From the IMG/VR virus record IMGVR_UViG_3300047368_000327, positions 1 through 64,000 of that record: 64,000 nucleotides of DNA. The stretch is one strand, 5' to 3'. This document shows positions 1 through 64,000 of this stretch, one piece after another (position 1 is the stretch's first letter; each line of letters opens with the position of its first letter). Source of the stretch: a virus. A program made the position numbers and the translations under genes. A model generated the notes under the pieces. The model was not told the DNA's origin. It worked only from the letters and a program-made list of their open reading frames with translations, and did no database searches.

Positions 1-2
1 TT

Positions 3-194
3 GGAGACAATAAAACAGTTGATTTAACATTCACAGCTACCATTGGTGGTGGCGACGATGCCGACAATGGATTGTTTATATCTGGAAAAGAAGCGGCAGA
101 TGCAGCTATCCCAGGATTTCCTCCATCTTGGACAGGCCTGAACGGAGAAGAAAATACTCCAGTATCAGGTTTGTACATGGGTTACAGGAAGTAA
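3..194 (+). CDS. C-terminal fragment of a tail tube-like protein (5' truncated by window edge)
   Basis: Open frame GDNKTVDLTFTATIGGGDDADNGLFISG...YRK*. It aligns by eye with the C-terminus of the next gene (IGSIATVDCNFSFGVSRNNGFFMSG). Confidence 0.6.
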   Translation, partial: GDNKTVDLTFTATIGGGDDADNGLFISGKEAADAAIPGFPPSWTGLNGEENTPVSGLYMGYRK

Positions 195-216
195 TTTTAT
201 TTTGTAGACTGCGGGG

Positions 217-230
217 GTGTATATACATAT
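217..230 (+). promoter_or_regulatory. GTGTA element 9 nt upstream of ATG (putative phage-specific promoter, leaderless mRNA)
   Basis: GTGTA-TATACATAT-ATG. The same geometry recurs before four other genes. Confidence 0.55.
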
Positions 231-1595
231 ATGCACCCAAATAGAAATGCAATAAAATACAATTCAGTCGGATTGTTCTTGACTGATTCTCCTGGAGCTT
301 ATCCGGATACAGAACATCTTTATTTCTTAAATAGGGTTCAGTCTGCAAGCATATCTGTTGACGTAGCTAGACAGAACGTACAGCATATAGGGGCAGAAGA
401 TTTTCTTGATAGAAAAATAGTTTCAGAGCCAAGTATAAATGTCCAGTTCGATTATCTATTAACGGACGGACATGAGGAGAAAGTTTTAGGCTTTAATACT
501 TCTCAGCAAGGACAATCTTTTCCTACGGGAACGATTTACTCAAATATTAAAGAAGACAAAAGCCTATTTATGGCTGTTGGTCAAGAGCAATTTGACTTAA
601 CGGGCTACAGTAATAGAGAAAATGGATACTCCGGAACAGATGTAATAGGTGTTGGCAATTGTTATATAACTGATTATTCTATAAGCGCTAGCGTTGGGGA
701 CTTTGCTAAGGCTTCAGTTTCAATGGTTGGTTCAAACGTAAGGCATTCTTGCGAGGGGTCTGGAAAAGGTGGTTACAGTTGGCTAGACAGTGTAAACGAC
801 ATGGCCTTTTTGATGACACAGTTAAATGGATTTATAAATTTGCAAGACGGAGGAATGATACCTCTAGGTTCAAGCGAAAGGCGCATATATAAAGCTGGAG
901 TTCCTAACCCATCCCTAGATTTAATTAATGATGGTTCAGATGTAGTTGGGCCAATCATGGAGAGAGACGGAAAACAAATACAATTGGGCACAGGCATAGA
1001 GTTTGATCCGATAATGTATAAAAGTCCAGTATCTGCGATCCCCCCCGGAGGTATAAATGTAAACCTAAAAAATTTAAACGTTGGTGGCCCGATACTTTCT
1101 GGGCTAAGAGAGGGCACGTGTACTAAAGGTTCGGCCAATATACAAAGCTTTAACATTAACCTTCCGTTTGATAGAGAAAATTTATATGGATTTGGCTCCA
1201 TGCATGCTTACGGAAGAAAAATGAAATACCCGCAAGTGGGAACCATATCATTCTCTTTGCTGGCTAGCGCTTTTGAAACTGGCGACTTAAGGACAATGTT
1301 TTGTGATGACGAAGAATACCAAATCGAAATAAATCTAAACAACCATTGTGACTTTACTTGTGCGCCATCTAGTGAACATGAGACTTTTATAAAATATATA
1401 ATTAATAATGCTAAATTTGATAGTTATAATTTTAATGAATCAATTGGTTCTATAGCTACTGTAGATTGTAACTTTAGTTTTGGGGTTAGTCGCAATAATG
1501 GATTTTTCATGAGTGGTTCTTTTGAGGAGTATTATTTAGCGCTACAGAGACAAGGCTTGGTCGAGCTTGAGCAGGGTGGGTTGATACCAGTATAA
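231..1595 (+). CDS. Tail tube-like / major tail protein paralogue
   Basis: 454 aa, beta-rich, with two tube-like halves (RVQSASISVDVARQNV; IQSFNINLPFDRENLYGFG). Lies directly upstream of the TMP. Confidence 0.6.
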   Translation: MHPNRNAIKYNSVGLFLTDSPGAYPDTEHLYFLNRVQSASISVDVARQNVQHIGAEDFLDRKIVSEPSINVQFDYLLTDGHEEKVLGFNTSQQGQSFPTGTIYSNIKEDKSLFMAVGQEQFDLTGYSNRENGYSGTDVIGVGNCYITDYSISASVGDFAKASVSMVGSNVRHSCEGSGKGGYSWLDSVNDMAFLMTQLNGFINLQDGGMIPLGSSERRIYKAGVPNPSLDLINDGSDVVGPIMERDGKQIQLGTGIEFDPIMYKSPVSAIPPGGINVNLKNLNVGGPILSGLREGTCTKGSANIQSFNINLPFDRENLYGFGSMHAYGRKMKYPQVGTISFSLLASAFETGDLRTMFCDDEEYQIEINLNNHCDFTCAPSSEHETFIKYIINNAKFDSYNFNESIGSIATVDCNFSFGVSRNNGFFMSGSFEEYYLALQRQGLVELEQGGLIPV

Positions 1596-1631
1596 ATAAA
1601 AAGAATAAAGCTTAAAGCTATTATTTTTTAG

Positions 1632-1685
1632 GTGTACATATATGTGATTATTAATATAATCATATATTAACAAGGTATAAGGAAA
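1632..1685 (+). promoter_or_regulatory. GTGTA element and purine-rich RBS-like sequence upstream of TMP
   Basis: GTGTACATATAT at 1632. AAGGTATAAGGAAA lies immediately before ATG 1686. Confidence 0.4.
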
Positions 1686-4600
1686 ATGGCAGGAATAAGG
1701 GCAGATGTAAATCTTAATGTAAATACTTCTCAAGCGAAGAGAAGTATGGACAGGGCTGCGGCCGAGATAAATAAAGTCGTAAATAATATAGGCGGCAAAC
1801 AAATATCTTTTAATGTTAATGGTAGAAGTTTTACTCAGCCTCTTGGTCGAATCACTGCTTCGGCGAACGAATTCACTAAATCGCTGGAAGCTTCTAATGC
1901 GCGTGTTATAGCTTTTGGAGCTTCAGTAGGAATAATAAATGGAATATCTGATGCCTTTAAGAATTTAGTTCTTGAGACGGTAAAGTTTGAAAAAACATTG
2001 ATGGATATTAATGTGGTTCTGAACGCCTCTTCTCAATCTTTGCAGGAATTTGGTAGTGGATTATTTGATGTAGCTAAAAACACGGCTCAATCCTTTACTG
2101 TGGCATCTGAGGCTGCTTTAGAGTTTTCACGTCAAGGTTTAACCATGGAAGAGGTTCTAATCAGAACAAATGATGCGTTGACTTTGACTAGGTTGACCGG
2201 GCTAAAAGCTGCTGAAGCCGTATCTGGGTTAACGGCTGCGGTAAATGCATTCGGGCAGGCAGGCTTAAGTACTACAGATATTATTGATAAGCTAGCTGCA
2301 GTAGATGTTCAGTTTGCTGTAAGTTCAGAAGATTTAATTAATGCATTAGAGCGAACTGGAGCAGTCGCAATTGACGCAGGTGTTGAAATAGACAGCTTGA
2401 TTGGTTTGGTTACAGCCTTGCAGCAAACAACTGCTCGTGGTGGCGCAGTTATAGGTAATGGACTTAAAACTATATTTACCAGAATACAAAGGCCTCAGTC
2501 TATACAGCAATTAGAAGATATGGGTATAGCTGTAAAGAATTTATCTGGAGCAATATTGCCTGCCGATAAGATCATGCTAAATATGGCGAAGTCTTTTGAC
2601 TCGTTAACTCAGTCTCAGCAATCAAACATAGTTCAGTTTTCAGCTGGAATATTTCAGGCCAATGTATTTAGAGCAGCCTTGAAAGATTTATCGAAGGAAC
2701 AGAGTATTCAAGCTCAAGCTACCAAAATAGCTGGAGATGCTTCTGGGGATGCTGCCGTAAAAAACGAGATGCTCAACAAGACCATGTCTGCAATGGCGTC
2801 TCAAACTGTTTCATCAATTGAGGAGCTTGCTGAAACAATTGGTAAGTTAGCTTTTACCCCAGAAATAGGAGGGTTTTTATCTTTTATTCAGGATGGAGTA
2901 GAGGGCATAAAAAACATGCTTGGAGGTGGAGAAGAAGAGGGAGATGCTTTTGCCAAAGGCTTGGTTAAGGGTATAGGCAATGTTCTAACTGGACCAGCAG
3001 CAATAGCTTTCGGCGCAATTTTTATAAAACTTTTTGTAAATATATCTAAGTTCGCAAATAACTCACTGAAAGATGTGCTTGGAATAGTTAGTGAAAAGGA
3101 TAAAGTTAAGCAAATGGAAGAATCCATAACCAAGGCTTTATCTGATAATTTAAAACTGCAAGAGGGTTTAAATAATTTAGAAGGTGATCGAAAAGCTCAA
3201 GAGCAATTCATATTAGGTATAATCGAGAAACAAAATAAAGCAATGGCGGAGCAAGCAAATCTGGCTGCGCGTTTAGCTAAACCTTTGGTTAGGGCTGGGA
3301 TAAATCCAGATTTCACTTCTTCAGCGCCAGTTACCGCTTCATCCGGAGTACTGCCAGAGGCGGCCAAAAAAGAAAGAAAAGGAGCTTCTCGGGGTGGTTA
3401 TTCAGCAGGAGCCGTGGACTCAATGGATATTCCTGGGATGGGGGAAGTTGTTTATAATAAAGCTGAAAAAGTAAAGCAGTTCCCAGGGATGAGACAACCT
3501 GCAATTATGCCTCCCGAGCAAAGTAGGGCAGGAAGAACTTACAGAGATGCTTTTGCTGGTCAGCACGGGTTTGATCCGTATGCTAGTGGGGGATTAATTC
3601 CTAATTTTGCAAGAATGGAGGGTAGTAAATTAGTTTTAGATAAATCAAAGATGAAATTAATGGCAGATCCTCAACAAGCTAGGGTTGGTCAAAAGATAAG
3701 GAAAAGCTATGCAGAACTATCAAATAGTGGTCGACCTGTAAATATAGAAGCTGATATCAATAATCTTACTGTTGGCCGAGGCGGCAGTCATACAGCTAAA
3801 ATAAAAGACGTCCTTTCATTTTTAAGGAGCGAGGGAGTAGGAAGTATAGAAAGACCTTTTGATTTAGAAAAACTACCATTCAGGGGGAAAAAAGATGGTC
3901 AAGGAGCAGAAAAGGCTAGCCTTAAGGCTTTAGGTACTAAATATTTTTCAACTGGAGGTAAATCAGGAGACGAGACTTTTCCAGTCGATCTTGCTGGTTT
4001 AGATATGACTCCTTATGAAGTAAAGTCAGGGCAATGGAAGCTTCCGAATGTTTTATTGAAGAGTCTTCGTTTGTATACTGATGATGGATTATTGACTTTT
4101 GCTGAAAAGTATTTTGGGGCTGACCGAGAAATGATTCAGGAGGCCAGGGATGAGAAATTTAAAAAATCATCTGGTTTATTAAAAAAGAAAGGCTTTATAA
4201 AAGAAGGCTTAAATAGAAAAGAACAAGAAGATATAATAAATAGATTTCTTCTTCATGGTGGCTTAATTCCTAATTTTGCTGACGATAAGGTTAAGCCTGT
4301 TAAATCTATAGCTAATATTATTGACGGAGATAGTATAGAGGCCGATATTTTAGTTGGCACTCAAAGAGTAGATCACAGATTGCAAGGAGTAGATGCTGTA
4401 GAAAAAAATCAAGCATATGGGACTAGAGCTACAACTATAGCTAAAAACTTTTACAATGATGATAAAAAGGGAAGACTAAGACTTAGAGATCGTATAGTCC
4501 AAGATGGAAAAGCTGCATACGGAAGAGGGCTTTTTAAAGATCAAGATTTAGCAAGGACTTTAATTGAAAAAGGATATGGAGTTCCTGATGCTGGATACCT

Positions 4601-7600
4601 AAATAAATCAGAATACTTTAAATATCAAGAAATTGCTGAGAAAGCCAAAAGTAAGGGTGTTGGTATATGGAGAGACAAAACTAAAAAGACAGGAAAATAT
4701 AGGCATCCTAAAGCACAATTTTATTTACATCAGCAAGGTATAGTTCAAAAGGCTGACAAGTGGAAAGATGTTACTGTTTCAGACACTAGATTTTATAAAG
4801 AAGGGGTTAACTTATCAAATAAAAAATTTAAAGGTTATGCTGATGGCGGTAGAAAGTTTAGGCATTCTGGATTGATTCCCAATTTTATTGACACGAGAAC
4901 TCGTCAGCAAAAAATTCAAGACGTATTACGTGATCCAGCAAATAAAGGTATTAATTTCAAGGGTGGAGCCCTTGCTCCGATGTCAATTAAATCTAAGAAC
5001 ATGTTTCACCAAATGTTCTTGGAGAGTTATGTAAACAAAGGATTGGAAAGCGATTACGATATGCTCGTAAAGATGGGTTATGATCCTCAAGAAATAACTG
5101 CAGCAAGAAAACACAAGCAAAAGGGTGGAAAAGTTAATGTTTTAGCCAAAGGCCATGTGCCCAACTTTGCGGCTAGCTGGAAAAGATTTAAAAAATTTGA
5201 TAAAAATCAATACCTTAAAAGTTTAAAAAAGGGCAAAAGCAATAACGAGCAAGCCAAGATCGATGCATACGTAAAAGCCGCAGGAGGAGCCCAAAAGTTT
5301 CAAAGATTGAATGAGAAGTTTGGGTTAGATAAAGTTGACGACATATTTCAGATACTTGGATTTGCAAAAGGTTATGTCCCTAATTTTGCAAACCCTTTAG
5401 AAGACGCTATATCAAGAGAAAAAGCAGCAGGAGTTCCTCAAGAAAGAATCAGAGTAGAAAAAAGTAGTCAATTGAAGGGTCCGCAAAACCCTATGGGGCT
5501 AGCCGTAACTAATACGAGAGATGAACCGGCGGGAGTGCAACAAGGAATACGTCGCGCTAAAAGCATGGGGGTTAACCCAAAAGAGCATGGAGCTAACGTT
5601 GGCTTTGTGCCCAATTTTGAAAGCGATGATTCCAGGGTTCAGAGACTAGAAAAAGGCACCTCAGTAAAAGTAGGTTTCAAAGATCTTGAGAACTCCGTAA
5701 AAAAACTCTCATCATCTGTAGATAAAGCCGCTAAAAAAATCAGCGAAAACCAAAAGAAAATTGATAATAAAAGTGCCTCGTTAAATAAGGAAGAGCTACT
5801 AAAAAACGAGAATGATATTATCAAAAAAATGACGACGGCCAAGAAGGGGGAATTAAGAGGTCTTAAAGCGCAGTTTGATGCGAACTTAAAACTTAGGGAG
5901 TCTGTACATGAATCCACTAGAGCTATAGATGATTCTTCTGATGCAGAGGGTTCATCTCTTCAGAAGCTTTTCTACATGCAATCTGCGATCAGTTTGGTTA
6001 ATGGTCAATTTGAACAGCTATCAGAAACATCTTCTGGCATGACAAAAGTATTCGCAGATGCTATTCTTGGAGTTAGCAACCTTACCGCCGCATACATTCA
6101 GCAAAAAGAACTTGTTAGTGAGGGCATGAACATGCTTGGAACAAAGAGGAGCGAGTCTTTCTCTTTGGGACAAATTGTAGACCCAGAGGCAAGGCAATCG
6201 AGAAGGAGGGCAGCTGCTGCCGCCGAAGCTAGAGTTTCCGGGTCTAGGGTTGGTAGGGGTGGGGCACTTTCAGGCTTAATCGGGGGCGCAGGTAAACTCA
6301 GTAGAGCGTTTGGTAGATTTTTGCCACTAGTGGGGCAGGCATATACTTTGTTTACTGGATTAAATGAGGCTTTTAAGTTTTTTAATATTGGCGAAATGTT
6401 TGGATTGGAGAAAGGCTCAGGACTGATGGATTTACTGAGCACCACCTCTGAAAGGGCGTCAAAGAAGATAGAAAAACTAGGAGAAAGTACGGATAAATTG
6501 CAATCAGCATTTGAGAGCTTGCAGACTCAATCTCAGAATAATGAAAAAATAGATGAGCTGGAGATCTTGGGCGCAAGAAGAACCCAAAAACAAGAGCTAA
6601 AGTTGCAAGAGCTGAAGCTAAAGGGTTTTGATTTAGAGGTAAAATCCCAAGAAGCAATGTCTGCGTTATTGGACGAAAATATGGTTGGATCAAAAGTTGC
6701 TCAGAAATTTACTGAGGAATTAGCTAAGGGTACAACTGGCAATGAAGACTACTCTAGGATCATAAAAGAAGTTATAGCCGCTCAAAGGAAGCAAATGTCG
6801 TTTCTGCAGGGAACGAAATCTTTTGGAGAGTTGATTGATAAAAAACTCGATGTATTTTCCGCCGATAAAGGTGAGGAAAAATTTCTTAAATCTGCAGCAA
6901 AAATGAGAGGCTCTCAGCTTGGAATGGGGCTTTCTAGTGTTCTAGCTGGAGAAGAAAGCGCTGAAACGGAAGATAGACTTAAGATTTTAAATAGAAACAT
7001 TGCCGCCTTATCAAAGGAAACAAGCGTTGATTTAACAAGCATGGGCGATTTAAGCAGTTTAACCGATAGGCTTTCTTCTGGGCTAAAAGGTACTGAGAAT
7101 TTTGATTCAGAAATGATTGCGTCACAGATCAATATGCTGGGAAACAATATTGACGAAGCTATAGATAACACCTCAGGCTTACACAAGGTTGAATCAGAGG
7201 CTTTTGGTGGGGCAATGGAGAAAATAGTTTCGCAGCTTAGAATATTCAAAAAACAACTAGAGGGAGAGTCTGAAAGAAAGCAAGAAGTTCAGCTTAAAAA
7301 AGAATACATAGAGGCATACAAACAAGTAATCTTCGAGATTGGTGAATTCAGAAAAAACACGAAGCACGAGTCAAAGCTATCTCTCGAGGCATTAAAACAT
7401 TCAAGTTCCATACTTCTCTCTAGCGAGAAGCTATCATTGCAATACAATGCTATCGAAAAAGAAGCCGCTATATCTCTCGAGTTCGCAAGAAAGAGAAACG
7501 AAATAGACAGTAAATTTACAAACGATTTGCAGGCTGCAGAAATCGGAGTCATTGACAGCTTAAATAAAACTAGGGATACGTATTTAAACACTGAAGCTTT

Positions 7601-10600
7601 AGCCTCCATGTTTAATAAAAAAGGATCCGAGGCTGATAAGGCGGTAGGAGAGCTAAAGAAGAAAATTAATGAAGGAGTAAAAGCTACAGACTTTTCAGCG
7701 GTGCAAACCGAACTGGGCATAACGCTTGACAGCTCTGCAATGGATTCAATAAATAAGATATTTCAGGACGTAGCAGATGAGTCGAAAAATTTTAATAGCA
7801 ATATTCAAATAATGACAATGCTCGCAAAAAAACATGGCGAGATTCTTGACTCAAATAATTCTGCAGCCTTAATAACATTATTACATCAAAAAGGAATTGT
7901 TAATATAAGTGCAGAAGATTTAATTAAAGCAAAACAAATTTTAAAAGAAAAAGACAGAAAGCTTGAATCATTAAAACAGTCAGCAGACAATCAAAAAGCC
8001 ATAACTGACCAAAACGAAAAAGAAAGACTTATTTCGGAAAAAACCGTAAAGGGCGCTACCGCATTATTTAGGCATTTGGGAATGGATGTTGATGCTCAAG
8101 CCGCGATAACCAAGAACCGTGAAAACATTCTAAAAAGCATAAAAGGCGAAGCCATGCATATGGCCGTAACAAACAAGCAGGGCGAGGGTTTGGCGTCAGC
8201 AGTAGCTCAAAGTTTAGAGATGCAACAAAAAGGTCTCGAGTCGCAAAAGGAGAAAAATAGAAATGACGCGATTGCGGCCGTGTTATCTCTTAGACAATTA
8301 GAGGCTCAGACAGGTGCGCTCGCTGAATCTGAAGACAATAAAATTATTTTAGAAGCTAAAAATAAGAGCGAAATTTTAAATGCCGAAAGGGCTGCTCAAG
8401 AATCGCAATCAAGGTTGGAGTTTTTAAGTGGTCAGAAAAGCCGATCCGAGTTAGTAAAGCAACAGCTTGCTAAGGAAATTGCAGATTTAAGAAGTGGTAA
8501 TTTATTGGCGGCTGAAAAGAATAAACAACTATCAGAAGGTAAGGCTCTTACCGAACTAGTTGGAGAGCAAAGAGAGCAAGCGCTTCATTCCGCCAGGCTG
8601 GAAGCTTTAATTGCAGCGGAAAACGCAATACTTCTCACTGAGAAAGGCAAGCAGGCTAAACTAATCCAGCAGGCAAATGAATTACAGGAAGCCTCCAACA
8701 AGTTGACTGAATTTCAAAATGCAATAACTAAAGCAAAGGTAGATAAGAGGGCTTTGGCCGTTACTGCTGGGGCTGATATTGGAATTGAGAAAGCTAATGC
8801 GATTGCGTCAACAAGAACCGCAGGGATGAGGGCTCAAATAGATCCTAGTGCTGAAAATATGGCTGCTTATGCTGCTTCGCTTGAGGAGACTAATAAATTG
8901 CTTGGTAATGGTAGTAGAGCAATGGATAGGCTTAGATCAAAAATGGCAGAACTTAATGTTGGTGCAGAAAATCTTGGTGCTGATTTAGTGGATATTGGAA
9001 TTGATAATGCAAGAAGTGGGCTTAAGCAGTTGTTCAAGGATATTGGTAGCGGTTCAAAAAGCGCAAGTGAGGCATGGTCTGACTTTGGTCTAGGCCTTGC
9101 GGATCAATTGCTTGATCGAATGATGGACGCAAACATAGATAAGATTTTAAAAGACTTGACATTTGCGTTTACCGGAGAAGAAGGAAAATCTGACGAAGCT
9201 AAAATGACTGATGAGATGCGTCATTTTGGTGGGGTACTTGAAAAACTTAATACTCCATTGGGAGACTTAACTTCTGAAGTTAGAGCTCTTAAGGAGGTTA
9301 TGCAGAATCAAATTTCAAAAGAAGAGGGTGTTAATACGCCACCTGATGCAAAAATACCTGATGGTTCTACTTTTAAGCCAGGTCAAAGCCCTGGTGGAGC
9401 TTTTGCGGATGTACAGATACAATCACAAATAGCCAAAGACATACAGGGTGCTAAAACATTCGTGAAAACATTTAAAGACGCTTCGATAGATATATTTACG
9501 GACTTTGCGAGTAGGGCAATTGGTATTTTTAAGGGGTTAACTCAGTCTCAAGCGACAGAGGCAGGAACTGCTAAATCAAAGGAATATAGAACCACAGATC
9601 TTTACGAGGCTCAGGATGAATTAAGTAGTTTTAAACAAAATAATCTTTTTAAGCCTAAACCAAAACAAATAAATCAAATGAATTTTTCAGAGAAAGGTGA
9701 TTACGTTTTGGAACAACTGATGCCTATAAATGAAGAAATGCAGATGTCAGAGTATAAAGAGCAAAGATCAAACATCTTTAACCAGGAAGCGAAAAACAAT
9801 ATAATAGCTAAATCCATTGAAGAAAAAAAACTTAAAGAACTTGAAGAACGACTTGCCCAGGTGAAGAAAATAGAAAACCCAAGTCGTGGTGAACATCAGG
9901 AACTAAAAACACTTAAAACTGAAATAAATGAAAGCAAAGGAAAAATTAAAGATCTTGGAAAAAAAATAAAGCCAGTTATAGAAAATCTCGAAGGATTAGA
10001 TGAAGAATTTAATCAAGCAAAAAGCGCACTTCAAGAATTAACAAGTAAAGTAGGCGAGATAAATAAGAACTTGCGCCTTCAGGAGATCAATATTCCAGAA
10101 TTGCAAACCTCAACAGATCGGCTGATGCAAAATTCAAATCCAGAAGCTTATAAGATTCTAACCGGAGGAATGTTGTCAGGCGGCAAAATACAGCACTTCG
10201 CAAAGGGCGGATTTGTAGACGGGCCAGCAGGTGTAGATAAAGTTCCTGCAATGTTAACGGCGGGAGAATATGTCGTACCAAAAGAACAAGCAAAGCAATT
10301 CAAGCATAGCGGCGGAGAGATACAGAATTTTTCAATAGGTGGAATGGCCAAAGAGCTAAACAACCCAAACACTGAAAGCAGGCCAATCAGGGGAGCTCAA
10401 GGGGTGACACAGTTACTGGTCATGAACGAAGTCGCTCGCGGGGTGGCTAAATATTTAGAAAAGCCAAAAGATGACGGGCCTCCGACATTTGATAAAAATA
10501 AATTCAACAATTTAGACCTAAGGTCAGATGTAAACATTAAGCGTGGAGACCCCAGGTTGAGTGCAAGATTTTTAGCTAAAGATCCAGTGATGCAGGAATA

Positions 10601-11654
10601 CAGAGATTACCTTCTGGAGAAAGCCGCTTACGATGTAGAAAAGAAAAACCAAAAAGTCGACAAAAAAATGCAAACAATCGGCTCTATAGTTTCATTTATG
10701 AGCACCTTTGCGATGGCCGAAATGACAAGTGCTATGAAACCTTATGTTGAGAAAGCGGTTGGATGGGCAAAAGACAAGGCTACCAATTTAACCAAGGGCC
10801 ACATGGGCTTAGGTGAGCATTCTAAAGCTTTTAAGCAAGCAAGAAAGCAGAATATAGACATGGATTACAGCGACCTTAAGGGCGCTGAGTCTACTGGGTA
10901 TTTAATATCTAATGATAATAAAGCTTACGCTATGTCTAGAAAGGGAACTTGGAATCTTGATCCGTCAAAAACTTTAAGCCACAGAAGAGCTCTACAAGAA
11001 AATATAAAGAAGCAATCAACAAAGCGTCAGTCTGGCGGATCAGTACCTGCAATGCTTACCGCAGGAGAAGGTTTTGTTCCAGCAGCAATAGCGAAAAGAA
11101 TTGGCTACGATAATTTAAACAGAATGAATACCACTGGAGATCTCCCGATCATTCAGGGCAAGGGCGGTATAGATAATGTTGGACCAGTGGGTTTAACCGA
11201 GGGAGACTTTATAATCAAGAAGAGCTCAACAGACAAACTTCTTAGAGAAAATCCAAACATGATGAGATTTGCATTGCAAAACCCAGAAGGATTTAAGAGG
11301 GGTGAGCGTGGATACTATGAAGGTGGGGTTGTCGGCGACGCACCAGCGGTACCAACTTCTTCTGTACCGAGAGCAGCGCCAACAAACCGAATTAAAAACT
11401 CTAATCCGGTTGAAATGTTCAACCAATCTTTTAATCAAAAAAGCGAGCCAGCTGTTGCGACCCAGCAAAAAAGTGAAACAACAAACAATATAAACGTTAA
11501 CGTAACCATAGATCAAACCGGCAAAGAGAGTGTGTCAACTGATGGTTCAGCTAGCTCTTACGAAGAAGAACAACAACTTTCACTAAAAATAAAAAGCGCA
11601 GTAATGGATGTTATTAGGGAAGAGAAAAGGATAGGCGGAGAGCTTAGCTCATGA
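1686..11654 (+). CDS. Tail tape measure protein (TP901-type N-terminal domain) with internal cargo modules including SNase and PD-(D/E)xK-like domains
   Basis: 3322 aa. N-terminal TMP signature (FEKTLMDINVV...AALEFSRQG...DKLAAVD...IGNGLKTIFTR), long coiled coil and C-terminal FAKGG..GP..D.VPAMLT.GE motifs. Lies between tube and tip genes. Confidence 0.92.
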   Translation: MAGIRADVNLNVNTSQAKRSMDRAAAEINKVVNNIGGKQISFNVNGRSFTQPLGRITASANEFTKSLEASNARVIAFGASVGIINGISDAFKNLVLETVKFEKTLMDINVVLNASSQSLQEFGSGLFDVAKNTAQSFTVASEAALEFSRQGLTMEEVLIRTNDALTLTRLTGLKAAEAVSGLTAAVNAFGQAGLSTTDIIDKLAAVDVQFAVSSEDLINALERTGAVAIDAGVEIDSLIGLVTALQQTTARGGAVIGNGLKTIFTRIQRPQSIQQLEDMGIAVKNLSGAILPADKIMLNMAKSFDSLTQSQQSNIVQFSAGIFQANVFRAALKDLSKEQSIQAQATKIAGDASGDAAVKNEMLNKTMSAMASQTVSSIEELAETIGKLAFTPEIGGFLSFIQDGVEGIKNMLGGGEEEGDAFAKGLVKGIGNVLTGPAAIAFGAIFIKLFVNISKFANNSLKDVLGIVSEKDKVKQMEESITKALSDNLKLQEGLNNLEGDRKAQEQFILGIIEKQNKAMAEQANLAARLAKPLVRAGINPDFTSSAPVTASSGVLPEAAKKERKGASRGGYSAGAVDSMDIPGMGEVVYNKAEKVKQFPGMRQPAIMPPEQSRAGRTYRDAFAGQHGFDPYASGGLIPNFARMEGSKLVLDKSKMKLMADPQQARVGQKIRKSYAELSNSGRPVNIEADINNLTVGRGGSHTAKIKDVLSFLRSEGVGSIERPFDLEKLPFRGKKDGQGAEKASLKALGTKYFSTGGKSGDETFPVDLAGLDMTPYEVKSGQWKLPNVLLKSLRLYTDDGLLTFAEKYFGADREMIQEARDEKFKKSSGLLKKKGFIKEGLNRKEQEDIINRFLLHGGLIPNFADDKVKPVKSIANIIDGDSIEADILVGTQRVDHRLQGVDAVEKNQAYGTRATTIAKNFYNDDKKGRLRLRDRIVQDGKAAYGRGLFKDQDLARTLIEKGYGVPDAGYLNKSEYFKYQEIAEKAKSKGVGIWRDKTKKTGKYRHPKAQFYLHQQGIVQKADKWKDVTVSDTRFYKEGVNLSNKKFKGYADGGRKFRHSGLIPNFIDTRTRQQKIQDVLRDPANKGINFKGGALAPMSIKSKNMFHQMFLESYVNKGLESDYDMLVKMGYDPQEITAARKHKQKGGKVNVLAKGHVPNFAASWKRFKKFDKNQYLKSLKKGKSNNEQAKIDAYVKAAGGAQKFQRLNEKFGLDKVDDIFQILGFAKGYVPNFANPLEDAISREKAAGVPQERIRVEKSSQLKGPQNPMGLAVTNTRDEPAGVQQGIRRAKSMGVNPKEHGANVGFVPNFESDDSRVQRLEKGTSVKVGFKDLENSVKKLSSSVDKAAKKISENQKKIDNKSASLNKEELLKNENDIIKKMTTAKKGELRGLKAQFDANLKLRESVHESTRAIDDSSDAEGSSLQKLFYMQSAISLVNGQFEQLSETSSGMTKVFADAILGVSNLTAAYIQQKELVSEGMNMLGTKRSESFSLGQIVDPEARQSRRRAAAAAEARVSGSRVGRGGALSGLIGGAGKLSRAFGRFLPLVGQAYTLFTGLNEAFKFFNIGEMFGLEKGSGLMDLLSTTSERASKKIEKLGESTDKLQSAFESLQTQSQNNEKIDELEILGARRTQKQELKLQELKLKGFDLEVKSQEAMSALLDENMVGSKVAQKFTEELAKGTTGNEDYSRIIKEVIAAQRKQMSFLQGTKSFGELIDKKLDVFSADKGEEKFLKSAAKMRGSQLGMGLSSVLAGEESAETEDRLKILNRNIAALSKETSVDLTSMGDLSSLTDRLSSGLKGTENFDSEMIASQINMLGNNIDEAIDNTSGLHKVESEAFGGAMEKIVSQLRIFKKQLEGESERKQEVQLKKEYIEAYKQVIFEIGEFRKNTKHESKLSLEALKHSSSILLSSEKLSLQYNAIEKEAAISLEFARKRNEIDSKFTNDLQAAEIGVIDSLNKTRDTYLNTEALASMFNKKGSEADKAVGELKKKINEGVKATDFSAVQTELGITLDSSAMDSINKIFQDVADESKNFNSNIQIMTMLAKKHGEILDSNNSAALITLLHQKGIVNISAEDLIKAKQILKEKDRKLESLKQSADNQKAITDQNEKERLISEKTVKGATALFRHLGMDVDAQAAITKNRENILKSIKGEAMHMAVTNKQGEGLASAVAQSLEMQQKGLESQKEKNRNDAIAAVLSLRQLEAQTGALAESEDNKIILEAKNKSEILNAERAAQESQSRLEFLSGQKSRSELVKQQLAKEIADLRSGNLLAAEKNKQLSEGKALTELVGEQREQALHSARLEALIAAENAILLTEKGKQAKLIQQANELQEASNKLTEFQNAITKAKVDKRALAVTAGADIGIEKANAIASTRTAGMRAQIDPSAENMAAYAASLEETNKLLGNGSRAMDRLRSKMAELNVGAENLGADLVDIGIDNARSGLKQLFKDIGSGSKSASEAWSDFGLGLADQLLDRMMDANIDKILKDLTFAFTGEEGKSDEAKMTDEMRHFGGVLEKLNTPLGDLTSEVRALKEVMQNQISKEEGVNTPPDAKIPDGSTFKPGQSPGGAFADVQIQSQIAKDIQGAKTFVKTFKDASIDIFTDFASRAIGIFKGLTQSQATEAGTAKSKEYRTTDLYEAQDELSSFKQNNLFKPKPKQINQMNFSEKGDYVLEQLMPINEEMQMSEYKEQRSNIFNQEAKNNIIAKSIEEKKLKELEERLAQVKKIENPSRGEHQELKTLKTEINESKGKIKDLGKKIKPVIENLEGLDEEFNQAKSALQELTSKVGEINKNLRLQEINIPELQTSTDRLMQNSNPEAYKILTGGMLSGGKIQHFAKGGFVDGPAGVDKVPAMLTAGEYVVPKEQAKQFKHSGGEIQNFSIGGMAKELNNPNTESRPIRGAQGVTQLLVMNEVARGVAKYLEKPKDDGPPTFDKNKFNNLDLRSDVNIKRGDPRLSARFLAKDPVMQEYRDYLLEKAAYDVEKKNQKVDKKMQTIGSIVSFMSTFAMAEMTSAMKPYVEKAVGWAKDKATNLTKGHMGLGEHSKAFKQARKQNIDMDYSDLKGAESTGYLISNDNKAYAMSRKGTWNLDPSKTLSHRRALQENIKKQSTKRQSGGSVPAMLTAGEGFVPAAIAKRIGYDNLNRMNTTGDLPIIQGKGGIDNVGPVGLTEGDFIIKKSSTDKLLRENPNMMRFALQNPEGFKRGERGYYEGGVVGDAPAVPTSSVPRAAPTNRIKNSNPVEMFNQSFNQKSEPAVATQQKSETTNNINVNVTIDQTGKESVSTDGSASSYEEEQQLSLKIKSAVMDVIREEKRIGGELSS
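3591..5621 (+). repeat. Six dispersed in-frame GxxPNF repeats in the TMP (3591, 4260, 4869, 5151, 5370, 5601)
   Basis: GLIPNFA, GLIPNFA, GLIPNFI, GHVPNFA, GYVPNFA, GFVPNFE. The first two are 19/20 identical at DNA level (GGMTTAATTCCTAATTTTGC). Confidence 0.9.
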
Positions 11655-12679
11655 AGCAAGCAGTATTAGGGTATGAGCAAAAATTCTTCATAAATGGAAC
11701 TCAAATATCAGGAGTCCAAAATGTTGCTGGATCTTATGCTATAGAGGAAAAACCGATTAACGTGCTTGGTTGGGGGCATGTTAATCAAAATTTCTACGAA
11801 GATAAAGATAGATTTGCTCAGCCAGACGGATCTTTTATCTTGGATGAAGATGGATTTCATATATTAGGAGAAGAAAGTTCAGAATGTGCAGTGGATGGGG
11901 ATTTAAACGGCTTCCCTCAAAGCATGGCCGTACTTAATGCGCCGCTAGAAGGTTCTTTTTCGATAAACTCGACGCTTGTTAGCGAAGACTTTTTTCTTCA
12001 ATTTACTGGAGATGTTCCTTTTACGGGCAGCATACATCACGGAAAGAGATATTTTGGTTTCGATAAAGGCTATATAACTAACCATGCTGTATCATGCGCA
12101 GTTGGAGAATTACCATCAACTTCAACTTCGATAAGAGTATTTGGGGACATCGGAGGCTCACCAGAATTTATGGAGCAAGAGGATGATGAAGCTTTTTTTC
12201 TTCAGGAGGATAATGGGTTTGCAATAACATCTGAGGACTCTAACGCGGGAATATATAATGCTTCGGGTTCAAATCCTTTTCCAGAGATAAGGCTTCCAAA
12301 TCAAGGTTCAATAATAGTAGAATGCGCAGGAGCAACAACTGATAGGGTAACATCTTTTAATTACAGTATAAATGTTCCAGTATCACCAATATATACAGTT
12401 GGCTCCTCGGTTCCTGCCCAGGTAGATGTTGCATGGCCCATAACGACAGACACTTCTTTTAGTTTGGACATAGACAAGTACGAATACCAAAGTCTTAGAA
12501 AATATTTGAAATCACCAACTGTTCATGATATAGCGATAAAAATAAACGATTGTTTTGGCGTACCAATACAGCATTACGTTGTCAAGAGCGCTAGACTAAT
12601 TGGTGAGAGTATGGCTGCCTCTACAGACGGAAGAATGACTGTAAATTTGAGTTACAAATCTTATTATAATAAAAGATGA
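11651..12679 (+). CDS. Tail tube-like / tail tip hub protein
   Basis: 342 aa with tube-like patterns (ISGVQNVAGSYAIEEKPINVLG; DRVTSFNYSINVPVSPIYTVGS). Overlaps the TMP stop codon (ATGA). Confidence 0.5.
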   Translation: MKQAVLGYEQKFFINGTQISGVQNVAGSYAIEEKPINVLGWGHVNQNFYEDKDRFAQPDGSFILDEDGFHILGEESSECAVDGDLNGFPQSMAVLNAPLEGSFSINSTLVSEDFFLQFTGDVPFTGSIHHGKRYFGFDKGYITNHAVSCAVGELPSTSTSIRVFGDIGGSPEFMEQEDDEAFFLQEDNGFAITSEDSNAGIYNASGSNPFPEIRLPNQGSIIVECAGATTDRVTSFNYSINVPVSPIYTVGSSVPAQVDVAWPITTDTSFSLDIDKYEYQSLRKYLKSPTVHDIAIKINDCFGVPIQHYVVKSARLIGESMAASTDGRMTVNLSYKSYYNKR

Positions 12680-13875
12680 GCAAGCCTTTTTACAGATATG
12701 AAGATGTGCCTCTATTGATGGCCTCTGAAGGTGAAGAGCCCGTAATGGTATTCGCAAATAGAGCTGGACTTTCTGCAAGCCAACCAATTCAAGCTAAAAA
12801 ATTCGTAGAAGATTATAATATATCTTTCGCTCTTCAAACTGGAGATATACATTTTACTGGAGCATATGAGTCAGGCTTTCTCATGGGTCCAACAAATGGG
12901 CCAGGAGTTAGGATACCAGAATCGGTTGAAAATATATTGAGCGGAGCAAAGATAGCTTATCCTGGAGGTCAGGCGCTATATTTAGCTGAAGATTTGTCGG
13001 CGGGAGATTACCATATAAAAGTGAGATCAACAGGCGAGACGACACTAAGATATGAGGAGGATATAGAGTATGGAGAAGTTGAGGTTTTAAGAAACTATGC
13101 AGCAGGCGGCATCGTTAGGGGTTCGCTCGACGTTACTTATTATATGAATACTGGAAACCTTCATACTTTTGCCGATTTAACAGGGCTGCTAGACCCTAAT
13201 ATTTATCCACAGGTAAATGAAGCTAAAATCACTGGGTCATTCGGAGATTATATATTTGAAGATGCTTACCTAAGAGATCTTTCTTTTTCGGCAGAACCTT
13301 TTCAGATAATACAAGCAAATTTAAGCTTGGATATATATGGAAGGATGTTATATCAGTCAGGGCTAGCAGATTCAATCATTAGCGACTATGGATGCATAAA
13401 AGAAAACCAATTAAGTGTGCCTCATGCAATTAATACTAAGGTAGAAGGCGCATCAGATGTAGGAATAGAGTACCCCTTGAACTTTACATACAAAATAACT
13501 TCAAGAAGAAACCCAGAAGTTCCAGTGCCATTAAGCGGAAAAATGGACGATGATGGTGAGCTGCCGGTAAGAGTCACAAAAGAAGATATAGACATTAGTA
13601 TAAGAATAGAGGGCGAAAAGCTTGATCCATTTTTAAAAATATCAGGACAAAGAGCTGACGTTACAGTAAGTTTATCAGATATAGGTTTCAGCAAAGAATT
13701 TACTGACAATAACCAAGGGCTAATGAAGGAGTTCAGATTGGCTGGAAGTTTGGTTCACCCGGATTTACCATCTCAAGAATTAAAAGACTACGGAGTAGTT
13801 GAAGAAGATAATCTTAGCGTATCGGAGGGCGGATTTCTGCAGGGCTCCGCTACCATAAAACAGTCTTACAGATAA
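12676..13875 (+). CDS. Putative tail structural protein (tube-like fold)
   Basis: 399 aa, beta-rich, translationally coupled within the tail operon. Confidence 0.45.
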   Translation: MSKPFYRYEDVPLLMASEGEEPVMVFANRAGLSASQPIQAKKFVEDYNISFALQTGDIHFTGAYESGFLMGPTNGPGVRIPESVENILSGAKIAYPGGQALYLAEDLSAGDYHIKVRSTGETTLRYEEDIEYGEVEVLRNYAAGGIVRGSLDVTYYMNTGNLHTFADLTGLLDPNIYPQVNEAKITGSFGDYIFEDAYLRDLSFSAEPFQIIQANLSLDIYGRMLYQSGLADSIISDYGCIKENQLSVPHAINTKVEGASDVGIEYPLNFTYKITSRRNPEVPVPLSGKMDDDGELPVRVTKEDIDISIRIEGEKLDPFLKISGQRADVTVSLSDIGFSKEFTDNNQGLMKEFRLAGSLVHPDLPSQELKDYGVVEEDNLSVSEGGFLQGSATIKQSYR

Positions 13876-16800
13876 TGGACATACCTATATCAGGAATTGG
13901 GGCTAATTCTGTACAATGGTGGCAGGAGAGTGGTGCGAGCAATTTAGTTTTATTAAATGAATTAAGCGGCACCAGGAACCCACCCGAACAGGTTTTCGAA
14001 TCGGACATAGAAAATTACAAACCAAGGGAGCAGACGACTCAAACCGAAGAAGGAATACAGTACTTCATAGAAACAGGAAACAATGTAACACTTTTAGATA
14101 AATATCCATATGTAGACTATAGCCCTGATACCTACTGGAAAGAGAATGATATTTTATCGATAGAAGATTTAACATTTTCTAAAAATAAAAATTTTATTAT
14201 AAATAATAATGCTGAATTATTAATTAGTGAATTTTTTAAACTTAATTCTAGTTTAGGTTATTCTATTAATGTATTAGTAAAGAAGGATACTGAGTCTACT
14301 AGGTTGATAGATGAATATAAAACATATCTAGCTGAAAATCAAAATGGATCTGTTAATATTGGTGATTCGATAGGCGTTGGAATAGGTATAAAGTTTTACG
14401 ATGAAAATGATGTAGAGCTTTTTGCGCCGGACTTAAGGGATACTCACAGATTAATGGCTGGAAGTGAGTTGAATCATACTGAGTATTATAATGTTAATAT
14501 AGATATAGCTGACACTTCAATCCCAGAAGATGCGGTTTCTGGAAGAATAATTTTATTGGTTTACGGATTAAGTTCTGGGGGCTTTGTTTTTAAGAAACCT
14601 TCGGTAAGAAATTTAAGCAAGTTCTTTTACTGCACTAAGGATCACCAGTCTTCTTATTGGAATAGCCCCAATAGTAAAGATGGATTAAAATACTGGACGC
14701 AAGATTTTGTGTGGAGGCCGTCTTATGGATCAAAGTCGGATTTTGTAGCAATTAATGAAGAGCTCAAAATGGGAGAAGGCAAGGACTATGTCACTAACAT
14801 GGCTATCAATGCTCTGCCGATGGAGCTTAATGTAAACTTCAATAATAGAACAGATAAAGAAGCTAAAGCTATTATACATTTTTTACAAGAAAAGTCCTTT
14901 GCATACGATTCGATTTTTAGCCTCGACTATAAGGGAGATAGGCTTTTGTCTAGCGAAATAGGATCCTTTAATTTTAAATATACTTATCCGTATAAAGATG
15001 ATTTAAAGTATACCTGCACCCAATTCAATCACTCAATTGTTTATAGAAATAATAATAATATAAATGCTAAGTTTATATGCAATACCGAGAGTACTCTTTC
15101 TAGCGTGGAAAGTAACGCTGGTTACAATAAAAGGATTGACGCACTTATACCTATATTTATAGATGAAACCACTGAGTTTAAAAAAGGTGAACAGATAACG
15201 CTGAATACCTTTACGCTTGAAGAGGGTGATGGAACCACCACTGTTGACACAAAAAAGATAAAAAGAATAAAACGTTATCCGGAAGACACCCTTCAGGAGG
15301 TCACGGGGGGAATTATAACTTTCACAGAAGATGTCGGACTGGAGGAAGAAGATTGTGTTTTTATAAAAATCGTAGATCCAAAAAATTCTAGATACAACGT
15401 GGGCAAAACGAAGATAAAGAAAAAGATATCCGAAACAGAGTATGCTTTTTGGCCTATACTAGAAGAAGGCTCGGAGGAGGAGGTCGCTAATTACAGGGCA
15501 ACTTCATCCGCTGGAGAAAAGACGTCAATTCGTTGGTTTGACCCAATAGGCGGAGAAAGAATTGAACTCAGGAATAATGAGGTTCAGTCGACTGATCCAG
15601 CTGAGCAATTATGGAGGCCTGTGAGCGAAGACCAAATAATTCCAAGAGAGGAAGTTTATGAAAGTGAAGATGGCGCTCAGTATTTCGAGGAAAGTGGAGT
15701 AGATTTTATTACAACCAGGGGAGAGGAGTTTGTATTTGGGGGCAATATAACGATGAAGCACATGCAGGTTTGCCCCGAGGATTGCTCATATAGTAAAGTT
15801 TTACTTCCCGAAAATGTATCAACTATACCTTCTGTTAGCGTTGACCCAAGCACTGGACTAGAGAGAAAAAGACAGGTTTATTTAAAGAATTACAGAAGAA
15901 TGCAAGTGGACTCAGATATAAATGAAGACACCCTGTCTGTTACTTTTACGCCGCTAGAAAATTTCACTCTAGAGGCGAAGGATGATTTCTGGTTACTAAT
16001 ATCCGCAGTACAAGGAAGAAGTAGCATATATTTAAAAGACGCTAATGAAACTCCAAAGTTTCCATGGTTAGAAGTTAGGAATTTTGACCACAAGCCGAGT
16101 CTCGTTTTTGGCCTAGAGCAAACGCCTGATCACATACAAACAAGCTTCACTAAAACTTATAATAAGCGATATAAAAGAGGTATAAATTCAAATTTATCAA
16201 CATTTAATTTAACGTTCGAAAAAAGAAGCGACGAAGAAGCAGCTGAGATACTGCAGTTTCTGGAAAGCCATTTGGGATACAAGAAGTTTAGGTTTCAAAT
16301 GCCTAGGCCTTACCTAAAGGATGGAAGCTACCTAACTTCCCAAACTAAACCGTACATGTCTACATTTTATTGTCCTAGCTGGGGCCACGATGTTATTTAT
16401 AAAAATAACCATACGATATCGGTTACGTTTATAGAATCTGCAACTTCGATAGAAGAAGATTTAAGGTCAGTATTTGGGATAGGACAAGAAGAGGATAAGC
16501 CTTGTTATGGCGCTGAAATATATGACCCAATAACAACTCATGAACTTTGCACTTTTTCTTCTCAATTAATGGCCGCTAAGGGCGTAGGTTTTGATCTATC
16601 TAAGGAGGCAATAACTACCAAGTCTAAGGCTGTCGATTTAGTTTTCATAGTTGATACTACTGGAAGTATGACTAATTTATACATGGATGTAGAGGGAGAG
16701 ATAATATCAAAATATAGACTAACCATAGATGTAGTTCTAAAAATGATAACAGCTTACGATAAGTATGTGATGCCTGGAACTAAGTCATTTAATGGTATTT

Positions 16801-18932
16801 ATGATGCCCCTGAGCTTTCTTACGGTTCTATTAGTGGGGATGACACGGTCCCTCCTTGGCCTGCGGATAACAAAGTAATGGATAGCTTAATATCAAAGCT
16901 TTATGATCCACTAAAAGAACTAAGAGATTCTCTTGAGAATAATGGATATAATTTAGAAAACTTAGATAGGTTTAAAATAAAAATAGATGAGAAAAGAGTG
17001 AATTTAGGCTTCATCTTAATGGGCGACACTAGACAAATAATACAAGACGTTTCAGATTTGCCAAATTCATTCGATAAAATACAGTCTTATAAAAGTGTTG
17101 ATGTAAAAAATACCAACTGGGACCTAGGGGAAGATTCACCTAGGGCAGTGAGTCAGGCGTTGGCGCAGTTTTACAATAGTCCAAGAGCTGAGCATGTAAC
17201 AGATAGGATTGTTGTTATGCTTAGTGATGGGGTTTTTACTAGTGCAGACGCAACCCAGCCAGGGTCCGACTATAATTCGTACTATAGTCAATACACTCTA
17301 GATATGTGCGCTCAACTAAGAAAGGGTGGAGAGTTAGCTAAGAGAAGGCCTAGCGATGAAGTGTTAAAAAAATACGGATTTCAGTCCCAGAACCCATACA
17401 AGAAGCTTGAAAGCTATAAAGGTAAACCTAGAGATGGAGGAGTCTCTGAATACAATAACCCGGACAATGGAGCGGATAATCCCGATTGGTACGAGGAAGA
17501 AATGCCTACAGTTTTTATGTTTGCTCAAGTTGGTAACCCTCAGTATCTTTCAGTATATGCGCCTAACTATGTATATGATTATGATCAGCCAGCCCCATAT
17601 CTAGATCCGCCAGCAACAAAACCTCAATTCTTCTTTCCGATAACTCAAAAGGATGACCCGAGTAAAGAGGTGACGAGAATGATGGATTTAATAAAAGTAG
17701 TGGAAATGATAACTAGCGATAGCGGTTATCAAAATTTATTTTCTATAGTACTATATAATTGCGGGCCACATAACGTTAGACTCTTGAATACCTTAGTGAA
17801 TATTAAAGGTCAAAAATCTCCAATGAAGTGGACTACAGAAATTTTAAAACAAGGAATAGTCGACGGAGGAAGCAATCAAGACTTAAAGTATACAGCTCAA
17901 GGAGAAGGTATAGATTCTATAGTTAAAGGTTATGGTGGGCAATATTTTGGGGACCCAGATAATCAAGATTTGTTTTCAGATGAAAAGAAGGCTTCCAATA
18001 TATTATGGCAAACATTTAATACCAAATACGAAGTGTCCAGAGAGTCAGTTATTTATGATATAAATGGAGGTTGGAATTTGAATTCGGCCGAAACAGCAGG
18101 AGTTAATAATATAGGGGTTGCATCCAAAGGCATGCCTGTTAGGGTTTTTAGGTCAGACTCAGGACTCGAAATAACAGACTATAATATTGGTTCAGCTAAT
18201 CTATCCAATAATTATCAAGGAAATTATTCTCACTTGCCGTTAATAAAACCGGGAGAAAAGCTTGATTTATTTTTTGGAATAAAGGTTGGTAAGTTAAGCG
18301 ATTTTTCTGAAAGCGTTCAACTCTTGATAAACTCTGATGATGGCACAGCTAAGGAAATGGATTGCTATGCGAATTACGAGTTCGATATAAACGTGCCGTC
18401 TAGCAAGAACACTATAGGAGACGAGCCAGTTAAGGACCCGACAAGTCCGGTTGGATGTAAGAGTGTTTGGATGGATAACGATTACGTAATTAGACATCCA
18501 GTTTATGGCGATATAAAAATAGAATCAAATCCAAGGTTACCAGAAAAAACATGGCGATATAACCAAATTGTATTAGAAAATTTTGAAGATTACCCCGGAG
18601 ATGGGTTTTGCTTTCAGATGAGCAACATTGTATCGCCGCAAACATATACGTTTTCAGAGCCAATCATGAATCCAATTTTAGTTGTATATAGCTTAGGGCG
18701 GCCAAACTTAAACGTCACAATAGAAACCGATAAAGAATTTGCAGATTATAGCGGTGGAGCTGTCCCTACGAGGGGTGCGGCGCCATTAAAAATATTATCA
18801 GACAATAAATTTAGTGGTAGGGAGGGTTTTGGGATGTTAATTTTTCCTGGAGAGCATACAAGTATAACATTAACCCCATACGTTGCAGAGCACTATTATG
18901 ATATCGTATGGGGAATACAAAACTGCCCCTAA
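13875..18932 (+). CDS. Minor tail protein with two lambda gpM-like (distal tail) domains and a vWA domain
   Basis: Two gpM-like repeats: WRPSYGS...INALPMELNVNFNNRTDKEAKAIIHFL and GINSNLSTFNLTFEKRSDEEAAEILQFLESHLGYKKFRF...FYCPSW. vWA MIDAS: DLVFIVDTTGSM...IVVMLSDG. Confidence 0.7.
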   Translation: MDIPISGIGANSVQWWQESGASNLVLLNELSGTRNPPEQVFESDIENYKPREQTTQTEEGIQYFIETGNNVTLLDKYPYVDYSPDTYWKENDILSIEDLTFSKNKNFIINNNAELLISEFFKLNSSLGYSINVLVKKDTESTRLIDEYKTYLAENQNGSVNIGDSIGVGIGIKFYDENDVELFAPDLRDTHRLMAGSELNHTEYYNVNIDIADTSIPEDAVSGRIILLVYGLSSGGFVFKKPSVRNLSKFFYCTKDHQSSYWNSPNSKDGLKYWTQDFVWRPSYGSKSDFVAINEELKMGEGKDYVTNMAINALPMELNVNFNNRTDKEAKAIIHFLQEKSFAYDSIFSLDYKGDRLLSSEIGSFNFKYTYPYKDDLKYTCTQFNHSIVYRNNNNINAKFICNTESTLSSVESNAGYNKRIDALIPIFIDETTEFKKGEQITLNTFTLEEGDGTTTVDTKKIKRIKRYPEDTLQEVTGGIITFTEDVGLEEEDCVFIKIVDPKNSRYNVGKTKIKKKISETEYAFWPILEEGSEEEVANYRATSSAGEKTSIRWFDPIGGERIELRNNEVQSTDPAEQLWRPVSEDQIIPREEVYESEDGAQYFEESGVDFITTRGEEFVFGGNITMKHMQVCPEDCSYSKVLLPENVSTIPSVSVDPSTGLERKRQVYLKNYRRMQVDSDINEDTLSVTFTPLENFTLEAKDDFWLLISAVQGRSSIYLKDANETPKFPWLEVRNFDHKPSLVFGLEQTPDHIQTSFTKTYNKRYKRGINSNLSTFNLTFEKRSDEEAAEILQFLESHLGYKKFRFQMPRPYLKDGSYLTSQTKPYMSTFYCPSWGHDVIYKNNHTISVTFIESATSIEEDLRSVFGIGQEEDKPCYGAEIYDPITTHELCTFSSQLMAAKGVGFDLSKEAITTKSKAVDLVFIVDTTGSMTNLYMDVEGEIISKYRLTIDVVLKMITAYDKYVMPGTKSFNGIYDAPELSYGSISGDDTVPPWPADNKVMDSLISKLYDPLKELRDSLENNGYNLENLDRFKIKIDEKRVNLGFILMGDTRQIIQDVSDLPNSFDKIQSYKSVDVKNTNWDLGEDSPRAVSQALAQFYNSPRAEHVTDRIVVMLSDGVFTSADATQPGSDYNSYYSQYTLDMCAQLRKGGELAKRRPSDEVLKKYGFQSQNPYKKLESYKGKPRDGGVSEYNNPDNGADNPDWYEEEMPTVFMFAQVGNPQYLSVYAPNYVYDYDQPAPYLDPPATKPQFFFPITQKDDPSKEVTRMMDLIKVVEMITSDSGYQNLFSIVLYNCGPHNVRLLNTLVNIKGQKSPMKWTTEILKQGIVDGGSNQDLKYTAQGEGIDSIVKGYGGQYFGDPDNQDLFSDEKKASNILWQTFNTKYEVSRESVIYDINGGWNLNSAETAGVNNIGVASKGMPVRVFRSDSGLEITDYNIGSANLSNNYQGNYSHLPLIKPGEKLDLFFGIKVGKLSDFSESVQLLINSDDGTAKEMDCYANYEFDINVPSSKNTIGDEPVKDPTSPVGCKSVWMDNDYVIRHPVYGDIKIESNPRLPEKTWRYNQIVLENFEDYPGDGFCFQMSNIVSPQTYTFSEPIMNPILVVYSLGRPNLNVTIETDKEFADYSGGAVPTRGAAPLKILSDNKFSGREGFGMLIFPGEHTSITLTPYVAEHYYDIVWGIQNCP

Positions 18933-18935
18933 TAA

Positions 18936-20321
18936 ATGAGCTTTATAAACGAAGAATCTGGAATATGCCTTTCTCCTACTGGGGAGACGGTTTTAGCTGG
19001 ATGTGATTATATAATCAACGAAAATGGCTTAAGTTACATAAATACTGAGTACCCAAAAAGAATCTTGCCCGAGGGGGGTTGTAAGCCTATTACGGAATTT
19101 AATTGTGGAGATATAGATAGAGTAACTGTTGACAGCGGGAAGTTTGTGACAATAATAAATACTTGTACTTTACCCTTAACGATAACCGGATTTAAAAATA
19201 GTAACCCCGAAAGGTTTTCTGTATTTAAGTACCCAGATTATTCGGGCTTCTCTGAATACACAACTGGAAATACAGAAGAGTTACCTATAACTATAGAGCC
19301 TTATCAAAGGATTAATATTGATACGTTTTTTCACCCTTTATATTCTGAGCTTTTAAGTGGTAACGCTGGGACTTTAGATGGTAGAAGTGGAGATAAATTC
19401 GAATCAACCTTTGATATTTTGCCTGGGTTTGAAATTATAAACTGCAAAGAAGACCCAATAACATCTATATTATGGTGGGAAGAAAATCAAGATTGTGATT
19501 TAGTATTATCTAGCAAAGCTATAAAGTCATCAAATCCTGCAATGCAATTATTTGAAGAATCTGGAAATGATTCTTATGTTGTTAGAGATGAGGCTTATTT
19601 CTCTACAACAGAGGACGCCCAATATTTTGAGCAGAAAAACCCTGAAGATGTGGTCGTTAAGTTTTCTTCTAACGCAACTTCTTCTTATTGTTCTGCTAGT
19701 TTTAAGCTAGAAGGAGAGCTTATATGCTATCCAATAGATAAGCAGTGGATGCTAAATACTGGAAATTTTATTGAGCCAGATTTATCGACATTAGCAACTA
19801 TTCAGAATCAGTTTTTCTTAAACAAGAAAAAGACTTTGGAAATAAATACATCCGACGAAGTATCGGTGCCGAATATTTTTGTAGGACTAAGAGATGTTTC
19901 TTTGGCTTATGCGTCCATGCTTGAGAATATGAGTCCTGACTGGTATGAATCTTATGGAAACCTTGCGATATCTGGATCCCTTGGTGTGTTCAATTCTTTA
20001 ATTAATCAATTGATTCAGGCTGGACAAGATAATAATATAGATAATTTACTTCAATCTTCATTAGCTCCAACAAATGTGAGCTACGACAATAAGACAATAC
20101 AGGTATCCTATGAGAGTAATAACTCGGAGGTGATTGAAATTGATGGAAGCTCATGGACGGGAATGCAAATAAAAACTGACCCTATTGAAGACGCAGGAGA
20201 TTTATACAATCAGACAGTATTCTTTAATGCAGAAATAGTTCCTGGGCCCCAAAAAGATGCAAGAATGTTTATAGTTGATAGTGGTGATTATAACGCTTAC
20301 CCAATGAAAGAAGTATTATGA
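18936..20321 (+). CDS. Hypothetical virion/tail protein (acidic, Ig-like N-terminal part)
   Basis: 461-aa ORF in the tail operon. Shares QYFE/FEESG motifs with the upstream gene. Confidence 0.45.
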   Translation: MSFINEESGICLSPTGETVLAGCDYIINENGLSYINTEYPKRILPEGGCKPITEFNCGDIDRVTVDSGKFVTIINTCTLPLTITGFKNSNPERFSVFKYPDYSGFSEYTTGNTEELPITIEPYQRINIDTFFHPLYSELLSGNAGTLDGRSGDKFESTFDILPGFEIINCKEDPITSILWWEENQDCDLVLSSKAIKSSNPAMQLFEESGNDSYVVRDEAYFSTTEDAQYFEQKNPEDVVVKFSSNATSSYCSASFKLEGELICYPIDKQWMLNTGNFIEPDLSTLATIQNQFFLNKKKTLEINTSDEVSVPNIFVGLRDVSLAYASMLENMSPDWYESYGNLAISGSLGVFNSLINQLIQAGQDNNIDNLLQSSLAPTNVSYDNKTIQVSYESNNSEVIEIDGSSWTGMQIKTDPIEDAGDLYNQTVFFNAEIVPGPQKDARMFIVDSGDYNAYPMKEVL

Positions 20322-21517
20322 ATATTTACAATATGTCATCCGGTGACAACGACCCCAATAATGATTTTATTAGAATGCAAGTAGCTATGGAGGCAAATTC
20401 TTACTCGAGCATCAGGATTTATAATAGCGGAGGATCTGGGGTACTCGAGTACGACACTAACTCTGATTACGCTTGGAAAGTTGAAAGGGTTAAATATATA
20501 TCAGAAGAGATAGTGCCATTAGAAGCTTCTCAATTTCAGAAGGTTGGGTACCCTAATTCGATAGCTTGGGCGCCTGGAAGCTCTTTGTGCTCGCTTTCTA
20601 ATTTCAGCGGAATAGAAGTTGGGCAATTAAAACCTTTAACAAAAAAAGAAGAGTTAGATGAATTGAATTACGTTAAATCTGGATACATTTTTATCGAGGA
20701 TTATTATGAAAGCGGATGGAGCCCTCAGGGGTTAATTCAAGTTTCTAATGTATATTCAAACCAGGGAAACATGCCGTTTGTTGACATAAGAAACAACGAT
20801 GTGGCTTCCACTGGAATAATAAACATATATTCTTCTTCTCTTGATGGGTGCGTTTTTAGCATTGACTTGAAGAGAAATTTCATAAGCGGTCAAGCTGATG
20901 ATATTGGGAGCGTCTTGCTTCCTGAGGAATTTAAGCCTGTATATAGTCAATCTGTCAAATTTAGCGATACGTACAAAGAGTGGGATAGTATATTTGATCT
21001 GAACGAAGATTGTAACGCTGACTCAATATTTAGGAATGGGAGAAATAGGGACGAAGCGTTTTCTCAAGAGATGGAAGAATATTTAAACAAAAATTGGTAC
21101 GACAAGTTAAAAAGAAATCTATGGGGAAAGTTTATCGATGACGAAAATGTTAATTTAAGTTCAAGAGATCCAGAGATTCTAAAAAATCATATATTTTATT
21201 GCTTCTACTACTTTGGTGCATCAGATGATATTTACAATTTATCAGCCGCAAACAATATGAATGCTAGGTGGCACATAGATGTAGGCGGAAAGAGCCTTTT
21301 TTCTGAAAACAGAAGGGTAATAAATCTACAGAACTCCTACTTGCCCGTAATAAAACAAACCAAGCCAGTTAGTAGGGTGTATGGCTTACCTCCCAGAACG
21401 GCATACACATATAACCTGCAAAACAATATAAACATATCTGATTTCGTAGGCTCCATCAATGCAGATGGAACAACAAATCCAAATGGCTCAAGCAATAGTA
21501 ATTTTAATAATTATTAA
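20318..21517 (+). CDS. Hypothetical tail-operon protein
   Basis: 399-aa ORF with ATGA overlap. No family recognised. Confidence 0.45.
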   Translation: MNIYNMSSGDNDPNNDFIRMQVAMEANSYSSIRIYNSGGSGVLEYDTNSDYAWKVERVKYISEEIVPLEASQFQKVGYPNSIAWAPGSSLCSLSNFSGIEVGQLKPLTKKEELDELNYVKSGYIFIEDYYESGWSPQGLIQVSNVYSNQGNMPFVDIRNNDVASTGIINIYSSSLDGCVFSIDLKRNFISGQADDIGSVLLPEEFKPVYSQSVKFSDTYKEWDSIFDLNEDCNADSIFRNGRNRDEAFSQEMEEYLNKNWYDKLKRNLWGKFIDDENVNLSSRDPEILKNHIFYCFYYFGASDDIYNLSAANNMNARWHIDVGGKSLFSENRRVINLQNSYLPVIKQTKPVSRVYGLPPRTAYTYNLQNNINISDFVGSINADGTTNPNGSSNSNFNNY

Positions 21518-21519
21518 TC

Positions 21520-22554
21520 ATGAAAAATACAGAAAAAAACATTAAATCTTTATTTGAATTAGATCCTTCTGCAATAATATGTTTGTATAAAATTAATCTT
21601 CGAGAGAAAGGTCAATATTTATTTCATGCTGGAGAAAATGGATATAAAAATAAGCTAGTATTTGATGGGCAGGAGTATGATTTTTTCCCAATCAGGGCTG
21701 AAGGTTTTGAGATGCATGGAGATGGTAGGTTGCCTAGACCTAAATTAACTTTTACTAATCATCAGGGGGTAATTTCATTGCGCCTTAACTACTTTGACGA
21801 CTTTATAAATTACAAAGTAACAAGAATAAAAACATTCGTTAAATATTTAGACTCAGTTAATTTTCCTAATAATGTAAACCCACATGCTGAGCCTGATCCG
21901 GAAGCAGCCTTCGGGGAAGACGTTTTCTTTGTTAATCAAAAAATAAAAGAAGACGATAATATTGTGCAGTTCGAGTTGGTTTCGCTTATGGAACTCCAGA
22001 ATGCAAAAGTGCCAGCTAGAACTGTTTACTCTAATAATTGCCCATGGCAGTATAGGGGGGATATAGGGTGCGGGTATAAAGGCAAGCCAATATCTGATAC
22101 AAAAAATAAGAGATTCGTGCAAAGCGGTTACAATGAAAACATGGTTGGGAGTGATACTTATTTTAGTGGAGAATTTAATAATCAAGAGTTTGCTAAGCTC
22201 GAAGAAGGAGGAGTCTATCCAGACTGGGAAATAACTAGCACATACTCTAGAGGTGATGCTGTTAAGCTAGTCCCATTTGACCACGACTCTTCACTGAATC
22301 CCATAGATATATATGTATGCCTTAATGACGGAGTTAGGTCGAACCCGGTTTACGATACAGAGAACTGGGTGCTAGATGATTGCGATAGAACTTTATGTGG
22401 TTGTAGGCTTAGATTTTCTGACGCAGCTACAGGAGCAGGAGGAGGAAAAAGAATTAGTACAAATCCAACAAGCGAGGATTCATTCTGGACAGAGTCTGAG
22501 GAAGGAATACCTTTTGGAGGTTTTCCTGGTGTCGACCCTTATGAATTTAAGTAG
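21520..22554 (+). CDS. Minor tail protein L (lambda gpL-like, Fe-S-binding tail tip protein)
   Basis: FPIRAEGFEMHGDGRLPRPKLTFTN; Cys set CPWQYRGDIGCGY...CDRTLCGCRLRF; C-terminal PFGGFPG. Confidence 0.9.
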   Translation: MKNTEKNIKSLFELDPSAIICLYKINLREKGQYLFHAGENGYKNKLVFDGQEYDFFPIRAEGFEMHGDGRLPRPKLTFTNHQGVISLRLNYFDDFINYKVTRIKTFVKYLDSVNFPNNVNPHAEPDPEAAFGEDVFFVNQKIKEDDNIVQFELVSLMELQNAKVPARTVYSNNCPWQYRGDIGCGYKGKPISDTKNKRFVQSGYNENMVGSDTYFSGEFNNQEFAKLEEGGVYPDWEITSTYSRGDAVKLVPFDHDSSLNPIDIYVCLNDGVRSNPVYDTENWVLDDCDRTLCGCRLRFSDAATGAGGGKRISTNPTSEDSFWTESEEGIPFGGFPGVDPYEFK

Positions 22555-23268
22555 ATGTTTGAGGCGCAAATAGTTAACCATGCAGAGAGTAACCCTGATG
22601 AAGAAGTATGTGGTTTTATTTTATTAAATAAAGATTTAACTATTTCTGTAGAAAGAGCTGTTAATGAACACTTGGAGCCAAGAGACTGCTTTACTATATC
22701 TCCTTCTAAGTTTTTGAAGTATAGTATTCAGAAAAACATTATAGGAATATACCACTCTCACCCAAGGAGTAATGAGAATCCATCGAAGCCTGACATTGCC
22801 ATGTCTGAAGAAATGGGTATACCTTATTTAATTTATAGTTTAATTACTAAAAAATTTTATTTATATTATCCTGAAAGTTATAATACTAATATGCTTACTG
22901 GTAGACCTTATATAAAAGGATTTTTTGAATGTACTTGTATGTTTAAAGATTATTTTAAAAAAGAATTAAATATAAACATATCTAAATGGAATAAAAACTA
23001 CTGGCTTCCAAAAGAAGATAAAGAAGCAAATAAACTATTATTAAAAATATTAAATAAAAACTTAATAGAGATAAAAGATAAAAAATTAAATAAACATGAT
23101 GTATTAGTGTTTGAGGTTAAGAAGGGTAGAAGATTTCATGTTGGTATATATACTGGTGATGATTATTTTATCCATCAAGCTGAGGGGGTTTTATCGCGCC
23201 GAGAATTACTTGATGAACGCTGGCAATCCAAAATAAAAGAAGTGTACAGGCATGCTTCGTTAGTGTAA
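22555..23268 (+). CDS. Tail assembly protein K (JAB/MPN + NlpC/P60)
   Basis: JAB motif EEVCG...YHSHP...PSKPD. NlpC/P60 motif GRPY..GFFEC...HVGIY...FIH. Follows gpL. Confidence 0.88.
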   Translation: MFEAQIVNHAESNPDEEVCGFILLNKDLTISVERAVNEHLEPRDCFTISPSKFLKYSIQKNIIGIYHSHPRSNENPSKPDIAMSEEMGIPYLIYSLITKKFYLYYPESYNTNMLTGRPYIKGFFECTCMFKDYFKKELNINISKWNKNYWLPKEDKEANKLLLKILNKNLIEIKDKKLNKHDVLVFEVKKGRRFHVGIYTGDDYFIHQAEGVLSRRELLDERWQSKIKEVYRHASLV

Positions 23269-23285
23269 ATATATTAGGTAAAAGG

Positions 23286-26200
23286 ATGAAAAAGGTATTT
23301 CTACATGGAGAGCTTGGAGAGAAGTTTGGCAAGGAGTGGGATCTAGATGTAGATTCTCCTTTCGAGGCTGTCTCAGCCCTGTTCGCAAATCACCAAGAAA
23401 TAGAGATATACTTAAACAGTAAAGAAAAGCAAGGGGTTAACTACGGTATAAAAAAAATGCCCAAAGGTGATTTTATCGAGCAAATAGATTACTCTTTACC
23501 GACCAAAAAAGATATACATATATTCCCTATGCCGCAAGGAGCTGGATTTGCGGGTGGATTACTTATGATGGCGCTACAAACTGCTGCCAGTATGTATGTG
23601 TCCAGTAAGTTGGCAGAAGCAATGGAGAGGGACGACTCCACTTTAGCGATGCAAACTGAATCTTTTATATTTAATGGCGGCGAAAATAGATACCAACAAG
23701 GTTCATCTGTACCGGTTGGTTACGGTAGAATGAAAATTGGAAGTAATGTTGTGTCCGCATGTACTGTAAATTACAATTATGATGCAGAAAAGGGTAAAGT
23801 TTTAAGTTTTGATGATGGCCTTTGTAGCCTTGTCCCTGAATATAGTAAATATTATAATCCAGAAGCTGGTTATCTATTATCTTCTCTTGCAAATAATTTA
23901 TTTGATGGTAATAGCGAATTTAAGGCTTCAGACCCGGCCTATCAATTTTTAAAAGAGTCTTTACCTAATACATATTTCGGTGCAAACGATGGGATATTCG
24001 GAAATTATATAGACGCTGACGAACAAAGAAAATCCATAACCACAGTAAAAAGAATTGAAAAGCAAGGTAATTTTGTGGCTGGTTATTTTTATTATGAATA
24101 CAATTGGTTAAAGGGCGTTAATATAGGAAAAATGGGCGTAGTTGGAGAAGAGGGCAACTGGACTACTTTAACTAAATCGGACCCTGGGTCCAGCTATAAA
24201 GTTAAGGAATCTGACGCTCTTAGTAGTTCATATATATGTATACAAAGTGTGCCTCAACCTAGCGACAGCTATGGTGAAAAAGAATTTTACCCAATATCTT
24301 TTGCGAAAGAGGGAGAGTTGGAATATATAGCTGGAAAAGACCAGTCAATTTTTAAAGGATACTTCCCTATATCGGTTGGGCAAAGATGGCGGAATGCTAA
24401 CAAGAATGATGGGGTTGGTTGGTTTAAGCTTGAATCTGCTTCTATATATAAAGCAATAGATTTGGTTTGCGAAGGCTCGATAGAAGGGTTTTGCGATAAA
24501 AACGGAGAAACTTTAAAGTTTAATAAGAATGCAGAAAAAATAGATGACCCTAATGACCCTAAGTTTTTAAGGAATACTGGAGACGATTATTTGCAGGGTG
24601 TAATCCTGGACGATTCACAGGTTAAAGAGGTCAATTTGAATACAAATAAAGACGCATACAACATCAATGAATTTGATATAGATGTGGCCCAAAATAGGAA
24701 TGAGGTTATAGGTGCGGATGATCAATCTCTTTTAGAGCCCCAATACTTGTTTACTGCGAGCACTAAAGATATTAACGCGCCCCTTTATGGGCCGCGAGAG
24801 ATAAACGTAGCGAATATAACAAGCAATCCTAATGATCTAGAGGCATTCCAAAAGAACAAGCCTTACGCACAGGGAGATTATGTATCCTACCAGGAGGGCG
24901 GTGGAGAGAAATATACATACAAAATAAATTCAAGTTTAAATAATTTGTTCAATAGATACGGAAATCATAATTACCAAAATGACGATACCGAAATTACTTA
25001 TATACTTAACGGTGAGCTTGCGGAGTTTTATTTAACTACCGAAGCTATAAACCAATACCAAGTATTTTCAGGCGAGTACGTTAACCTTCAGGAGAATAAG
25101 CTGTATCAGCAGGGAGATAAAATTAGATCCAAGAAGTATGATGGAGGTATGGGTTATTACGAAATGGGGGCAGATGCTGATGATTTCATTGGCATTTTTG
25201 ATGAAGATTCAATTTATCAAAATCAGCAGAATAAAGTCATAATGAGGAGCTTGTCTAATGCGGCAAATACCGACTCTCCTATATATAAAATAACGGGAGA
25301 CTATGAACCGGGCAAAGAAATAGATATGGGGGGAGGCGTTTCTAGGACCATGGGTTTTATTGATTTTACGCAGCAATTATCAGCTAAAGACTTGGAGGGC
25401 AATAAGGAGGTAACCACGGACCCAATATATATATTAAAAAACACCGAAGATCAAGACATTAAAAACAAGGATTGGTATTCTGAGATAGATGTAACCCCAG
25501 GTATTGTGGTAGGATTATGGCAATCTATAAAAATAAACGGAGTAAAAGATATAAAGAATGGGCCGGGGGGACCAGGTGTAGAAGGAGAAGATAGGCGGGA
25601 TTTAATAAATAAGATATTTTTATTAGGGGGCACCGCAGATCAAGAGTCGATTCGCTCTTCTGAAGAAGAATATTATGTTAGTCATACTATAATCAATTCC
25701 TTGGTGGAGGAGGTTTATGTAACTATACAGATTGACGAGTTAGCTTACATTTATGAAGGGGATACTGTAGACGTAACCTATAAAATAGGAAAGCTTTGGA
25801 CGTGGATAATGAGAGCCTACCAAGCTTACCATCTTTATTTAGCCGGTGTGGCAGCAAAGGGCGCAATTGAATCAATAGGGCTTGCGGCTGACGCAATGAA
25901 GGTTATGCCTCCAATGGTGGTGGCAGCAGGCATACATAAAAACGTGGCAAAAACAGAAGCTATGACGGCCTTACAACAAGCCGCAATAATTGCAGCAATA
26001 GAAGTGGTACTTGGCTTCATAGATCCAGATGACGGATGGAAGATTGGTACTAAAATAGAAAATGCAGGAGAAATATGGCCAGACAAAGCTAGGTTTAGGA
26101 TAAAGTATGGAAACGAAGGAGAGGTTCCTTATTCTACAGACGTATACATTTACGGAGTCGCAACTTCTCCCTATAGGAAAGATATAAAGATATATCTTCC

Positions 26201-28706
26201 ACCGAACCCTTCGAGGAAAGATAGAAATATTAAGGTTTATAAGCTTAATAGAGAAAGAAACCCAGTAAAAGAGGGCGAGCAAGCGGCTAGATATAAAGAG
26301 AGATTTTCACTTGCGGGGATTACAGAAATAACTCCAGTTCAGTTGAGTTATCCAAATTCGGTTGTCATTGGTACTAGGGTTAATGCAAGAGATGTAGCTT
26401 CAATACCAAAAAGAAACTACCATTTGAAACTAAAGAAAGTTGCAGTTCCAAGTAATTATAACCCAAAAACAAGGCAGTACGATGGAAACTGGGACGGAAG
26501 ATTCATTGGTCAAGCCTCTAAGGGTGACTCAGTCCCTGAAGAAGCGAAGCTCTGGACCGATAATCCCGCTTGGTGTTTGTATGATTTAATATCTAACAAG
26601 AGGTATGGGGTTGGGAAGTTTGGAATAAAGCCTGAAAATATAGATAGATGGACCCTTTATAAGATAGCAAAATATTGCGATCAATTTGTTCCTAGTGGGT
26701 ATTCATCTAAATACCCAAAAAGAAATTTCATAACATCAGGAAACAATACTATAAAAATAACTGCAGATAATTATGACGCAGCAGATTTCAATAGAGAGTT
26801 TGGCTATGCTAATAAACAATTAGCCTTTTACTACAACCATGGATTGTATGAATCTATTAAAATAGAAGGTACATCTCAATCTGGAAACACAATAACCTTA
26901 GAGAGGGAGCCCTCTCAGGAGTTTGGAACTTGCGCTGTGGAAATTGACTATCCTCTTGTTGAGCCGAGGTATACTTTAAACGCATTTTTAATGAACCCGC
27001 AGAATGCCTTCAAGTTGATTAACGAATTTGCGTCTATATTTAGAGCTTACGCCTATTGGTCTGGAGGGGCAATAAACTTTTTTCAAGATGAGAAGAAAGA
27101 TTCTGTTATGCTTTTTGGCAATAATAATATATCTAAAGAGGGTTTCTCTTATTCTAGTACGCCGAAAACTAGCAGAACTAACGCCTGTAAGATAAAATAT
27201 GTAGACAAGTATAATATGTTTAGGGCTAAAATGGAGTATTCGGAGGACAGAAAGGCGATACAAGAGAATAGCATGATAGAGCAAACCATAGATGGCTTTG
27301 GAATAACTTCGCAATCTCAGGCAAAAAGAGCTGCGGACTTTATTGTAAAAACAGCTAATATGGAATCTGAAATTTTATCTTTTACGACTAGTTCTCTTGG
27401 TTCATATTTGAAGCCTGGCGACGTAATAGATGTACTTGACAATAAAAGAACAATAGGAAGGTTTGCTGGAAAAGTGGTTGATGTTCATGTGAATGGTGAC
27501 GGCAAAACAGCTGAAATAATAATAGATTATCCAATCAGGACTATAATAGACTCAGACGATAATGATACTTGGAAGAGTATAAGCCTGTATAATTTATCAG
27601 GGAACCAGACCATCGAATCATTAGATGAAATAGGGACGCCAACAGATGATGATATAGAAAACATGAGATCTTCTCAGATAAAAGATTTTGTAGTATACGG
27701 TATATCCGAGAATGATACAAAATTAAAACTACTAAACAATCCATACAGTTTAGTTACGGGAGAATACACTTGGGTAGAAGCCCTTAAAGACGCAGAAGAG
27801 AGAGGTGGAATACTTGCTACTGTAAACGATGAAATGGATCAAATTATGGTGCAGGCTGTAGCGCCAAAAGATAAAATGTCATGGATAGGTGGATACTTGG
27901 TTGAGGATCCTCCTCCTGAGAAATTTGTATGGCATCAGCCTCAAGCATGTGACAGTAATGAAATAACATTTTTTAGTTGGGCTGATGGTTATCCTAGGCT
28001 GGCTAAAGAGCTGCAAACAGATTTATTAGATTCAGAGAACATATTAATAACAGATCATATGTGTGGAATGGGTGGTGAGCTTAAGATAACTGCAGACTCG
28101 GAATTCCCTGGAGAAAATTTTATAGCTGTAAGCGGGTCTCAGGATAGCTCTATTCATGCAGACTGGGTCACGTTAAGCGGTGATACAAAACTTGGTTATA
28201 TTCTAGAAAAACAAGCAGATGAGACTTTATTTAAAATAAGAGGAATAGAAGGAACCACCTTCATTCTTGAAGACACCGTTAATTTAGCGGAGCCAAATAA
28301 ATACAAAATAATAAACATTACCGAATCCTCAAATGGAGTTTTCCAGATTCAGGGGGTTGAATATAACGAAGATAAGTTTGATAATATAGAGAAGGACCTG
28401 TCTATAAAAGAACCTAAATCTCCAGTAATCTTTACTGAAAATAGCATAGATCCTCCAAAGGAAATAACAGTGGAAGTTTTGCCAGAAAATTTAAATGAAA
28501 AAATACCATACGGAATAAAGGCTTCATGGGAAATGATTGAGGCTGCAGCAAGTTATAGGGTTCAATTTTTTAACGAAAATATACTTTTGGCTACATTCGA
28601 AATACCTAACGATAAAACAGCAGGTACTATATCTCACGAATACAGAAGCGATAGAGTGGTGGAAAATGGTACTTATTACGCAAGAGTTTACTCAATAGCA
28701 AGATAA
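23286..28706 (+). CDS. Fused tail assembly protein I / tip attachment protein J with C-type lectin-like and FN3-like domains
   Basis: N-terminus is gpI-like (VFLHGELGEKFG...EAVSAL...VPVGYGRMKIGS). gpJ motifs IDLVCEGSIEG, YPNS, WTDNPAWCLYDL, GITSQSQAKR, LKPGDVI. C-type lectin-like segment TWVEA...GGILAT...WIGG...FVW. Confidence 0.88.
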   Translation: MKKVFLHGELGEKFGKEWDLDVDSPFEAVSALFANHQEIEIYLNSKEKQGVNYGIKKMPKGDFIEQIDYSLPTKKDIHIFPMPQGAGFAGGLLMMALQTAASMYVSSKLAEAMERDDSTLAMQTESFIFNGGENRYQQGSSVPVGYGRMKIGSNVVSACTVNYNYDAEKGKVLSFDDGLCSLVPEYSKYYNPEAGYLLSSLANNLFDGNSEFKASDPAYQFLKESLPNTYFGANDGIFGNYIDADEQRKSITTVKRIEKQGNFVAGYFYYEYNWLKGVNIGKMGVVGEEGNWTTLTKSDPGSSYKVKESDALSSSYICIQSVPQPSDSYGEKEFYPISFAKEGELEYIAGKDQSIFKGYFPISVGQRWRNANKNDGVGWFKLESASIYKAIDLVCEGSIEGFCDKNGETLKFNKNAEKIDDPNDPKFLRNTGDDYLQGVILDDSQVKEVNLNTNKDAYNINEFDIDVAQNRNEVIGADDQSLLEPQYLFTASTKDINAPLYGPREINVANITSNPNDLEAFQKNKPYAQGDYVSYQEGGGEKYTYKINSSLNNLFNRYGNHNYQNDDTEITYILNGELAEFYLTTEAINQYQVFSGEYVNLQENKLYQQGDKIRSKKYDGGMGYYEMGADADDFIGIFDEDSIYQNQQNKVIMRSLSNAANTDSPIYKITGDYEPGKEIDMGGGVSRTMGFIDFTQQLSAKDLEGNKEVTTDPIYILKNTEDQDIKNKDWYSEIDVTPGIVVGLWQSIKINGVKDIKNGPGGPGVEGEDRRDLINKIFLLGGTADQESIRSSEEEYYVSHTIINSLVEEVYVTIQIDELAYIYEGDTVDVTYKIGKLWTWIMRAYQAYHLYLAGVAAKGAIESIGLAADAMKVMPPMVVAAGIHKNVAKTEAMTALQQAAIIAAIEVVLGFIDPDDGWKIGTKIENAGEIWPDKARFRIKYGNEGEVPYSTDVYIYGVATSPYRKDIKIYLPPNPSRKDRNIKVYKLNRERNPVKEGEQAARYKERFSLAGITEITPVQLSYPNSVVIGTRVNARDVASIPKRNYHLKLKKVAVPSNYNPKTRQYDGNWDGRFIGQASKGDSVPEEAKLWTDNPAWCLYDLISNKRYGVGKFGIKPENIDRWTLYKIAKYCDQFVPSGYSSKYPKRNFITSGNNTIKITADNYDAADFNREFGYANKQLAFYYNHGLYESIKIEGTSQSGNTITLEREPSQEFGTCAVEIDYPLVEPRYTLNAFLMNPQNAFKLINEFASIFRAYAYWSGGAINFFQDEKKDSVMLFGNNNISKEGFSYSSTPKTSRTNACKIKYVDKYNMFRAKMEYSEDRKAIQENSMIEQTIDGFGITSQSQAKRAADFIVKTANMESEILSFTTSSLGSYLKPGDVIDVLDNKRTIGRFAGKVVDVHVNGDGKTAEIIIDYPIRTIIDSDDNDTWKSISLYNLSGNQTIESLDEIGTPTDDDIENMRSSQIKDFVVYGISENDTKLKLLNNPYSLVTGEYTWVEALKDAEERGGILATVNDEMDQIMVQAVAPKDKMSWIGGYLVEDPPPEKFVWHQPQACDSNEITFFSWADGYPRLAKELQTDLLDSENILITDHMCGMGGELKITADSEFPGENFIAVSGSQDSSIHADWVTLSGDTKLGYILEKQADETLFKIRGIEGTTFILEDTVNLAEPNKYKIINITESSNGVFQIQGVEYNEDKFDNIEKDLSIKEPKSPVIFTENSIDPPKEITVEVLPENLNEKIPYGIKASWEMIEAAASYRVQFFNENILLATFEIPNDKTAGTISHEYRSDRVVENGTYYARVYSIAR

Positions 28707-31700
28707 TGTCTTTTAGTAATTCCAGTCAAGTAAAGATTCCTTTAACCAACCCATATGTAAAGTACGGGAAAACGTTTAGGATATCAAATATTTATTTAAC
28801 TAGTTCAAATTTAGAACAAACAGTCAAGGATCTTCAGCCGAAATCCACGTCCCAGTCAAACTATCATCAAGATTTCCAAACATCTGACCTGGATATTAGA
28901 TGGGAAGTAATAGACCCAAGAAACGACTATGTATATAAAAATCCATCAGACATAGAGAAGAACGTATACATAAGTGGTTTCGATATAAACATATACGAAA
29001 ACTACGGAAACCTTACGGGGCAAAATGCAATAAACAATGGAACGTTGGTTTATTCAGAGTCAGGAGTAAAAGGCAACCAATTAAACTACAAAATAACAGG
29101 CGAAGACTATTCTAGGAATTATTCGGTGCAGATAGATTTAATAGACTTTACCGGGAATGTTAGTAGCGCTTTATTAACTACACAGAATCAGGAGCCAAAT
29201 TTTTCTATACTAAGCACGGGTCTGATTAGTGGTATTTTTTATTGCAACTATAGTGGGCTCACCGGGTTGAACGGACAAAACATATCTAACGATTTGCAGT
29301 CTCTAGAGCTTTATAATTTTACTGGTAGTGGGCTTGGGGTATTTCCGGGCGTAAGCGAAAAGGAAAGATGTGCTACTGGAGCAAATGGGTATGCGTCAAT
29401 TGAGTTAACTCCTGGCGTCGAAAACTATGTTATGGCAATACCAAGAGATTTATATTCTAGCGGCCATGTATCTGGTTTTTTTAAACCTCAAGAATATTAT
29501 ACAGGGGTAGATTTTTCAGGATTTATTGGGAGCTTAACGCAGCCAGATCCAATCAATTATAATCCAGAAATAAGTGAATTGGGTGGATATAGAATATCTG
29601 GAGGAGACGCTTATTATTATGAGTTTAATGCGAACTATAATACTGGAAGCGACTTGATTACAACTTGCTATGGAGTGACTGGGACAGGTCAGACTACTGG
29701 ATCGGTAATGGGTTATAGTGATCCAATATTTTTTGACAGTGGGGAGCTTTTTAATACAGACTATAATTATTCTAACACGGGCAACCAGTATATTTACGAC
29801 AACTCCTTAAAGCTTAAGGCTGGATTCAATACAGGAAGAATGGTGGACGTGCCGTTTTCAACAGGTTTAGGATTTACTGGTTCTGGAACTTTTGGAAGTG
29901 GTGCGGGAGAATATTGGGCTGATTTATTTCCAAGGTATACGGGGTATGTATCAACTGGATCTAATGGCGAATTTGCTTCTGGGGGATTCTATAATTACGG
30001 ATACTACGATTCATCTATTGGAAAATTTAAATGCGCAAGTTATTTGGATATAAAATCTGGAGAAAATTTAAACGTTGAGGGTATATACTCAATGCCTAAA
30101 AATAATCCAAATAGCTATGACATACAATACCATAGCGGCCCTAATTTTCAAAAAACATATGAACAAAGCGCCTCTTATCTTAATTCTATAGATAGAATGC
30201 CTGCGGTAGTGTTAAACCCATCTCAATTAAATAAAATAAATAGCCTAGAAAAGGGTAATGGTTGGGTTGGACTAAGAAGAAACGAAGTGGGAGTAGTGAC
30301 TGGTTTATTTTCTGAGGATTTTTCTAATCAATCATTTTTTGATGGAATAAATATTCAAGAAGAATTTAGCAGGGATATAGAAATAATAAATTTAACAGGA
30401 GGCGTTGAGGAATCTAGGCTAGAAATTAATGACGTTGGCTTTAATTGGTGTTGGGTTAATTCTAGCGGAACTCAAATATATAAATACGCAGGAAGTGGTT
30501 ACGAAAAAGTCAGAGAGGCTGACATCACTATAGATATAAAAAGAAAAAACCAAAATTCTGATGACTTGATATATAATACCGGTTTCACTTCCGAATCTCC
30601 CTTAATGGATGTGATGGATTTAACAGGTATATCTGGTGGCACAGCTATAAGCTTTGAGTACAACTTTAAGAATCAATATTATGGGTCAGGTATTGATAGT
30701 CAATACACGAATTACAATGTGGTACAGGTTGATTTGTACACAGGTGATAGTTACGGTTTTACTCCTGCTAGCGAAAATCTTTATGAAGCTTTTAGTGGGG
30801 AAAATATTGAAGCTTTGCAGAGTGCTGTTAGTTTTCAATATACAGAACCTGTTGGTACACCTCCTAGCTTTTTTAAAATGCTTCCTTATGATACAATTGG
30901 GCCAGGAGTTATGGCTGATGCGAACAAAATAATAGCAGAAAGTAAAGGGCAGGATCCAGACACACCTATTAAATTGGTTAACGACGACCAAATTACAGTG
31001 GTTAATTTAGATGGTATGCGGGCGGTTAATCAAAATTTTATAGAAGTGAAATTTCCTTTTGGCCATTCTGTAGAGCCTATTGTTACATTTGGAATTGAAT
31101 ATAATGGCGCTAGTCCACCTGCGTCTTATTTAGGAGCAATGGTTGTAGGTAAACCAACTAAGGAAAGAGTTTCATTTTTATTAACAGACGTGCCGCCTAG
31201 TGATGGGTACTCTTTGTATGTTCGATCTGCTAGCGGGACAACTCAAGCAAGACAGTTTAATTTTACTGCTTGGACGCCAGTGATGACCAACTTGAAAGCT
31301 TGGTACGACGCGAGCGATTCCTCAACGATTATAAAGAACGCGTCAAATGAGGTGACCGCATGGGCTGATAAGTCTAGCAATTCTAATAATCTTACGGCAA
31401 AAGATAATCCTGTCACAGGTTCAAGTACACTTAATTCACTCAATGTTTTTGATCTTGATGGGGGCGACTATTTTGAACTGAATAACTTATCAACTCCTGC
31501 AAGCGGAAACCTTCAAGCTTTCATCGTCTGTAATGTTACCGCTGTCGATAAAAGTACAGACGCAATTTTGTCAATGGATTCCCAGCAGAGAGATTGGCAG
31601 ATACAGGCAAACACAGCCAACTTCTTTAGAGGAAATTTGGTTTTTGCAGGTCAAAGTTCACCTAGCACGGGTGGAGGTAGCGCAAATTTAACAGGTTATC

Positions 31701-32008
31701 ATATTTATTGCGCTGATTTAGATTTTACTGACGATGGACAGTATCAATTGCTCATGGATGGTGCGCTACTCCCAGGGACAAATCAAAGAACTTATACTGG
31801 GAAACTCGCGTCCAATGTTAACTTTCGGATTTTTGCAAATCGAGGAGAAAATGAATTTCCACAAGGGTCAGTTGCTGAAGTTATTCTTTTGGACAATACG
31901 GATAATTTAATCCGTCAAAAAGTCGAAGGATACCTCGCCCACAAATGGGGCTTAACTTCGAGTTTACCCTCCAATCATCCTTATAAAGTTGTTATTCCTC
32001 AAGCTTAA
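28706..32008 (+). CDS. Putative tail fibre / receptor-binding protein with C-terminal LamG/concanavalin-like domain
   Basis: 1100 aa, last gene of the tail operon. C-terminal AWYDASD...WADKS...GSVAEVIL...VEGYLAHKWGL domain. Rich in [S/T]G. Confidence 0.6.
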   Translation: MSFSNSSQVKIPLTNPYVKYGKTFRISNIYLTSSNLEQTVKDLQPKSTSQSNYHQDFQTSDLDIRWEVIDPRNDYVYKNPSDIEKNVYISGFDINIYENYGNLTGQNAINNGTLVYSESGVKGNQLNYKITGEDYSRNYSVQIDLIDFTGNVSSALLTTQNQEPNFSILSTGLISGIFYCNYSGLTGLNGQNISNDLQSLELYNFTGSGLGVFPGVSEKERCATGANGYASIELTPGVENYVMAIPRDLYSSGHVSGFFKPQEYYTGVDFSGFIGSLTQPDPINYNPEISELGGYRISGGDAYYYEFNANYNTGSDLITTCYGVTGTGQTTGSVMGYSDPIFFDSGELFNTDYNYSNTGNQYIYDNSLKLKAGFNTGRMVDVPFSTGLGFTGSGTFGSGAGEYWADLFPRYTGYVSTGSNGEFASGGFYNYGYYDSSIGKFKCASYLDIKSGENLNVEGIYSMPKNNPNSYDIQYHSGPNFQKTYEQSASYLNSIDRMPAVVLNPSQLNKINSLEKGNGWVGLRRNEVGVVTGLFSEDFSNQSFFDGINIQEEFSRDIEIINLTGGVEESRLEINDVGFNWCWVNSSGTQIYKYAGSGYEKVREADITIDIKRKNQNSDDLIYNTGFTSESPLMDVMDLTGISGGTAISFEYNFKNQYYGSGIDSQYTNYNVVQVDLYTGDSYGFTPASENLYEAFSGENIEALQSAVSFQYTEPVGTPPSFFKMLPYDTIGPGVMADANKIIAESKGQDPDTPIKLVNDDQITVVNLDGMRAVNQNFIEVKFPFGHSVEPIVTFGIEYNGASPPASYLGAMVVGKPTKERVSFLLTDVPPSDGYSLYVRSASGTTQARQFNFTAWTPVMTNLKAWYDASDSSTIIKNASNEVTAWADKSSNSNNLTAKDNPVTGSSTLNSLNVFDLDGGDYFELNNLSTPASGNLQAFIVCNVTAVDKSTDAILSMDSQQRDWQIQANTANFFRGNLVFAGQSSPSTGGGSANLTGYHIYCADLDFTDDGQYQLLMDGALLPGTNQRTYTGKLASNVNFRIFANRGENEFPQGSVAEVILLDNTDNLIRQKVEGYLAHKWGLTSSLPSNHPYKVVIPQA

Positions 32009-32808
32009 GATATTAAGCTTATTAGAATCTTTGCGTCTTTGACTGATATATTGTCCCAGTCTTTCCACGTCTCGACATTTGGGTTTTGGTAAACCCCTTC
32101 TTTCTTTTCTTGCCACATTTTTTTAATGAACGGCTTAAAATCTTCAAAAGAATCGGCTGATAGAATACTTTTGGCCCTATTTTTTAGTGTTGTTGTAGGG
32201 CTGAATGGATCGTTTTTCTGAGCAGTATTCGGTGAAGAGCTGGAGCCTAAGTTTGATTTGTCCATTTCATCATCTCCAACTATATGTACGTTTAGAAAAT
32301 TTCTAACACAACGAACAAATGATCTATTGCAAGCTATGGTTTCGAGGAACTTAGTAGCAAAACTACTGGTATTTTTTGTGCTTGCGTTAGCCATGTCTTC
32401 AAACGAGACAGCCTCGCCTCCTGTTTCATAATTTGGAATAAAGACAGTATTACAAGTAACCGCTACGTGGTCATCTTCACATTTATCCATAACATAAGAA
32501 ACGCTAGAAAAACCCCTTAATCTGGCGAGCTCTTTAATTCCACTAAGCTTAATTAGGAGCTGATTATCTTTTAACCCATCTATAGACCTAGGCATGTCTT
32601 TATTTCTGGCTTGAAACCATAATTTATTAGGGAATAAATGCTCCTCTTTTATCATGGCCCTCCAATTTACAGAGCCATCTTCATTGAATTCGTACTGTAT
32701 ATTTTTTAGAAGGCCATTTTCATCTCTACTGAATTTTTCTGGCCCTTCTGAGTTGTTGATTTTACTCTCTTTTGAATCTTCGTCTGTTGTTTTTTTTGTT
32801 CTTGGCAT
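32005..32808 (-). CDS. Hypothetical protein, possibly ssDNA-annealing (Rad52/Sak-like)
   Basis: 267 aa. LIKLSGIKELA...VTC...A.NRSFVRCVRNFL loosely resembles annealases. The ORF is real-looking; the function call is weak. Confidence 0.35.
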   Translation of the reverse strand: MPRTKKTTDEDSKESKINNSEGPEKFSRDENGLLKNIQYEFNEDGSVNWRAMIKEEHLFPNKLWFQARNKDMPRSIDGLKDNQLLIKLSGIKELARLRGFSSVSYVMDKCEDDHVAVTCNTVFIPNYETGGEAVSFEDMANASTKNTSSFATKFLETIACNRSFVRCVRNFLNVHIVGDDEMDKSNLGSSSSPNTAQKNDPFSPTTTLKNRAKSILSADSFEDFKPFIKKMWQEKKEGVYQNPNVETWKDWDNISVKDAKILISLIS

Positions 32809-33970
32809 AATTGTATATATTTATATGTTCTACTTCTTCCCAAAATGTATCGTTGTCGATAATTTTTTGGTCCTCTTTAGTTCTTTCAATTCCAGCGTCG
32901 AGGGATGCTTTACTGGAATATTCTTTACTATTTGATATGAGTATTTTATTGCTATGATAGAACGTATTATCACATACTTCTGCTGAAAAGTCAAGGTCTT
33001 TTTTAGTATGCTTCTTATATTCCTCGACAGTCCAGTCAAAGAATTTAAATCGAAGGGAAGGAAGCTTGCTTTTGTCCCTGCATATTAACGTATATTTTAT
33101 ACCTATAGATTCTAGTGACTTAAGATAGTCTTCGTCGAACTCTTCGCTTTCAACAAACAAGGTCATAGCTACAATATTAGACATATAACTACGAAGGAAG
33201 TTAATGTTAATTTTATCAGAAGTCATTAGATTAACTCTAAAGTTCAACCAAGATTGAAGTCCTTCATCTGACATTCCGTAGTCACACCTTAAATTGACTA
33301 TAGATTTAGGGGTAAAGTTTTCTGGCGCCGCACAATTAGGTATAGCCTCTGTTATGTCGTTTCCAAAATGAGAGCCAATATTTAGCGTTTTATACTCTGC
33401 AAAATCGTGCTTTATGTTTAATGAGTCTAAAACCGCAGAACATATTTCTTCTGGATTTATTTCATTTACCCTCTTGACCGATTCATGATTAGAGAAAGAA
33501 GGTTTTATTTTACTAAAATCAGGGGAAAGTAATTTTACTTTAGATCTATTGTTCCATATTGGTCCTGAGCATTCTGGGAACAAGTTAGCGTAAATGCTTA
33601 CTATTTTTTTATCAAAAGCGCTAGCTATGTGAACTGGCAAGCTATCCATGCCTAGATGCATTTCAGACATTTCTATAATGTACATCATTTGCTTAAAGGA
33701 ACAATCTAGGTAACAAAAATCGCATCCTTTTATTACTTCGTCTCCTTTTCCTCCTATTTGGATTATATCGAAACCTTCTTTTTGTAAAAAAGGCTTAATC
33801 AAATCTATAACCAATCTCCATTGGTCATAATGGCGAGCTGGAGATTTTTCTTTATTAGTGTGAAATGTTATAAATTTATTAGAAACTAAAGGGTAGAAGT
33901 GGGAAGTTATTTTGGGTTGACCTATTCTTACCCCTAATGATTTTGCGTATTCTTCTGCTATATGACTCAT
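32762..33970 (-). CDS. GT9 (heptosyltransferase-like) C-terminal domain protein with extra C-terminal domain
   Basis: IIQIGG...SFKQMMYII...HLGMDSLPVHIASAFDKKIVSIY is the GT9 nucleotide-sugar-binding half. Confidence 0.7.
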   Translation of the reverse strand: MSHIAEEYAKSLGVRIGQPKITSHFYPLVSNKFITFHTNKEKSPARHYDQWRLVIDLIKPFLQKEGFDIIQIGGKGDEVIKGCDFCYLDCSFKQMMYIIEMSEMHLGMDSLPVHIASAFDKKIVSIYANLFPECSGPIWNNRSKVKLLSPDFSKIKPSFSNHESVKRVNEINPEEICSAVLDSLNIKHDFAEYKTLNIGSHFGNDITEAIPNCAAPENFTPKSIVNLRCDYGMSDEGLQSWLNFRVNLMTSDKININFLRSYMSNIVAMTLFVESEEFDEDYLKSLESIGIKYTLICRDKSKLPSLRFKFFDWTVEEYKKHTKKDLDFSAEVCDNTFYHSNKILISNSKEYSSKASLDAGIERTKEDQKIIDNDTFWEEVEHINIYNYAKNKKNNRRRFKRE

Positions 33971-34374
33971 TGCCCTGTTGTGTAATATTTTTGCTCTTGT
34001 ATTTCTGAGCTAGTTAATTCATTTATTTTATTTTTAATATTAAATCTTTTATCATTTTCTTTGTATACTGATATAGATATATTTATAAACTCATCGTCTA
34101 GTTCTTTGTTGTTTTCTTTATTGCGCTGTGTCTCTAGTATATCCCAGAGCGCATCATTGACGTCAGTTATATCTGAGAGCAATAATTTTAGTTCTGGGTA
34201 ATCGTTAATTAGATCATCGCAAAGTGGTTTAAGTAATTTATACTCTGATTTAACGTGCTGTAATTTTGAGGCATCTTTTATTTTACTTTTCTTGACGTTA
34301 AGGACTGAAATTCTGTCAAATAACTCGCCAATAGAAATAGGAACTAATACGCCGCCTTTGTATCTGTTAATCAT
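33967..34374 (-). CDS. DUF6165-like protein
   Basis: VPISIGELFDRISVL...VNDALWDI...DDEFI...VYKENDKRF.IK.KIN...SEIQEQKY pattern. Confidence 0.65.
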   Translation of the reverse strand: MINRYKGGVLVPISIGELFDRISVLNVKKSKIKDASKLQHVKSEYKLLKPLCDDLINDYPELKLLLSDITDVNDALWDILETQRNKENNKELDDEFINISISVYKENDKRFNIKNKINELTSSEIQEQKYYTTGQ

Positions 34375-36284
34375 GGAAGAAGGTTGAATTGATTTTTATC
34401 TTTACCGTTATGTGGGTAATTTAATATTTTTTGTGTTCCTATATAAGGAAGATAAGCTATTTGAAAATATCCTTTATGTTCTCCCATTCCTTCTAGGAAT
34501 GTTAAAGAATCAATTTCAGTATTATACGGTATGAGTTTGTATACATCTGGATGATCCTCTATGAATGGATAGAATTTAGGGTCTGTTATAAAATATATGT
34601 TATGATTCGGGTGCAAGGATTTTAGATTGGAAATTAGTGAATTAACCCAAAGTACGTCTCCAGCGTCCCCGCGAATAACAACGGCTATTCTGTTTTCTGG
34701 ACCTTCGTCTCCAAGCAGTTGTTCAAATTTAACATTATTCCCTAATGAAGAGTTTTCTTTATTTGCGACACCCTTAAAGAAACTAAGTATATCCGCCCTG
34801 CTTTTTCCTTCTGAGATCTCTTTCATCCAATACTTGTGACCATTATCAGTTTCAGGCTCAACATCAAGTAGAAGTATGTTTTTATATATGTCTTTCAACC
34901 AATCAGAATCAGATTCAATTTCTGGAGGATCGTAATTTGGGTTTCTTTCTTTTTCTGAAAAGTCAAAATCCCAATCGCATTCGGGCATCTCATCAATTAT
35001 CTTTTCAAGTTTTCCGCCTACAACTTCCAGTGAGAAATTATCGATAACAAACTTCCTGCCAGTCTTACCCATTTCACTTCTCTTGTTGGGTTTCATCTTG
35101 AAAACTTTTGATAGCTGTTTTGATATGCTAGATGGATATGTGCTGGCTTTTATAAATTGAGTGCCGGGCTCCCTGTATTCCGCCCAATCAAGAGGGAATG
35201 ATCCACTCTCTCTTGTTGAGGTATCTTCTCCGCAACTATAATTAGTTACCAAAGTAATTAACTCTGTAAGCTTAGCTTCCTGTATTGGTATCTCTTGACC
35301 CCCTGAAGTAAAAGGGTGACAGTAAACGTCCATAAGGTTGTATATTTCGTTTAACTGTTTCTCTGAAACGCCAGCTTGGACGTTGGTCGTATTTAGAGAT
35401 TTAGGGCTTTGACAGTATGGGCATTGATTCTCTTGTCCATTGAACGGCTTGATATCGTACTGCTTGCATTCTTTACAGTAGTAAGTTGTTAATACTCTAG
35501 TTGTATCAATACCCTTCTCCTTCATTAATCTAACTATGTCCCACCCTTCACCCCAATGTGTGTGAAGCAAAAGTTTACTGTTTGACTGCGGGTTATTCTT
35601 TAGAAAATCAGAGAAGCCATCAAGGAGATTAGGCACACTTTTCCTGAGTTGATTCCTAAAAACAAAACCTATTAAGAAGCAATTGGTGTCAATATGAAAT
35701 TTCTTCCTGATTCGAAGTTTCTCTTCATGAGGTATCTTGAAAAAATTATCTGTCTTTACTGTGCCCCTTAGTGTCTTAACGTGATCGTGACCAAGTTTCT
35801 TGAGCTCCCTTTCTGCAAAACTTGCCCAGACATAAAAATTCTTAACTAATGGCGCAGCTTCTAATGCTAGAGGCAAGATCGGCTCAGAGTCAATTGTAGT
35901 CCATATCATGCAGTTAGTTTTATTCCACCATTTTCTTTTCCAGTAACCATTGAATCCCCATATATCTTCTGCACCTATATAGACATCTGGTTTAAATTCT
36001 TTAATTAATTCATCTATAGTCTCAGATCCGTACCCAGCAGCTCTAGCCATATTTGGATCTTTTTTCATTTGCATGATTTTTCTTTGATCGTCAGGTAAAG
36101 TACCAACGCACTTCCATGGCATTTTGCTTAAGCTTGGGTGAGATTTAGCCATACCATTACAAGCTTCAATTATTTCATACTTCCCTGTTGAAAACATATA
36201 GGACAGTATGTTTTTACAATTTTTACCAAAGCCAGTAAAGGCTTTACTATGATTACTATGAAATAATATTTTTTTCTTACGCAT
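34371..36284 (-). CDS. GT4 glycosyltransferase with zinc-ribbon insert, DUF4214-like domain and GT9 N-terminal domain
   Basis: TGFG, RNQLRKS, YNLMDVYCHPFTSGGQEIPIQEA (GT4); CKEC...CPYC; IYKNIL...GHKYW...SRADI; RGDAGDVLW...LKSLHP. ATG at 36284 is preferred over the TTG at 36296. Confidence 0.8.
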   Translation of the reverse strand: MRKKKILFHSNHSKAFTGFGKNCKNILSYMFSTGKYEIIEACNGMAKSHPSLSKMPWKCVGTLPDDQRKIMQMKKDPNMARAAGYGSETIDELIKEFKPDVYIGAEDIWGFNGYWKRKWWNKTNCMIWTTIDSEPILPLALEAAPLVKNFYVWASFAERELKKLGHDHVKTLRGTVKTDNFFKIPHEEKLRIRKKFHIDTNCFLIGFVFRNQLRKSVPNLLDGFSDFLKNNPQSNSKLLLHTHWGEGWDIVRLMKEKGIDTTRVLTTYYCKECKQYDIKPFNGQENQCPYCQSPKSLNTTNVQAGVSEKQLNEIYNLMDVYCHPFTSGGQEIPIQEAKLTELITLVTNYSCGEDTSTRESGSFPLDWAEYREPGTQFIKASTYPSSISKQLSKVFKMKPNKRSEMGKTGRKFVIDNFSLEVVGGKLEKIIDEMPECDWDFDFSEKERNPNYDPPEIESDSDWLKDIYKNILLLDVEPETDNGHKYWMKEISEGKSRADILSFFKGVANKENSSLGNNVKFEQLLGDEGPENRIAVVIRGDAGDVLWVNSLISNLKSLHPNHNIYFITDPKFYPFIEDHPDVYKLIPYNTEIDSLTFLEGMGEHKGYFQIAYLPYIGTQKILNYPHNGKDKNQFNLLP

Positions 36285-36853
36285 TAGATCGGGCAATCTT
36301 CTGATTCGTTAGAATTCTTAGATCTAGCAAAAGCTTCTACAGATTTCTTTATCCTGTGATCGTAAGTTTTACTCAATATAACCTGAAGGAAATTAGATAA
36401 GCATTCGGCTTCCCCGGGTTCGAGAGAACACTTGAAAGTACTTCCGCCATTTTTAATAATGGTGAGACCAAAGGCGGGAAGCGTTTGCATTTCCTCTTTG
36501 TAGGTTTTTGTTGAGGCGTCAAACTTTGAAACTTTAACCTGCTTATCCCATGGGGTGAATTTTATGGTAGTCTTGTTGTCATCGAACTTATGAAAGGTAT
36601 CGTAAGCGAATCTATTTTTTACAGCATTGATTATTGAGCCACATTCAAATTCATTAAATTTTAAAGTTATGTTTTTTTCTGGATCTTCTTTGTTTGCTAA
36701 AAAAGTTCCACGCCTAGCTTTGTCATCCCAAGAATGCTGCATGATTGCGGAAACAAATAGGATGGGTTCACCGCTATTTTTATCTACACCCATTGAGAAG
36801 CTGAATCCAAATCCAGTATTGTATTTATTTGGTTTATATAGTTGTAAGCTCAT
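36284..36853 (-). CDS. Hypothetical protein (possible ssDNA-binding protein, SSB-like acidic tail)
   Basis: 189 aa, beta-rich, ends in ESEDCPI. Confidence 0.45.
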   Translation of the reverse strand: MSLQLYKPNKYNTGFGFSFSMGVDKNSGEPILFVSAIMQHSWDDKARRGTFLANKEDPEKNITLKFNEFECGSIINAVKNRFAYDTFHKFDDNKTTIKFTPWDKQVKVSKFDASTKTYKEEMQTLPAFGLTIIKNGGSTFKCSLEPGEAECLSNFLQVILSKTYDHRIKKSVEAFARSKNSNESEDCPI

Positions 36854-36855
36854 AA

Positions 36856-37242
36856 TTAATCGAAGTCTATTTTTACGTTTTTGCTTTCATATGTTTTACC
36901 TTTATCCATATGATGTTTTGTTCCATTTCTCTCTTTGGAGTAATTTTCAAAGTATTTTTTCTTTAGTGGATCTACGCCGCCATTCTTTTCGGCGCGCATA
37001 GAGGATAACTCGGCGCTCTTGTCTAGCATATCACCGACAGTGCCTTTCATGTTTGCGGTAGAGTTCACGAAGCTATTGTTATCCCATGGGTCTATCGAAG
37101 CTTCAGTATTAAGTTGGGATGATATAAAAACTCTTTTCCATTCTAGTCCATCATCGTCTATATACTTCTTTTCATCGTTCATATGAAAGAAGACCTCTTT
37201 TTCTTCTTTGGTCTTTGGGTTCTCGAAGATATACATCGGCAT
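36856..37242 (-). CDS. FmdB-like small regulatory protein (Cys-less)
   Basis: MPMYIFENPKTKEEKEVF...WKRVF N-terminus. Has its own consensus promoter. Confidence 0.5.
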   Translation of the reverse strand: MPMYIFENPKTKEEKEVFFHMNDEKKYIDDDGLEWKRVFISSQLNTEASIDPWDNNSFVNSTANMKGTVGDMLDKSAELSSMRAEKNGGVDPLKKKYFENYSKERNGTKHHMDKGKTYESKNVKIDFD

Positions 37243-37250
37243 AGTGTTAG

Positions 37251-37279
37251 ATTATACCAGATATATAAACTAATGTCAA
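37251..37279 (-). promoter_or_regulatory. Consensus sigma70 promoter, leaderless
   Basis: TTGACA-17 nt-TATAAT with TG extension. ATG lies 8 nt after the -10. Confidence 0.85.
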
Positions 37280-37576
37280 CTATTTTTTATCTAATTTATT
37301 ACAGCTTAATTGTATTAAATCCAATAAAGAATCAAAAAACCAACAACAAGCACTAGAACATAAAGGAAATAATAAATATAAAATATTACTTTCTTTAAAA
37401 TAAAACATTAATAAACCAATAAGCAAACCACACCAAAAGCCTAAACATAAACTACAATTAAATAATTCTTTTAATAAATTAGAATATTTAAAAATAAAAA
37501 CTCTTGGTTGATTCAATATGGACCCGTATCTCAGGATCCACATTAAACCAACACAGGAGATCAACTCAATTATCAT
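37280..37576 (-). CDS. Small membrane protein (DUF1360-like)
   Basis: LFNCSLCLGFWCG motif; hydrophobic. Confidence 0.55.
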   Translation of the reverse strand: MIIELISCVGLMWILRYGSILNQPRVFIFKYSNLLKELFNCSLCLGFWCGLLIGLLMFYFKESNILYLLFPLCSSACCWFFDSLLDLIQLSCNKLDKK

Positions 37577-37754
37577 GAAGTGCTTCTAGCGCTTCTTGTA
37601 TAACCAAAAGTTGTTCTTTAGTAAGAGACACTTCGCCACCAAAATCATCTTTTATGCTGTAGTGGTCAGACTTCTCTTTTGACTTTTTTAAAACAGGACA
37701 TCTTCCTTTACCGCAGCAAAGAAGTACGCCATTGCCTTGTTTTTTAATGTTCAT
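37566..37754 (-). CDS. Small hypothetical protein with CCGKGRCP motif
   Basis: 62 aa, coupled to both neighbours. Confidence 0.55.
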   Translation of the reverse strand: MNIKKQGNGVLLCCGKGRCPVLKKSKEKSDHYSIKDDFGGEVSLTKEQLLVIQEALEALHDN

Positions 37755-38836
37755 TATAATATAATATTTAGAATTTTTTCAACTGTATTATCATAACTAA
37801 AAGTTTCTTTTAATTCAACACCTTCTTGATTCTTTTCGTTATACTTATCTAGAGAGGTGTCGAGAGCTTTGTAAAAAGATTGATCAGAAAATGTATTTAG
37901 ATTTCCCTGATTAAAATCTTGCCCTTCCTGAAAAAACGCACCATCATATATAGGCTCCTTGCCATCGGGCTCAACTAGTACAGAGTTTTTCTCTGTAGCC
38001 CAGTCCTTGTGAGAGGTACAGTTTAATACGATACTCCATTTTCCTAAACACGTAGAATTAAATGCTGGTAAATTCCAGCCCTCGGCTCCGCTTAATCCGC
38101 TTAAATTTATATCTATAGAATTATAAAGTTCATTCATTTCAGAATTAGTCTTTAAGTACGGGAGGAAATTTATATTAGTGTATCGCTTTCCACCTAATGA
38201 CTGAGCTAATACTTGATTCATTTGCTCTGGCTTAAAGAATGGATTAGTTATACAGCAGGTTAGTTGATAGTCATTATTATTTCCGTATCTATCGGCCCAT
38301 AGTTTGATTATTTTAGCGGTATGTTTCCTTTTCTCGAATTTACCAACCAAGCCAAAGTTGACTTTATTGTTTAGATAAGTCTTGCCTGTTTCAAAGAAAT
38401 CTGTATCAAAACCTATCGGTATGTAATCAGTATTATTGCAGCCAAGATTATCGAAGCATTCTTTAGCGTGAGAGCTGCTGAATATGCATCTTTTTTGAAT
38501 ATTACATAGATTTTCTTCTGTCTTTGTCGGAGAATCGCATTCGTAAAAAGTATATAGGTATTGGTTTGCTCCAATTCCTGACTCCGAACCATTTAAGTGC
38601 CACATCTTAATAGATGGAGAATCTGGACTAAGCGAGGTTAACCTACTTTCTGCGCAACTCTTGATCCATGATTTGAAATCTTCATCTATCTTATCGTAGG
38701 CTGAAAAGTCTAAGGATTTACCCATAGGAAAGAATGAAACTTCGGTACCCCTCTTATAAAAAGCTCTAAGCATATTGATGGAAACATTGCCAAAGCTTAA
38801 GGAGTTTATTGGTCCACTAAAATTTATTTTACTCAT
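37754..38836 (-). CDS. GT4 glycosyltransferase
   Basis: VGKFEKRKH...YNSIDINLSGLSGAEGWNLPAF. Confidence 0.8.
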   Translation of the reverse strand: MSKINFSGPINSLSFGNVSINMLRAFYKRGTEVSFFPMGKSLDFSAYDKIDEDFKSWIKSCAESRLTSLSPDSPSIKMWHLNGSESGIGANQYLYTFYECDSPTKTEENLCNIQKRCIFSSSHAKECFDNLGCNNTDYIPIGFDTDFFETGKTYLNNKVNFGLVGKFEKRKHTAKIIKLWADRYGNNNDYQLTCCITNPFFKPEQMNQVLAQSLGGKRYTNINFLPYLKTNSEMNELYNSIDINLSGLSGAEGWNLPAFNSTCLGKWSIVLNCTSHKDWATEKNSVLVEPDGKEPIYDGAFFQEGQDFNQGNLNTFSDQSFYKALDTSLDKYNEKNQEGVELKETFSYDNTVEKILNIIL

Positions 38837-38855
38837 ATATTTTTATATTTTTTGA

Positions 38856-39248
38856 TTAAAACGGCATGTCCTCTTCTTCAACTATGGACTGTGCCGAAGG
38901 GCTAGGTTTTGGCGCTTCAGTTGCAACACTATGAGCGGCATCCTTCTTGCCGTTGGGCAGAAAGCGGACTAAATCGGCGTTGAGGTAAAATTTCTGCCTT
39001 GAGTTGCCACCCTTGTCTTCCCACTTGCTAACTCTTATTTTTCCCTCGACATAAACGCAAGAGCCTTTAGATATAAACTTCTGACAATTCTCTGCTGTCT
39101 TGTTCCAGCATTCAGTATCCATGAACAACACTTCGTCTTTTGAGCTATTAATAGCTAATGAAAACGAGCATTTAGTGTTACTGCTTTCAAATGATTTTGT
39201 TTCTGGATCTTTTGTTAAGTGTCCTATTCCTATAAATTTATTAATCAT
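38856..39248 (-). CDS. ssb: Single-stranded DNA-binding protein
   Basis: IGHLTKDPE...W.KTAE...KGSCVYVEGKI...W; acidic tail EEEDMPF. Confidence 0.93.
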   Translation of the reverse strand: MINKFIGIGHLTKDPETKSFESSNTKCSFSLAINSSKDEVLFMDTECWNKTAENCQKFISKGSCVYVEGKIRVSKWEDKGGNSRQKFYLNADLVRFLPNGKKDAAHSVATEAPKPSPSAQSIVEEEDMPF

Positions 39249-39841
39249 AATTCTCCTTTTAGTTCTTTTTTTATTTTAGATATTGTTTTGTCGTGAATGT
39301 TTATACAGCCCTGTATGCTTAATTTTAATGGTTTACATATTTTATTCCACGGCATAACCGTATTCTTATGCCCTTCTATGTACCTCATCTTGAAAATCTT
39401 AGAAACTCTATTGTCAGGATCTTTGTTTACCATATTCATTATTTTACTTAAAACCTCTAGGTCTATTTTCTTATCCTCTTGACTTGATAACTCTTTCTTG
39501 TTTAGATTTGCGCTCTCCATACAAACCTCCTTTGAATTCTTGTTTTTATTGTACAGGTTTAGGCATAACCATCTGGTCTCATTGCCTAGGTGTGTAGAAA
39601 ATTTAGTATTTCTGGTGTCATCATATTTTAGCGCAGCCTTGTATATATAATAGTCTCTATCCTTTAAGAGTTCAGACCTATTGGATACTATGCCTGATGT
39701 ATGGGTCGGGGAATAATTATTCACCATGGTGATGTAAATACCACTATGTCTGTGAACTAACTCCTCGAGACTTTGCTCTGGGTCAACCCCAACTTGAAGG
39801 TTGCTTACTAATTGAACATCTGATAATAGGTTTGCTTGCAT
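39245..39841 (-). CDS. Sigma70-family (region 2 + region 4) phage sigma factor
   Basis: KAALKYDDTRNTKFSTHLGNETRW resembles region 2.3-2.4. C-terminal HTH IFKMRY...WNKICKPLKLSIQGCINIH. The promoter position supports ATG 39841 rather than 39889. Confidence 0.7.
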   Translation of the reverse strand: MQANLLSDVQLVSNLQVGVDPEQSLEELVHRHSGIYITMVNNYSPTHTSGIVSNRSELLKDRDYYIYKAALKYDDTRNTKFSTHLGNETRWLCLNLYNKNKNSKEVCMESANLNKKELSSQEDKKIDLEVLSKIMNMVNKDPDNRVSKIFKMRYIEGHKNTVMPWNKICKPLKLSIQGCINIHDKTISKIKKELKGEL

Positions 39842-39859
39842 AGTTTTTGAAAAAAAATC

Positions 39860-39889
39860 ACTATAACATATAATCATAGTGAATGTCAA
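39860..39889 (-). promoter_or_regulatory. Sigma70 promoter of the leftward operon
   Basis: TTGACA-18 nt-TATAGT with TGn extension. Confidence 0.7.
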
Positions 39890-39913
39890 GTAAAATCGAA
39901 CAAAAAAAACATA

Positions 39914-39978
39914 AGGTCTTCGTAAGATATGAGGTCTCCGTAAGACAAGGTCTACGTAAGGAATTAGGTCTACGTAAG
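39914..39978. repeat. Four 13-bp direct repeats AGGTCTnCGTAAG
   Basis: Copies at 39914, 39932, 39948 and 39966 (periods 18, 16, 18) in the divergent intergenic region. Confidence 0.92.
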
Positions 39979-40048
39979 AATAATAAGGTTAACATGAGAG
40001 AAGCTTCAAAACCAAAGGTTTTTAAGCATTATAACATATAATGAAAAA

Positions 40049-40843
40049 ATGTCAAGTGAAAAAATTAAGTTAAGTATTTTTTGCTCGATATTCAAAGGGG
40101 CAAAATTTATCCATCATTACCTAGAGGATATAACTAGGCAGACAATATTCAATCAATGCGAATTAATTTTGATTGATGCGAATTCACCTGACGGTGAGGG
40201 TTTAGTAATAAGCAAATATTTAGAAAAGTACGAAAACATAAAGTACATTAGATTGGACAAGGATCCTGGCTTATATGCATGCTGGAATATAGCGATAAAG
40301 GAATCCTCAGGACAGCTATTGAATAACGCTAACCTTGATGATTCAAAAAGAATTGACGCCCTTGAGATTCAATCTAATTATCTTAATGATAACCCCGACG
40401 TGGATTTAGTTTATGCAGACAGCCTAATATCTAATTTGATAAATTGCGATTATGATAAAGCATTAGTTAGCAGTAGGTATAGATATAATTTCCCCGACTT
40501 CTCCATAGCTAACTTAATAGATTGTAACCCACCACACCAATCCCCCGTCTACAGAAAGAAGCTTCATGACAAGTTTGGTTACTTTGATGACAACTATAGA
40601 TCTGCTGCGGATAGCGAATTTTGGCTAAGGTGCGCTTCGGGCGGATCCAATATGAGGAAGATAGAAGACGTACTAGGAGTTTATTATAATAACCCAATGG
40701 GTGTATCAACTAACCCCGGTAACGATGATTGGAAAATCAGGGAAGAAGTAGAAATCAGGGATAAGTATAAAGAATACGGAACTTTACACAGGGGTAACAC
40801 TAGAAGGATAATTCACAATATGTCAAACCTCTTATCTTCGTGA
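40049..40843 (+). CDS. GT2 glycosyltransferase
   Basis: ELILIDANSPD, GLYACWNIAI, NANLDD, SAADSEFWLR. Confidence 0.88.
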   Translation: MSSEKIKLSIFCSIFKGAKFIHHYLEDITRQTIFNQCELILIDANSPDGEGLVISKYLEKYENIKYIRLDKDPGLYACWNIAIKESSGQLLNNANLDDSKRIDALEIQSNYLNDNPDVDLVYADSLISNLINCDYDKALVSSRYRYNFPDFSIANLIDCNPPHQSPVYRKKLHDKFGYFDDNYRSAADSEFWLRCASGGSNMRKIEDVLGVYYNNPMGVSTNPGNDDWKIREEVEIRDKYKEYGTLHRGNTRRIIHNMSNLLSS

Positions 40844-41550
40844 GCCGATTAGGCATTGTGCAACCAGGAAGGCTCGGTGATATAATTATATGTTTACCGA
40901 TTGCCAAATATTACAATAATTTAGGTTTTGAGGTTTTCTGGCCAGTTCTAGATGAATACCTACCATTATTCAATAATATAGATTACGTTACAGCTTTACC
41001 AATGAAAACAGATATAACAAGCTGCGTCCACCACGCCTATTCAATAACTAAAGGTTTTGAAAAAATAATCGACTTAAGTTTTGGCTTTCATTATAGCAAG
41101 ATTCATCACAAATACCACGGAAACGATTCGTTTGCAACCAACTTTGTTGAAGCAAAATATAAATTAGCTAACGTACCAATTACTGAAAGATGGAATCTCC
41201 AATATCATAGAAACAAGGAAAGGGAAAACAAACTTTTTAATAAACTGCATCAAGGCTTCAAGTATACCTTGGTTCACGGAGAATCCTCACAAGGCAAGCA
41301 CGTAAATTTTTCAGGCGATAGTATAATAAAAGTTAGACCTATTACTGGATTTAACATATTCGACTGGAGGAAGCTTGCCTTAAATGCAACCAAGATCTAC
41401 TGCGTAGACAGCTCCTTCTGTAATTTCATTGAGTCTGATAAATCTTTTAAAGATAAAGAAAAAATTTACATACCAGCCAAACTAATGGAAAGTAAATGGG
41501 GGTGGACAACTCTTGAAAACAATTGGATTATAGATGAGCCAAACAAATAA
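40840..41550 (+). CDS. GT9-like glycosyltransferase
   Basis: QPGRLGDIIICLP...IYCVDSSF. Confidence 0.55.
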   Translation: MSRLGIVQPGRLGDIIICLPIAKYYNNLGFEVFWPVLDEYLPLFNNIDYVTALPMKTDITSCVHHAYSITKGFEKIIDLSFGFHYSKIHHKYHGNDSFATNFVEAKYKLANVPITERWNLQYHRNKERENKLFNKLHQGFKYTLVHGESSQGKHVNFSGDSIIKVRPITGFNIFDWRKLALNATKIYCVDSSFCNFIESDKSFKDKEKIYIPAKLMESKWGWTTLENNWIIDEPNK

Positions 41551-42370
41551 AGGTTTAAAAATTTTACCAATTGAAAACGCTACCCAAGGCTGGTTAACTA
41601 AAGAAAGCTGCACTATAGTTGAATGCCCGCATGATGCAGATTTCATAATTTTCGAAAAAACCGGAGACCCCGAGCTCGAAATCAGGAGGTTAAAACAAAA
41701 ATTCAACAAACACTTACATAAACTAGTTTTCATATTAAGTGGTGATATAGATTTCTCTGACAATACATCCATTTGGTTCTGCTCTAGCTTAAAACCGAAT
41801 CATAAAAACAAATTTCAAATATATACATTAAATCCTAGGGTTTATAGACTAGACCCCGAATTAAAACCTAAAAAAATAAAAGGATTCTTTTCGGGCACGA
41901 TCTGGAATACCCCAGAGAGACAATGCTTAAAGAATCTACCAAATAACTGGGTTATCGAAGATCGAGACTGGTGGGGCGCAGACGAAAATTCTCAATTAAA
42001 ACTATCCAAGCATACATATGACATGATGAGAAGTTCTTACTACACGTTATGTCCTAAAGGTAAAGGCTCATCGTCCATGAGAGTATCCGAAGCATTAGCT
42101 TGCGGCTCGATACCTATATTAATTAACGACAACTCTAATCCATTTTGTGAAAATTATGGAGGCATACCTATCAGGATAACTAAAGATGAAATATCTAATG
42201 TGAATAATATCATTGACGGCCTAGGAAACCCAAGCGAAAAAGAGCTGTTAAACTCGTTAATGTTTTATAAATCCAATATCTGTAAGAATAATATTACTAC
42301 ATGGACAATATGCAGTGGTTTTTCTCATAAAATAATATCAACCCTTAAATTAATTAAAAGAACAATATGA
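41534..42370 (+). CDS. Exostosin-family (GT47) glycosyltransferase
   Basis: SYYTLCPKGKGSSSMRVSEALACGSIPILI is the exostosin C-terminal signature. Confidence 0.75.
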   Translation: MSQTNKGLKILPIENATQGWLTKESCTIVECPHDADFIIFEKTGDPELEIRRLKQKFNKHLHKLVFILSGDIDFSDNTSIWFCSSLKPNHKNKFQIYTLNPRVYRLDPELKPKKIKGFFSGTIWNTPERQCLKNLPNNWVIEDRDWWGADENSQLKLSKHTYDMMRSSYYTLCPKGKGSSSMRVSEALACGSIPILINDNSNPFCENYGGIPIRITKDEISNVNNIIDGLGNPSEKELLNSLMFYKSNICKNNITTWTICSGFSHKIISTLKLIKRTI

Positions 42371-42942
42371 ACATAGTTCAAATCGGCGTAAACAAATCAT
42401 TGGATGCTTGCCATAAATTCATACAATCAAACAAGGATTACATAGAAAATATATACCTAGTAGAGCCACTGCCTAGCTGCATACCAGATATTAAGTCTGC
42501 ATTCAAAAATTTTGATAATGTAAAAATATTCAACTTAGCCATATGCGACAATAACAGCGAAACTTCTTTAAAATTTTATTTCCCTGCAAATGACCCCAAA
42601 AGTGGCCACGCATCCTTTAAATACGACCACCTCTTAGCTCACGGGCACAGACAAATAGATTCAATAGATATCGAATGCATAACTCTTGACGATTTTTTTA
42701 AAAACAATTCAATTGTTGATTGCGAAAGATTATATATTGATACCGAAGGCCTTGATTGTTCAATATTATTGAATTTTAATTACCCTAAATATAATATCAA
42801 ATATATTGAATTCGAAAAGATACACTCAGATGGTGCTTTCACTCAGGGCCTTAATTACAAAAAATGCATCGATAAATTTAAAATGAACAATTATGAAATT
42901 AAACCGGTTGGCAAATGGAACTGCGCAGCAATTAATAAATGA
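42367..42942 (+). CDS. FkbM-family methyltransferase
   Basis: VQIGVN, LVEP, ITLDDFF, IDTEGLD. Confidence 0.85.
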   Translation: MNIVQIGVNKSLDACHKFIQSNKDYIENIYLVEPLPSCIPDIKSAFKNFDNVKIFNLAICDNNSETSLKFYFPANDPKSGHASFKYDHLLAHGHRQIDSIDIECITLDDFFKNNSIVDCERLYIDTEGLDCSILLNFNYPKYNIKYIEFEKIHSDGAFTQGLNYKKCIDKFKMNNYEIKPVGKWNCAAINK

Positions 42943-43916
42943 AATGGCTATTAATATCAACTATAGGTAAAAACCCAGGAGATGAATTCATAAGGGTTGG
43001 CGTCAAGAACTTAATAAAAGAAGTAGACGAAAACTGCAGCATAAAAGTACTAGATAAAGAAGCGCAAAGCATGCCTCACCCAGTTGAATTCGACAAATGC
43101 ATCTGGGCGGGAATGCCTGTATTTTGGAGTTTATTTCAAAACAACAATTGGAACATTAATTGGTGGAGGTATATGGTTGGCGGCTGGCCCTCTAAAGTTA
43201 AAAACAATTTTTGCGTACTGGGAGCCGGAAGCTTTCAGGACTGGTCAGATATAGACAGGGGCCTAGATCGAGCAAGCATGTCTCGCAGCGCCCAAGATCT
43301 TTCCAATAACTCATTCTTGGTTACAGCTAGAGATCCAATCGTAAATAACATATGTAACTCTAATTTCCCAACCCTCACCTGCCCAGCTATATTCTCTACG
43401 GCTAACAAAGAAAAGACTAAGTCAATCAAAGCCTGCAACCTAATGCCAAATGGGGCCCATTACGATGTATTCAATCCCAGCGAAGGTAATGTTTGGCGCT
43501 CCATCCAAGAAGATTTGTCCTTAATATTAATAGATAATGGTTTTAAATTTTTCGCCCACTCAGATGCGGAACTTAACCACGCGATTGCATTAGGTTGGCA
43601 AACCAAGGATATCATATCTTACAATGGAGACCCAGATCAAATGCTTGAACATTACAGGAATGTAGATATGTTCTTCGGCAATAGAGTTCATGGTTGCATA
43701 GTCTCTAGAGCCAATGGAGCCGATGTTATTTCCTGTGGCTACGACTCTAGACAGGAGGCTGTTAAGATTTCCGGAGCAAAAGCCTTCCTACCTTCAAACA
43801 TTGATCTGAATTTAATTTCAAAATGGGCCAGCTCGGAACCTAAAATAAATAAATTCGACATAAAGACACTGTCAAATAAATACATTGAAATATTAGAAAA
43901 TTTTAAAAACAAATAA
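42939..43916 (+). CDS. Polysaccharide pyruvyl transferase-like protein
   Basis: NPGDEFI, TARD, CPA, GNRVHGCI. Confidence 0.7.
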   Translation: MKWLLISTIGKNPGDEFIRVGVKNLIKEVDENCSIKVLDKEAQSMPHPVEFDKCIWAGMPVFWSLFQNNNWNINWWRYMVGGWPSKVKNNFCVLGAGSFQDWSDIDRGLDRASMSRSAQDLSNNSFLVTARDPIVNNICNSNFPTLTCPAIFSTANKEKTKSIKACNLMPNGAHYDVFNPSEGNVWRSIQEDLSLILIDNGFKFFAHSDAELNHAIALGWQTKDIISYNGDPDQMLEHYRNVDMFFGNRVHGCIVSRANGADVISCGYDSRQEAVKISGAKAFLPSNIDLNLISKWASSEPKINKFDIKTLSNKYIEILENFKNK

Positions 43917-43956
43917 AAACGTTTAAAAAATAACCTTAACTCATTATCATCTAATA

Positions 43957-45009
43957 ATGAAAAAAATAATCATAACAGGAGTAACAGGTCAAGACGGAAG
44001 CCATATGGCCGACTATTTAATAGATTTATTGACCGAAGAATTATGTGAATCTGGATTCAAGATATACGGCGCGGTAAGACGTCTTAGTGTAAAGAATCAC
44101 GAGAACATTATTCACCTTGAAGACCATCCTAATTTTAAATTAATCAACATGGATCTCAATGATGCCCACAGTATGCGGGATGTGATCATTGACATACAGC
44201 CTGACTATTTCATAAACTTCGCAGCTCAATCCTTTGTCGCTGGAAGTTGGGATTACCCCATTCAGACTTGGGATACTGACGCTGATGCCGTACTTCATAT
44301 ACTTGAGTCGATCCGTAGATTTTCCCCCAAATGCAGGTTTTATAACGCTGGATCTTCTGAAGAATTTGGTGATGTTGTTTGTGTGCCTCAAGATGAAAAT
44401 CACCCACTTAGACCACAGTCTCCATATGGTGCCGCAAAATGTGCAGCCCGACATATCGTCAGAGTATACAGGGAGTCTTACAATTTGTATGCAGTTCAAG
44501 GTTGGTTATTCAATCACGAGGGAACTCGCAGGGGCTTAGATTTTGTTACTAGAAAAATAACTAATAGTGTTGCTAAAATTAAACTTGCATTAGAAAACGG
44601 AAAAGAGATACCAATATTAAAACTTGGCAACCTCGAAGCAAAGCGGGACTGGAGCGACGCAGAAGACTTCATGTCTGGTGTATGGATTATGTTGAATCAA
44701 GATAAGCCAAAGAACTACGTTTTAGGTAGTGGAGAAATGCATAGCGTGAGAGAGTTCCTAGAGACAACCCTGAAATTTGCCGGTATTGAATTCTACTCAG
44801 AAGGAAAAAATGATAACGAAAAGTTTTATACGAAAAAAGGTAAATTATTCTTCGAGGTTAGTCCTAAATTTTATAGACCGGCCGAAGTCCATAAGCTTTG
44901 TGGCGACTGCAGTTTAGCGGAAAAAGAAATGGGCTGGGTTCGTAAAACAGATTTTCCTGGTTTAGTTAAAAAGATGTACGAAAACGATTACCGACTATTG
45001 TCTAAGTGA
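43957..45009 (+). CDS. gmd: GDP-mannose 4,6-dehydratase
   Basis: ITGVTGQDGS, AAQSFV, SSEEFG, PQSPYGAAK, LFNHE, GNLEAKRDW. Confidence 0.97.
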   Translation: MKKIIITGVTGQDGSHMADYLIDLLTEELCESGFKIYGAVRRLSVKNHENIIHLEDHPNFKLINMDLNDAHSMRDVIIDIQPDYFINFAAQSFVAGSWDYPIQTWDTDADAVLHILESIRRFSPKCRFYNAGSSEEFGDVVCVPQDENHPLRPQSPYGAAKCAARHIVRVYRESYNLYAVQGWLFNHEGTRRGLDFVTRKITNSVAKIKLALENGKEIPILKLGNLEAKRDWSDAEDFMSGVWIMLNQDKPKNYVLGSGEMHSVREFLETTLKFAGIEFYSEGKNDNEKFYTKKGKLFFEVSPKFYRPAEVHKLCGDCSLAEKEMGWVRKTDFPGLVKKMYENDYRLLSK

Positions 45010-45962
45010 AACATAGTAAAGTTTTTATTGCTGGGCACCGAGGGATGGTTGGCTCAGCAATCCTGAACAAATTAAAGTCAAAAGGCTACACAGACATAGT
45101 CACAAAAACCAGAAGTGAGCTGAATTTACTTAGCCAAGAATCTGTAAACGAGTTCTTCAAAAGCAATGGTATAGATTACGTAGTACTTTGCGCCGCAAAA
45201 GTAGGAGGTATACTAGCAAACAATACATACAGGGGAGACTTTATATACGAAAACCTACAGATAGCTTCAAATATCATAAAGTCCTCCCATGATTTCAATG
45301 TAAAAAAACTAATCAATCTTGGCTCATCATGCATCTACCCAAGAGACGCCAAGATACCAATTAAGGAGGAATATCTGCTTACTGGCCCGCTTGAATACAC
45401 AAACGAGCCTTATGCTATATCTAAAATTGCAGCCCTCAAAATGTGCGAAAGTTTTTACAAACAGTATGGTGATAATTTTTATTCAATCATGCCCTGCAAC
45501 TTATATGGCCCAAGAGACAACTTCGATCTAGAAAGCTCACATGTATTGCCAGCGTTAATAAACAAAATTCATTGCGCCAAATTAAAAGGCAACCTCAGTA
45601 TAGATGTCTGGGGCAGCGGCAAACCCCTTAGGGAGTTCTTATATGTTGACGATCTAGCTAAGGCCGCACTACTATGCCTAGAGGGTGTCGAGGCATCCAG
45701 CATATATGAATCCGGTATATCTCACTTAAATTGCGGATCAAATGACGAAGTTTCAATTATAGAATTAACCAACATTATTAAAAGTATTATAGAGTACCAC
45801 GGGGACATAATCTTCGACTCCTCCAAGCCAGACGGAACATTCAGAAAGAAAATGGATAATAGTAGGATCCAAAAACTAGGGTTCAAACAAGAAAACAATC
45901 TAAAACAAGGTATAGAAAAAACATACAATTGGTACATGAAAAACTTAAGAATTGATTGCTAA
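45006..45962 (+). CDS. fcl: GDP-L-fucose synthase
   Basis: AGHRGMVGSA, AAKVGGI.AN, LGSSCIYP, YAISK, SHVLPAL, WGSGKPLREFLYVDD. Confidence 0.96.
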   Translation: MKHSKVFIAGHRGMVGSAILNKLKSKGYTDIVTKTRSELNLLSQESVNEFFKSNGIDYVVLCAAKVGGILANNTYRGDFIYENLQIASNIIKSSHDFNVKKLINLGSSCIYPRDAKIPIKEEYLLTGPLEYTNEPYAISKIAALKMCESFYKQYGDNFYSIMPCNLYGPRDNFDLESSHVLPALINKIHCAKLKGNLSIDVWGSGKPLREFLYVDDLAKAALLCLEGVEASSIYESGISHLNCGSNDEVSIIELTNIIKSIIEYHGDIIFDSSKPDGTFRKKMDNSRIQKLGFKQENNLKQGIEKTYNWYMKNLRIDC

Positions 45963-45966
45963 ACAG

Positions 45967-45980
45967 GTGTATACATAAGT
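45967..45980 (+). promoter_or_regulatory. GTGTA element 9 nt upstream of ATG
   Basis: GTGTA-TACATAAGT-ATG. Confidence 0.55.
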
Positions 45981-46892
45981 ATGTCAAATAAAAAATGTTT
46001 AGTTACTGGAGGGGCTGGTTTTATAGGAAGCCACCTAGTTGAAAGATTACTTAAAGCCGGACATAAAGTCGTTGTGGTAGACGACGAGTCCTCAACAGCG
46101 AATTCAAATTTTACATGGAGGAGCGATTGCGAAAACCATAAAGTTGATATTTGTGATTTTGACAAACTAGAACCACTATTCAAGGGGGTTGACTTAGTTT
46201 TTCATCTGGCTGCTAGATCAAGAATACAAATTTGTGTACAGGACCCATCTGACGCAGTAAAAAATAACTCTCTTGGAACTGTTAATGTACTTCAAGCTGC
46301 CAGACTCAACAATTGCAAACGAGTCATGTTTGCTGGAACCTCTTCTTGCTACGGCTTATCAAATCCAATACCACTAAAAGAGGACATGCCAAATGACTGC
46401 CTAAATCCCTATTCTGTAAGCAAAGCTAATTGCGAAGAGCTCTGCAAGATGTACACTAAGTTATTTGGATTAGAAACTGTATTGTTTAGATTTTTTAATG
46501 TTTATGGTGACCGCCAACCCTTGGCTGGTGACTACGCCCCCGTGGTTGGATTATTTTTTAGGCAAAAATCATCAGGAGAGCCAATGACTGTAGTCGGTGA
46601 CGGCTTACAAACAAGGGATTACACACATGTAAAAGATATAGTTGAAGCGATGTTTCTGGCCGGAGAATCAAATAACAAACAGATAGTTGGCGAGCTTTTT
46701 AATTTAGGCACAGGAAGAAATCACTCAGTACTAGATTTAGTTAAACTTACTGATGGTGAACATATACACATAGACGCCAGGCCAGGCGAATCTCGCGAAA
46801 CATTAGCCGACAACACTAAAGCTAAAAACATGCTAAACTGGAACCCCTCTAGAAAGCTAGAGGAATGGATTGATAAAAATCGCCCAAAATGA
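45981..46892 (+). CDS. NAD-dependent NDP-sugar epimerase/dehydratase (UDP-glucose/GlcNAc 4-epimerase-like)
   Basis: TGGAGFIGSH, YSVSK, RFFNVYG, GDGLQTRDYTHV. Confidence 0.9.
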   Translation: MSNKKCLVTGGAGFIGSHLVERLLKAGHKVVVVDDESSTANSNFTWRSDCENHKVDICDFDKLEPLFKGVDLVFHLAARSRIQICVQDPSDAVKNNSLGTVNVLQAARLNNCKRVMFAGTSSCYGLSNPIPLKEDMPNDCLNPYSVSKANCEELCKMYTKLFGLETVLFRFFNVYGDRQPLAGDYAPVVGLFFRQKSSGEPMTVVGDGLQTRDYTHVKDIVEAMFLAGESNNKQIVGELFNLGTGRNHSVLDLVKLTDGEHIHIDARPGESRETLADNTKAKNMLNWNPSRKLEEWIDKNRPK

Positions 46893-47728
46893 AGATAGGA
46901 GTAATAGGCAACGGGTTTGTGGGTTCGGCCGTCGCAAACGGCTTCAGTAAATACAATGTAAAAGTTTTTGATAAAAACCCAGATTTATCAACTCACACAT
47001 TAAAAGATGTAGTCTCACAGGATTTCGTTTTTATCTGTGTGCCAACTCCGATGAAAAATACAATGGGCGATGATTGTAATTTATCAATAATAGAGTCATG
47101 CTTCAGGGATATAGAGGAAATTGGCTCAAACGCTATCTTAATAGTTAAATCTACTGTCCCCATTGGCACAACATCAAGACTGCAATCGGAATACGGTAGT
47201 TTAAATATTGTTCATTCCCCCGAGTTCTTGACTGCCAAATTCGCAAAAGAAGACTTCTTGAACGCAGATAGACATATCATAGGTTATACAGATAAAGAAT
47301 CCAGCGGTATAGAAGCTTTAAATTTATTTCAAAAAGCTTTCCCTAATATTCCGTGCTTGATAATGAAAAGTATAGAGTCAGAGTCCGTAAAATATATAGC
47401 TAATTGTTTTTTTGCAACTAAGGTTAGTTTTTTTAATGAAATACATCTGCTCACAGAAAAGCTTGGCCTCAACTGGAACTCAATTATTAAAGGTGTAACA
47501 GGGGACAGGAGAATAGGTTGTTCACACTATCAAGTACCAGGCCACGATGGAGACAAAGGTTTTGGGGGTACATGCTTCCCTAAGGATATAAATGCATTAA
47601 TCGCCACTTTTGAAAAAAACGGGATCGACCCAAAAGTATTAAAGTCGGCTTGGTCTAGAAATCTAGACGTAAGAAGCGACTTAGACTGGGCGAGGTCCAG
47701 TTCAGCAGTAGACAACAACGATTGTTAA
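46889..47728 (+). CDS. UDP-glucose/GDP-mannose 6-dehydrogenase family (short form lacking C-terminal domain)
   Basis: IGNGFVG, CVPTP, KSTVPIGT, PEFL, GFGGTCFPKD; 279 aa. Confidence 0.88.
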   Translation: MKIGVIGNGFVGSAVANGFSKYNVKVFDKNPDLSTHTLKDVVSQDFVFICVPTPMKNTMGDDCNLSIIESCFRDIEEIGSNAILIVKSTVPIGTTSRLQSEYGSLNIVHSPEFLTAKFAKEDFLNADRHIIGYTDKESSGIEALNLFQKAFPNIPCLIMKSIESESVKYIANCFFATKVSFFNEIHLLTEKLGLNWNSIIKGVTGDRRIGCSHYQVPGHDGDKGFGGTCFPKDINALIATFEKNGIDPKVLKSAWSRNLDVRSDLDWARSSSAVDNNDC

Positions 47729-47747
47729 TAAGTCTATATCTTTTTGC

Positions 47748-47839
47748 TTGATATACACAAAATTTTGTGTTAAACTAAGCATTTAGTAAAAAATACAAGA
47801 TTTAATAAATCTAACCCCTATACAGTGTAAAATATTTTC
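47748..47839 (+). promoter_or_regulatory. Tandem promoters for nrdA: sigma70-type and GTGTA element
   Basis: TTGATA-17-TAAACT (47748-47776) and GTGTA (47825) 10 nt before ATG. Confidence 0.55.
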
Positions 47840-50317
47840 ATGGATATAAAAGTTAAGAAAAGAAATGGTCGCTTAGAAAGCTTCGAAGTTGATAAAATAA
47901 ATGCCAGCGCTCAAAGAGCTTGCGAAAACATTAAAGATGTTTCCCCTAGCGAAATAGTGCTAGACGCTCAATTACAATTATTCGACAAGATAACTACTGC
48001 CGAAATAGATCAAGCCTTAGTCCTTTCGGCTAGAGAAAAAATAGAGAAAGAGCCAAACTATTCTTATGCAGCATCAAAGCTTTTACTTAACTGCCTATAC
48101 AAAGAAGTATTCAAGGAAGGTGTAGACTCAGAAACCTTCTCTCTTCAATACAGAAAATCTTTTGTTCAAAATATTAAGAAACTAGTTTCATCAGGGGTAC
48201 TTAATTCCAAACTACTTGATTTTGATTTAAAAATGTTATCAGAATCTTTAATTCTAGAAAGGGATGACAGCTTTAAGTATCTAGGGATACAAGTTTTAAC
48301 GGACAGATACTTTATTAGGCAAGATGGTAAAGCTATGGAATCTCCTCAGGCTTTCTGGATGAGGGTTGCCATGGGGTTATCTCTTAACGAAAGCAACCCA
48401 AATGAAAAAGCTATAGAGTTTTACAATATATTTAGCCAATTTCTATACACCCCATCGACACCAACTCTTTTTAATAGCGGCACATCTCACTCTCAGCTCA
48501 GCTCTTGCTACTTAAATACGTTTGACGATTCGATTGATGGCATATTTGATGGCGCCTGGCAAGAAGCTAGAAAATCTAAGTTTGCAGGAGGCCTTGGCTT
48601 TGATGTAACTCCATTTAGGTCTACAGGATCTCATATCAAAGGCACTAATGGTATATCTGGGGGGCTAATTCCTTGGTTAAAAATTTACAATGATTTATTG
48701 GTTGCTGTAAATCAAGGCGGTAAGCGACCAGGTGCAGGTTGCGCATATCTTGAGCCTTGGCATCTGGATTATGAAGATTTTTTAAATCTCAGGAGAAATA
48801 CTGGAGACGACAGGCTTAGATGTCACGATATGAATACAGCTTCTTGGATTCCTGATGAATTCATGCGTAGAGTTCAAAATGAAGACGTTTGGTACTTTTT
48901 TGATCCTAAAGATACTACATGTGAAGACGGCAGAAATCTACACGATCTCTTTGGTAAAGAATTTGATAATAAATATAACGAACTTTGCAATCAAGCAGAA
49001 GAAGGGTTGGTAAAAAATTATAGAGTTACCCCCGCAAAAGACTTATGGAAAAAAATGCTTAAAGTATTATTTGAAACATCTCACCCTTGGAGTACATTTA
49101 AGGATCCATGTAATATTAGGTATACAAATCAGCATGAAGGAGTAGTTCACAGTAGTAATCTCTGCACGGAGATTACTCTTCACACAAAAGCCTCCAAATA
49201 TAAATCAGGAGAAAAGAAAGAAATAGGCGAAACAGCTGTTTGCAATTTAGGCTCGATTAACCTACTTAACCACCTAAAAGAAGACGATACTATTGATTAC
49301 AAAAAATTTGAATCTACAATTCATACTGCCATTAGGATTCTAGACAATGTCATAGACTTAAATTTTTACCCAACAAAAGAAGCGAGTAATTCCAATCTGA
49401 AGCATCGCCCCGTAGGGCTAGGCATGATGGCGATACACGATGTCCTCCACAGGATGAATATAAAAATGGATAGCGATGAAGCCGTACAGTTTAACGACAA
49501 ATTATTCGAGTTTTATTCTATGCATGCAATTTATGCCAGCTCACTTTTAGCTCAAGAACGAGGGGCTTATGATACATACGAGGGCTCATTATGGAGTAGA
49601 GGAGTTCTACCAATTGATTCTTACAATGATTTAATGGTTTATAAAGGCAAGCAAAAAGTCGCAAAAGAATCTGTTACCGGCAAACCCTTAACTGGTTACG
49701 GTCAAACACTCAAAGATTGGGGTAAAGTTAGATCGCATGTATCTGAATTCGGAATGCGTAATTCTAATGTTATGGCTATTGCGCCAACCGCCACTATAGG
49801 TTATATTAACGGGGTGGAGCAAAGCATTGAGCCAAACTTTTCAGTACTTTTTGTTTATGAGAATAAAAGCGGCAACTTTTATATAACGAACCAGCACTTT
49901 GTTAACGATATGAAAAAAGAAGGCTTATGGAATTCCGATCTATCCAAACTTGTTAAAAGCGTGGACGGAGATCTATCCCTACTTAACGGGGACATACCTT
50001 CATGGATTAAAGATAAATACAAAACCGCATTCGATAGAGATATGCTAAAATTGATTGACTGCAATTCTGTTCGTCAAAAATGGATAGATCAAGCTATCAG
50101 CTTCAATTTGTATAACAAAGGCACCTCTTTAAAATATCTTAATGATATATATATGGCTTGCTGGGAAGCTGGATTAAAGACTACTTACTACTTAAGAAAT
50201 AGAGCCGCAAGTAAAATAGAAAAGTCTACTGGAAGCGACAAATCCCCAAGTGAAGATCAATCCGCTTGCAGTATTGAGGCAATGAAAAACGGCGGAACAT
50301 GTGAAAGCTGCCAATAA
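47840..50317 (+). CDS. nrdA: Ribonucleotide reductase class I alpha subunit with ATP cone
   Basis: VKKRNG ATP cone, TPTLFNSG, LSSCY, SNLCTEI, CNLGSIN, APTAT, KTTYYLR, C-terminal CESCQ. Confidence 0.97.
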   Translation: MDIKVKKRNGRLESFEVDKINASAQRACENIKDVSPSEIVLDAQLQLFDKITTAEIDQALVLSAREKIEKEPNYSYAASKLLLNCLYKEVFKEGVDSETFSLQYRKSFVQNIKKLVSSGVLNSKLLDFDLKMLSESLILERDDSFKYLGIQVLTDRYFIRQDGKAMESPQAFWMRVAMGLSLNESNPNEKAIEFYNIFSQFLYTPSTPTLFNSGTSHSQLSSCYLNTFDDSIDGIFDGAWQEARKSKFAGGLGFDVTPFRSTGSHIKGTNGISGGLIPWLKIYNDLLVAVNQGGKRPGAGCAYLEPWHLDYEDFLNLRRNTGDDRLRCHDMNTASWIPDEFMRRVQNEDVWYFFDPKDTTCEDGRNLHDLFGKEFDNKYNELCNQAEEGLVKNYRVTPAKDLWKKMLKVLFETSHPWSTFKDPCNIRYTNQHEGVVHSSNLCTEITLHTKASKYKSGEKKEIGETAVCNLGSINLLNHLKEDDTIDYKKFESTIHTAIRILDNVIDLNFYPTKEASNSNLKHRPVGLGMMAIHDVLHRMNIKMDSDEAVQFNDKLFEFYSMHAIYASSLLAQERGAYDTYEGSLWSRGVLPIDSYNDLMVYKGKQKVAKESVTGKPLTGYGQTLKDWGKVRSHVSEFGMRNSNVMAIAPTATIGYINGVEQSIEPNFSVLFVYENKSGNFYITNQHFVNDMKKEGLWNSDLSKLVKSVDGDLSLLNGDIPSWIKDKYKTAFDRDMLKLIDCNSVRQKWIDQAISFNLYNKGTSLKYLNDIYMACWEAGLKTTYYLRNRAASKIEKSTGSDKSPSEDQSACSIEAMKNGGTCESCQ

Positions 50318-50711
50318 CAGAGCTTCAGGGGTAGCCATACTACACGGGAAGTCCGTATTGCTAGCTAAAAGGTGCGATACTTGCCATTTAACTAATAAAC
50401 GAATTCCTTTTGGAGGGTATTGGTCTATATTCGGCGGCACTATAGACAAAGGTGAAACCCCAAAAGAATGCGCAGGCAGGGAGCTGTACGAAGAGTCTAA
50501 GATATTTGTGGACTTTAAAGATATAAAATTTGTAAAGTCTTTTAAGGATAGGTATTCCACTTTTTATTTTCATGTGTATTATTGTGAAAAAATTGTTGCC
50601 CCTAAACTTTGCGAAGAGCATACGGAATTCGGTTGGTTTAAAATCGAAGAACTTAAAAATTTCAACGAGCCAATAGACTCAAAGATAGTTGACTGCATAA
50701 CTTCACTATAG
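50301..50711 (+). CDS. Nudix hydrolase
   Basis: Nudix box GGTIDKGETPKECAGRELYEES. Confidence 0.9.
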   Translation: MKAANNRASGVAILHGKSVLLAKRCDTCHLTNKRIPFGGYWSIFGGTIDKGETPKECAGRELYEESKIFVDFKDIKFVKSFKDRYSTFYFHVYYCEKIVAPKLCEEHTEFGWFKIEELKNFNEPIDSKIVDCITSL

Positions 50712-50729
50712 ATCATTATCTATTTTATT

Positions 50730-50744
50730 GTGTAATTAAATTAC
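50730..50744 (+). promoter_or_regulatory. GTGTA element 10 nt upstream of ATG
   Basis: GTGTA-ATTAAATTAC-ATG. Confidence 0.5.
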
Positions 50745-51944
50745 ATGAAAGCAAAAATAGTTAACAGCATAATGTCTGCCCTACTGGATAATCCAATATC
50801 CAATAACATAAAAAAAAACCACTTTGAGTCAAAAATACTTAATGTCTCAGAACATCCTGCTGACCCAAGAGATTGGGTACACTCTTCAAGCTTAGACGCT
50901 AGTACATCAATAGACATCAAGGAGTTCTCAAGAAGAGATCTTTGCCCTGAGGTGGCTAATCAAGGCTCGATAGGTTCTTGCGTCGGTCATAGCGGTAGAG
51001 TTGTCTTAGGTTCATCCAACACCTTCAAGGAGCAAGAGCCTAGCTCAATGTGGATATATAAAACTGCCAAAAAATATGACGCATGGGCCGGTGAAGACTA
51101 TTCTGGAACTTCAATACGGGGAGCAGCAAGCGCACTAATAAACGAAGGGTGTTGCTTTGAGAGTTTTTGGCCATACGTTTCCAGCGAATTTAGCTCTCCA
51201 AAAGAAGGAGCTAAAGAAGATGCTGCGCTTAAAAAAATTGGCTCTTATCATGTTATACCTACTGATAAAACAGTAGAGATAAAGAAAATGCTTCTAGACA
51301 GGCCAATGTGGTATGCTTTCAAGGTCAGGAGTTATTTTTTCTCAATTGGCTATAATGGAATCATTGACACGGAGAGATATTTAGCCTCTGATTCGGCGGG
51401 TGGCCACGCAGTATGTCTGGTTGGATGGAAGTACATAGAGGGAAAACTTTATTGGGAGTTCCAAAATAGCTGGGGATCTTTTTTTGGCAATGATGGTTAT
51501 TTTTTTATGGAAGACTCTTTGTTCAGATCTCAAATAATAAACTCAATAGGGCCCTATTATGTAGAGATAAATAAAGGATTCTACAATCATCCTGTGGATC
51601 CCGAACCAGAACCCGTGAATCCCGAACCAGAACCTGTGGATCCCGAACCAGAACCTGTGGATCCCGAACCAGAACCTGTGGATCCCGAACCAGGACCTGT
51701 GGATCCCGAACCAGAACCCGTGGATCCCGAACCAGAACCTGTGGATCCTGAGCCGAAAAGCAAGAGTAAAACAGGAATTATAATCGGAGCTATAGTTCTA
51801 TTTATTTTAATTATCTTAGTCTCACAATCTTACAGTGATGGTGACCAACCTATGAACTGGGATGAAAAACTAGACAAAGAGTTTGAGGAAAAAGGAATAG
51901 ATAGAGATCTACTATTAAAGGAGTACAAGAACAATAACAAATAG
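50745..51944 (+). CDS. Papain-like (C1) cysteine peptidase with Pro-rich linker and C-terminal membrane anchor
   Basis: QGSIGSC, GGHAV, QNSWG catalytic motifs; (PVDPEPE)n linker; TM segment IIIGAIVLFILIILV. Confidence 0.88.
   Translation: MKAKIVNSIMSALLDNPISNNIKKNHFESKILNVSEHPADPRDWVHSSSLDASTSIDIKEFSRRDLCPEVANQGSIGSCVGHSGRVVLGSSNTFKEQEPSSMWIYKTAKKYDAWAGEDYSGTSIRGAASALINEGCCFESFWPYVSSEFSSPKEGAKEDAALKKIGSYHVIPTDKTVEIKKMLLDRPMWYAFKVRSYFFSIGYNGIIDTERYLASDSAGGHAVCLVGWKYIEGKLYWEFQNSWGSFFGNDGYFFMEDSLFRSQIINSIGPYYVEINKGFYNHPVDPEPEPVNPEPEPVDPEPEPVDPEPEPVDPEPGPVDPEPEPVDPEPEPVDPEPKSKSKTGIIIGAIVLFILIILVSQSYSDGDQPMNWDEKLDKEFEEKGIDRDLLLKEYKNNNK
51591..51755 (+). repeat. 21-bp tandem repeat, about 7.9 copies, encoding PVDPEPE
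   Basis: CCTGTGGATCCCGAACCAGAA repeated with few substitutions. Confidence 0.97.
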
Positions 51945-51949
51945 TTCAA

Positions 51950-52267
51950 GTGAATTTAATAATAGACTGCACTCTCTCAGAGCCTCCCAGCGAAATATCA
52001 TCGTTCAGAGATGTAACAATGTACAGTAAAATTTTCCACTTTGAAGACGTCTTACTTTCGTGTAAAACTGGAACTAGGTCCATGTACTGGCAATGGTTAA
52101 AAAATAATGGCGCACATGATTACATTGCGCATGTATTAAACGAAGAAGAAAATGAAGCAGGTATACTAATGCATCCAAACAGTGGAGACATCATAATAGA
52201 TAGAATAACTGCTTTTAATTTAAATTATATAATCAACCAACTTAAACTAATATCAAACAACTTTTAA
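51950..52267 (+). CDS. Hypothetical protein
   Basis: 105-aa ORF with GTG start, filling the gap between genes. Confidence 0.5.
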   Translation: MNLIIDCTLSEPPSEISSFRDVTMYSKIFHFEDVLLSCKTGTRSMYWQWLKNNGAHDYIAHVLNEEENEAGILMHPNSGDIIIDRITAFNLNYIINQLKLISNNF

Positions 52268-52268
52268 T

Positions 52269-52592
52269 ATGAAATTTTATTTTTTTATTTTAATTTTTCC
52301 TTTTGTAATCAACTGTTCCACCCTCAAGAGTGGAAAACCTCTTCATGCTGAACAAAAGATAGAACAAGTAATACCAAACATACAACACTTCAATAAAGCA
52401 GATATAAATAAAGACAATGTAATAGATAAAAATGAATCAATTCAATTCTATAAAAAAAATAATTCAATAAATTATGATTTACCTTTTACGGTTTTCTCTA
52501 TCATGGCTGGAGTTGTTTTGTTTATCTGCTTTTGGCCCTTGGTTATTTCTTACGTGTCCTCATTAATAAAACGGTTCAAGAAGTCTTCTTAA
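52269..52592 (+). CDS. Putative lipoprotein with EF-hand loop and C-terminal TM helix
   Basis: MKFYFFILIFPFVINC signal/lipobox-like; DINKDNVIDKNE loop; hydrophobic C-terminus. Confidence 0.55.
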   Translation: MKFYFFILIFPFVINCSTLKSGKPLHAEQKIEQVIPNIQHFNKADINKDNVIDKNESIQFYKKNNSINYDLPFTVFSIMAGVVLFICFWPLVISYVSSLIKRFKKSS

Positions 52593-52600
52593 TTTTTTAG

Positions 52601-52629
52601 TTGACTATTTAGCGTCCTTATTGTATACT
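52601..52629 (+). promoter_or_regulatory. Sigma70 promoter of nrdB
   Basis: TTGACT-17-TATACT. Confidence 0.7.
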
Positions 52630-52669
52630 TATGTGATCTAATAATTAATTACATTCGTTATACATATAC

Positions 52670-53683
52670 ATGAAAGATAAAACAGGAGAACTTTTAACAG
52701 ATAATATTGCTGGAGTAAATAGGATTTTACCGCATAAACACAAGTACGCATGGGATTTATTTTTAAAAAGTTGTGCTAACAACTGGATGCCAACAGAAAT
52801 ATCCATGCAAAATGATATCGCCCAATGGAAGAACAATGAAATTACAGAAGATGAAAAATTGCTTGTTAAACGCTGTCTTGGATTTTTCGCTGGAAGCGAG
52901 TCTTTGGTTGGTAATAATTTGCTTTTGTCTGCCTTTCGTTATGTTACAGACGCTGAGTGCCGCCAGTATATATTACGTCAGGCTTTTGAAGAGAGCTTGC
53001 ATAACCTTACGGTAGTTTATATTTGTGACAGTTTAGACTTAGACATAGATGAAGTTTACGCCGCCTACCAAAATGTACCAAGTATAAAGGCTAAGGATGA
53101 TTTCCTAATGCAGATCACTGACGATATTAGTGCTCAAGATTTTAAATCCACAACCAAAGAAGGAAAACAAGCCATATTAAGAAACTTCTTGAGCTATTGG
53201 ATTATTTGTGAGGGCACATTTTTCTTCAGCGGCTTCGCCATGTTGCTAGCTTTAGGGCGTCAAAATAAACTTCAAGGAATTTCTGATCAAATTAAATATA
53301 CCCTTAGGGATGAAAGCTCTCATATAGCGTTTGGAACCTACTTGATAAACACCCTAATAGAGCAAAACCCATCTATCTGGACTAAAGAAATTCAAAATGA
53401 GTTCGTTGACCATATCAAAAAAGCAGTAGACCTAGAAATAGCGTATGCAAAAGATGTATTACCCACGGGGATACTTGGCTTAAATGCAGATATGTTTGTA
53501 GACTACATGCACTATATAGGTAATAGGCGCCTAGAAGCAATAGGTCTTGATTACAGGTTTCCTAGTGACAAGAATCCTTTTCCATGGCTAGGTGAAGTAG
53601 TAGACGTTCAAGCTATGGGTAATTTCTTCGAGAGAAGGGTAAGGGAGTATCAGCAAAGCGGATCTTTAGAGGACGATTTCTAA
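52670..53683 (+). CDS. nrdB: Ribonucleotide reductase beta subunit, class Ic (R2c)-type
   Basis: FFAGSESLVGNN, RQAFEESLH, EGTFFFSGF, RDESSH, NPFPW, NFFERRVREY. Confidence 0.95.
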   Translation: MKDKTGELLTDNIAGVNRILPHKHKYAWDLFLKSCANNWMPTEISMQNDIAQWKNNEITEDEKLLVKRCLGFFAGSESLVGNNLLLSAFRYVTDAECRQYILRQAFEESLHNLTVVYICDSLDLDIDEVYAAYQNVPSIKAKDDFLMQITDDISAQDFKSTTKEGKQAILRNFLSYWIICEGTFFFSGFAMLLALGRQNKLQGISDQIKYTLRDESSHIAFGTYLINTLIEQNPSIWTKEIQNEFVDHIKKAVDLEIAYAKDVLPTGILGLNADMFVDYMHYIGNRRLEAIGLDYRFPSDKNPFPWLGEVVDVQAMGNFFERRVREYQQSGSLEDDF

Positions 53684-53690
53684 AACTTGA

Positions 53691-53704
53691 GTGTAATAAT
53701 ATAG
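53691..53704 (+). promoter_or_regulatory. GTGTA element 9 nt upstream of GTG start
   Basis: GTGTA-ATAATATAG-GTG. Confidence 0.5.
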
Positions 53705-53956
53705 GTGGCAGAGATACCTATATATATGTTAAGCAGCGTTAGCGGCGAAACTGGGATTTTTAATCATACCAACAGTTCAAATATAAGTTCTAACTCTGTT
53801 TCCTCTTCTTCGTTGTCCTCTAACTATATTTCCTCCAACTCTATAAGTGGAGGCTACTTGACCCTTGATTACGATAATATTCCTTCTGTCGATCCACTCG
53901 TTAAGGGGGCCGTATGGAGAGATACTAATAATTTTCTTAAAATAAGTGCTGGGTAA
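53705..53956 (+). CDS. Small Ser-rich putative virion protein
   Basis: Pentapeptide Ser repeats plus C-terminal IPSVDPLVKGAVWRD...LKISAG, reminiscent of small fibre-like domains. Confidence 0.5.
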   Translation: MAEIPIYMLSSVSGETGIFNHTNSSNISSNSVSSSSLSSNYISSNSISGGYLTLDYDNIPSVDPLVKGAVWRDTNNFLKISAG

Positions 53957-53985
53957 ATTCATATAATATTTTATAATCTACTAGA

Positions 53986-54519
53986 ATGGATGATTATAAA
54001 GGTAAATTATTAAGAAAACTAAAAGTAAGATGCTCAGAGGTAAATCAAGAGCTGATTGAAGTTAATGCTATTTACGATCAATCCGTATCGCCCTTCTGTC
54101 TAGAGGTATCCTCTTATTGCAAAAAAAATAACCTCAAAAATCCACTAGACAAACCAAAAGAAGATAAAAAAGAAGAAGGTTGTAAAATTATACCTCCTGA
54201 ATTTAAATCTCTATACAGGCAAATCGCCATCCAAACCCACCCAGACAAAGGAGAAGATGATGTAAAAATTGAAAAATATCAACAAGCGACAGAAGCAAAA
54301 AAAGAAAGCAAAATAGACAAACTAGTATCAATAGCTAAAGATTTAAAGATAAATTTAAATCAAATGAAATTTTCTGATATCAAAACTATAGAAAACAGCA
54401 TAATTGATACAGAAAAAATGATACACCAGGTTAGAAACAGTTATGTTTGGGCCTGGGCTATGGCTGCCAACAATAAGAGGGATGACATTATATTCAAATT
54501 CGTTATGAATAATGTGTAA
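53986..54519 (+). CDS. J-domain (DnaJ-like) protein
   Basis: FKSLYRQIAIQTHPDKG with HPD motif. Confidence 0.7.
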   Translation: MDDYKGKLLRKLKVRCSEVNQELIEVNAIYDQSVSPFCLEVSSYCKKNNLKNPLDKPKEDKKEEGCKIIPPEFKSLYRQIAIQTHPDKGEDDVKIEKYQQATEAKKESKIDKLVSIAKDLKINLNQMKFSDIKTIENSIIDTEKMIHQVRNSYVWAWAMAANNKRDDIIFKFVMNNV

Positions 54520-54736
54520 TCTAACTCTTGATGGACTGTAGACTTTTAAGTTTTTTTTTATTTATACTTTTTTGCAATTATAGCAATAAATATAATGGCC
54601 TACAATTCTTTCTCAATGATTAAGAATATTGATATAAATGGCCATTTTAATAATAAAAAAAACCGCTAAATTAGTAGTCAAAAAGCTATCCAAGCTTGTT
54701 GTCATACAACATGACACGCCAGCTCCACCAACATAA

Positions 54737-55378
54737 ATGATATCTTACGTTAAAAATGCATACCAAAAAGCAAAAAATGTGTACGAATATAAAGCGCTAC
54801 GAATACTAGAATATCTAGATAGAGAGCTAAAATATGAGGAATCTTTAACACACTATACTGATCAAAATAAATTAATAAAACTATCAATGGAATACGAAGC
54901 ATATAAATTCGAAAATGAAATACATAGCCTTAGTTCTATGCCAGAAACAGCCATCGAAGAAATTATAAGAATCAATAAAAAGATTACTGACCACACTTGG
55001 GGAGTAATACTTGAATCTGAAAAGGTTTCTGATATAAATGTATACATAGCTCAGATGAACAAGGTGCAAATCAACGCCAGAAAAGCTAACTTTTTTGTTA
55101 TTACTGATTCAGAAGAAATACTTTTAAAATTAAATGACGTTTTTAATTGGATGAATAAAATTTTTTATATTGTCCCAAATACATATAATAGTAGTATCAG
55201 CGAGGAATACAGAAGTAGCATAAATTTCCATTGCCTCAAGCATCTGGAAAAGCATATCTCAACCCCTGGCTCCGTATACATGAATCATTTAAAGGACATG
55301 GGTGGTAGGCAAATTACAGTCCCAAGCCCCACTCGTGTCTTTTGCTTTAACTCAAAAAGACTAGTTCCCGGATCATGA
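54737..55378 (+). CDS. Hypothetical protein (possibly degenerate fucosyltransferase-like fold)
   Basis: 213 aa. FFVITDSEE resembles the F.xSD motif of GT11/GT23. First gene of the second glycan block. Confidence 0.4.
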   Translation: MISYVKNAYQKAKNVYEYKALRILEYLDRELKYEESLTHYTDQNKLIKLSMEYEAYKFENEIHSLSSMPETAIEEIIRINKKITDHTWGVILESEKVSDINVYIAQMNKVQINARKANFFVITDSEEILLKLNDVFNWMNKIFYIVPNTYNSSISEEYRSSINFHCLKHLEKHISTPGSVYMNHLKDMGGRQITVPSPTRVFCFNSKRLVPGS

Positions 55379-56304
55379 AAAGAATATCTTACATATTAGT
55401 TTCCAGAAATGACAATTACAACGGCGATTCCGTTGGGCGCTGCATCAATACGGTCAATCATGCTTGCGAGATAATTACCAGAAATAATGTCGTAGATCAG
55501 TCTGAAGTTGTATTGGTTGATTGGTGCTCCCGTAGCGGCTCTCTAAAGGAATCGATAGCCTCTCGATTAGTTCCTGAAACAAAAGGGCTTCTCAAGATTG
55601 TTACGGTTCCACCTGATATAGCAGACAAACACCAAGGAGATTCTCCTTTTTCTGAAGTTCATGCCATGAACGTTGGTTTTAGGCAAATGGAGGGAAAGCA
55701 TTTTGCCAGAATAGATCAGGATACATTAATTGGCCAGCGTTTTATGGATTGGTTTTATCACGAATACGAAGTTAAGGATTATGGGTGGACGTGGCCACGA
55801 GCCGCCTTCTGTAGCCGCAGAAATTTAAGCGAAGACCAATCTCATCATTCCGTATTCAGGGATTATATATACGACCAAAAGTTAGCTATGAAAGTCGACA
55901 TTTGTCACGAGCATAACCATTACAGCCGCCTCATGCCTAACGAACAGATATTTCCTTTTTATGGCGGCGCAGTAGGAGTTATGATGGTTGACAGAGATTG
56001 CTATCTTGAGCACAAAGGTTTCAACGAACAGCTGGTCTATATGAATAGCATGGACACAGAGTTTCTTAACCGCATAGCAGCTAAAGAAGAAATATATAAT
56101 TTATGTTTGGCTATTGACGGAGACTTTTATCATCAATACCATGGTAGATCCGATGGCGCATCCAACGATACCACTCAGCCACACGCCCAGCACGAAGGAG
56201 AAAGAAAAACAAACGATTTAGATATCAGGAACAAAATGATAGATAACCCAAACCCAGATAACTGGGGTTTATTAGATGAAGATTTAGAAATAACAAAAAT
56301 ATGA
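55375..56304 (+). CDS. GT-A fold glycosyltransferase (GT2/GT7-like)
   Basis: SRNDNY, LVDW, RIDQD, GFNEQLVYMNSMDTEF..R. Confidence 0.7.
   Translation: MKRISYILVSRNDNYNGDSVGRCINTVNHACEIITRNNVVDQSEVVLVDWCSRSGSLKESIASRLVPETKGLLKIVTVPPDIADKHQGDSPFSEVHAMNVGFRQMEGKHFARIDQDTLIGQRFMDWFYHEYEVKDYGWTWPRAAFCSRRNLSEDQSHHSVFRDYIYDQKLAMKVDICHEHNHYSRLMPNEQIFPFYGGAVGVMMVDRDCYLEHKGFNEQLVYMNSMDTEFLNRIAAKEEIYNLCLAIDGDFYHQYHGRSDGASNDTTQPHAQHEGERKTNDLDIRNKMIDNPNPDNWGLLDEDLEITKI

Positions 56305-64000: not shown

Follow-up and report, generated by a model that had tools for sequence, protein, structure and literature searches.

A giant phage tape measure protein with an exchangeable array of peptide-fenced modules, including predicted nucleases

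In an uncultured large aquatic phage, the tape measure protein (TMP) has, behind its N-terminal domain, an array of six small basic modules separated by a short peptide. As judged from the sequences of related phages, modules of this array are exchanged as cassettes, gained, lost and tandemly duplicated in the course of evolution, and the junctions fall at the peptide. We consider it rather probable that the phage tail thereby carries a changeable kit of enzyme modules into the host, each fenced by the junction peptide.

Results

Identification of the tape measure protein and its genomic setting

The window analysed here is a stretch of 64,000 nucleotides (positions 1 to 64,000 of IMG/VR record IMGVR_UViG_3300047368_000327), and all features described below lie on its plus strand. 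The open reading frame (ORF) at 1686..11654 encodes a protein of 3,322 aa and was assigned to the TMPs on the basis of the ORF list, its translation, PF10145 and TMP PHROGs. The core of its N-terminal domain (aa 130-316, 2073..2633) matched PhageMin_Tail (PF10145) in the Pfam search with an E-value of 6.8e-22 and 78.8 bits, compared to a curated cut-off of 33.2, and the PHROG search returned eight TMP PHROGs for the ORF. The gene lies in the tail module and is directly followed by the tip genes, which belong to PHROGs 14, 18, 30, 32 and 31 and correspond to lambda M-, L-, K-, I- and J-like genes; the 1,685-aa downstream protein matches PF05939, and no sheath gene was found. The ORF thus encodes a TP901-type (TP901-1/SPbeta-type) TMP. 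Its source is an uncultured large aquatic phage with a lambda-type tail tip, complete relatives of which have genomes of 184-214 kb.

The ~2,000 aa downstream of the array comprise the ruler region and a conserved C-terminal part (aa 1312-3322, 5619..11654). They are low in glycine plus proline and near neutral in charge, matched no family in the Pfam search and probably form a helical ruler; the last ~480 aa are kept among relatives in an alignment of 23 proteins. A family search detected no RNA polymerase family in the TMP, and a single-sequence Pfam search, which is of limited sensitivity, found neither a peptidase nor a MuF domain. The present genome and all five complete relatives encode a ClpA/C-type double-AAA+ unfoldase. 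No conserved protease was found in these complete relatives, as ClpP occurs in one of the five and an HK97-type protease in none, which, together with the missing peptidase domain in the TMP, speaks against proteolytic cleavage of the protein.

A short peptide fences the modules

The first-pass annotation had reported six GxxPNF repeats within the TMP, and a pattern search found every one of them at exactly the residues given (aa 636, 859, 1062, 1156, 1229 and 1306), whereas 0.014 copies of the form G-x-[IV]-P-N-F are expected from composition. Motifs 1, 2 and 3 read GLIPNF (aa 636-641, 3591..3608; aa 859-864, 4260..4277; aa 1062-1067, 4869..4886), followed by motif 4 (GHVPNF, aa 1156-1161, 5151..5168), motif 5 (GYVPNF, aa 1229-1234, 5370..5387) and motif 6 (GFVPNF, aa 1306-1311, 5601..5618). 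Alignment revealed a further, degenerate copy upstream (motif 0, GVLPEA, aa 554-559, 3345..3362), which pairs with an intact A-S-x-G-L-I-P-N-F in those relatives that have their first motif at ~aa 543. Across 120 relatives, 774 motif copies were counted (3-11 per protein), all of which follow one common consensus, a joining peptide of 8-10 residues with the sequence a-[SA]-x-G-[LF]-[VI]-P-N-[FY]-A. No further credible ORF on the 103.6-kb contig contains the motif.

It had also been claimed that the repeats are conserved at the DNA level. This applies to copies 1 and 2 alone, which share 21 of 24 nt; the remaining pairs share 11-18 of 24. In 80 related loci with ~490 copies, codon use at the G, P, N and F of the motif is the same as elsewhere in the gene, and the repeat is thus conserved as a peptide and not as DNA. 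P, N and F do not change at the amino-acid level, their codons do, and synonymous sites vary freely. Hence, the sequence comparison indicates that selection acts on the motif peptide and not on a DNA site.

Six basic modules, at least two of which resemble nucleases

The intact motifs enclose modules M1 to M5 with lengths of 217, 197, 88, 67 and 71 aa. Five unrelated basic modules had been proposed initially; their sizes, basicity and unrelatedness hold, while their number has to be raised by one, as M0 constitutes a sixth module behind the degenerate seventh motif. All six are basic (pI 9.4 for M0 and 9.6-10.0 for M1-M5, hence 9.4-10.0 overall) and they show no similarity to each other at E<0.05.

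Module M2 (aa 865-1061, 4278..4868, family F6) is a staphylococcal nuclease (SNase) domain with an intact set of predicted catalytic residues. In isolation it matched PF00565 with an E-value of 3.2e-6 and 28 bits at a curated cut-off of 21; it aligns to Staphylococcus aureus thermonuclease, and a phmmer search matched it to thermonuclease structures with an E-value of 6e-4. Residues D880, D882, R898, D903, E906 and R947 are invariant in all 24 family members, and D882, R898, D903, E906 and R947 correspond to the catalytic and Ca-site residues D21, R35, D40, E43 and R87 of the S. aureus enzyme, the T41 equivalent being an alanine.

Module M1 (aa 642-858, 3609..4259, family F1) was modelled with AlphaFold2 at a pLDDT of 87.5 and a pTM of 0.84 and is therefore predicted to be an independent domain, at both ends of which the motif residues are disordered (pLDDT <50). 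It carries a PD-(D/E)xK-like signature (E742, D768, E778 and K780). In module numbering, D133, E143 and K145 show no variation among 27 sequences, in which E107 is conserved to at least 90%. The core of the model has an alpha-beta-beta-beta-alpha layout (helix 103-114, strands 118-120, 134-136 and 142-145, helix 151-159), with E107 on the first helix, D133 directly before strand 134-136, and E143 and K145 of the E...D...ExK signature on strand 142-145. This layout and residue placement are those of the PD-(D/E)xK superfamily. The highest-ranking VIA-align match and several further ones are to PD-(D/E)xK enzymes, but they are weak throughout (FAN1 nuclease, Z 2.9; tRNA-splicing endonuclease, Z 2.2; FokI, Z 2.0). 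Foldseek found no match at E<=0.001 in either PDB or BFVD, Pfam and NCBIfam searches returned no match and the M1 profile matched no PDB sequence. M1 may therefore be regarded as a putative nuclease of the PD-(D/E)xK-like kind, with no known nuclease fold convincingly matched. No free-standing M1 relatives were found, as all 49 matches in 1.84 billion representatives are TMPs or TMP fragments, which fits a dedicated role in the TMP equally well as a role as cargo. The earlier suggestion of at least two nuclease-like modules was thus substantiated: M2 exceeds the PF00565 cut-off and M1 carries the PD-(D/E)xK-like signature, so that both look like nucleases.

Module M0 (aa 560-635, 3363..3590, family F5), fenced by motifs 0 and 1, is kept in all 23 aligned relatives with many invariant columns; it was assigned to its family by clustering, and the family HMM matched in 45 loci. 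M3 (aa 1068-1155, 4887..5150, family F2) occurs in 88 of 120 relatives at varying places within the array; a family search matched nothing and its model, built from a shallow alignment, is of low confidence (pLDDT 50-76). M4 (aa 1162-1228, 5169..5369, family F15) is a rare accessory present in 10 of 120 relatives, and its model rests on two sequences (pLDDT <50). M5 (aa 1235-1305, 5388..5600, family F0) is found in 96 of 120 relatives, nearly always as the final module, with the invariant residues R-E, N-P-x-G-L and D-E-P; its model reached a pLDDT of 67-82 and family and fold searches matched no known family or fold.

The families of four of the six modules (M0, M1, M3 and M5) are near-universal in this TMP lineage, rare accessories being confined to M4 and the SNase module, and M0, an M1-type module and M5 form a core that is found alone in the smallest arrays. 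The near-universal modules may serve tail assembly or ejection instead of being effectors. Some further accessory modules match polynucleotide kinase and cytidylyltransferase families. Overall, the array can be described as ‘beads on a string’, that is six small basic modules predicted to fold independently. The expectation of independent folds is borne out by the model of M1; those of M3 and M4 are of low confidence.

Cassette exchange occurs at the peptide

Among 194 related giant TMPs, we found 160 module families in 141 distinct architectures, and among 38 pairs with an N-terminal domain identity of at least 95%, 17 differ in architecture. In 56-58% of cases, a homology breakpoint falls no more than 3 aa from a motif, compared to 4% at random, and tandem duplicates of modules are seen in relatives. 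Contig L003 is an example of such an exchange. It shows 99% identity as far as motif 1, and this identity resumes with the opening base of motif 3. Nucleotide identity drops from 90-99% to ~60% within ~15 nt past motif 1, and the upstream protein HSP stops at aa 864, the end of motif 2. Between motifs 1 and 3, L003 carries an M1 allele of ~60% identity, and its SNase is replaced by an unrelated module of 328 aa. A modular cassette had been postulated by the first-pass annotation together with the comparison that should reveal it, and this comparison supports it: module number, identity and order vary across relatives while the flanks are conserved, and the module boundaries coincide with the motif. 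Modules in fixed order without a link to the motif were not seen.

Discussion

The siphophage tails solved so far show a tube lumen filled by the TMP, the C-terminus of which lies in the tip. If the present TMP were oriented likewise, the N-proximal array would leave last, immediately before the DNA, and its modules could serve as ready-made enzymes against nucleic acids of the host or of competitors or against host defences. That the modules are stored in the tube, delivered and cleaved, and what they target, is an inference. According to a geometric estimate, a lumen of ~4 nm is too narrow for three chains to lie abreast with their beads of 20-25 kDa folded, and therefore an unfolded or alternative stored state must be assumed. 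Our preferred, if tentative, reading of the motif peptide is that of a processing site that frees the modules, with the cut possibly lying behind the aromatic residue or at Asn-Phe.

The clustering of exchange junctions at the repeat and the similarity of copies 1 and 2 could also be explained by a recombination site at the DNA level, comparable to a shufflon or integron and recognised by a recombinase, with the peptide conservation being secondary. However, synonymous positions vary freely with background codon use, the remaining copy pairs share little, and it is the amino acids P, N and F that are invariant, not their codons, which renders this explanation highly improbable. For the same reason, any role of the repeats as microhomologies for exchange, as had been proposed, would be a by-product of selection on the peptide. 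It is also conceivable, though unlikely, that the array contains no effectors and serves the tail itself, either structurally or in DNA handling, with basic nuclease-fold domains at the head-proximal end of the TMP that bind or trim the leading genome end or fill or plug the proximal tube, and that module turnover reflects adaptation to host range or assembly. The near-universal core, the confinement of M1 to TMPs, the basic character of every module and the N-proximal position, which would adjoin the DNA end if the protein is oriented like the T5 TMP, are in line with this. On the other hand, 160 families with fast swaps between near-identical phages form the pattern of conflict-driven cargo, the accessory SNase is a non-specific nuclease of the secreted type with an intact predicted active site, and further accessory modules match kinase and nucleotidyltransferase families.

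Another possibility, which we regard as real but doubtful, is that the modules are tethered enzymes that are never released, remain in the TMP and act where its channel opens on the inner side, with the peptide serving not for cleavage but as a docking or threading element that a common partner, such as the lumen, an assembly chaperone or the ClpA/C-type unfoldase of the phage, binds at each bead. Such an unfoldase is encoded throughout the complete relatives and in the present genome while a conserved protease is missing from the former, the model of the isolated domain shows the peptide as disordered, which would be typical of a short linear binding motif, and the uniformly basic modules would suit an electronegative tube lumen. 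Moreover, the virion RNA polymerase of phage P23-45 is proposed by its authors to stay associated with the TMP pore (PMC10770324). Yet a mere hinge would not need an invariant P-N-F through 774 copies, a candidate partner for the peptide was not identified, and phage T5 proves that an enzyme domain can be cut off a TMP during assembly.

A TMP-fused enzyme has been described before in the Thermus phage P23-45, in which the N-terminal part of gp96 (5,002 aa) is the virion RNA polymerase that transcribes the pre-early genes (Chaban et al. 2024, PMC10770324). The assumption that accessory domains of TMPs are muralytic only is thus outdated. Like the present TMP, gp96 is a giant TMP with a nucleic-acid enzyme at its N-terminal side, upstream of the ruler, and this enzyme acts in the cytoplasm, which it presumably reaches together with the ejected TMP. 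Unlike the present TMP, it has one fixed enzyme and neither a fencing peptide, an array nor reported cassette exchange. The T5 protein pb2 is trimeric, its C-terminus lies in the tip, and cleavage after R1127 splits off the enzyme domain (PMC10038345). It resembles the present TMP in its embedded enzyme domain, a metallopeptidase, for which proteolytic separation during tail assembly is proven. The muralytic domains of TMPs are single, fixed, located near the C-terminus and directed against peptidoglycan, whereas the modules described here are N-proximal, several and swappable, and the identifiable ones are nucleic-acid enzymes by sequence. Besides T5 pb2, TMPs with embedded muralytic domains reportedly include that of mycobacteriophage TM4 (motif 3) and YomI of SPbeta.

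Polyvalent proteins likewise combine a large number of unrelated conflict-type domains, nucleases among them, within one huge polypeptide and are extensively mosaic; it has been proposed that they enter together with the DNA and are then processed into units (Iyer et al. 2017, PMC5512222). The six unrelated modules described here, with 160 families and 141 architectures among relatives, show the same combination of unrelated domains and mosaic architectures, while the association with a processing metallopeptidase (MPTase), with the head (MuF) or with conjugation proteins was not found, the TMP having no peptidase or MuF domain in Pfam. Polyvalent proteins are head- or conjugation-associated, usually with an MPTase, and tape measure proteins are not mentioned in that study (PMC5512222), whereas the carrier here is a TMP with a short invariant peptide around every module. 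Streptomyces contractile injection systems hold the TMP-related effectors Sle1 and Sle2 as lumen cargo (PMC13277306). As in the present case, these are TMP-related proteins of a phage-tail-type tube with modular, exchangeable domains, but they belong to contractile non-viral particles and have a single C-terminal functional domain and no PNF-type peptide. Sle1 and Sle2 are carried inside the tube, as is proposed for the present array. MARTX toxins offer an analogy alone, without homology: they are secreted bacterial toxins with a mosaic of interchangeable effector domains between conserved flanks and with release sites between the domains, which their own cysteine protease domain cleaves after Leu.

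Extending the processing-site reading, the TMP could be a polyprotein in which G-[LF]-[VI]-P-N-[FY] is the release site and from which free exchangeable effectors are delivered ahead of the genome. We put this forward with considerable reserve; the cut would be made behind the aromatic residue by a dedicated or host protease or arise from Asn-driven self-cleavage at N-F. If true, this would represent a naturally programmable, cassette-based protein injection by a non-contractile tail, with more than 150 mostly uncharacterised effector families.

A tape measure protein with an array of peptide-fenced modules

The longest gene of the window (1686-11654, + strand) encodes a tape measure protein (TMP) of 3,322 residues. 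A PhageMin_Tail domain (PF10145) was found at residues 130-316, well over the cut-off, and eight tape-measure PHROGs match the first ~450 residues. Lambda-type tip genes are located 3' of the TMP gene (M-, L-, K-, I- and J-like; PHROGs 14, 18, 30, 32 and 31, respectively), and no sheath domain was detected in the phage genome or in four complete relatives. The source contig is a partial genome of 103.6 kb, 73% complete according to CheckV; complete contigs bearing relatives comprise 184-214 kb.

The peptide G-x-[IV]-P-N-F occurs in the TMP at residues 636, 859, 1062, 1156, 1229 and 1306, as the first-pass annotation had reported, while 0.014 occurrences would be expected from composition. It is absent from the other credible ORFs of the source contig. 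The five modules between the motifs, M1 (residues 642-858), M2 (865-1061), M3 (1068-1155), M4 (1162-1228) and M5 (1235-1305), comprise 217, 197, 88, 67 and 71 residues, and their description as basic and mutually unrelated was borne out (pI 9.6-10.0). A seventh, decayed motif (GVLPEA) at residue 554 has an intact counterpart in aligned relatives and delimits a sixth module, M0 (residues 560-635). M0, M1, M3 and M5 represent near-universal families of the relatives; M2 and M4 are rare accessories. The reported likeness of the repeats at the DNA level applies to copies 1 and 2 (21 of 24 nucleotides identical) but not to the remaining pairs (11-18 of 24).

A Gly-rich element (G-x-D-x-V-P/G-x3-5-G-E/D-x-V/F-V/I, for example VPAMLTAGE) was observed near the TMP C-terminus at residues ~2849-2875 and ~3160-3185 (window positions ~10230-10310 and 11163-11240) and also at residues ~3117-3130. 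It is kept in relatives, and a similar-looking stretch is present in M0.

Neighbouring genes and host assignment

Immediately 5' of the TMP gene, after a gap of 90 bp, lies an ORF of 454 aa (231-1595, + strand) without Pfam or PHROG match, which shares 51% identity with the ORF at the same position of a related locus (L032). It occupies the expected place of tube and chaperone genes, but the interval separating it from the TMP gene contains no G/GT-like chaperone pair. In the tip module, a protein of 1,685 aa (13875-18932, + strand) is very large for its position; apart from a minor tail domain of the lambda gpM type at residues 737-854 (PF05939/phrog_14), nothing in it is recognisable. Elsewhere in the genome (94497-97265; L001:10498-13266), the C-terminal half of a 922-aa protein matches a 'tail sheath' PHROG (phrog_15433, E 2e-50). 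This label is probably misleading, since neither this genome nor the four complete relatives contain the Pfam sheath family PF04984.

Searches of GTDB genomes yielded no reliable host for the lineage, but MAG contigs with conflicting taxon labels. The bins containing TMP relatives (L083-L090) are labelled Cellvibrionales, Halobacteriovorax, Flavobacteriaceae, Flavobacterium and Gammaproteobacteria. One of these contigs (L086, JAYQMT010000004.1) has a length of 210,818 bp, comparable to an entire phage genome. Therefore, the TMP-bearing MAG contigs are probably binned phage DNA and carry no dependable host signal.

Nuclease-like modules and the wider module pool

M2 matches the staphylococcal nuclease family PF00565 with 28 bits (cut-off 21). 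It was aligned with the S. aureus thermonuclease over the IDGD, R-x4-D-x2-E and YGRG segments, and none of the 24 members of the module family deviates at the equivalents of the six catalytic or Ca-site residues. Judged by sequence, M2 is thus a staphylococcal nuclease domain, which substantiates the earlier suggestion of nuclease-like modules.

M1 has no match in Pfam or NCBIfam, nor did its profile match PDB sequences. The model built from a 27-sequence alignment reached a pLDDT of 87.5 and a pTM of 0.84, with values below 50 for the motif residues flanking it at both ends, in agreement with an independent fold. E742 (at least 90% conserved) and the invariant D768, E778 and K780 are placed by the model on one helix and then consecutive strands, an order typical of PD-(D/E)xK nucleases. 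Foldseek returned no match at E<=0.001 against PDB and BFVD. Exhaustive structural alignment (VIA-align) gave weak matches (Z 2.0-2.9), among them FAN1, a tRNA-splicing endonuclease and FokI. The order of the conserved residues thus suggests a nuclease, with weak structural support; M1 is termed nuclease-like here rather than a proven member of the PD-(D/E)xK superfamily. Matches to the M1 profile in an exhaustive search of 1.84 billion representatives were confined to giant TMPs or fragments thereof; the short matches were TMP fragments, and no free-standing homologue was found.

M3, M4 and M5 have no Pfam or NCBIfam match. Their joint model was weak (pLDDT 56), with 50-76 for M3 and 67-82 for M5. 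It was derived from an alignment in which M3 and M4 are thinly sampled (A5); two others (A3 and A4), in which MAFFT had placed fragments containing only the M3 family on M5 via the shared motif, were dropped. The M4 alignment comprised two sequences, too few to judge its model. VIA-align produced generic helical matches (Z<=5) for M3-M5, their profile had no match in PDB, and M5 gave no usable match in the ESM Atlas.

Of 93 representative modules of relatives, a handful match any Pfam or PHROG family, and the modules of two relatives of 4.5 kaa had no Pfam match. These single-sequence scans are insensitive, as the staphylococcal nuclease representative itself was missed. Among the families matched are DUF7178, a cytidylyltransferase-associated region, PGDYG and polynucleotide kinase. 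The pool is mostly unannotated, and its readable part is enzymatic and nucleic-acid-oriented.

Module exchange among related tape measure proteins

A search with the array region revealed at least 439 protein clusters of giant TMPs (1.8-5.8 kaa); IMG/VR contains at least 263 related loci. The array had no tblastn match in cultured phages, and the generic N-terminal domain matched only distant TMPs of Bacillus, Lactococcus and other phages (<=30% identity). In 120 retrieved relatives we counted 774 motifs, 3-11 per protein, with the consensus a-[SA]-x-G-[LF]-[VI]-P-N-F-A. The segments between them form families of tightly conserved length, which vary in order and number among proteins; 194 TMPs contained 160 module families in 141 architectures. 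Even among pairs with N-terminal domains at least 95% identical, the architecture differed in 17 of 38. Of the homology breakpoints, 56-58% lay no more than 3 residues from a motif, compared to 4% for random positions, a descriptive figure as the pairs are non-independent. In line with the modular cassette proposed in the first-pass annotation, module number and identity vary and the boundaries track the motif.

The 99%-identical contig L003 illustrates such an exchange. As far as motif 1 its DNA is 99% identical to that of the window, and this level returns exactly at the first base of motif 3. The intervening segment encodes an M1 allele of ~60% identity and, in the position of the staphylococcal nuclease, an unrelated 328-aa module without PDB sequence match. 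A second mosaic region towards the TMP C-terminus (9543-11026, + strand) has no PNF motifs at its borders; compared to L003, 9543-10178 has no DNA match, 10179-10673 is 77.5% identical, no match was reported for 10674-11026, and identity is 99.7% from 11027. Tandem duplicates (F17-F17, F23-F23 and F8-F8 among the module families) were observed in four relatives (P0083, P0100, P0119 and P0081), the outcome to be expected if exchange at the common peptide-coding sequence is unequal.

Codon choice at the G, P, N and F of the motif equals the level of the rest of the gene (~490 copies, 80 loci). Selection thus acts on the peptide, and the motif as a DNA-level site was rejected. The repeats had also been suggested to act as microhomologies for module exchange; any such recombination at this short common stretch is a by-product of the selection on the peptide.

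Proposed delivery and possible roles of the peptide

In phage T5, a TMP trimer fills the tube, the C-terminus being located in the tip, and cleavage after R1127 separates an enzyme domain (PMC10038345). In Thermus phage P23-45, pre-early genes are transcribed by a virion RNA polymerase that forms the N-terminal part of the TMP (PMC10770324). By analogy, the N-proximal array would exit the tail last, directly before the DNA, and carry pre-made enzymes into the cell, a course of events we consider somewhat probable. According to a geometric estimate, a lumen of ~4 nm is too narrow for three chains of folded beads of 20-25 kDa abreast, which implies a non-native stored state. A ClpA/ClpC-type double-AAA+ unfoldase of 804 aa (Clp_N, AAA, AAA_lid_9, AAA_2 and ClpB_D2-small) is encoded at 90531-92945 of the source contig (G000:C1; L001:6532-8946, + strand) and is kept at 42-57% identity in all five complete relatives of 184-214 kb. 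It could be a helper for loading or unfolding the TMP modules.

An invariant peptide in a disordered connector of 8-10 residues must be recognised by something. Our preferred, though tentative, reading is a cleavage site, which would be cut after the aromatic residue or at Asn-Phe; the residue following the aromatic one is usually Ala or Ser. However, no conserved protease was found in the five complete relatives (ClpP in one, HK97-type protease in none). Nearly as likely, the peptide serves as a docking element and is not cleaved.

Relation to known systems and implications

TMPs that contain enzymes are already known, either with domains of muralytic function or, in P23-45, with an RNA polymerase. 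Polyvalent proteins are multi-domain and injected as well, but depend on an embedded metallopeptidase, and the paper describing them does not mention TMPs (PMC5512222). Streptomyces injection systems contain modular TMP-like effectors (PMC13277306). Our literature search retrieved no paper with the motif strings or a fenced array of this kind.

The array extends the P23-45 case of one TMP-fused enzyme to an entire widespread lineage of aquatic phages. With the fencing peptide, virion proteins would have a short linear signal of a new type, for processing or docking. Each module is delimited by a six-residue tag and can thus be cloned and tested singly, and the natural cassette exchange suggests a way to load siphophage tails with proteins of choice. 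Should the modules be delivered, a changeable, ready-made enzyme kit would enter before phage gene expression, exactly when host defences act, and the array would represent a collection of over 150 candidate domains for takeover or anti-defence, most of them unannotated.

What the first reader, a model, noticed from the sequence alone, without database searches (positions are those of the whole stretch)
4281..4868. Staphylococcal nuclease (thermonuclease) domain inside the tape measure protein
Seen: the module between repeats 2 and 3 reads IIDGDSI...HRLQGVDAVEKNQAYGTRAT...AYGRGL...LIEKGYG...AEKAKSKGVGIW. Established: this matches the SNase signature DGDT / RLxGxDxPE / YGR / K.GLW, and the metal-binding and catalytic D, D, E and both R equivalents are present. 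The Asp of the usual DxYGR is missing. Inference: an active Ca2+-dependent nuclease is delivered with the virion. It could attack host nucleic acid, defence RNAs or extracellular DNA.
Basis: partly seen in the sequence, partly recalled or inferred. Interest (0 to 1): 0.8.

Follow-up and report, generated by a model that had tools for sequence, protein, structure and literature searches.

The report
Staphylococcal-type nuclease inside phage tape measure
The tail-length "ruler" protein of an uncultured phage really does contain a staphylococcal-type nuclease with every catalytic residue intact, as one swappable cassette in a string of cargo modules, so the tail probably releases a ready-made nuclease at the cell just ahead of the phage DNA, though neither cutting nor delivery has been shown.

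Summary
Window 4281-4868 encodes residues 866-1061 of a 3322-aa tape measure protein (TMP, ORF 1686-11654).

- **Domain identity.** Residues 874-1000 are a true SNase domain. Pfam PF00565 scores 28 bits against a cut-off of 21. A clade profile matches S. aureus nuclease in the PDB at E 1.3e-9. The AlphaFold model (pLDDT above 90 over the domain) superposes on S. aureus nuclease at Z 14.5.
- **Active site.** D19, D21, R35, D40, E43, Y85, R87, Y113 and W140 equivalents are invariant in all 30 TMP-borne copies found, down to 38% identity.
- **Cassette behaviour.** The module sits between G-[LF]-[IV]-P-N-F linkers. A TMP that is 87-94% identical on both sides carries an unrelated 242-aa segment in its place, with the left break exactly at the linker. 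Against another relative the SNase is 83% identical (dS 0.41, dN/dS 0.22), while the flanking TMP is 28-53% identical with saturated dS.
- **What is inferred.** Catalytic activity, retention in the virion and the target are not shown. The precedents are P23-45 gp96 (TMP-fused virion RNA polymerase) and T5 pb2C.
- **Novelty.** I found no paper describing an SNase in a TMP. This scan has met the same TMP cargo-array family on other DNA.
- **Verdict.** A real feature and a new variant of a known kind.

The parts
1686..11654 (+). Tape measure protein gene, 3322 aa, no Cys
   Evidence: Single open frame. PF10145 E 7e-22. PHROG TMP families E 3e-41 to 5e-7. Downstream ORFs hit minor tail protein PHROGs.
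2073..2633 (+). PhageMin_Tail core domain (residues 130-316)
   Evidence: Pfam PF10145, 78.8 bits.
2982..3038 (+). Strongly hydrophobic, membrane-helix-like segment (residues 433-451)
   Evidence: Kyte-Doolittle 19-residue mean of 2.0, the highest in the protein.
3588..3608 (+). Linker repeat 1, GGLIPNF (start of the cargo array)
   Evidence: Motif scan. Consensus (S/A)-x-G-[LF]-[IV]-P-N-F-A from 921 copies in 120 TMPs.
3612..4256 (+). Module 1 (residues 643-857): candidate PD-(D/E)xK nuclease, not established
   Evidence: Invariant E...PxD...EVKSG...N...KSxR..SD in 15-51 homologues. AF2 pLDDT 88. No significant PDB fold match; best Z 2.7 to FAN1.
4257..4277 (+). Linker repeat 2, GGLIPNF; left junction of the SNase cassette
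   Evidence: Homology with P0006 (87% identity) stops exactly at residue 864, the Phe of this repeat.
4305..4685 (+). SNase (thermonuclease) domain, residues 874-1000. Catalytic equivalents: D882 (D21), R898 (R35), D903 (D40), E906 (E43), Y945 (Y85), R947 (R87), Y971 (Y113), W995 (W140)
   Evidence: Pfam PF00565, 28 bits against cut-off 21. PDB profile E 1.3e-9. AF2 pLDDT above 90. Foldseek E 4e-7, probability 1.0. VIA Z 14.5, rmsd 2.6 A over 115 residues. These residues are invariant in 30 of 30 copies.
4686..4865 (+). C-terminal tail of the SNase module (residues 1001-1060), with a conserved H-P-K-[AR] motif; predicted disordered or weakly helical
   Evidence: pLDDT 36-62. H142, K144 and Q151 are nearly invariant in the clade alignment. 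Homology with P0006 resumes at residue 1044.
4866..4886 (+). Linker repeat 3, SGLIPNF; right end of the SNase module
4890..5150 (+). Module 3 (residues 1069-1154), no known family
   Evidence: No Pfam hit above cut-off. Present in 56 of 120 related TMPs.
5151..5168 (+). Linker repeat 4, GHVPNF
5172..5369 (+). Module 4 (residues 1163-1227), Lys-rich, no known family
   Evidence: Present in 12 of 120 related TMPs.
5370..5387 (+). Linker repeat 5, GYVPNF
5391..5600 (+). Module 5 (residues 1236-1304), conserved in every related TMP; closes the array
   Evidence: Present in 120 of 120 listed TMPs, typically at 65-85% identity in the rows that match over only 11-13% of the query; assigning those short matches to module 5 is my inference. 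No family hit.
5601..5618 (+). Linker repeat 6, GFVPNF (end of the array; the coiled-coil ruler part follows)

Best explanation
Residues 874-1000 of the tape measure protein are a true, probably catalytically competent member of the staphylococcal nuclease family: an OB-fold, Ca2+-dependent, sequence-non-specific phosphodiesterase. It is one exchangeable cassette in a linker-delimited array of cargo modules (residues 640-1310). The array lies between the N-terminal TMP core with its hydrophobic helix and the long coiled-coil ruler part. Because the cassette is covalently part of the TMP, it would be built into the tail tube during assembly, most likely in a non-native, extended state. It would then be expelled with the TMP when infection is triggered, just ahead of the genome. 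There it would fold and cut nucleic acid at the entry site without waiting for any phage gene to be expressed. Shown here: domain identity, the intact and conserved active site, purifying selection, and cassette exchange at the linkers. Inferred: enzymatic activity, presence in the mature virion, unfolded transit, site of action and substrate. My split for the site and target, given that it is an active ejected nuclease, is as follows. About half: the cytoplasmic side of the entry pore, acting on host DNA or RNA, by analogy with the P23-45 TMP-fused RNA polymerase. About a third: the Ca2+-rich periplasm or envelope, acting on foreign or competitor DNA. The rest is unknown.
For: Family membership:
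- Pfam above cut-off.
- Clade profile against the PDB, E 1.3e-9.
- Model superposes on S. aureus nuclease at Z 14.5, TM 0.65-0.70.

Active site: D19, D21, R35, D40, E43, Y85, R87, Y113 and W140 equivalents are invariant in 30 of 30 TMP-borne copies whose pairwise identity falls to 38%.

Selection: dN/dS is 0.22 in the domain against its closest IMG/VR relative.

Cassette behaviour:
- The SNase is present in 30 of 120 related giant TMPs, starting anywhere from residue 620 to 2165.
- P0006 is 87-94% identical on both sides but carries an unrelated 242-aa segment instead, with the left break exactly at linker 2.
- SNase dS is 0.41 while flanking TMP parts have dS above 2 and 28-53% identity, so the cassette moved recently between diverged TMPs.
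- All close relatives of the domain (E below 1e-10) are TMPs or TMP fragments that carry the PNF linker.

Delivery, by precedent:
- T5 TMP is expelled from the tube on receptor binding. [quoted passage not shown]
- The N-terminal part of the P23-45 TMP is a virion RNA polymerase that transcribes pre-early genes (PMC10770324).

From my own knowledge, not tested here: S. aureus nuclease has no Cys and refolds spontaneously, which would suit passage through a narrow tube. The whole TMP has no Cys.
Against: - No activity, virion proteomics or infection data exist for this uncultured phage or any relative.
- Some substrate-contact residues differ from the S. aureus enzyme: K84 to Ala/Ser, Y115 variable, T41 to Ala, D83 to Ala.
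- A non-specific nuclease released next to the phage's own incoming DNA is hazardous, and no self-protection is evident.
- Canonical SNase needs far more Ca2+ than free cytoplasmic levels (my own knowledge), which argues against a cytoplasmic role.
- Folded 16-kDa domains in three TMP copies fit a tail lumen poorly.
- The module lies in the N-terminal third, the part of a TMP expected to leave last, and it could be cut off at the linkers before or during assembly.
Confidence: 0.6

Rival explanations
1. The nuclease is active but is not delivered to a new host. The TMP precursor would be cut at the PNF linkers during tail maturation. The freed SNase would then work in the producer cell or in the lysate, for example breaking down host DNA late in infection or clearing viscous DNA at lysis once seawater Ca2+ reaches it.
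For: TMPs are known to be proteolytically processed during tail morphogenesis: T5 pb2 after R1127, and lambda gpH (PMC10038345). The invariant linkers on both sides of every module look like processing or docking sites: 921 copies with consensus G-[LF]-[IV]-P-N-F-A. SNase chemistry suits Ca2+-rich extracellular conditions (my own knowledge).
Against: No peptidase domain or HExxH motif is present in this TMP. In T5 the cleaved enzymatic fragment nevertheless stays in the tail and is ejected. Encoding a lysate enzyme inside an essential structural gene, at the few copies per virion expected of a TMP (three are modelled in T5), is an inefficient way to make it. Free-standing SNase genes are the usual phage solution (PHROG 452).
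Confidence: 0.15
2. The domain serves mainly as a nucleic-acid-binding OB fold rather than a degradative enzyme. Sitting in the head-proximal third of the TMP, it would hold or pilot the leading end of the phage genome through the channel. Cleavage would be suppressed where free Ca2+ is low.
For: SNase is an OB-fold protein that binds nucleic acid. The array is in the N-terminal third of the TMP, the part nearest the DNA in the tail (inference from general TMP polarity). Catalytically dead SNase folds occur in other virion proteins according to earlier notes of this scan (e1-5936949, e1-5802116; not checked by me).
Against: Every catalytic and metal-binding residue is invariant in 30 of 30 copies, which a pure binder would not need. 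The cassette is dispensable: 90 of 120 related TMPs lack it, and a 90%-identical TMP replaces it with something else. It therefore cannot be a core part of DNA piloting.
Confidence: 0.1
3. The cassette is a neutral or selfish passenger that spreads by recombination at the repeated linkers and gives the phage no benefit.
For: Patchy distribution, variable position and recent lateral exchange between diverged TMPs.
Against: dN/dS is 0.22, and the active site is strictly conserved across copies only 38% identical. The frame is intact throughout a 3322-codon essential gene. SNase is non-specific, so it cannot act as a homing endonuclease.
Confidence: 0.05

Closest known systems
Staphylococcus aureus nuclease A (thermonuclease; Pfam PF00565; e.g. 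PDB 3bdc, 3shl)
   Same: Same fold: model Z 14.5, rmsd 2.6-3.6 A over 115-122 of 129 residues. The same Ca2+ ligands and catalytic residues are kept (D21, D40, E43, R35, R87), as are Y85, Y113 and W140. The best matches are the Delta+PHS variants that lack the 44-49 loop, and this domain is naturally short there.
   Different: About 24% identity. It is embedded in the middle of a 3322-aa virion protein rather than being a secreted 149-aa enzyme. T41 to Ala, D83 to Ala, K84 to Ala and Y115 to Asn. The DAPE motif reads DAVE. It has an extra conserved ~60-aa tail with an HPK motif. Activity is untested.
Thermus phage P23-45 gp96, a 5002-aa TMP whose N-terminal part is a virion RNA polymerase (PMC10770324)
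   Same: A giant TMP carries a nucleic-acid enzyme in its N-terminal portion, with a membrane-spanning segment. The enzyme acts at the very start of infection, before phage gene expression.
   Different: The cargo there is an RNA polymerase with a metallopeptidase domain, and it is a fixed part of the protein. Here the cargo is a nuclease in a shuffled array fenced by PNF linkers, with no peptidase. No sequence relation beyond the generic TMP nature was tested.
TMPs with muralytic domains: T5 pb2 / pb2C (PMC10038345) and SPbeta YomI transglycosylase-TMP
   Same: An enzyme domain is built into the TMP, stored in the tail and expelled on infection. For T5, cleavage from the ruler part and possible refolding after ejection are documented or proposed. 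The SPbeta-type TMPs share the N-terminal PF10145 core at about 29% identity.
   Different: Those enzymes attack peptidoglycan and sit at the C-terminal, tip-proximal end. This one is a nuclease in the N-terminal third, and it is optional among close relatives.
Polyvalent proteins of phages and conjugative elements (Iyer, Burroughs, Anand, de Souza, Aravind 2017, PMC5512222)
   Same: Many unrelated effector-type domains sit in one polypeptide that is thought to enter the host with the DNA. Domain content is shuffled between relatives.
   Different: Polyvalent proteins are organised around zincin-like metallopeptidase hubs and are mostly head-packaged or conjugation-transferred. That paper mentions neither tape measure proteins nor SNase. 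This TMP has no HExxH motif, and its modules are fenced by an invariant short linker.
BtI1 prophage homologue of the phage 0305phi8-36 gp147 baseplate hub, with an N-terminal SNase domain (PMC2147016)
   Same: An SNase-family domain is fused to a tail protein that contacts the host first. Its role was stated to be unclear in 2007.
   Different: That protein is a gp27-like hub at the tail tip, not a tape measure. It is in a Bacillus prophage-like element and has no linker-delimited array.
TMP-related modular effectors of actinobacterial contractile injection systems (Sle1 type; PMC13277306, PMC11126660)
   Same: A TMP-derived scaffold carries exchangeable functional domains that are ejected through a phage-tail-like tube.
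   Different: These are cellular contractile injection systems, not phages. The functional domains are different, and no nuclease is mentioned.

Membership tests
SNase / thermonuclease (Pfam PF00565) | Sequence matches the family HMM above the curated gathering score | tested here: met
   28.0 bits for the segment and 24.4 bits for the whole TMP against a cut-off of 21, covering model positions 3-106 of 107. A six-frame search gives 29.1 bits.
SNase / thermonuclease (Pfam PF00565) | OB-fold beta-barrel packed against three helices, as in S. aureus nuclease | tested here: met
   The AF2 model has pLDDT above 90 over residues 9-135. The top 50 Foldseek PDB hits are all S. aureus nuclease, E 4e-7, TM 0.65-0.70. 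VIA Z 14.5. Caveat: the model draws a helix where strand 4 is expected (segment residues 61-71, block pLDDT 72).
SNase / thermonuclease (Pfam PF00565) | Ca2+-binding residues Asp21 and Asp40 (plus the Thr41 backbone carbonyl) | tested here: met
   D882 and D903 align to D21 and D40 and are invariant in 30 of 30 copies. Position 41 is Ala in 30 of 30, which is tolerable if the ligand is the backbone carbonyl.
SNase / thermonuclease (Pfam PF00565) | Catalytic Glu43 (general base) and phosphate-binding Arg35 and Arg87 | tested here: met
   E906, R898 and R947 are aligned and invariant in 30 of 30 copies.
SNase / thermonuclease (Pfam PF00565) | Substrate-contact residues Lys84, Tyr85, Tyr113 and Tyr115 | tested here: inconclusive
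   Y85 and Y113 are invariant. K84 is Ala or Ser, and Y115 is Asn, Ser, Thr, Gly or Arg. The effect on activity or specificity is unknown.
SNase / thermonuclease (Pfam PF00565) | Ca2+-dependent hydrolysis of DNA and RNA | not testable with these tools
   Needs a recombinant protein assay.
Phage tail tape measure protein (TP901 / PhageMin_Tail type) | PF10145 core, very long mostly helical protein, gene placed just upstream of the distal tail and baseplate genes | tested here: met
   PF10145 E 7e-22. PHROG TMP families. Downstream ORFs match minor tail protein PHROGs 14, 18 and 30. Coiled-coil-type weak hits in the C-terminal part.
Phage tail tape measure protein (TP901 / PhageMin_Tail type) | Occupies the tail tube lumen, sets tail length and is ejected before the DNA | not testable with these tools
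   The phage is uncultured and no virion data exist. Inferred from T5 and P23-45.
Polyvalent proteins (Iyer et al. 2017) | Several unrelated effector domains in one polypeptide with shuffled architectures | tested here: met
   Five modules here. Across 120 TMPs, 762 inter-linker segments fall into 91 clusters. Presence and absence are variable.
Polyvalent proteins (Iyer et al. 2017) | Zincin-like metallopeptidase (HExxH) hub domain for autoprocessing (in about 36% of members) | tested here: not met
   The window TMP has no HExxH motif, and only 5 of 120 relatives have the bare motif. There is no peptidase Pfam hit. This feature is common in the family but not obligatory.

The most novel reading that the evidence does not exclude
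The giant tape measure proteins of a large group of uncultured, apparently marine phages act as programmable protein-injection devices. An invariant short linker (G-[LF]-[IV]-P-N-F) fences interchangeable effector cassettes. These include this SNase, a probable PD-(D/E)xK nuclease next to it and dozens of unknown folds. The cassettes would be threaded unfolded through the tail ahead of the DNA and then be released or activated at the linkers. That would make the array a phage counterpart of MARTX or polymorphic-toxin architectures. Under this reading the SNase is a first-strike weapon against host or rival nucleic acid that needs no phage gene expression.
Probability: 0.35. Interest if true: 0.85.

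Novelty: new variant of a known kind. Interest (0 to 1): 0.66.

Why it matters
Tape measure proteins are textbook rulers and channel-formers. The enzymes known inside them are cell-wall hydrolases and, in one thermophilic phage, an RNA polymerase. A conserved, apparently active, non-specific nuclease that is swapped in and out of the TMP at fixed linkers would extend what is known about what a siphophage tail delivers.

It suggests that some phages bring a DNA- or RNA-cutting enzyme to the cell at the instant of infection, before any gene is expressed. That bears on three topics: host takeover, competition between phages, and how phages meet nucleic-acid-based defences.

It also raises a concrete puzzle: how the phage's own DNA, which follows through the same conduit, escapes. 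The SNase is the one module of the array with a recognisable, easily assayed activity. That makes it the practical handle for testing whether the whole cargo array is delivered and functional.

Tried and rejected
- **Cultured phages.** tblastn of the SNase segment and of module 5 against 50,697 cultured-phage records gave no match. Only the generic N-terminal TMP core hits, at under 30% identity, in Bacillus, Lactococcus and other phages. No cultured relative and no host clue came from this.
- **GTDB genomes.** A scan of species-representative genomes with the clade alignment found only two distant free-standing SNases of 159 and 168 aa (Novosphingobium, Rhodospirillaceae). No prophage TMP copy was found.
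- **IMG/VR.** The protein query found one relative. A degenerate DNA pattern for [VI]DHRLxx[VI]DAxE found six loci, and all of them encode relatives of the segment by tblastn.
- **Mistyped patterns.** One pattern had too few plain bases. One had a miscounted gap and returned nothing.
- **NCBIfam.** No hit for the SNase segment, module 1 or module 5.
- **Module 1.** No Pfam, PHROG or PDB-sequence hit. No near-length homologues. No Foldseek match. VIA-wide best Z was 2.7 (FAN1) and 2.5 (CdiA-CT). The Atlas gave only weak leads to R.HinP1I and SmaI at 0.85 and 0.82. The PD-(D/E)xK reading therefore rests on the invariant motif alone.
- **Atlas look-up of the segment that replaces the SNase in P0006.** Pfam finds nothing in P0006, P0014 or P0020 beyond PF10145.
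- **Homing-endonuclease idea.** Rejected, because SNase is non-specific and the linkers are conserved at the protein level, not the DNA level.
- **Zincin autoprocessing idea.** Rejected, because there is no HExxH motif.
- **Literature.** No paper in the searchable library links a tape measure protein with SNase or thermonuclease.

Full report
**1. What is at the coordinates**

It is residues 866-1061 of a single 3322-codon ORF at 1686-11654 on the + strand.

That ORF is a tape measure protein (TMP). It matches Pfam PF10145 (PhageMin_Tail) at residues 130-316 with E 7e-22, and eight PHROG 'tail length tape measure' families down to E 3e-41. Genes downstream match minor tail protein PHROGs.

The record is an IMG/VR virus contig of 103,642 bp, estimated 73% complete, and the window is its first 64 kb. 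Elsewhere the window encodes class I ribonucleotide reductase, a sugar-nucleotide and glycosyltransferase cluster, and a papain-type protease. This is a large, uncultured tailed phage.

**2. Is it an SNase?**

Yes, by every test available.

- Pfam PF00565 scores 28.0 bits on the segment and 24.4 bits on the whole protein, against a gathering cut-off of 21. The match covers model positions 3-106 of 107.
- A six-frame search of the record gives 29.1 bits, and this is the only SNase in the record.
- PHROG 452 ('endonuclease') gives E 8e-8.
- phmmer against PDB sequences returns only S. aureus thermonuclease, best E 6e-4.
- A profile of ten TMP-borne copies (alignment A2) improves this to E 1.3e-9.
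- An AlphaFold2 model built on 44 sequences has pLDDT above 90 over segment residues 9-135. The last 60 residues are disordered.
- The top 50 Foldseek hits in the PDB are all S. aureus nuclease: E 4e-7, probability 1.0, TM 0.65-0.70 normalised by the target.
- VIA-align gives Z 14.5 and rmsd 2.6-3.6 A over 115-122 of 129 residues.

The best matches are the Delta+PHS variants, which lack loop 44-49. This domain is naturally short at that point.

One blemish remains. The model draws a helix where strand 4 of the barrel is expected (segment residues 61-71, block pLDDT 72).

**3. The active site**

In the HMMER alignments the S. aureus residues map onto the TMP as follows.

| S. aureus nuclease | TMP residue |
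|---|---|
| D19 | D880 |
| D21 | D882 |
| R35 | R898 |
| D40 | D903 |
| E43 | E906 |
| Y85 | Y945 |
| R87 | R947 |
| Y113 | Y971 |
| W140 | W995 |

I extracted the domain from the 30 related giant TMPs that carry it. All nine positions are invariant in 30 of 30 copies, although pairwise identity in the core falls to 38% (median 52%).

The differences from the S. aureus enzyme are systematic:
- T41 is Ala in all 30 copies. I recall that this Ca2+ ligand is the backbone carbonyl.
- K84 is Ala or Ser.
- Y115 is variable.

Against the closest IMG/VR relative, the domain has dN/dS 0.22. The sequence therefore behaves like an enzyme under selection, not a relic.

**4. Context: a linker-delimited, shuffled cargo array**

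The TMP contains six copies of G-x-[IV]-P-N-F, at residues 639, 862, 1065, 1159, 1232 and 1309. The motif occurs nowhere else in the window in a plausible frame. The repeats fence five modules.

A search with residues 640-1300 found 286 giant TMPs of 2000-5800 aa, nearly all from metagenomes. In the 120 listed:
- the linker occurs 921 times, with consensus (S/A)-x-G-[LF]-[IV]-P-N-F-A;
- module 5 is present in all 120, module 3 in 56, module 1 in 51, the SNase in 30 and module 4 in 12;
- the SNase starts anywhere from residue 620 to 2165;
- 762 inter-linker segments fall into 91 similarity clusters.

Two results show that the SNase is a mobile cassette.

First, P0006 is 87% identical to the window TMP over residues 1-864 and 94% identical over 1044-2576. 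Where the window has the SNase, P0006 has an unrelated 242-aa segment. The left break falls exactly on the Phe of linker 2.

Second, compare the window with the TMP on IMG/VR contig 3300031621_000027. The SNase is 83% identical with dS 0.41. The N-terminal core is 53% identical with dS above 2, and the coiled coil is 28% identical with saturated synonymous differences. The cassette is much younger in this pair than the scaffold.

**5. Relatives of the domain**

An exhaustive HMMER search of 1.84 billion representative proteins gave 80 hits. All but three of the 24 hits with E below 1e-10 are long proteins (900-4200 aa) that carry the domain a few hundred to about 1000 residues from the N-terminus. 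The three short ones (P0123, P0125, P0135) carry the PNF linker and are TMP fragments, as do the weaker short hits P0138 and P0142. Typical secreted SNases with signal peptides begin only at about E 3e-7.

The TMP-borne SNases thus form their own clade, with motifs DHRLxGVDAVEK, AAYxRGL and GxGxPDxxY.

No member was found in cultured phage genomes. None was found as a prophage in one genome per GTDB species.

**6. The neighbouring module**

Module 1 (residues 643-857) has an invariant E...PxD...EVKSG...N...KSxR..SD pattern in its homologues and a confident model with pLDDT 88.

It has no significant fold match. Foldseek finds nothing, and the best VIA scores are Z 2.7 (FAN1) and 2.5 (CdiA-CT). 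The Atlas leads to type II restriction enzymes are weak.

A second nuclease next to the SNase is therefore possible but not established.

**7. How it most likely works**

*Shown.* This is a bona fide SNase domain with a conserved active site, under purifying selection, inserted as an exchangeable cassette in the N-terminal third of a TMP.

[quoted passage not shown] Its enzymatic fragment pb2C is cleaved off during assembly yet kept in the tail. [quoted passage not shown] The N-terminal portion of the 5002-aa TMP of Thermus phage P23-45 is a virion RNA polymerase that transcribes pre-early genes (PMC10770324). A nucleic-acid enzyme carried by a TMP can therefore work inside the newly infected cell.

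*Inferred.* The SNase is loaded into the tail as part of the TMP and leaves just ahead of the DNA. It then folds and cuts nucleic acid near the entry pore. From my own knowledge, S. aureus nuclease has no Cys and refolds spontaneously. The whole TMP here has no Cys.

*Site and substrate are open.* Canonical SNase needs much more Ca2+ than the bacterial cytoplasm offers (my own knowledge). That favours the periplasm of a marine host. The P23-45 precedent, and the absence of obvious periplasmic substrates, favour the cytoplasmic side.

How the phage's own genome is spared is unexplained.

The rivals are scored in the Rival explanations section. They are cleavage at the linkers before assembly, a DNA-holding rather than DNA-cutting role, and a selfish passenger.

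**8. Comparison with what is known**

I found no paper that links a tape measure protein with SNase or thermonuclease. The nearest published observations are these:
- an SNase domain on the gp27-like hub of the Bacillus BtI1 element, function unknown (PMC2147016);
- muralytic domains in TMPs, in T5 and in SPbeta YomI;
- the P23-45 TMP-RNA polymerase fusion;
- polyvalent proteins, the nearest concept for multi-effector polypeptides that enter with the DNA (PMC5512222). That paper does not mention TMPs or SNase, and its metallopeptidase hub is absent here;
- TMP-derived modular effectors of actinobacterial injection systems (PMC13277306).

The co-occurrence of PF10145 and PF00565 is already visible in precomputed annotations of about a dozen metagenomic proteins. 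The architecture can thus be found in databases, but it has not been described or tested.

**9. Earlier notes of this scan**

The scan has met this class before on other DNA:
- TMPs with an internal intact SNase (e1-945830, e1-5848418, e1-5848406);
- PNF-fenced cargo arrays in TMPs of roughly 200-kb marine phages (e1-5692888, e1-5692898, e1-5341019, e1-5341026, e1-5780908).

These notes agree with what I found independently. Note e1-945830 gave me the lead to the P23-45 paper, which I then read.

**10. Verdict**

The domain call is correct. The functional reading is plausible but unproven.

This is a new variant of a known kind: an enzyme-bearing tape measure or polyvalent virion protein. Its cargo, a conserved nuclease, is easy to assay, which makes it the best experimental handle on the whole array.

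Noticed in passing
window 5391-5600 (TMP residues 1236-1304): Module 5 (NPLEDAISREKAAGVP...GLAVTNTRDEP...) is present in all 120 related giant TMPs, always as the last module before the coiled coil. The rows that match over only 11-13% of the query are typically 65-85% identical, which I assign to this module, although the rest of the proteins is only 25-50% identical. It has no Pfam, NCBIfam or PHROG family and no tblastn match in cultured phages. It is the most conserved piece of the whole TMP family, and its function is unknown.
   Followed up: partly
window 3612-4256 (TMP residues 643-857): Module 1, next to the SNase, has an invariant E...PxD...EVKSG...N...KSxR..SD pattern typical of PD-(D/E)xK nucleases and a confident AF2 model (pLDDT 88). 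It has no significant match to any solved structure; best Z is 2.7 to FAN1. It is either a very divergent nuclease or a new fold.
   Followed up: partly
window 4686-4865 (TMP residues 1001-1060): The SNase cassette carries a ~60-aa C-terminal tail with a nearly invariant H-P-K-[AR]...Q motif about 10 residues after the final Trp. It is predicted disordered. It may regulate or anchor the domain. Homology with the SNase-less relative P0006 resumes inside this tail (residue 1044), not at the linker.
   Followed up: no
window 1686-11654: The 3322-residue TMP contains no cysteine at all. It has one strongly hydrophobic helix (residues 433-451) just before the cargo array.
   Followed up: no
window 10230-10290 and about 11090-11150 (TMP residues about 2855-2875 and 3140-3160): A motif VPAMLTAGE(Y/G)(V/F)VP occurs twice in the C-terminal part of the TMP. 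The C-terminal region often matches twice in related TMPs, so this looks like a second, different repeat system near the tip-proximal end.
   Followed up: no
window 50745-51944: A papain-family cysteine protease gene (Pfam Peptidase_C1, E 3e-17) sits between the large and small ribonucleotide reductase subunit genes (47840-50317, 52670-53683). This is an unusual enzyme for a phage. I did not test whether it could process the TMP linkers.
   Followed up: no
window 40049-46892: A phage-encoded sugar-nucleotide and polysaccharide cluster: a GT2 glycosyltransferase, a polysaccharide pyruvyl transferase, GDP-mannose 4,6-dehydratase and two further epimerase/dehydratase genes. It suggests that the phage remodels a surface glycan or glycosylates its own components.
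   Followed up: no
L004 (IMGVR_UViG_3300044724_010870), 3467-4144, minus strand: In this distant relative the module-1-type domain also lies directly N-terminal to the SNase, as in the window. The pair may travel together in some lineages, although each also occurs alone.
   Followed up: no
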